In this document: positions 1 to 16,535 of the stretch, piece by piece
Layout of the letters: the number at the start of each line of letters is the position of its first letter
Position numbering within the stretch: position 1 is the first letter of the stretch
Source: Alphaproteobacteria bacterium
GTDB lineage: Bacteria; Pseudomonadota; Alphaproteobacteria; RF32; CAG-239
Reading direction: 5' to 3'
Assembly (NCBI GenBank): GCA_016288295.1
Contig: JAEEYV010000009.1
Location: 1-16,535 of the forward strand
DNA: 16,535 nt
Notes under the pieces: model-generated
The model's database searches: none
What the model was told of the DNA's origin: nothing
The model's input: only the letters and a program-made list of their open reading frames with translations
Translations under genes and position numbers: made by a program

Positions 1-369
1 AACATCCGTTGGGGTTCGGACTGGAAAGGATTAAAAAAGGACGGGAAACAGCAAGACCCGTCCTTTTGTGTATTTGAAACACCGGAATACGGTATCCGGG
101 CGTTGGCCAAATTACTTCGTAACTATCAGCGGCTCTATGGCCTGAACACGCCTTACCGGATAATCAGCCGGTACGCACCACCAACCGAAAACGAAACGGT
201 TTCGTATATTGACAGCGTGTCCTGGCAGTTAAACATCACTCCGGACACACCGGTCGACCTTTCGGAAGATGGTGTTTTGATGGTCTTTATTAAGGCAATC
301 CTCAGACATGAAAACGGCATACAACCATACTCTAATGAAACTCTATTGAAAGGAATACAAATGGCATGA
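1..369 (+). CDS. 3' part of a phage lysis-module gene, putative endolysin / lytic-transglycosylase-like protein (5' end outside the window)
   Basis: Frame 1 is open from base 1 (NIRWGSDWKGLKKDGKQQDPSFCVFETPEYGIRALAKLL...), so the TTG at 103 in the ORF track is probably not the real start. The stop TGA 367-369 overlaps the ATG of the next gene (ATGA). From memory, the GIRA...L..Y...YAP..EN pattern belongs to a family often annotated 'structural protein P5' (phi6 P5-type lytic enzyme). Its position directly upstream of a holin and spanins fits a lysin. Not verified by search. Confidence 0.45.
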   Translation, partial: NIRWGSDWKGLKKDGKQQDPSFCVFETPEYGIRALAKLLRNYQRLYGLNTPYRIISRYAPPTENETVSYIDSVSWQLNITPDTPVDLSEDGVLMVFIKAILRHENGIQPYSNETLLKGIQMA

Positions 370-584
370 AAAAGCGGCTTTGGATCCCGGTCCTCGGGTG
401 GATCCTGTGTTACGGGTTCCTCCATAACTGCCTGATCGCACCTATAACGGGGCTTCCGGTAGTGGACTGGGAGTATTTATTAACGGCCATGGGCATTTTA
501 CTCGGTGTCAGTGGCGTACGAGATATTGGGTTAAAGGAAAGGAAAACACAAGATGTGGTATCAAATAACAAACCTTTGGAATAA
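366..584 (+). CDS. holin-like small membrane protein (two predicted TM helices)
   Basis: 72 aa with two hydrophobic stretches (IPVLGWILCYGFLHNCLIAPI and YLLTAMGILLGVSGV) and a charged C-terminus. ATGA start/stop overlap with the upstream lysin-like gene. Sits between the lysin and the spanins. Confidence 0.5.
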   Translation: MKKRLWIPVLGWILCYGFLHNCLIAPITGLPVVDWEYLLTAMGILLGVSGVRDIGLKERKTQDVVSNNKPLE

Positions 585-774
585 AGGCAAATACTGGATA
601 ATCGCCGGAGCGGTGGCCGTTTTATACATACTCGGCTACCGGCGCGGCAAGGAAAAAGAACAAGTGAAAGTAATGAAAGGAACGGTGGACAATGTCAAAA
701 CGGCTAAAAGAAGTCGGGATAGCCTGGCTGATCCTGAGCGCGTTAAGCGGTTGCACAACAAATATAAACGGTGA
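553..774 (+). CDS. i-spanin-like protein (Rz-like, N-terminal TM anchor plus charged periplasmic tail)
   Basis: 73 aa with an N-terminal TM (YWIIAGAVAVLYILGY) followed by a highly charged K/R/E-rich segment. AAGGAAAGGAAA RBS about 7 nt upstream of the ATG. Its 3' end overlaps, out of frame, a lipoprotein gene, which is the classic overlapped spanin layout. Shorter than typical i-spanins. Confidence 0.45.
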   Translation: MWYQITNLWNKGKYWIIAGAVAVLYILGYRRGKEKEQVKVMKGTVDNVKTAKRSRDSLADPERVKRLHNKYKR

Positions 775-886
775 TTTTTGCCTTTTATACGAACCGGTGT
801 ATGCAGATTATGAGCATGACACCCCCGAAACCATTCATCAAATTGACAGGAATAATGTAGTTTATGACGATTTATGCACGAAATAA
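692..886 (+). CDS. o-spanin-like outer-membrane lipoprotein (Rz1-like)
   Basis: 64 aa with the signal peptide MSKRLKEVGIAWLILSALSG|C and an L-S-G-C lipobox. The mature ~43-aa peptide has a C-terminal Cys (DDLCTK). It starts inside the 553..774 gene in another frame. Confidence 0.6.
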   Translation: MSKRLKEVGIAWLILSALSGCTTNINGDFCLLYEPVYADYEHDTPETIHQIDRNNVVYDDLCTK

Positions 887-895
887 TAGATTTTA

Positions 896-924
896 TTTGA
901 CTTTTCTTTGGAAAATGGCTCAAA
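896..924 (+). promoter_or_regulatory. possible sigma70-type promoter for the HU gene
   Basis: TTGACT (896-901), 17-bp spacer, TCAAAT (919-924), about 60 nt upstream of the ATG at 984. The -10 matches only 4/6. Confidence 0.3.
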
Positions 925-983
925 TCATAAGTGGAGGAGTCATGAGCCTCCGTAAACTTAACGTTAAGAAAGGAAAATTAAAC

Positions 984-1256
984 ATGAATAAAACTGAATT
1001 TGTTGAAGCAGTTGCTAAAACATCTGGTTTAACCAAAGCCGATGCCGGTCGTGCTGTTGCCGCCGCCATCGAAGTCGTTACAAAAGCCTTGAAAAAAGGT
1101 GATGCAGTTCAAATCACTGGTTTCGGTACATTTGGCGTTGCTAAACGCGCCGCTCGTAAAGGCCGCAACCCTGCAACCGGAAAAGAAATTAAGATTGCCG
1201 CTTCTAAGGCTCCTAAGTTCAAAGCCGGTGCAGTTCTGAAAAAAGCTGTAAAATAA
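984..1256 (+). CDS. hup: HU/IHF-family histone-like DNA-binding protein
   Basis: The 90-aa product MNKTEFVEAVAKTSGLTKADAGRAVAAAIEVVTKALKKGDAVQITGFGTFGVAKRAARKGRNPATGKEIKIAASKAPKFKAGAVLKKAV is an unmistakable HU fold signature (GFGTF...R.GRNP.TGE.I.I....P.FK.G..LK). AAAGGAAA RBS upstream of the ATG at 984. The 864 start in the ORF track would add a non-HU extension. Confidence 0.9.
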   Translation: MNKTEFVEAVAKTSGLTKADAGRAVAAAIEVVTKALKKGDAVQITGFGTFGVAKRAARKGRNPATGKEIKIAASKAPKFKAGAVLKKAVK

Positions 1257-1276
1257 GCCAAATTTGTCTTAATATA

Positions 1277-1307
1277 CCTCACAGGTTCTATCCCGTGAGG
1301 TTTTTTT
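1277..1307 (+). terminator. Rho-independent terminator after the HU gene
   Basis: CCTCAC(A)GG (1277-1285) pairs with CC(C)GTGAGG (1292-1300), followed by a T7 run (1301-1307), 21 nt after the stop codon. Confidence 0.8.
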
Positions 1308-1308
1308 G

Positions 1309-1337
1309 TTGCATTTTAATCTGCCATGGGTTATAAT
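1309..1337 (+). promoter_or_regulatory. near-consensus sigma70 promoter
   Basis: TTGCAT (1309-1314), exactly 17 bp, TATAAT (1332-1337). It lies immediately after the HU terminator and about 250 nt upstream of the next start codon. Confidence 0.55.
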
Positions 1338-1344
1338 GACCGAG

Positions 1345-1595
1345 CTTGGTTAGTTATGCCCAATCAGGCTAGGATTCGATAAATCCGATTATCAGTATGG
1401 GCAGAAGGTATTTCTGTCGGCATCCGCCATGGATACGCCGAAAGATTGTGTTAGTTCATGGGTGGATGCCTGCCGAATAAGGTATCCACCCCAATAAGGC
1501 AGGACTATTTCTCATACTGATAATAGTTTATCGACATCCACCCGCCTCATCACAGGTGGGTAAATTGTTGATATGGGGCGTATGAAGGGTGGATC
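1345..1595 (+). promoter_or_regulatory. long structured 5' leader or cis-regulatory RNA candidate with an SD-sequestering alternative helix
   Basis: No ORF. A 12-bp perfect closing stem, ATTATCAGTATG (1388-1399) / CATACTGATAAT (1513-1524), encloses hairpins 1400-1406/1412-1418, 1419-1428/1461-1470 and 1469-1474/1498-1503. The 8-mer GGGTGGAT (1460-1467, 1587-1594) and its complement ATCCACCC (1484-1491, 1536-1543) each occur twice. The last GGGTGGAT is the Shine-Dalgarno region of the ATG at 1596. Confidence 0.45.
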
Positions 1596-2036
1596 ATGGG
1601 CAAGATATGCTCGTTTTTTGGACACAGTCATTTATATGGACAATCAGAAAGTATTGTCCATCAATTAAGGCAAATCATTATCAATTTAATTGGAAAAGGC
1701 GTTGATACCTTTTACGTTGGCAATCATGGTGAGTTTGATATTTTTGCCAGCCGGGTAGCCTATGATCTGAAAAGTTTATATCCTAACATCCAAATCATTG
1801 TTGTTTTATGTTATCCAAATGAGTTGCAATACTTAAAATGTGCCTTCACGGATTTTTTGATGCCTCCGGAAATAGAAGCGGCCCCCAAACGGGCTTGCAT
1901 TGTAACTCGCAATCATTGGGTTGCTGATAATTCTGACTACATCGTCTGCTTTATCAAATACAAAATGGGTGGAGCCTATGCGGCTATCGAATACGCCCAA
2001 AAGCACCATAAACAGATTATAGAGGTGAGAGCATGA
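1596..2036 (+). CDS. SLOG-superfamily protein, DUF1273/YpsA-like
   Basis: 146 aa. The pattern FFGHS...(helix)...G.DTFYVGNHGEFDIFASRVAYDLKSLYPNIQIIVVLCYPNE matches my recollection of the DUF1273 layout (GHR..., G.D.wa...v..LK..yP.i.L..v.P). The RBS GAAGGGTGGA ends 2 nt before the ATG (1586-1593, ATG at 1596). Confidence 0.55.
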   Translation: MGKICSFFGHSHLYGQSESIVHQLRQIIINLIGKGVDTFYVGNHGEFDIFASRVAYDLKSLYPNIQIIVVLCYPNELQYLKCAFTDFLMPPEIEAAPKRACIVTRNHWVADNSDYIVCFIKYKMGGAYAAIEYAQKHHKQIIEVRA

Positions 2037-2143
2037 ACCAAGCAGGCATACGTCACATTTGGGCTGAACGGTTGACTTCGCAAGGGAAGACGGATAAAAT
2101 TGGCCCGGTAAAAACTCATAAAGAATGGTGTAAACATGCGTAA
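2033..2143 (+). CDS. possible 36-aa micro-ORF bridging the SLOG gene and the avd-like gene
   Basis: ATG 2033 overlaps the SLOG stop (ATGA). It encodes MNQAGIRHIWAERLTSQGKTDKIGPVKTHKEWCKHA. Its TAA (2141-2143) overlaps the ATG at 2136 of the next ORF. There is no homology evidence; only the coupling geometry supports it. Confidence 0.2.
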   Translation: MNQAGIRHIWAERLTSQGKTDKIGPVKTHKEWCKHA

Positions 2144-2699
2144 AGATCAAGTCAGTCGTAATCAAAGAATTCATATGCCCAGGAAGGTAGAAAACGTTTC
2201 GGGGCAATTAATGCTACCTGTGGATGTTGCTTCTGTGAAGCAAGCATTTGCAACAGCTAATGACAAACGATTTAAATATGCTGATGCGCTGGATCAAGCA
2301 ACCAAAGAAGATCCGGAATTGCATCAAATTTCAACAATTCCAAGCGATTCAAGCGAATTAATTGTTATAACGAAACTTAAAAAACTGGGGGCTTATATTC
2401 TAGCCGTGACGGTTAAATCGCCGGCCAAATTTAGACCTGTTTTTATCAATCGGATGCAAAATTACAGCTTGTCGGCTTTGGAAAATTTATTGAATGCTAA
2501 TTTTATTCGGATGGATAGCCCCGAACATAAAGCCCAGCGAGAAAAGCATCAAACGGATGCACTCATTCAGTTAAAAATGGTGGCATATGTTGCAATGCTG
2601 TCGGAAAATGCAAAGTGTATTTTGATGAGACAGTATAAACAAATATCCATTCAGGTTGGTGAAATTATTAACCTGATTATGGCATGGAAAAAAAAGTGA
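2136..2699 (+). CDS. avd: Avd-like DGR accessory variability determinant (four-helix-bundle protein) with an N-terminal extension; start uncertain (2136, 2175 or 2211)
   Basis: The C-terminal ~115 aa (LKKLGAYILAVTVKSPAKFRPVFINRMQNYSLSALENLLNAN ... ISIQVGEIINLIMAWKKK) shows the helical, basic Avd/bAvd pattern, including the terminal ...G.ml..W.k motif. It lies immediately 5' of the TR and upstream of a DGR RT, the canonical avd position. Confidence 0.65.
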   Translation: MRKDQVSRNQRIHMPRKVENVSGQLMLPVDVASVKQAFATANDKRFKYADALDQATKEDPELHQISTIPSDSSELIVITKLKKLGAYILAVTVKSPAKFRPVFINRMQNYSLSALENLLNANFIRMDSPEHKAQREKHQTDALIQLKMVAYVAMLSENAKCILMRQYKQISIQVGEIINLIMAWKKK

Positions 2700-2769
2700 T
2701 GATAAACAATGGCAAACAAAAAAGTTTTGAATCCGAAAGGGTCAAAAGAGGGAAAGTTGATAATGCGTA

Positions 2770-2890
2770 TTGTGCCTCTTGGTCCGCGTCTTCAAATGAA
2801 AATGAAAACGTGCGTTGCGTCAACTATAAGGGCGATAAGAACTGGAATAACACGAATAAACGTAAAATCTCGGCGCGCCCCGATTTGCTT
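2770..2890 (+). repeat. DGR template repeat (TR), 121 bp
   Basis: Aligns without gaps to 4396-4516 (offset +1626) with 101/121 identities. 16 of the 20 mismatches are at TR adenines. In the VR reading frame the TR carries 8 AAY (Asn) codons. It ends in a shared G/C-only core, GGCGCGCCCCG (2872-2882). Confidence 0.9.
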
Positions 2891-3143
2891 TTAAGGAGAA
2901 CAACAAAATGTGGTCGGCAAAGACACAGATCTCTGAAACAAGCCAGATATGTGGATTTTAGAAAAAATCCGCCCGTGCTTAAAGCAAAGGAAACTTTCTC
3001 TTTTCTAACCGCTGTCAGCTTAATGCTCAGTGCGGTGGAAGAAGTAAAAATGCAAAGTTTGCGTTTTATGGGGTATCACATATATTGACACGTCTTGTTT
3101 TAATATATTATCGGGTACCCCTTTTTTACAACAAAAGAGAACG
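2891..3143 (+). other. TR-RT spacer region of the DGR RNA (non-coding, structured)
   Basis: 253 nt between the TR and the RT start. Hairpin GGATTTT-AGAA-AAAATCC (2953-2970). Long hairpin GGGGTA..ATATATT / AATATAT..TACCCC (3070-3121) followed by T6 (3122-3127), 16 nt before the RT ATG. Confidence 0.5.
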
Positions 3144-4193
3144 ATGAAGATAGAAGAGATATTTACATTTGAAAACTTGGTTGCGGCCCACAAAGCATGT
3201 CGGCTGAGTAAGCAACATAAACGGGGAACAATCATGTTTGAAATTGAATTGGGGCGTAATGTCACCAATCTGGTCAAACAATTGACGGCTAGAACATATC
3301 GTTTAAGTCCTTACAGATCCTTTACCATTTATGATCCGAAGAAAAGATTAATTGAAGCGTTACCCTACAAAGACAGAGTGGTTTTAATGTGCTTTTGTCA
3401 GCATTCGGTAGCTCCCCGGCTAGAGAGACACCTGATTTATGACAATGCCGCTTCACGCAAAGAAAAAGGAACGCATTTTGCGGTAGAGAGATTGCATTCA
3501 TTTATGCGAAAGCTGTACATCAAAAACAAAACAAATCGGATTTATTTTTTGAAATGCGATATCAGGAAATATTTTCAAAGCATCAATCATGAGATTTTAT
3601 TGGAACTGTTGGCCAAGACCGGTTTTTCGGCTGATGAGATGTGGTTTTTAAGGATGATCATTGAATCACACGGTTCCATCGGGTTGCCTTTGGGTAATCA
3701 GACCAGCCAATGGTTTGCCTTGCTTTATTTGAACGGAATGGACCGGCTGATTAAAGAACGTTTGCGTATGTCCTGTTATGTGCGCTATATGGATGATTTT
3801 GTTGTCCTAAGCGAAGATAAAGCCAAATTACAGCTGTGTAGAAAGCAAATTGATGAATATGTCAAAGGATTAAAGCTGTCCTTAAATCAAAAGACACAAA
3901 TCGGGCTGTTATCGGATGGTATTGATTTTTTGGGATTTAACCACAAATTATCGGCCACCGGTAAGATTATCAAATCTTTGCGTGGATCGGCCAAAAGCCG
4001 CCAAAGAAAATACCTGAAAACCATCCGTCATTACTATTTGAATGATGTCCTGGATGATGAGTACCTAGACGTCCGTTTAGCCTCGTTTCGCGGGCATTTA
4101 AAGGGGACTAAGAACTGGATCCATATCAGCAACCGCTTGGCTTCCTTAAAACACGAGAAACGCCGTACAAAAAAAATTGTTGCAGAACAATAA
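3144..4193 (+). CDS. DGR-type reverse transcriptase
   Basis: 349 aa. The RT motifs include IYDPKKRLIEALPYKDRVV, the DGR-diagnostic motif-4 LGNQTSQ (aa 183-189, nt 3690-3710) followed by WFALLYLNGMD, and the catalytic YMDD (nt 3786-3797). There is no maturase/X or endonuclease domain and no retron-type motifs. A TR/VR pair flanks the gene. Confidence 0.9.
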   Translation: MKIEEIFTFENLVAAHKACRLSKQHKRGTIMFEIELGRNVTNLVKQLTARTYRLSPYRSFTIYDPKKRLIEALPYKDRVVLMCFCQHSVAPRLERHLIYDNAASRKEKGTHFAVERLHSFMRKLYIKNKTNRIYFLKCDIRKYFQSINHEILLELLAKTGFSADEMWFLRMIIESHGSIGLPLGNQTSQWFALLYLNGMDRLIKERLRMSCYVRYMDDFVVLSEDKAKLQLCRKQIDEYVKGLKLSLNQKTQIGLLSDGIDFLGFNHKLSATGKIIKSLRGSAKSRQRKYLKTIRHYYLNDVLDDEYLDVRLASFRGHLKGTKNWIHISNRLASLKHEKRRTKKIVAEQ

Positions 4194-4208
4194 ATTGTAT
4201 GATATACT
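4177..4208 (+). promoter_or_regulatory. possible extended -10 promoter in front of the target gene
   Basis: TGATATACT (4200-4208; TGn + TATACT) with a weak -35, TTGCAG (4180-4185), at 17-bp spacing. A strong RBS, AGGAGG (4227-4232), precedes the ATG at 4238. Confidence 0.3.
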
Positions 4209-4237
4209 GGGAGTATAAGCTAAATTAGGAGGTTCAT

Positions 4238-6187
4238 ATGGACTTTACGTTTTTGAAGGAAGATCAGATATGGGGCGATGATGCCCTGGATGTCATGAAA
4301 CGTTATGGCACGAAGGTTGCGCCAACGGATCTGACAGTCATATTGGGTGGTTATATGACCGGTGGTGGTGATCGTACTTCTGAAGATGATCTAACTTGTG
4401 CCTCTTGGTCCGCGTCTTCAAATGGGACTGGACGCGTGCGTTGCGTCAACTGTGAGGGCGATAAGAGCTGGGATAACACGGGGGAACGTGGAATCCTGGC
4501 GCGCCCCGCTTTGCCTCCATCGGAGGCATCTAAAATCAGCCCGAGCGAAGCGAGGGCTATCGCTGGAATCCGCGTAGCGGAATATGGGGAATACCCGCAA
4601 ACGGTCGCCGATGAACGCACCAGTGCAAAATTAGAAAGATTACATGATTCAAGATCTCTCCATCCGACCGGAAAAAATTACACATTTGATTCAGTTGGTT
4701 TAACCGATTATGACACGTCTTTTAAGGCCACATCCTATCAGGAATATGAAATGGATGGCAAAAGGTATATCCGCGTTCCTGGACGGCCTGCTGACGACGA
4801 TAGCAAGCTATCTACCGGGGAACAGGTAGAGTCCGGAAAACCCTACTGGGTTGAGGTCCAGCCGATAGAATGGCTGATGGATAGAAGCGGCACAATGGTC
4901 GCCAAAAAATGCTTATTCGCCGGTATTCAATTTGATACAAAGAGCTCATATGACGGTGACTTCTCTAAAACGTCCATGAAGCACTATTTGGACACTTATT
5001 TTGCCAAAGAAATGGAGCCGACCGGACGTGTAGCCGCAAGAACGGTATCAAGAGACTATGAAGAAGAGCCGGAAAGAAAAGAACCCGTTAAAAAGAAAGA
5101 ACCGACAGCCAGACAGAAGAAATACGGGATCAAGGTATCTGATGAGCCTATGCCCGTCAAGGACCAAATAAACTTCTATATTCAAAACGGAATGAGCTTC
5201 ATGCTCCATGGCCCGTCCGGTGTCGGTAAATCACAACGTGTGAAAGAAATTGATCCGGATTTGACCTCAATTACGCTGTGTAACGGAATTTTGCCTGAAG
5301 ATGTTATCGGTAAAACAATCTATCCAAACGGCGTGGGAGCCGATGGGGCCTCCGGTGGTGTTTGGGTGCCGCCTAAGTGGTACACGGATTTGTGCAGAAA
5401 ATGCGAAACAGAACCGGACAAACAGCACGTCTTGTTTATCGATGAAGTGACCAATGCGCGTGAAACAACACAAAGTTTGATCTATCACGTAGCGTTGGAA
5501 AAATCAATTGCCCAGGGCGTTGGCAAACTGCCTAATAATGCTGTGGTCGTGTTGGCCGGTAACAGCAAGGAAGAATCAGGAGCCGCTTATAACATGCCGG
5601 CCCCGTTGTTCAGACGTTTAAGCCATATTTACTTGGACTTGAATATTCAGGATTGGTTGGAATGGGGTTCAGAACACAGCAAGAGCCATCCGGAGGATCC
5701 GGATCGCTTAAACATCCATCCGTTAGTCGCCAGTTTTGTGGCAACCTACGGACGGCAAGTGTTCTATTCCGAGTATGATGAAGAAAACCCCGGTAAGTTT
5801 GCTCTTGACCCACGAAAATGGGAAAAGGTATCAGATAAAATCTATGCTAATAAGGGTGTGATGCGCCGTGAGATTTTGGAAGCTGATATCGGGCCTGAAT
5901 TGGCGGCCAGTTTATTGTCATATGCTAAAAATCCGCCGCTATCTTTGGAAGAAGTGATTGATGGCGAATATACCCGCGAGGATATTCCTACGGGGCAGGA
6001 TGCCCGTTTGGCGTTGGCGTTGAGTTTGCGTCATGCAACACCGAAACAAGTCGGGAAAGTACGTCAATTTGTTGAAACACAGTTAGGCGCAGAAAATCGT
6101 GCGATTTTTGACTCTGTTTGGGTGGGCAAGGATGATACACGCGCCATGCAGATCGCCACTCTACATAACTTAAAGGGAGGAAGATAA
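4238..6187 (+). CDS. DGR target protein: N-terminal variable ligand-binding-type domain fused to a MoxR/AAA_5-type ATPase
   Basis: 649 aa with no signal peptide or TM. The N-terminal ~270 aa contain the VR (aa 53-93). They also carry motifs resembling the W..RS...V...G....(V/A)RPAL and IEW..(L/M)D modules of DUF6273-like/lectin-like domains. The C-terminal half has Walker A GPSGVGKS (nt 5210-5233), Walker B VLFIDE (5429-5446) followed by VTNA (compare the MoxR DEINRA), sensor-1-like VVVLAGNS, and APLFRRL (compare MoxR ..LDRF). Confidence 0.85.
   Translation: MDFTFLKEDQIWGDDALDVMKRYGTKVAPTDLTVILGGYMTGGGDRTSEDDLTCASWSASSNGTGRVRCVNCEGDKSWDNTGERGILARPALPPSEASKISPSEARAIAGIRVAEYGEYPQTVADERTSAKLERLHDSRSLHPTGKNYTFDSVGLTDYDTSFKATSYQEYEMDGKRYIRVPGRPADDDSKLSTGEQVESGKPYWVEVQPIEWLMDRSGTMVAKKCLFAGIQFDTKSSYDGDFSKTSMKHYLDTYFAKEMEPTGRVAARTVSRDYEEEPERKEPVKKKEPTARQKKYGIKVSDEPMPVKDQINFYIQNGMSFMLHGPSGVGKSQRVKEIDPDLTSITLCNGILPEDVIGKTIYPNGVGADGASGGVWVPPKWYTDLCRKCETEPDKQHVLFIDEVTNARETTQSLIYHVALEKSIAQGVGKLPNNAVVVLAGNSKEESGAAYNMPAPLFRRLSHIYLDLNIQDWLEWGSEHSKSHPEDPDRLNIHPLVASFVATYGRQVFYSEYDEENPGKFALDPRKWEKVSDKIYANKGVMRREILEADIGPELAASLLSYAKNPPLSLEEVIDGEYTREDIPTGQDARLALALSLRHATPKQVGKVRQFVETQLGAENRAIFDSVWVGKDDTRAMQIATLHNLKGGR
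4396..4516 (+). repeat. DGR variable repeat (VR) inside the target gene
   Basis: Counterpart of TR 2770-2890. TR adenines are replaced by G (13 times) or C (3 times). It encodes ...CASWSASSNGTGRVRCVNCEGDKSWDNTGERGILARPAL..., versus the TR-frame ...CASWSASSNENENVRCVNYKGDKNWNNTNKRKISARPDL... Confidence 0.9.
4513..4527 (+). other. short GC-rich hairpin at the 3' boundary of the VR (candidate homing-enhancing hairpin)
   Basis: GCCTCC-ATC-GGAGGC is a perfect 6-bp stem with a 3-nt loop. It starts 5 nt after the G/C-only core GGCGCGCCCCG (4498-4508). It is absent from the TR side, where the sequence diverges after 2890. Confidence 0.5.
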
Positions 6188-6188
6188 A

Positions 6189-6659
6189 ATGTCATTAAAA
6201 GAAATGCTCGAAAAAAATCGGAAAAAACGCAAGAATGGCTTAGTCATCCAACCTGATATAGGATGGGCAGGACCGAAACCCGCCAAAACAAAGGCCGAAA
6301 AGATTAATCAAATCAAAACGGAATTTATTGATGACAGAGCTTTATTGATTGTCGGGGCTAAAGCCTCCGATTTTGCAGAATATCCGAAGATAGAGGCCAA
6401 TGTCTCAGTCCAAGACTTAATCAAGCACATCGAACAATTGGAATCTGTAAAACAAAGACTGAAAAAGAAGATGTTGCTTGTTATAACCGGGCTGGATAAG
6501 GTTTCGGCTGATGAACAGGCAAAATTCATTCCTCTCTTGAAGGATAGGCAAATTATGGCAAGTAAATTGCCTGATGCGGTTCAAATTGTTATGCCTGTTG
6601 CTGATGCTGATGCAGTTTCTCATGCAACAAAGTCACTCATTTTTGAATTGAAAGTATAA
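6189..6659 (+). CDS. hypothetical 156-aa protein, middle gene of the ATPase-vWA operon
   Basis: Strong RBS GGGAGGAAG. The start is 1 nt after the ATPase stop, and the stop is 2 nt before the next ATG. I recognise no motif; LLVITGLD...IVMPV vaguely recalls a degenerate P-loop-fold strand order. Basic N-terminus. Confidence 0.6.
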   Translation: MSLKEMLEKNRKKRKNGLVIQPDIGWAGPKPAKTKAEKINQIKTEFIDDRALLIVGAKASDFAEYPKIEANVSVQDLIKHIEQLESVKQRLKKKMLLVITGLDKVSADEQAKFIPLLKDRQIMASKLPDAVQIVMPVADADAVSHATKSLIFELKV

Positions 6660-6661
6660 TA

Positions 6662-8512
6662 ATGCCTAATATGGTCACAGAGCAACAGGAAGAAATTCAA
6701 TATATCAAAGAACAGGTTTTGGCCAAGTTCCCTTTGCTCGGTGTGACAATGCGGCCTTTATCGGTTGTTCCTGATGATAGAATTGGGACAGCGGCCACAG
6801 ATGGACATCGCATTATCTATTCTCCAAAGTTTTTTAGCACCTTATCGGATGAACAAAAGCAATTTGTCTTTGCGCATGAAGTGATGCATGTCGCTTTTAA
6901 CCATATTTTGCGCAGTAAGGGTCGTAATCAAAGGTTGTGGAATATCGCAACCGATTCTGTTATCAACCAAATTCTGAAAAATGAAAAATTGCCATTAACG
7001 GAAGGTGGTGTTGATATTGCAGAAGCTGTCAACCATTCGGCCGAGGAAATGTATGAAAAACTCTTGAAAAAGAAAGAACAGCGCGATCAGGAAAAGGGGC
7101 AAAATCAAGAGCAAGATCAACAACAGCAACAACAACAATCACAATCCGGTGGGGCGGACCAGCCTCAGGATCAGGATGCACAAAATCAGCCTGAACAGGA
7201 ACAACCTCAGGATCAAGACGGACAAAATCAATCCGGACAAGACCAGCCTCAGGATCAAGACGGGCAAAAGGGACAAGAACAATCCGATCAACAATCAGAC
7301 GGTTCGGAAAATCAAGATGAACAAAACAAAAATTCATCAGAAGGCTCGGAAGGATCCGAACAACAGAAAGATCAATCTCAAGATGGTGATTCAAACTCTG
7401 ATCAAAACAGTTCTTCAGGTCAGGGAGACGAGAATCAATCTGATTCAAATTCCGAACAATCAAGCGACAATCAACAGGGATCCTCTAAACCTCAAAAAGG
7501 TGGTCAACGTTCGCAATCCGGTTCTTCCTCTCAATCAGAAGACACCGACTGGGATGACAGCAATATCGATTGGGACAATGAAGATGAACAAGTAGGCCAC
7601 GATACACACGATATTTGGAAAGAAGCGGTTGAAGAGGCAGAACGTGAAGAACAACGGAAACAGGAACAAGCGAATAAGAAGAGTTTGTGGAATAGGCTGA
7701 AAGAAGCCATGGGGCAAAAAGAAGCTTCCGAGGGTCAAGGTGAACCTCAAGAAAAAGAAGCACCCGTGCCACAGGATGAAAACATGGATGCCTATGAAAA
7801 AGGCTTCTTGGCAGAAAATCAAGAAAAACGTCATGAGATGGCCGAACAGGTGCGCGAGCAATTAAACAGGATAAAAGGAAGCCTCCGTCAATCAAATGAT
7901 CATACCACAGTCGGGGATGTTGGGGAAACTCAAACGCCGGTGGTTGATTGGAAAAAAATGCTTAAAAAATCTTTCGATGAAGAGCGTGATCGTTGGTCCT
8001 ATCGTCGTTCCGGTTCTGAAAATGACTATATGGCCCGGGTGGAAGAATTGGAAGATGAAGGCCGTCCGGATACGGAAGTTATGTTGGATGTGAGCGGTTC
8101 TGTAAATATCCGCTTGTTACGTGAATTTTTAAGACAACTTAAACCGTTGCTTAAATCCTCTAAATTAAAGGTCGGTTGCTTTGATGAGTTTGTTTATGAC
8201 TTTAAGGAAATAAAGACTAAAGAGGATATTGACCATTTCCAAATTACGGCAAAATCTCAATGGACTGAAAACTGGGATGCGGCTGTCCGGGCATTTTCTA
8301 AGAAAAAAGAAGTGAATAAAATTATTTTTACAGACGGATATCCATGCCCAGGAACAATGCCTAAAGAAGATTTAAAGGGTAAGAATGTTATTTGGATAGT
8401 TTACGGAAATAAAGATTTTAATCCATGCTGTGGTAAAGTCATCCAGGTTTCCGAACGACAACTTCAGTCGTATATTCAGACGGCCGCTCCACTTTCTAGA
8501 GGTGGAAGATAA
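6662..8512 (+). CDS. DUF2201-type protein: N-terminal putative Zn-metallopeptidase domain, long disordered linker, C-terminal vWA-like domain
   Basis: ATDGHRIIYSPKFF....FVFAHEVMHVAFNHILR....WNIATDSVINQIL contains HExxH at nt 6875-6889, the pattern I associate with Pfam DUF2201_N. The C-terminus has the vWA MIDAS-like DVSGS (nt 8087-8101) and ...IIFTDGY. This is the typical partner of MoxR-class ATPases. Confidence 0.8.
   Translation: MPNMVTEQQEEIQYIKEQVLAKFPLLGVTMRPLSVVPDDRIGTAATDGHRIIYSPKFFSTLSDEQKQFVFAHEVMHVAFNHILRSKGRNQRLWNIATDSVINQILKNEKLPLTEGGVDIAEAVNHSAEEMYEKLLKKKEQRDQEKGQNQEQDQQQQQQQSQSGGADQPQDQDAQNQPEQEQPQDQDGQNQSGQDQPQDQDGQKGQEQSDQQSDGSENQDEQNKNSSEGSEGSEQQKDQSQDGDSNSDQNSSSGQGDENQSDSNSEQSSDNQQGSSKPQKGGQRSQSGSSSQSEDTDWDDSNIDWDNEDEQVGHDTHDIWKEAVEEAEREEQRKQEQANKKSLWNRLKEAMGQKEASEGQGEPQEKEAPVPQDENMDAYEKGFLAENQEKRHEMAEQVREQLNRIKGSLRQSNDHTTVGDVGETQTPVVDWKKMLKKSFDEERDRWSYRRSGSENDYMARVEELEDEGRPDTEVMLDVSGSVNIRLLREFLRQLKPLLKSSKLKVGCFDEFVYDFKEIKTKEDIDHFQITAKSQWTENWDAAVRAFSKKKEVNKIIFTDGYPCPGTMPKEDLKGKNVIWIVYGNKDFNPCCGKVIQVSERQLQSYIQTAAPLSRGGR
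7157..7270 (+). repeat. three imperfect 42-nt (14-aa) tandem repeats inside the disordered linker
   Basis: Units start at 7157, 7199 and 7241 (GACCAGCCTCAGGATCA(G/A)GA(T/C)G.ACAAAA...) and encode (D)QPQDQD(A/G)QNQ-type repeats. Confidence 0.7.
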
Positions 8513-8521
8513 GATACAACG

Positions 8522-8542
8522 CCATTCTTAGACGATGAATGG
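8522..8542. terminator. weak hairpin between the convergent operons (possible bidirectional terminator)
   Basis: CCATTC (8522-8527) pairs with GAATGG (8537-8542), with a 9-nt loop and no clear U-tract. It is the only structure in the 44-nt convergent intergenic gap. Confidence 0.2.
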
Positions 8543-8556
8543 GAAAGTGTGTTAAA

Positions 8557-11139
8557 TTAAGATAAATTAGCCTCAAAAATTTGATAAAGGTCAAATTCTA
8601 TACCGTCCACGCCTCTGATGAGGTCTATTTCGTCTTCAGCGGCAACATCAATTCGGGCCTGATCTAAAAACAAGCCTTCTTCTTTTCGTTTAAGCTCTTT
8701 TTCAGCGACATTTAGTTGCTTTTGAATACGCAACTCCGACAGTCTGTCTGAAGCGGTAGATATTGTTTCGCGTATTTTTTTAACCTCTTGCCTTGCCTCG
8801 GACAGATTCTGTTCCAATACAGATTTTTGGCGGCTGGCTTTTATTTTAATTAAATCAACATCCGTATCGAACTTTTTGGTATAATCATTTACATAACGTT
8901 CTTTAAGGTCGCGCTGGATGCGTGTATCTAACAAATCTCGCGATGAACCGCCAGTCGTTTTTAGCCAATACGGATTCCTCTTTTCTTCAGCTATAAATTC
9001 ACTAACCGGTTGATTGATAATTTTTTGGCATTCCTCATCAGTCATGAGCCGCCCATCAGGGGTCGTACCAACCAAAATGTCATACTCTGATAAATACTGA
9101 CGGCGGCGATTACGTAAGACGATGTTGTAGAACTTTATATTGCATTTCTCTGTCGGAGCAACGGTTTTAATGTCCGCTTTGTCAGAGCATGATATTTCCT
9201 GTAAAATACCACGAACAAGCACGGATGTTAAAGTGATGCGCCCCGCGGCCGGCTTAAAATCTTTACTCATTCCATAAGTCCTGCGACCGGTGTATGGCAC
9301 ATTTCTTGTGCCGGTGTAATAGTAAAACATGTGCGGCAATTCTTTGTCGTCCGGTAAAGTCAGCGTTTGATTGTAGTCATCGATCACATATTCCGGATGC
9401 TTTGTCGCAAAATAAAACTTCACAACTTCCCATAAATCTTTATTCAAGAACTCCGCTTGTTCCTCTATGTATTTTGGCGAAACGGACACTTTCTCGGCAA
9501 TATCTTTGGTAAAAGTGGTAAAGAGAGAACTTTCAGCCGCTGAAACAATGCGCTCATTCGGTTCGCGGTTTACTTCCAAGTTTGTTTCCATATCTGCGCG
9601 TATATCACTAAGCGTGCGGCGTTTTTGCAAAACATCTTCCAGTTTAACATCAAAATTACCGACAATATCGTCCGACATACCAAAAATGCCTTCAAATTGC
9701 AGGGTACGCTTGTTTATCAGCTCCAAAATACGGACATCCGAGATATTTTCTTTGCTTAAAAGATTGATAACTAAAACATCGGATTGCTGGCCTTGTCGGT
9801 GGCAACGACAGATACGCTGTTCCATTTCCACGGCGTTATAAAGTAAATCATAGTTAACCACAACTGGACAATATTCAATATCCAAGCCTTTGGCCATAGC
9901 ATCATTACAAATTAAAATTTGCAAATCTTTTTCTGCCCGAAAACGTGGCAGAGCATCATTTTCTGTATGCTTGATGACATTATATCCGGCGGTTTTAAGC
10001 AAATTTGCCAAAACTGGCACGGTGGCAAGATTATCCACGAACACAATCGCTTTTTGTGTTTCTTTACGCAATTTTAAGTGTGCAAATGTCGTTTTAATAG
10101 CTTTTAGAAATTCTTCCATTTTGGCGGTTTGCGTAATTTTTGCCGCCATATCGCGCATTGATTCCAAAATAACACGTTCATCGCCTTGTGTTCGCTCAAT
10201 AGGTGCTTCCAACATTGTGGCAAATGCTTGTGGTGATGAGGCCAAAATGTGGTAAAACATCAAAGTCAGTTGATAATTATCCATTTGCGGATAAGCCTGC
10301 TTTTCAGCTAAATTTAAGTATTTTTCGGTTAAATCATAAATTTTCTTTTCATCATCTTTTGGCACATAGTTCAAAACAATCGGTAAGCGACGTGTAAAGT
10401 TTACATACTGGCTCGCTTGGCTTTTAAGGGTACGAAAAGCGAATTGTGATACCCAATTTGATAGTTCTGGATAGTTTTCGGGCTTTCTGAAATACCGGCG
10501 ATAAAAACTGTCAGGATCCGGCAGAACGCTTTCATCAATAAAATGTATCAATCCGTAAATATCCATGATACTCATTGTGATCGGCGTTGGCGTTAAAAGC
10601 AGTTTGAAAGCATCGCCGACAGCACCCTTAATGGTTGCAACTGATTTATTGTCCGGCTTAAAAAGAAAATCAGCCTCATCAAACACGGCCAAATCCCAAC
10701 GAATGCTTTTGACTTCTTCTGCCTCACGGATAACATCATCGTATGTGACAAGGCAAATACCTTTACTATCGGCAGTATATTCGGCCCATTTGATAACCGG
10801 CAAGGTGAACTCTTCATCAAGTTTTTGTTGCCATTGTGCCATAAGGTTTTGGGGTAAAACAACCAATATATGTTCTTTTCCCTCGTACCAACGTTGAGCT
10901 ACTACAAGCAAAGCCTCATAAGTTTTACCGAGTGAGCCTTCATCACATAAAATGCAACCTTTAATCAACCTGGATCGCAGGGCAAAACGGGCCGCGGCTA
11001 TTTGATAAGGTAATACTTTAATTTTTGAAGAAGCATAAACCGCCAGTAAATTATCGTCATCGCGAAAACTGGCCAATCGTCTGGCTTCCACCATAGCGGC
11101 AAATTCGGATACAAAACGATACGGCTTAGTCTCTTCCAT
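8557..11139 (-). CDS. SNF2-family helicase/translocase with a long C-terminal extension ending in a coiled coil
   Basis: 860 aa. Motif I is LCDEGSLGKT, motif II is VFDEADFL, and the C-terminal helicase lobe has ...KGLDIEYCPVVVNYDL...EQRICRCHRQGQ (SNF2 motif VI). The C-terminal ~350 aa are unassigned, and the last ~100 aa are heptad-like and charged. The start is 3 nt downstream of the res stop. Confidence 0.85.
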   Translation of the reverse strand: MEETKPYRFVSEFAAMVEARRLASFRDDDNLLAVYASSKIKVLPYQIAAARFALRSRLIKGCILCDEGSLGKTYEALLVVAQRWYEGKEHILVVLPQNLMAQWQQKLDEEFTLPVIKWAEYTADSKGICLVTYDDVIREAEEVKSIRWDLAVFDEADFLFKPDNKSVATIKGAVGDAFKLLLTPTPITMSIMDIYGLIHFIDESVLPDPDSFYRRYFRKPENYPELSNWVSQFAFRTLKSQASQYVNFTRRLPIVLNYVPKDDEKKIYDLTEKYLNLAEKQAYPQMDNYQLTLMFYHILASSPQAFATMLEAPIERTQGDERVILESMRDMAAKITQTAKMEEFLKAIKTTFAHLKLRKETQKAIVFVDNLATVPVLANLLKTAGYNVIKHTENDALPRFRAEKDLQILICNDAMAKGLDIEYCPVVVNYDLLYNAVEMEQRICRCHRQGQQSDVLVINLLSKENISDVRILELINKRTLQFEGIFGMSDDIVGNFDVKLEDVLQKRRTLSDIRADMETNLEVNREPNERIVSAAESSLFTTFTKDIAEKVSVSPKYIEEQAEFLNKDLWEVVKFYFATKHPEYVIDDYNQTLTLPDDKELPHMFYYYTGTRNVPYTGRRTYGMSKDFKPAAGRITLTSVLVRGILQEISCSDKADIKTVAPTEKCNIKFYNIVLRNRRRQYLSEYDILVGTTPDGRLMTDEECQKIINQPVSEFIAEEKRNPYWLKTTGGSSRDLLDTRIQRDLKERYVNDYTKKFDTDVDLIKIKASRQKSVLEQNLSEARQEVKKIRETISTASDRLSELRIQKQLNVAEKELKRKEEGLFLDQARIDVAAEDEIDLIRGVDGIEFDLYQIFEANLS

Positions 11140-11142
11140 AAT

Positions 11143-14100
11143 TTACACCGTTTTCTTAAATTCCTGCCAATTTCTGACCGGCTGTTCGGAGTAGATAACA
11201 TTATCAAGAGCTTTGAAGTGCTGTGCACCGCAATGGATTTTTTGTTGTTCTTCCGGTCGCAGGCCATAGAACGAATCAGTTCCTTTGGTTTCAAGCACGA
11301 AATAAAGTTTCTGTTCGCCGTTTTTCTCTAAATAGACAGCCCAGTCCGGATTATAGGTTCCGATAGGTGTATCAATCTTAAACCGGCTTGGAATTTTAAA
11401 GAACATTTTAACGTCAGGATCCTCATCCAAAGCAACGGCAAACGGCTTTTCAACCGTGCTACTGTCATAAATAACATAGTCATAAACGCTGTTTTTAACC
11501 GCGACAGCATTACGATCAAGATTAGCAATCAATTCTTCGCTCGAGAAAATCTCTTGCACGGCATATTCTTCGCCGGCCAATTTAATATACTTAATTCCAT
11601 CAATGGCCAATGCATGACGATTGCGCTGGATGATCTCCAAAACCTTTTCGTAGAAGTCTTGTGGGTTTTTCAAAAAGTCTCCGGCCCGGCCGCTTTCTTG
11701 AATGATTTTATTCACGGTGGAACGTTTCAGCAATGTTTTGGTAGAGATTAAACGCAAAATATCCGGCAGAACATCATAGCTCTTTTCCAGGTTTTGGGTA
11801 AACATCGCACCGGCTTGGGCAGTTACGCCTGACTTTTGAATATCAACTGAGGCTGTCTGACTGAGTAAACGGGCCGAAGCAATCTCCGGCATTTCGCGAA
11901 TATCCTTGATACTATCGGCGATAAGCTTATCCAAATCAAACTGGACCCGATAAGTGGTCTTTTGCTTAATTTTATTCCACAACTCCATAAATTCAGGTGA
12001 TAACAGCGCACGTTTATTGAGTTTTACCGTTACATCCTTGGAGGCATCGCGGATGTTGAGCTTGTTATCAGCCTTGTTCATGGACTGTAAAATTGCACGT
12101 TGCGCGGCTTTTGACCAACGCTCGCTTAAATTGAGTGTACCGGCGGCAAGCTGTGCCTTCATGGTGTCTTTAATCTTGTTCTTGCTGTCAATAACCTTTT
12201 TATCTTTCAGCTCATCCATAATCGCGGCCGCTTCCTCATACGAAAAGGTCTTTTTCTCGACAACAGTTTCTTTATATGTTGTATTCGCAAGCGCGGCAAC
12301 CGATACCGGCTTTGAAGTTTTGATCATATCTTGAACATGTGTTTTGACCGGCTCCGGCATCGGGATGTTTTCGATTTTAATTTCTTCAGGTTTAACTTCC
12401 GGTTTAATGTAGCCGCCATCATCAATTAACCCATGCTTTTGTAAATCTTCCACAATAGCGGTGGCCTCACTCTCGCTGACCGTACGTTCAACTTCAACTT
12501 CTTCATCGTAAGAGTAGCCGACAAGCATATCCAATTCGAAAACGCCGAATTTAACACCGGTTTCATCTTCAATTTCTTTTTGCAGCTTATCAGCAAACTC
12601 GGCAAAACTTTCGTTGGCGATAACGTGCAAAACATTGATGTTCTTATCCTCAATCCGTTCTCCGTCCTGATTAACGCAAAGTCTTAAACCACGACCGATT
12701 TTTTGACGGCAGGTAAACAGCGATTTTTGCTCGATCAACGTGCAAACTTGGAAGACGTTCGGATTATCCCAACCTTCTTTTAACGCCGAGTGCGAGAAAA
12801 TAAAGCGGAGCGGACATTCAAACGACAACAGCCACTCTTTATCTTTCATAATGGTATTATAAGTGTCATCATCAGCCTGCGTGTCGCCTTTGGTATCCTT
12901 ATATTTACCTTTTTTATCCTGGGAGAAGTAGCCGTTATGCGCTTTATTTACATCCGTATCAAATTTGGTTTTCAAAATAGCATACTTCGGCTTATTGATC
13001 AGCTCGTTGTAGCATTCCTCAAACATTTCGGCATAAATACCTTTGCCACCATCCTCGGTGCGGTATTTTTTAACCTCATCAATAAAGAACAGGGACAGCA
13101 CCTTAATTCCCATATCAAAATAGCGCAATTCTTTATCAAGGTGCGTTTTAATGGTCTGATAAATTTGCGCACGTTTCAAAACTTTTTCATCAACGCTACC
13201 GATGGCTTTACCCAGGGCAACATATTCTGAGTTTGCAAATTCCACACCTTCAAGGCCTGATGTACAATCGATTCCCGAAACAACATAGCCTTCATAAATT
13301 TTGCGGTGACCGGATTTGATAAACAGATCATCGTCCGGTTTAACCGTTATAACCTTACGCGTAATATGGGCGTTGTCGTCTTCCACATCAATTTCCAGTT
13401 TGGCCGCAAAACCGTTGGCGTTTGAAACATCTTTTAAGGCGATATACGGCTTGTTCGAATCATTGATGACCGAGTTTGAAATGACACAAATTTGTTTTAC
13501 CAAGCCCATCTGATACGCATCAACCGGTGTTAAACGATAGACAAGATTCTGCTTTTCGCGGTGGGTGGCAGAATAACGTAAAACGCACAGCGGATTGAGC
13601 ATGGCGATGGCTTCCTTTGCCTTTGGTGTATTATCAACACTTTGTGGCTCATCAATAATCACAACCGGATTCGTGTCTTGGATATAGCGCATAGCGGTTT
13701 CGCCGTTCAGTTTATCCTGCTCTTGATTGATAATGTTTTCGGCCTTTTTGAAAGCATCGATGTTGATGATCATGATTTCAATATTGCTGGAAGTCGCAAA
13801 GGCTCGCACATCAGAGAGCTTGGCCGAATTATAAATAAAGTAGCGGTACGGTACGCCGTCATATTGATTTTTGAAGTATTCTTCCGTAACCTGAAACGAC
13901 TTGTTTACGCCCTCACGAATAGCCACGCTCGGTACAACAATAATAAACTTTGTAAAGCCGTAGCGGTGGTTAAGCTCCAAAATTGTCTTGGTATAAACGA
14001 AAGTTTTACCGGTTCCGGTTTCCATTTCGATTGAGAGCGGCACCGCCTTAATGCCGTCAATGTCGGTTTGCGGCAGAGAATGAGCCTTTTGGATTGCATG

Positions 14101-14301
14101 AAGATTGTTGTTTATAGTTTCCTCATCTAACACCAACTTGTTACCAAAACCGAATTCATTTTGCAAAAAAGAGGCTTGCGCGGAGTTATCAGCGATTGAA
14201 AAAGTCATATTTGCTTTTTCTTGGCCCTTGAATAACTCCACCGCCGCATTTGTGGCATCGGTTTGAAATTCTTGATTCTTAAACTTTAGTTTCATGCTCA
14301 T
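11143..14301 (-). CDS. res: Type III restriction endonuclease, Res subunit
   Basis: 1052 aa. The N-terminus M(SM)KLKFKNQEFQTDATNAAVELFKGQ is typical of Type III Res. Helicase motifs: METGTGKT, VIIDEPQS, EGWDNPNVF, GRGLR. The C-terminal PD-(D/E)xK nuclease appears as YNPDWAVYLE...LYFVLETKG. An alternative start at the third codon (14295) is possible. Confidence 0.9.
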   Translation of the reverse strand: MSMKLKFKNQEFQTDATNAAVELFKGQEKANMTFSIADNSAQASFLQNEFGFGNKLVLDEETINNNLHAIQKAHSLPQTDIDGIKAVPLSIEMETGTGKTFVYTKTILELNHRYGFTKFIIVVPSVAIREGVNKSFQVTEEYFKNQYDGVPYRYFIYNSAKLSDVRAFATSSNIEIMIINIDAFKKAENIINQEQDKLNGETAMRYIQDTNPVVIIDEPQSVDNTPKAKEAIAMLNPLCVLRYSATHREKQNLVYRLTPVDAYQMGLVKQICVISNSVINDSNKPYIALKDVSNANGFAAKLEIDVEDDNAHITRKVITVKPDDDLFIKSGHRKIYEGYVVSGIDCTSGLEGVEFANSEYVALGKAIGSVDEKVLKRAQIYQTIKTHLDKELRYFDMGIKVLSLFFIDEVKKYRTEDGGKGIYAEMFEECYNELINKPKYAILKTKFDTDVNKAHNGYFSQDKKGKYKDTKGDTQADDDTYNTIMKDKEWLLSFECPLRFIFSHSALKEGWDNPNVFQVCTLIEQKSLFTCRQKIGRGLRLCVNQDGERIEDKNINVLHVIANESFAEFADKLQKEIEDETGVKFGVFELDMLVGYSYDEEVEVERTVSESEATAIVEDLQKHGLIDDGGYIKPEVKPEEIKIENIPMPEPVKTHVQDMIKTSKPVSVAALANTTYKETVVEKKTFSYEEAAAIMDELKDKKVIDSKNKIKDTMKAQLAAGTLNLSERWSKAAQRAILQSMNKADNKLNIRDASKDVTVKLNKRALLSPEFMELWNKIKQKTTYRVQFDLDKLIADSIKDIREMPEIASARLLSQTASVDIQKSGVTAQAGAMFTQNLEKSYDVLPDILRLISTKTLLKRSTVNKIIQESGRAGDFLKNPQDFYEKVLEIIQRNRHALAIDGIKYIKLAGEEYAVQEIFSSEELIANLDRNAVAVKNSVYDYVIYDSSTVEKPFAVALDEDPDVKMFFKIPSRFKIDTPIGTYNPDWAVYLEKNGEQKLYFVLETKGTDSFYGLRPEEQQKIHCGAQHFKALDNVIYSEQPVRNWQEFKKTV

Positions 14302-14993
14302 TTACCTATTTTATAAATTACATATTTAATTTCAGGATTCGAAAACTGCTCCTTAAAGAAAGATTCCATTTTCTTGTCATTATTCACAACTTCTTTAGGC
14401 AATTGATTAAAATTTAATATTGTTTTATCCATCATGCCTACATCATTTATCAGAATACGATGACGCTTGTCTTCGTTCTTATTCCAGTAGAGGATCGCAT
14501 ACCTTATAGAGCCGGAAATAACCTCATTATCAAACGTAACGCTGTGCGTTGTAATGGTTTCCAACTTTTTCTTTTTTTTGATTTTACCAGTAAACGGGAT
14601 AAAAATCGTCTTTTCGGGAGTTTGAACTCTAAAATATATGTCTTTATGCATAGGGATTTCAGGCTCATAGGAGTATCTTTTCCCCATAATGTTATATGCA
14701 TGAAAAGGTTCCAACAAAAATGGCTCATCAAAAGTTTTTAGTGTCATTAGGTATTTATTGTTGAATACGACAGAGATGGCCGTAATCGTTTTCGGAGAGA
14801 GCGTTTTATTGAATATCGTGCAATGTAAACCACTCCCTTCAAAAGAATTATGATTTTCTCCGAAAGATGTTATTTTAAGATTTTTTGAAAAGTGGTAAAG
14901 CCAAAAGCCATAAGCAGTTAAAACAAATATCCCCAAATTACCAAGGATGGATGCTACTTTCTCAACAGTTTCCAAATTCAAAAAATCACACAT
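14298..14993 (-). CDS. hypothetical membrane-anchored protein inserted between mod and res
   Basis: 231 aa with a single N-terminal TM (ILGNLGIFVLTAYGFWLYHF) and no recognisable motif. Good RBS (GAGGTGGACG before the ATG). Its stop overlaps the res start (ATGA). Visibly more AT-rich than mod or res. Confidence 0.6.
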   Translation of the reverse strand: MCDFLNLETVEKVASILGNLGIFVLTAYGFWLYHFSKNLKITSFGENHNSFEGSGLHCTIFNKTLSPKTITAISVVFNNKYLMTLKTFDEPFLLEPFHAYNIMGKRYSYEPEIPMHKDIYFRVQTPEKTIFIPFTGKIKKKKKLETITTHSVTFDNEVISGSIRYAILYWNKNEDKRHRILINDVGMMDKTILNFNQLPKEVVNNDKKMESFFKEQFSNPEIKYVIYKIGK

Positions 14994-15002
14994 CGTCCAC
15001 CT

Positions 15003-16535
15003 CTACAGCAACATAATTTCCACACCGCTGTCTTTGCTTATGTAATAAGCGTTGGATAGGGCCACATCATCTTTGAATGCTTCTTCTGCCGCTACAATTT
15101 TAGCCGGCGATAATTCGCACATCGCGGTTACGTCTTCCGGTGTGATACCACCGTTTGAACCGTCCAGGCAAACAAGGACCAAGCCTTCTTCGCCGATGGA
15201 ATAAACTTTGCGGCCGTTCAGATTGTTTTCTGTAACCTTATAAGTCGCCGGAATGCCAAGCTTCAACATAACTTCATAAACCACATCTAATTCGTTGCGG
15301 TCAATTTTAAGGCTCTTGATCATGGTATCAAAGCGTTCTTTCAAAATATCTGTCTCGGAGCTTTCCAACGGTGTATCGTCCCATTTAACGAGGTTTGACG
15401 TATCAAGCTTCAAAACCTTAAAGCCAACATCCACATCGGCGTTTTGCTCTTTGATTTTTGCACCGGCACGGCGGATACGTTCTTTACCGATTTCGCAAAT
15501 GTTTTTGTATCCGGCTTTGAAAGCTTCTGACTTTTCGTCCGTTAATTCAGGTAACTGCACCATAATAAATTGACGTTTACCACCATCTTCTGCGTTGAGT
15601 TGCATAACTGCATGAGCGGTGGTGGCAGATCCAGAGAAGAAGTCAAGAACGATGTCATCATTCTTTGAAGATGTTGATAACAAGTATTTGATAAATTCAA
15701 CCGCCTTGGCAAAATCAAAAGGCAAATTATTAGCTTTTAACCATTTTGTAGATGATTGAGAGTCAAAGAAAAGAGTTGATTTGGGAACTTGGTAAATGTA
15801 GTCGCCCAAATAGCGTTTTGGACGTGGAACAATCGTTTCATCCTTGCCAAATGCTAACAATCCTTCTTTTTCTAGTCTTTTAATCTCTTCGTCTTTATAT
15901 CTCCAGCCGCCAACAGGTTTAGCACAGAGTTTCCCGGTCACAGGATGGACAACTTCAGTCACCATATTTCCATTAGTTACTCCTCCGGGATTATCTGTTT
16001 GATATATTCCTCTTTTATCCGCATAGGTGTAGTGATCTAGGTCATAAAAACGCGGATATTTTACCAATTCTAACAATTCATTATGTATTTCTTCTTCGGA
16101 TAGGTTTCTTTTAACAAGTTGCATGGCTCTATTGTAGTATTCATCAACATTGTTCTTTTTGACTTTCCATTCATCGCCAAGTGAATATATATTTTTGCAA
16201 TAGCACAAAACATATTCGTGAGAAACAGAAACATACTTAGAATTATTTTTTGTGGAATTAGAAGCGACAATAAACTGCGCAATAAAATTTTCTTCTCCGA
16301 ACACTTCGTCACAGATACGGCGTAGATTCGTGATTTCATTATCGTCAATACTGATAAAAATTACACCATCATCTCGGAGCAAGTTAGAGGCCAAGCGCAG
16401 GCGCGGATACATCATATTCAGCCAGTTTGTGTGATAACGCCCCATCGTTTCAGGGTTGGATTTTGTGGTTTGGCTGGTTATCTCTTTATATTTGGCCATA
16501 GGATCCTTGAAATCGTCCTCATACACAAAATCGTT
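15003..16535 (-). CDS. mod: Type III DNA methyltransferase, Mod subunit (N6-adenine, beta class); 5' end outside the window
   Basis: The frame stays open to the window edge (...NDFVYEDDFKDP..., the sequence that normally follows the DPPY motif IV). RLRLASNLLRDDGVIFISIDDNE and the SAM-binding motif I DFFSGSATTAHAV are present. A variable TRD-like middle region lies between them. The ATG at 16526 in the ORF track is internal. Confidence 0.9.
   Translation of the reverse strand, partial: NDFVYEDDFKDPMAKYKEITSQTTKSNPETMGRYHTNWLNMMYPRLRLASNLLRDDGVIFISIDDNEITNLRRICDEVFGEENFIAQFIVASNSTKNNSKYVSVSHEYVLCYCKNIYSLGDEWKVKKNNVDEYYNRAMQLVKRNLSEEEIHNELLELVKYPRFYDLDHYTYADKRGIYQTDNPGGVTNGNMVTEVVHPVTGKLCAKPVGGWRYKDEEIKRLEKEGLLAFGKDETIVPRPKRYLGDYIYQVPKSTLFFDSQSSTKWLKANNLPFDFAKAVEFIKYLLSTSSKNDDIVLDFFSGSATTAHAVMQLNAEDGGKRQFIMVQLPELTDEKSEAFKAGYKNICEIGKERIRRAGAKIKEQNADVDVGFKVLKLDTSNLVKWDDTPLESSETDILKERFDTMIKSLKIDRNELDVVYEVMLKLGIPATYKVTENNLNGRKVYSIGEEGLVLVCLDGSNGGITPEDVTAMCELSPAKIVAAEEAFKDDVALSNAYYISKDSGVEIMLL

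Follow-up and report, generated by a model that had tools for sequence, protein, structure and literature searches.

A chromosomal diversity-generating retroelement with its variable repeat in the N-terminal module of a MoxR-class AAA+ ATPase from a gut alphaproteobacterium

The 16,535-nucleotide stretch of alphaproteobacterial DNA analysed here (contig JAEEYV010000009.1; hereafter, the window) carries a complete chromosomal diversity-generating retroelement (DGR) in the order avd-like gene, template repeat (TR), structured spacer, reverse transcriptase (RT), and target gene. The variable repeat (VR) falls in a confidently folded, unannotated module fused to a MoxR-class (CbbQ/NorQ-like) AAA+ ATPase. 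For a DGR, a cytoplasmic MoxR AAA+ ATPase that carries the VR N-terminally is a highly atypical target; it resembles a programmable intracellular sensor and not the usual surface or phage-tail protein. Taken as a whole, an active DGR with BPP-1-like diversification and a diversified ATPase–VWA receptor function is very probably the right explanation. The host, an alphaproteobacterium of the gut or rumen, is uncultured. The features of the locus are listed below.

2072–2100, + strand: candidate sigma-70-type promoter (TTGACT-17-TAAAAT), the best consensus match in the region (10/12)
2136–2699, + strand: Avd-like accessory gene, 187 aa (Pfam, NCBIfam, PHROG)
2770–2890, + strand: TR (direct-repeat search and alignment)
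2872–2888, + strand: IMH*, GGCGCGCCCCGATTTGC, at the 3′ end of the TR
2891–3143, + strand: non-coding TR–RT spacer (folding, conservation, covariation)
3144–4193, + strand: DGR reverse transcriptase, 349 aa (RVT_1, PDB, BPP-1 brt, PHROG)
4238–6187, + strand: target gene, 649 aa, with a strong AGGAGG ribosome-binding site upstream
4238–5023, + strand: N-terminal VR-bearing module of the target, aa 1–262, unannotated family (AF2)
4396–4516, + strand: VR, codons 54–93 of the target gene
4498–4514, + strand: IMH, GGCGCGCCCCGCTTTGC, at the 3′ end of the VR
4512–4528, + strand: candidate DNA hairpin TGCCTCC-ATC-GGAGGCA, predicted 7-bp stem
5150–6187, + strand: MoxR-class AAA+ ATPase domain of the target (Foldseek, PHROG, motifs)
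6189–6659, + strand: conserved small protein, 156 aa, between the ATPase and VWA genes
6662–8512, + strand: DUF2201 partner protein, 616 aa (Pfam, PHROG, motifs)

The Avd-like protein has a ~70-aa N-terminal extension followed by the Avd core (residues ~75–187). It matches Pfam bAvd (E 2e-5) and NCBIfam DivGenRetAVD (E 1e-4) over the full length of the profiles and below their curated cut-offs, as well as PHROG 3206, "Avd protein of DGR" (E 5e-10). A gene with 44–49% identity occupies the same position in the related loci L020 and L023. The candidate promoter lies upstream of avd; such sites are no commoner than in shuffled sequences. The spacer, which is presumably the 3′ part of the DGR RNA, has a folding z-score of −3.3 against shuffles and ends in a long hairpin with a U-tract (3070–3127). 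Long invariant blocks of the window's spacer recur in L020 and L023, though the RTs of these loci share only ~61% identity with that of the window. Of the 19 pairs in the terminal hairpin, 10 carry compensatory double changes and one is broken.

The RT ORF is intact and matches RVT_1 (E 1e-19) and PHROG 1423 (E 5e-93). Among solved structures, the 328-aa chain 8ub7 matches it best (E 6e-42), followed by a group II maturase (3e-14) and retron-type RTs (~1e-8). The first-pass annotation had named an RT outside the DGR clade as evidence against a DGR; the enzyme is nearest to BPP-1 bRT, far ahead of the group II and retron-type proteins. The annotation's claims on the cassette are borne out: an Avd-like gene 5′ of the TR, the RT motifs LGNQTSQ (3690–3710) and YMDD (3786–3797), and the order avd–TR–RT–target with the target downstream of the RT. 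The same is true of the repeats. The TR and VR, which form the sole long direct repeat found in the window by an independent repeat search, align without gaps at 101/121 identities, and all 20 mismatch positions were reproduced exactly. Sixteen of them are at TR adenines (13 A>G, 3 A>C, and no A>T) in a TR with 36 A and 85 non-A nucleotides (Fisher exact odds ratio 16.2, p = 4.4e-7), and a recount again gave eight AAY codons in the VR frame. The adenine-mutagenised part of the TR spans ~2794–2866.

The earlier reading of the repeat 3′ ends has to be corrected. Position 2883, which had been counted among the adenine-mutagenesis sites, is, like 2889 T>C, a fixed TR-versus-VR difference in every VR examined (10+ related VRs), and 2883 A>C is seen again in a system with a target only 52% identical; mutagenesis was therefore rejected for this site. 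Positions 2883 and 2889 are the IMH*/IMH marker, GGCGCGCCCCG[A/C]TTTGC[T/C]. The annotation had ascribed the 3′-end differences to the IMH, which holds for 2889 T>C and fails for 2870/2871 TC>CT. The latter change and 2857 T>G are private to the window's VR, being absent from every other VR examined, and are not IMH-related. The candidate hairpin overlaps the IMH end and the sequence just 3′ of it; its predicted stem is non-significant against shuffles, and the same sequence is present in 10 of the 13 related loci and altered in the rest. In the first 30 nt 3′ of the IMH, mean pairwise identity is 94%, compared with ~80% beyond.

The target protein consists of a 262-aa N-terminal variable module, a ~30-aa disordered linker, and the MoxR-type ATPase; no signal peptide or transmembrane segment is evident in it. 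Its AF2 model has a mean pLDDT of 85.9 with a low-confidence linker at 263–286, and 605 homologues of the target were found. The N-terminal module is modelled with a pLDDT of 96.9 and a pTM of 0.93. It has no match in the PDB (best E 0.09), no significant match in BFVD, and no Pfam hit at E ≤ 1 among 72 members, and a profile search with it yielded 2,858 cluster representatives. Structure, profile, and alignment comparisons revealed no tie between the VR-bearing fold and the C-type lectin fold. Stand-alone paralogues of the module are located between core genes, e.g., sufB, secDF, bamA, and dnaA. In the ATPase domain, Walker A (GPSGVGKS, 5210–5233) and Walker B (LFIDEV, 5432–5449) are intact. 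Foldseek matches it to CbbQ (6l1q, E 1e-9) and NorQ (9qh4, E 4e-9), including NorQ–NorD VWA complexes; PHROG 1297 ATPase was found with E 4e-37, and the AAA_5 and AAA_3 matches are weak.

Four TR codons (two AAG and two AAA) are able to mutate to stops, and a stop in the VR kills the whole protein because the VR is near the N-terminus. Thus, diversification also gives OFF alleles. In related assemblies, in-frame VR stops are present in L021 and L023, and a frameshift in L004. Where a metagenome assembly merges several VR variants into one consensus, stops and frameshifts of this kind may be artefactual.

[quoted passage not shown] The RT is 34.8% identical to Brt (E 8e-42), with the [I/L/V]GxxxSQ and YMDD motifs; the TR-to-VR changes are adenine-specific, GC-rich IMH/IMH* sequences lie at the repeat 3′ ends, and a candidate hairpin follows the VR. 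Unlike BPP-1, the window's element is chromosomal, in a gut alphaproteobacterium, its target sits downstream of the RT, and its VR occupies an N-terminal segment of a cytoplasmic AAA+ ATPase, whereas that of BPP-1 is at the C-terminus of the tail-fibre lectin. Because the VR is N-terminal and not C-terminal, the IMH and the hairpin are inside the coding sequence. Diversification would follow the BPP-1 paradigm: RT–Avd would bind the avd–TR–spacer RNA, cDNA synthesis would misincorporate opposite template adenines, and the GC-rich IMH (GGCGCGCCCCGCTTTGC) would direct the cDNA to take the place of the VR, with IMH* (A at 2883, T at 2889) shielding the TR.

DGR-linked MoxR-vWA (VMAP) ternary conflict systems are described from cyanobacteria, Thiohalocapsa, and other multicellular bacteria (Kaur et al. 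2020, PMC7159879; Doré et al. 2024, PMC10907252). Their diversified FGS/CLec domain is C-terminal, usually on the vWA component, and obeys a "strict syntax" with all other domains N-terminal to it. The window shares with them an operon of a DGR, a MoxR-class AAA+ ATPase, and a vWA protein, peptidase included, as well as conflict-system neighbours and a predicted cytoplasmic target, as in several of those cases. However, its variable module is N-terminal and fused to the ATPase itself, its vWA protein is a DUF2201 metallopeptidase–VWA fusion, and its hosts are gut Alphaproteobacteria MAGs plus some Clostridiales relatives. No VMAP, trypsin, caspase, TIR, or EAD domain was detected in the window with Pfam and PADLOC. 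With the lectin domain of the known systems placed at the C-terminus of their vWA protein, the arrangement in the window is a new variant.

An N-terminal variable lectin-like domain is also found in the "tentaclins", which belong to the DUF6273-type DGR targets of gut phages (PMC10743442; PMC11792537). These targets and the phage contig MT837771 (L030) share with the window the cassette order avd–TR–RT–target and, in the VR-encoded scaffold, the motif layout W-x-[ST]...V-x-V..G....R-P; this scaffold is the sole segment that aligns. DUF6273 matches span the module junctions in two tandem-module relatives; the window's own module does not match Pfam DUF6273, even after circular permutation, and Foldseek gave a non-significant match only. 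Moreover, this module precedes an AAA+ ATPase and not Ig domains, and it does not belong to a virion protein.

The DUF2201 partner gene is downstream of the target gene in all related operons. The partner comprises an N-terminal DUF2201_N metallopeptidase (E 2e-28; HExxH motif HEVMH, 6875–6889), a long, acidic/Q-rich linker of low complexity, and, at the C-terminus, a DUF2201 VWA-like domain (E 1e-6; MIDAS-like DVSGS, 8087–8101), and matches PHROG 1314 (E 3e-48). The small protein encoded between the two genes recurs at this position in all related operons (34–100% identity) and has no match in Pfam, NCBIfam, PADLOC, or PHROGs. No PADLOC model fits the target or either of the two proteins encoded after it. 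A type III R-M system and a DrmD-like SNF2 helicase are directly downstream in the window, Gabija GajA/GajB genes are ~5 kb from the L020 cassette, and toxin–antitoxin pairs adjoin L023; these neighbours are compatible with a conflict role. Some relatives, such as L022, are set among housekeeping genes.

By analogy with NorQ–NorD and CbbQ–CbbO, the ATPase hexamer may dock the VWA partner, so that six hypervariable N-terminal modules per hexamer could act as a diversifiable cytoplasmic ligand receptor. Its ligands would most plausibly be proteins of phages or other invaders, and ATP-driven remodelling would couple their binding to the VWA-metallopeptidase effector. The defence-sensor function suggested here for the diversified ATPase operon is a guilt-by-association proposal.

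An unlikely alternative is that the DGR is real and the ATPase–VWA–protease operon is prophage or GTA-like cargo serving that element, e.g., by excluding superinfecting phages, by countering defences, or by selectively degrading host factors. In L001 and L004, the cassette is just 3′ of minor-tail, J-like tail, and endolysin-like/lysis genes, and the window begins within the same endolysin-like gene. The matches of the AAA+ and DUF2201 proteins to PHROGs 1297 and 1314, the presence of this type of MoxR ATPase in many large phages, and the avd–TR–RT–target order of the closest DGR in the phage collection point the same way. However, none of the phage MoxR ATPases bears the N-terminal module, no close relative of the target was found in IMG/VR, and no DNA match to the window was found in phage and plasmid collections; the distant cassette members L020, L022, L023, and L024 are not beside phage structural genes.

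It is even less probable that the ATPase–VWA pair is a housekeeping maturation/chaperone system whose variable module adjusts which endogenous client or surface/cell–cell ligand is recognised. The nearest structural relatives, CbbQ and NorQ, are indeed enzyme-maturation factors, the L022 operon is surrounded by housekeeping genes, and module paralogues stand alone amid sufB, secDF, bamA, and dnaA. Nevertheless, an endogenous client does not call for ~20 hypervariable residues and strain-specific alleles, and a surface role would need a signal peptide, of which none is evident. The window's pair resembles NorQ–NorD and CbbQ–CbbO in having a VWA partner, here with a MIDAS-like DxSxS motif; those pairs lack a variable N-terminal module and a DGR, and NorD and CbbO have no metallopeptidase domain.

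The activity of the DGR was read from differences between assemblies of related gut and rumen Alphaproteobacteria MAGs. Their TRs differ by 0–1 nt (identical in L001 and L004, 1 nt off in L002 and L005), while every VR is distinct. With the two fixed IMH positions removed, the VR differences are all at TR adenines in L001 (22/22), L002 (23/23), and L014 (14/14), the heterogeneity expected in the first-pass annotation. Mismatches rise to 21 per 100 nt in the VR, compared with 0–6 elsewhere and 0 in the TR (TR versus L001), and protein alignments of close homologues show differences concentrated likewise at the VR. In RT-less, TR-less loci with the target operon, the VR is essentially static; the P0025 allele is unchanged on 42 contigs. 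RT and target homologues are often on shared contigs, and the cassette with the IMH A/C marker recurs in a lineage with targets 52% and RTs 61% identical. Since the TR is constant and the VR, differing in every RT-bearing relative, is rewritten almost only at TR adenines, these comparisons indicate that the DGR is active in nature. Together with the RT, the Avd-like gene, and the structured spacer, they uphold its initial identification as a bona fide DGR.

We doubt that the window's copy is a recently inactivated relic in which TR, RT, and VR are intact, retrohoming has stopped, and the VR is drifting. Its three non-adenine changes (T2857G and TC2870-1CT) are unique among the VRs examined, and the pooled spectrum (A>G 106, A>T 58, A>C 41) makes the absence of A>T from its 16 adenine changes unusual. 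Nevertheless, the RT ORF is intact with its catalytic YMDD, and Avd, TR, and spacer are 99–100% identical to those of L001 and L004, in both of which the VR departs from the TR at adenines alone; occasional non-A errors do not conflict with DGR activity. The three changes may reflect drift after the most recent homing. Finally, a plain gene-fragment duplication without reverse-transcription-mediated exchange, for which nothing more speaks than the existence of two 121-nt copies, has a negligible probability and is refuted by the cross-genome comparison, which shows an unchanging TR beside a hypervariable VR, as well as opposed by the adenine bias (p = 4e-7), the DGR-clade RT and Avd adjoining the repeats, and the same arrangement kept in distant lineages.

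A repeat search over the whole window revealed one long direct repeat, 2770–2888 versus 4396–4514. The gap-free alignment of the template repeat (TR) with the variable repeat (VR) claimed in the first-pass annotation was reproduced over 121 nt with 101/121 identities, and the 20 mismatches lie exactly where it had placed them. TR adenines account for 16 of the 20 (13 A>G, 3 A>C, and no A>T). Given a TR composition of 36 A and 85 non-A, the adenine enrichment of the mismatches has a Fisher exact p of 4.4e-7. Counting again also gave eight AAY codons in the TR, read in the frame of the VR-containing ORF. The cassette and its surroundings are arranged along the window as follows:

1–369, endolysin/transglycosylase-like gene; the window starts inside it
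864–1256, HU-family gene, between the structural module and the DGR
1596–2036, SLOG/YpsA-like gene, also between the structural module and the DGR
2136–2699, Avd-like gene
2770–2890, TR
3070–3127, long hairpin with a U6-7 tract, at the end of the TR–RT spacer and immediately before the RT start codon
3144–4193, reverse transcriptase (RT) gene
4238–6187, gene of the 649-aa target protein
4396–4516, VR
4512–4528, candidate 7-bp hairpin, overlapping the IMH end
6189–6659, gene of a small protein
6662–8512, gene of a DUF2201 protein
8557–16526, minus strand, directly downstream of the operon: DrmD-like SNF2 helicase (860 aa), then type III restriction endonuclease (res) and methyltransferase (mod)
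14298–14993, unannotated 231-aa gene between res and mod

Two of the mismatches, 2883 A>C and 2889 T>C, are common to all VRs examined, and the A/C marker of 2883 is seen again in a distant cassette, L020. Since both are present in every VR, they represent a fixed marker that distinguishes IMH from IMH* and are not products of mutagenesis. All VRs carry the IMH GGCGCGCCCCG[C]TTTGC[C], and all TRs carry the IMH* ...G[A]TTTGC[T]; the respective sequences are GGCGCGCCCCGCTTTGCC on the VR side and ...GATTTGCT on the TR side. The proposed connection of the 3'-end non-A differences with the IMH is correct for 2889 T>C but not for 2870/2871 TC>CT. The latter, together with 2857 T>G, is private to the window's VR, so that three substitutions are genuinely non-adenine. 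Either rare RT errors or drift after the last homing event may account for them. A 134-aa ORF (2684–3088), probably not a gene, crosses the TR in the VR's frame; its product would contain the 'CASWSASSNENENVRCVNYKGDKNWNNTNKRKISARPDLL' peptide in unmutated form.

Scanning a single genome for each species yielded 17 loci: 15 lie in MAGs of uncultured Alphaproteobacteria from gut or rumen, and the other two in a Clostridiales MAG. The same cassette as in the window was found in the loci L001, L002, L004, and L005, where the TRs differ by 0–1 nt and the VRs are all different. With the two fixed IMH positions left out, the VR differences are located at TR adenines in 22/22 cases in L001, 23/23 in L002, and 14/14 in L014. 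When the window was compared with L001 in 100-nt bins, 21 mismatches were observed in the VR bin, 0–6 in the other bins, and none in the TR. Among 38 close protein homologues (85–96% identical overall), codons with adenines in their TR version reach a column entropy of about 3 bits, compared with about 0 for the others. In one 90%-identity cluster, 24/34 VR columns vary versus 58/615 elsewhere, and no two full-length members share a VR. Two more metagenome contigs showed 23/24 and 25/29 mismatches at A. The expected heterogeneity of the VR at TR adenines in related genomes, with the TR constant, was therefore seen, including its directionality. The tests that the first-pass annotation had named as able to overturn the DGR reading were carried out, and none of them overturns it. 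In L020, where the target is 52% and the RT 61% identical, the gene order is as in the window, and 13/14 TR/VR mismatches are at A; judging by this shared order, the cassette arrangement is old.

A natural control for DGR dependence is provided by loci in which the target operon has no RT, Avd, or TR in its flanks (L024, 6269–8230, encoding P0025; L022; and L003). Their VRs are essentially fixed. Across 42 contigs the P0025 allele shows no change; its VR is thus static. A lookup of the window's exact target protein in the assembly index returned no record.

The ORF between the repeats encodes an RVT_1 reverse transcriptase, in which both the LGNQTSQ and the YMDD motifs were found. Among solved structures, chain 8ub7 ('Reverse transcriptase', 328 aa) matches it best (E 6e-42), ahead of a group II maturase (3e-14) and retron-type RTs (about 1e-8). 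[quoted passage not shown] From the chain length and the identity of the E-value and aligned range with those of the brt match, we infer that 8ub7 is the BPP-1 bRT; a literature search on '8UB7' for the identity of the entry found no paper. The RT is also similar to RTs of many DGR-bearing gut phages, and none of the NCBIfam group II, retron, and DRT models comes near its cut-off. In these similarity searches, both the motifs and the order of E-values (DGR RT ahead of group II and retron) place the RT in the DGR clade. The Avd-like gene reported 5' of the TR spans the full length of the bAvd, DivGenRetAVD, and PHROG 3206 models, its Pfam and NCBIfam matches being below the curated cut-offs; its position is kept in related cassettes.

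The TR/VR bias, the constant TR, the IMH/IMH* pair, the RT, and the Avd-like gene all support the earlier reading of a bona fide DGR; what is new is the atypical target. The element is almost certainly a DGR that is active now or was so recently. The diversification would be best explained by the standard mechanism according to the BPP-1 paradigm. Because the defining DGR features are present and the target is atypical, we regard the element as a bona fide DGR with a variant target system.

In the BPP-1 paradigm, DGR RNAs need a structured spacer. The folding stability of the 253-nt TR–RT spacer is above that of shuffled sequences (z = −3.3), and its long invariant blocks are kept in L020 and L023, where the RTs are only about 61% identical. 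The hairpin at 3070–3127 has equivalents in L005, L020, and L023, with compensatory double changes at 10/19 base pairs, as seen in three lineages only. Such a folded and covarying spacer fits the requirement of the BPP-1 paradigm. The U-tract suggests a terminator or attenuator ahead of the RT gene, and the hairpin as a whole looks like either a conserved terminator/attenuator or the structure that closes the DGR RNA at its 3' end. A scan of the window with Rfam at the gathering threshold gave no match. The hairpin at 4512–4528 is a candidate counterpart, by analogy, of the target-site hairpin of BPP-1. It does not differ statistically from shuffles, its conservation is confounded by coding, and the gap-free conservation profile 3' of the IMH is blurred by indels past about 180 nt. 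A 30-mer consisting of the IMH and this hairpin was present on only four contigs when scanned against metagenomes.

In the usual DGR layout, the VR is located in a C-terminal lectin fold, mostly of surface or virion proteins. C-terminal placement is described as near-universal (PMC8144416), and N-terminal VRs are documented but rare (3/372, PMC5758913). The target family of the window departs from this layout in three ways. First, the VR is near-N-terminal, occupying residues 54–93 of the 649-aa protein; as a result, the cis-acting IMH and the candidate hairpin must double as coding sequence. Second, the VR lies inside a module that is predicted to fold with confidence and to which nothing in Pfam, PDB, or BFVD is recognisably related. 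AlphaFold2 modelling indicated a folded N-terminal module (N-module, residues 1–262), a disordered linker (263–286), and a C-terminal AAA+ domain; modelled alone, the N-module reached a pLDDT of 96.9 and a pTM of 0.93. No Pfam match at E<=1 was found for any of 72 family members, the best Foldseek match in PDB (E 0.09) is not significant, and the Foldseek search of BFVD gave no significant match. C-terminal display of the VR on a C-type-lectin or Ig-like fold, which is typical of DGRs but does not define them, is therefore not seen here, given the N-terminal VR and a module without PDB, BFVD, or Pfam matches. Third, the ATP-driven motor to which the module is fused belongs to an intracellular MoxR-VWA-protease operon. 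Foldseek pairs the C-terminal domain (5150–6187) with CbbQ and NorQ, both MoxR-class ATPases, also in NorQ–NorD VWA complexes; the domain's Walker A and Walker B motifs are intact.

A profile search with the N-module revealed 2,858 cluster representatives at 50% clustering (listed members P0241–P0386). Many of them are stand-alone proteins of 270–400 aa; others contain the module in tandem or joined to ankyrin, MORN, DUF4116, or AAA+ domains. A search of IMG/VR with the window's target found two remote AAA-domain matches and no close relative, nothing matched in a tblastn search of phages with a junction segment, and the annotated neighbourhood of the MoxR ATPase of phage GAP31 gave no clue to function.

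The closest DGR in the collection of isolated and uncultured phages is L030 (MT837771.1, 3425–6065). Its RT is 41% identical, and the avd-TR-RT-target order is the same. Its target, located beside tail genes, belongs to the canonical DUF6273 proteins and has the VR at its C-terminus (TR 3854–3955, VR 5844–5945). DUF6273 is the lectin-like domain of gut-phage DGR targets (PMC10743442, PMC11792537). It has no match at E<=1 in the window's module and 71 relatives. In two tandem-module relatives, P0243 and P0248, DUF6273 matches bridge the junction from the end of one module to the start of the next (26 and 21 bits). An hhalign comparison of the N-module with the DUF6273 target aligned only the 36-residue VR scaffolds, weakly (E 0.001–0.01, probability 4–19%). 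The VR motif layout, the junction-bridging matches, and the alignment of exactly the two VR scaffolds suggest, with weak statistics, a link between the N-module and DUF6273. The idea that the N-module is a circular permutant of DUF6273 remains an unproven lead: the permuted sequences have no Pfam match, and hhalign stops at the VR scaffold.

In every relative examined, the target gene is followed by the genes of a conserved small protein and a DUF2201 protein. The small protein (156 aa) has no match in Pfam, NCBIfam, PADLOC, or PHROGs. In the DUF2201 protein, a low-complexity linker separates an HExxH metallopeptidase domain from a VWA domain that carries DxSxS (DVSGS). Its linker is encoded by imperfect 42-nt tandem repeats (7096–7281) that give a Q/D/E/S-rich stretch between the metallopeptidase and the VWA domain. 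This middle part, variable in length, is the only region of the protein that is not conserved among relatives.

DGR-diversified MoxR-vWA conflict systems are already known (PMC7159879, PMC10907252). The window shares with these ternary (VMAP) systems a MoxR-class AAA+ ATPase (CbbQ/NorQ matches, Walker A/B) and a vWA component in the operon (the DUF2201 VWA-like domain with DVSGS). [quoted passage not shown] In VMAP systems, the diversified FGS/CLec lectin domain is C-terminal on the vWA protein, whereas here the VR is N-terminal on the ATPase and the vWA protein has no VR. Moreover, VMAP systems have VMAP, trypsin, or caspase components and are found in multicellular bacteria, and neither holds for the window. 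The idea of hypermutated antigen sensors in conflict systems, developed for multicellular cyanobacteria and purple sulfur bacteria, would thus be extended to ordinary Alphaproteobacteria of the gut.

Since the VR lies near the N-terminus, a mutation to a stop codon knocks out the whole protein. Four TR codons are stop-prone, namely two AAG (residues 73 and 76) and two AAA (residues 83 and 85). In-frame stops within the VR were found in L021 (~7980) and L023 (~6630), and a frameshift in the VR of L004 (10159–10279); in all three, the whole ATPase is truncated after about 60–85 residues. About one sixth of the listed homologues are called with a start at or past the VR. These alleles may be OFF forms made by the DGR, or they may have arisen as artefacts of assembly. 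If the stops are real, diversification also makes null alleles of the whole ATPase.

The DGR probably serves several targets in trans, as unlinked VR genes match one TR. L014 (1–954), from the same MAG as L001 and unlinked to its cassette, contains a second VR gene. The product is an N-module on its own, extended by a lysine-rich tail, and the VR of this gene departs from the TR only at adenines. Stand-alone paralogues of this type, 293–360 aa in length and with a lysine-rich tail, occur in L014, L009, L011, L012, L015, and L017. Core genes flank them, also in MAGs other than that of L001 (sufB/M23 peptidase and yajC-secDF; cdsA-rseP-bamA and dnaA), and their VRs match the same TR with mismatches mainly at adenines. 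By sequence, they are probable remote DGR targets.

Regarding function, a hexameric MoxR motor would display six hypervariable cytoplasmic receptor modules, and ligand binding would couple to the VWA-metallopeptidase partner. This receptor–motor model derives from the domain content, the NorQ–NorD and CbbQ–CbbO analogies, and the neighbouring defence genes. The diversified module could be a sensor in a conflict system, a reading to which we give somewhat less than even weight. It is more speculative that the unannotated N-module (about 2,900 representatives) is a widespread DGR-programmable cytoplasmic receptor, here placed on a MoxR AAA+ motor driving a VWA-metallopeptidase. The whole would form a diversifying 'recognise-and-proteolyse' (or recognise-and-trigger) immune device of unicellular gut bacteria, with stochastic ON/OFF switching via VR stops and one TR serving several unlinked stand-alone paralogues. 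Being compact (three genes plus the DGR), the system is easy to test, and its short, well-defined TR together with the natural ON, OFF, and static alleles makes it transferable to a model host to ask what the receptor's ligand is.

In L001 (1–6134) and L004 (1–6459), minor-tail and J-like tail genes precede the endolysin-like gene upstream of the cassette, which thus abuts a prophage- or GTA-like structural module. We consider it unlikely that the role of the target system is tied to a prophage. The cassette DNA had no match among isolated phages and plasmids. The neighbours of the operon differ between loci. In L020, a Gabija pair that looks complete (15471–17977; GajB E 1e-114; GajA E 3e-91, with the end of the locus falling within GajA) is located about 5 kb downstream of the cassette. 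L023 has toxin–antitoxin pairs as neighbours, and L022 has housekeeping genes. When the window is compared with L001 and L004, mod is only about 60% identical and res 92–99%; this divergence of mod despite the identity of res suggests specificity swapping.

Follow-up and report, generated by a model that had tools for sequence, protein, structure and literature searches.

What does a DGR gain by rewriting the front of a predicted cytoplasmic ATPase, when the next two genes encode a small protein and a peptidase-vWA protein? The question arises from a 16,535-nucleotide stretch of DNA (here called the window; contig JAEEYV010000009.1) from a gut alphaproteobacterium, in which the cassette order is avd-TR-RT-target. 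A first-pass annotation had described a real DGR whose variable repeat encodes aa 53-93 of a 649-aa protein lacking a signal peptide, with a MoxR-like C-terminal half and two closely spaced downstream genes, the second encoding a DUF2201-type protein with HExxH and vWA (DVSGS) motifs. Our analysis agrees on each of these points. What the system is for, and how novel it is, call for a more qualified answer.

The DGR and its activity

The DGR comprises the following features.
2136..2699, + strand: Avd-like DGR accessory protein (187-aa ORF; Avd-like part aa 75-187)
2770..2888, + strand: template repeat (TR), with 37 adenines, between avd and RT
3144..4193, + strand: DGR reverse transcriptase (RT) of 349 aa; motifs YMDD (aa 215) and LGNQTSQ (aa 183)
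4238..6187, + strand: DGR target, 649 aa, with a head, a linker and a MoxR-class AAA+ domain
4396..4514, + strand: variable repeat (VR), equal to target aa 53-93, with 19 adenine-programmed codons
4497..4528, + strand: VR 3' boundary, GC-rich GGCGCGCCCCG followed by CTTTGC and a hairpin (4512-4528)

TR and VR form a 119-nt direct repeat with 84% identity, and TR adenines account for 16 of its 19 mismatches; the three non-A changes (2857, 2870 and 2871) are private to the VR of the window. TR 2770-2888 and VR 4396-4514 are a true DGR pair. The resemblance is not due to chance: an independent pair with A-specific mismatches occupies this position in 15 other loci, from species-level genomes. At the 3' boundary the VR carries CTTTGC where the TR has ATTTGC, and of the 15 loci where a TR/VR pair is present, 13 keep this CCCG[C/A]TTTGC difference and two, L004 and L021, deviate slightly at flanking bases. 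The hairpin (7-bp stem, 3-nt loop) has no counterpart in the TR and is perfect in the closest relatives only. The RT matches RVT_1 (1.3e-19) and phrog_1423 (5e-93), bears LGNQTSQ as a DGR-type motif, and is 28% identical to the DGR RT of phage FP_Mushu. The Avd-like protein is recognised by phrog_3206 ("Avd protein of DGR", 4.7e-10) and, weakly, by PF22296 bAvd (1.9e-5, under the curated cut-off) and NF033474; its gene is kept upstream of the RT gene in 15 related loci.

The DGR is active in nature. Four genomes (the window, L001, L002 and L005) have TRs that are identical or 1 nt apart, yet 21-29 sites separate their VRs, and 85-100% of these sites are TR-A positions. Across natural populations the VR is hypervariable exactly at TR-A codons. 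Between L005 and L002, 29 differences lie in the 119-nt VR and 4 in the remaining 1831 nt of the target gene. Entropy among 38 close homologues peaks within aa 61-85, at the TR-A codons, and across DGR loci the scaffold residues are retained and variable codons are confined to TR-A sites. The 19 adenine-programmed codons allow about 10^18.6 VR peptides, part of which are non-functional because AAA and AAG codons in the TR can turn into stops and some VRs carry in-frame stops.

A modular head on a MoxR-class ATPase

Two further parts of the target follow the VR.
4538..5023, + strand: M part of the head, aa 101-262, conserved family-wide
5135..6187, + strand: MoxR-like AAA+ ATPase domain, with Walker A GPSGVGKS (5210-5233) and Walker B LFIDE (5432-5446)

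The target, for which 605 homologues were found, consists of an N part (aa 1-100), the M part, a low-confidence linker (aa 263-286) and an AAA+ domain from about aa 300 to 649. M is also kept in relatives without N and without a DGR, and the RT was seen only with the N domain (16/9/0/50, Fisher p = 2e-10, across loci that are not phylogenetically independent). Neither the target nor the two downstream proteins have a hydrophobic N-terminus or TM segment (maximum Kyte-Doolittle 19-residue scores of 0.86-1.23), and by hydropathy the target is predicted to be cytoplasmic.

N and M model as one compact 262-aa head (pLDDT 97.1, pTM 0.93), in which the variable codons fall either in loops or on every other residue of a strand (strands 56-61, 67-70 and 76-79). 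Because the fold matched nothing in PDB or BFVD, exposure is judged solely from this secondary-structure pattern, which suggests that the variable residues make up an exposed patch of beta-hairpin and loop. The lectin-like fold raised earlier was not confirmed. The head has no above-threshold Pfam match, and its sole family link, to the C-lec-like DGR target domain DUF6273, is weak. The head recurs on many other tails, including ankyrin, MORN, DUF4116, coiled-coil and TM ones, as sensor heads do.

In the ATPase domain, the best Foldseek matches are NorQ (E 2.6e-9) and CbbQ (E 4.3e-9), with TM-scores on the target of 0.6-0.69; it also matches phrog_1297 (4e-37), and AAA_5 and AAA_3 under the Pfam cut-offs. 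The Walker motifs (GPSGVGKS at aa 325, LFIDE at aa 399) are invariant, and VVLAGN and APLFRRL conserved, in 121 homologues.

The downstream partners

The ATPase gene is followed by the small ORF after 1 nt (6187/6189), and that by the DUF2201 gene after 2 nt (6659/6662).
6189..6659, + strand: gene for a small conserved protein of 156 aa, flanked by the ATPase and DUF2201 genes
6662..8512, + strand: DUF2201 protein, 616 aa, with a zincin-like peptidase, a linker and a vWA-like domain
7096..7281, + strand: tandem repeats in the low-complexity DUF2201 linker, four 42-nt copies

The ATPase and DUF2201 genes are adjacent in 57 loci. An ORF occupies the small-protein position in 52 related loci, 31 of which align as one family with the core motif L-V-I-x-G-L-D...Q-x-K-F...L-L-K-D-R. 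In hhalign this motif aligns weakly (E 0.0028, probability 11%) with the ATPase sequence that runs from Walker B to sensor 1. The 156-aa protein has no match in Pfam, PHROG, NCBIfam or PADLOC. The DUF2201 protein matches DUF2201_N (2e-28) and the DUF2201 vWA-like family (1.2e-6); an acidic Q/E/D/S-rich linker separates its zincin-like domain (aa 19-188; HEVMH at aa 72-76, 6875-6889) from its vWA-like domain (aa 473-596; DVSGS at aa 476-480, 8087-8101). All 62 relatives carry HExxH, and 60 of them carry the MIDAS-like DxSxS. Complete homologues range from 413 to 896 aa, a variation that probably arises through the linker.

Genomic setting and possible roles

Convergent with the cassette, and given as context only, is a block spanning 8557..16526.
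8557-11139, - strand: SNF2/DrmD-like helicase
11143-14301, - strand: Type III Res
14298-14993, - strand: ORF of 231 aa with no assigned function
15003-16526, - strand: Type III Mod

We consider there to be roughly an even chance that the DGR-diversified, modular head is the substrate-recognition end of an ATPase coupled to the DUF2201 peptidase-vWA protein, and that the system is used in conflict. In such a scheme, the active DGR rewrites 19 codons in the head of a predicted cytoplasmic MoxR-class ATPase, and the head (N plus M, 262 aa), a putative modular ligand-binding domain, would serve here for substrate recognition. If the NorQ-NorD, CbbQ-CbbO and RavA-ViaA pairs are a guide, the ATPase ring is expected to engage the DUF2201 protein, the product of a co-transcribed gene, through its vWA domain, and the ATPase, small and DUF2201 proteins may be physically coupled. 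Whatever ligand the variable head captures would next be acted on by the zincin domain and the small middle protein, possibly with proteolysis by the zincin domain. The bacterium or its prophage would in this way have a very large, ready-made repertoire for protein recognition to turn against other mobile elements. Conflict of this kind, as defence or counter-defence, seems the most likely use, and a role in defence is plausible. The nearest folds to the ATPase, NorQ and CbbQ, both having vWA partners, and published DGR-diversified sensors in MoxR-vWA systems (PMC7159879, PMC10907252) are points in its favor.

The setting, first taken to fit defence or counter-defence, is specific to this lineage. 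Here the cassette belongs to prophage accessory DNA beside the SNF2/DrmD-like and Type III R-M genes, and in locus L001, which is 97% identical, it is immediately preceded by lambda-like tail genes and an endolysin gene. Only the closest loci share such surroundings; around 47 other loci one finds mostly ordinary cell genes. SNF2 co-occurs with the cassette in the closest loci only, and Res and Mod in still fewer. PADLOC, which the first-pass annotation had proposed running on the locus, gives no model hit for any of the three triad proteins, and the lack of a defence-database match counts against use in conflict, as do distant ATPase and DUF2201 versions in lytic phages, for which a pro-phage chaperone role has been proposed. 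A survey of homologues of the triad, another early proposal, showed that the RT tracks the N domain and that the triad is also common without a DGR and occurs in an N4-like phage. Because Pseudomonas phage Ab09 (lytic, N4-like) carries a gp24-like ATPase, a small ORF and a gp25-like DUF2201 protein in the same order, and separate ATPase and DUF2201 matches occur in other N4-like, rV5-like and jumbo phages, the core module is not intrinsically host defence.

It is conceivable, if unlikely, that the triad is instead a weapon on the phage side that acts on host proteins (defence factors or replication blocks, for example) by remodelling or degrading them, with the DGR letting the prophage track variable host targets. 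The Ab09 gene order, the 435 phage records matched by the ATPase and 234 by the DUF2201 protein, and the prophage surroundings of the window cassette, along with a serine recombinase beyond SNF2 in L076, would fit this. However, IMG/VR is nearly devoid of close relatives (two distant matches), the head has no match across 50,697 phage genomes, upstream tail genes are limited to L001, L004 and, in part, L005, and many loci, including the DGR-positive L078, sit among ordinary chromosomal genes. Still less probable is a chaperone that folds, processes or assembles virions or other large complexes, as proposed for the MoxR and metallopeptidase-vWA pair of jumbo phages (PMC7824862). A role in tail development has been shown for Acidianus two-tailed virus, and the cassette comes after tail and lysis genes in L001 and L004; yet a fixed assembly client gives no reason for some 10^18 head variants, in most loci no phage structural gene lies anywhere near the triad, and that of Ab09 adjoins gp37-like and gp39-like rather than structural genes in the approximately 4 kb viewed on each side. 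A housekeeping maturation factor for a cellular metallo-enzyme, with the DGR a recent and neutral passenger, is very improbable: the characterised NorQD, CbbQO and RavA-ViaA pairs are maturation or activation factors and ordinary cell genes often flank the loci, but the DGR-target linkage is kept in at least 15 species-level genomes with variation only at TR-A sites of a retained scaffold, the neighborhoods contain no conserved client gene, and several Clostridia genomes hold multiple paralogues.

Relation to known systems

The architecture was at first thought to be without a described counterpart. Given published precedents for DGRs with MoxR-vWA proteins, for N-terminal VRs and for AAA-type targets (PMC5758913), it is less unprecedented than that. 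The nearest precedents are the vWA-MoxR (VMAP) ternary conflict systems linked to DGRs (Kaur et al. 2020, PMC7159879; Dore et al. 2024, PMC10907252), in which a DGR likewise diversifies a ligand-binding domain, read as a sensor, in the company of a predicted cytoplasmic MoxR AAA+ ATPase, a vWA protein and a peptidase. In those systems, however, the VR is in a C-terminal CLec/FGS domain on the vWA protein or a separate target rather than in the N-terminal head of the ATPase itself, the ATPase is a separate gene, and a VMAP protein takes the third place, to which the 156-aa protein here is unrelated. Trypsin- or caspase-like peptidases stand there in place of a zincin on the vWA protein, and the hosts are multicellular cyanobacteria and gammaproteobacteria rather than gut Alphaproteobacteria MAGs.

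N-terminal VRs are known from tentaclins (PMC10743442) and from 3 of 372 DGRs in PMC5758913. Among the tentaclin and DUF6273-type targets of gut phages (PMC10743442, PMC11792537), the Hoc-like target of Faecalibacterium phage FP_Mushu has the same avd-TR-RT-target order and a VR that lies close to the start of the gene, within an N-terminal globular domain, but no detectable sequence similarity to the target here; tentaclins continue into Ig-like domains and a virion-anchoring C-terminus and are read as extracellular binders, whereas the present target runs into an AAA+ ATPase. DUF6273 is also the only Pfam family tied, if weakly, to the present head. In the N4-like block, identity is about 25-30% for the ATPase and 29% for the peptidase domain, but the small ORF of roughly 160 aa has no detectable similarity in Ab09 to the 156-aa protein, the 356-aa gp24-like ATPase is too short for a 262-aa head, and the Ab09 region viewed has no annotated RT. 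NorQ-NorD, CbbQ-CbbO and RavA-ViaA, the nearest solved structures to the ATPase domain, share a partner with vWA and a MIDAS-like motif, but each serves one fixed client (cNOR, Rubisco, and LdcI or respiratory complexes) and has neither a peptidase domain nor a hypervariable region. Class UVR4 targets of CPR bacteria, a different lineage, match a Midasin/AAA domain (Wu et al. 2018, PMC5758913) and are alike in placing an AAA-type NTPase domain in a DGR target. PF13203 and PF09967 are already present as singleton entries in DGR-neighborhood lists. The system described here, from gut Alphaproteobacteria and with a putative biological role, broadens the published association of DGRs with MoxR-vWA "conflict" systems.

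DGR anatomy and VR variation

The DGR of the window is built around a 119-nt direct repeat whose two copies form the TR and the VR, and TR adenines carry 16 of the 19 mismatches between them. The remaining three, non-A changes are seen in the window's VR alone, and we regard them as private to it because three sister genomes agree with the TR at those sites.

Features of the DGR cassette

2136-2699, forward strand: Avd-like gene (phrog_3206, 4.7e-10; bAvd and NF033474 fall under their curated cut-offs)
2770-2888, forward strand: TR, between the Avd-like gene and the reverse transcriptase (RT) gene
3144-4193, forward strand: reverse transcriptase (RVT_1, phrog_1423) with YMDD and the DGR-type LGNQTSQ
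4396-4514, forward strand: VR, encoding aa 53-93 of the 649-aa target ORF at 4238-6187
4512-4528, forward strand: hairpin with a perfect 7-bp stem and 3-nt loop (TGCCTCC ATC GGAGGCA), overlapping the last 3 bases of the VR and extending just beyond it

The first-pass annotation had described the TR/VR pair, the RT, the position of the VR in an ATPase ORF and the 1- and 2-nt gaps behind that ORF, and all of this was confirmed; every motif that it quoted is also present in the window's sequences. The 3' end of the VR is IMH-like, with a GC-rich GGCGCGCCCCG whose next base is C in the VR and A in the TR, and the same C/A difference occurs in the 15 loci that have a TR/VR pair, with slightly deviating flanking bases in two of them (L004 and L021). 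The hairpin at 4512-4528 lacks a TR counterpart, is perfect in the closest relatives only, and overlaps the coding sequence of a conserved LPPSEAS. Retrohoming in phage BPP-1 needs a hairpin, which this one recalls. A scan of 1200-8700 for promoters and terminators found sites no more numerous than in shuffled sequence. Directly upstream of avd lies a gene for a 146-aa YpsA/SLOG-like protein (1596-2036; under the Pfam cut-off), which accompanies the DGR in L001, L002, L004 and L005 and is absent from more distant DGR-positive loci. A gene for an HU-family DNA-binding protein (864-1256), between the lysis region and the DGR, is kept in the closest loci only.

Comparison across genomes shows that the DGR is active in nature. 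The TRs of the window and of three related loci (L001, L002 and L005) differ by 0-1 nt, and their VRs differ at 21-29 of 119 sites, with 85-100% of the differences at TR-A positions; between L005 and L002 there are 29 differences in the VR and only 4 in the remaining 1831 nt of the target gene. Among 38 homologues of 81-96% identity, sequence entropy peaks at aa 61-85, matching the TR-adenine codons, while C54, S60, G74 and A88-R89-P90 are invariant and W57, V67 and V70 nearly so. Variability of the N-terminal domain across populations, anticipated at first pass, is thus evident both in this entropy peak and in the VRs of sister genomes. The TR programs 19 codons, corresponding to ~10^18.6 peptides.

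Two AAG and two AAA codons of the TR are able to mutate to stops, and in-frame stops do occur in the VRs of L078 (8975-9289, together with a frameshift) and L079 (6448-6643), where they lead gene callers to output a ~60-aa ORF followed by an "N-less" ATPase. Such N-less homologues were considered as a natural headless class and rejected, since in at least two of these proteins (P0070 and P0092) the apparent loss of the head is an artefact, caused by stops in frame or by a frameshift within the VR. The stops themselves may arise as a by-product of the DGR or from the assembly of VR populations that are mixed, or they may serve to switch the head on and off. In L003, whose target is 91% identical to that of the window, no RT, Avd or TR was found within 22 kb. 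Compared with the TR of the window, its VR (10162-10280) has 24 differences, of which 20 fall at adenines, a pattern that implies a DGR that acts from elsewhere in the genome or was recently lost.

The VR-bearing head

The VR lies in a head composed of an N part (aa 1-100) and an M part (aa 101-262). AlphaFold2 with 121 sequences gave a confident aa 1-262, a low-confidence linker (aa 263-286) and the AAA+ domain, and aa 1-262 modelled alone form one compact unit (pLDDT 97.1, pTM 0.93). The secondary-structure string of the model places the variable codons in loops and, within strand 76-79, at every other position, which fits a predicted exposed hairpin patch. Foldseek searches with aa 1-262 returned nothing significant in the PDB (best E 0.26) or BFVD (best E 0.08), and Pfam gave no match to the window's head or to ten diverse members of its family even at E 10. 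An N-domain profile run against PDB sequences produced summed weak matches to beta-propeller blades, which we judged spurious.

A profile of aa 1-104 searched against 1.84 billion representative proteins (E ≤ 1e-3) recovered 929 cluster representatives related to the N part. In the best 148 of these, 111 combine N and M but lack the ATPase, and the complete set of three parts occurs in just 8; some short entries in these counts are possibly fragments. The tails that follow the head include ankyrin repeats, MORN repeats, DUF4116, coiled coils, a membrane segment and tandem head-head repeats. This assortment of tails identifies the head as a module at the N-terminus of a large, so far uncharacterised family of proteins, within which ATPase fusion and the DGR are special cases. 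Most of the other architectures appear to lack a DGR close by, and three such proteins examined in their contigs have no RT in the vicinity.

The only recurring Pfam link of the family is to DUF6273, which has been reported as a C-lec-like DGR target domain of gut phages whose C-terminal end carries the VR (PMC10743442, PMC11792537). In tentaclins, the VR is N-terminal in the protein and lies within a C-lec domain that resembles DUF6273 (PMC10743442). One relative with tandem heads, P0142, matches DUF6273 at 7.8e-6, and 2 of 52 head proteins do so at ~1e-4. Because the P0142 match spans the end of one M part and the following N part, it suggests that the head may be rearranged in order relative to DUF6273. 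The idea of a circular permutation relative to the DUF6273/tentaclin C-lec domain came from this match position and from the motif order of the FP_Mushu target, with which neither permuted nor native head profiles aligned. FP_Mushu shares the window's cassette order (avd-TR-RT-target). The tentaclin class itself is not matched, as the window's target has no Ig or Fn3 match and its C-terminal half is an AAA+ domain. The earlier proposal of a lectin-like VR surface could not be confirmed: the head has a confident compact fold, without a PDB or BFVD match and with a weak DUF6273 link in three relatives.

The ATPase and its partner proteins

The AAA+ domain scores under the Pfam curated cut-offs (AAA_5, 16.6 bits against 22; AAA_3, 17.3 against 27), the only strong sequence-model match of the ATPase being phrog_1297, "ATPase" (4e-37), and its best sequence match is 2r44. 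Its top 18 Foldseek matches are all NorQ or CbbQ (E 2.6e-9 to 2e-7, target TM-score 0.54-0.69), so that the MoxR-type assignment made at first pass is borne out by fold despite the sub-threshold AAA_5 and AAA_3 scores. Walker A, Walker B and the sensor asparagine N442 are invariant in the family, and the paired arginines R459-R460 nearly so. NorQ and CbbQ are MoxR ATPases that act through vWA partners. Here a vWA-like domain (DVSGS) is encoded two genes downstream, in the DUF2201 protein. Simple hydropathy gave no indication of a signal peptide or of a membrane segment for any triad protein.

Features of the partner genes

6662-8512, forward strand: 616-aa DUF2201 protein with a zincin-like domain (DUF2201_N, 2e-28; HEVMH), an acidic linker and a vWA-like domain (DVSGS)
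7096-7281, forward strand: four 42-nt tandem repeats within the ~300-aa acidic Q/E/D/S-rich linker of that protein

The two partner ORFs (6189-6659 and 6662-8512) follow gaps of 1 and 2 nt, respectively. HExxH is present in 62 of 62 relatives of the DUF2201 protein and DxSxS in 60 of 62; their lengths range from 413 to 896 aa, probably through variation of the acidic linker. The 156-aa protein encoded between the ATPase and the DUF2201 protein had no match in any library searched, and its family profile found nothing credible in the PDB (best, AIM2 PYD, E 0.07). An ORF occupies its position in 52 loci, and 31 of these align as one family with the core motif LVIxGLD...QxKF...LLKDR...LP..VQIV. 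This core can be aligned weakly (hhalign E 0.0028, probability 11%) to the part of the ATPase that runs from Walker B to sensor 1, which is a hint, and nothing more, of a degenerate AAA+-like fragment.

Distribution and genomic setting

A GTDB scan of one genome per species yielded 75 loci, mainly from uncultured gut Alphaproteobacteria of humans and ruminants, plus Clostridia. ATPase and DUF2201 genes are adjacent in 57 loci, and in 15 of the 75 an independent TR/VR pair, again with mismatches specific to A, occupies the same N-terminal position. An RT is present in 16 N-bearing loci and absent from 9, and none of the 50 loci without the N part has one (Fisher p = 2e-10, the loci being non-independent). 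Several Clostridia MAGs hold two or three M-plus-ATPase paralogues (L055/L059, L057/L063/L065, L058/L064/L074, L060/L066 and L035/L043), some sharing one contig; tblastn of their surroundings gave no DUF2201 gene.

Features downstream of the triad

8557-16526, reverse strand: Type III Mod, a 231-aa ORF without a family match, Type III Res and SNF2, in operon order
within 8557-16526, reverse strand: 860-aa SNF2 helicase, scoring best against DISARM DrmD (1.9e-76)

Upstream of the cassette, lambda-like tail genes and an endolysin are found in L001, L004 and partly L005. Downstream, the window's lineage has the SNF2/DrmD-like gene, with the Type III R-M operon in some loci; in L076 SNF2 still adjoins the triad, and a serine recombinase beyond it replaces the R-M genes. 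In this lineage, the setting is consistent with the accessory end of a prophage. In other loci it differs: the DGR-positive L078 is surrounded by ordinary chromosomal genes and L080 by housekeeping genes, L079 adjoins toxin-antitoxin genes and a lysozyme, and L003 has among its neighbours an integrase fragment, an ankyrin protein, an AAA_21 ATPase and DUF4747. A survey of 47 loci took in the two closest large ORFs per side; these are mostly ordinary cell genes, along with three AriA/OLD-like ATPases, two integrases and three invertases, and phage structural genes are absent from the families listed in this survey. These flank surveys led us to reject both a prophage and a defence island as the universal setting of the triad.

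None of the triad proteins (ATPase, 156-aa protein and DUF2201 protein) matched a family model of PADLOC-DB 2.0 at E ≤ 0.01. The head is absent from the 50,697 phage genomes searched, megablast of window positions 1-8600 against phages found nothing, and IMG/VR holds two distant relatives only. The first-pass interpretation as a candidate defence system is reasonable, but the context that supports it is narrower than was assumed, being confined to the window's lineage.

Discussion

The system described here is real, active and conserved. The best-supported reading is a cytoplasmic MoxR-type remodeller with a recognition head diversified by the DGR, which would work with the zincin-vWA partner and would be used in conflict with other genetic elements. 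Its DGR part is close to certain. Coupling, proteolysis and the direction of the conflict would follow by analogy with characterised MoxR-vWA pairs and with published comparative work.

The leading alternative, a phage-side role in counter-defence or takeover, is favoured by homologues in lytic phages. Among phage records, 435 contain a distant version of the ATPase and 234 one of the DUF2201 protein, the phages being N4-like, rV5-like and jumbo phages; Pseudomonas phage Ab09 (L081), for example, encodes a gp24-like ATPase, a 164-aa ORF and a gp25-like DUF2201/vWA protein at 13580-16406. We know of no function for the N4-like ATPase, small ORF and DUF2201 block. A role as a virion-assembly chaperone, as has been proposed (PMC7824862), or in housekeeping maturation fits poorly with the repertoire size and the contexts seen.

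The remodeller reading could be extended, though we consider the whole of this extension doubtful, to an anticipatory recognition machine at the protein level, in which up to some 10^18 head variants would capture foreign or host proteins and hand them to the zincin-vWA protein for programmable proteolysis or remodelling. The head would then be an undescribed DGR scaffold, with a fold that is either new or related, in rearranged order, to the DUF6273-type C-lec domain, and stops in the VR would disable the head while leaving the downstream genes intact.

Several elements of this arrangement have precedents. In multicellular bacteria, DGRs diversify C-terminal CLec/FGS domains in vWA-MoxR ternary systems, and these include loci where a MoxR gene adjoins a target with an unannotated N-terminal extension (Kaur et al. 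2020, PMC7159879; Dore et al. 2024, PMC10907252). In the VMAP ternary systems the variable CLec/FGS domain is fused to the vWA component, whereas here the VR lies in the ATPase. Wu et al. 2018 (PMC5758913) record three N-terminal VRs among 372 DGRs and CPR DGR targets matching a Midasin AAA domain. PF13203 and PF09967 appear, without discussion, as singleton DGR neighbours in the supplement of Belalov et al. 2023, and the main text of Roux et al. 2021 does not mention ATPase targets. Our literature search found no paper on a VR inside a MoxR ATPase itself, on a DUF2201 partner in such a role or on the head family. The claim of novelty made at first pass thus holds, as far as that search went, for the exact combination, whereas DGRs in vWA-MoxR systems, N-terminal VRs and AAA-type targets have each been published.

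Most DGR targets of established role act as binders outside the cell. An antigen-sensor function has been proposed for cytoplasmic targets tied to NTPases but, to our knowledge, tested for none. The system offers a compact test case: a single VR, a single ATPase and a single peptidase-vWA protein fit in ~6.4 kb, the natural variants differ in almost nothing but the VR, and the host organisms come from mammalian guts. The head belongs to a large family for which Pfam has no above-threshold entry and the PDB and BFVD yielded no structural neighbour. The system also ties a widespread, unstudied phage block of the N4 gp24-gp25 type to a hypervariable recognition domain, which provides a handle on the substrates of that block. 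An uncharacterised head in a compact layout rich in natural variants makes this system a good experimental entry point.
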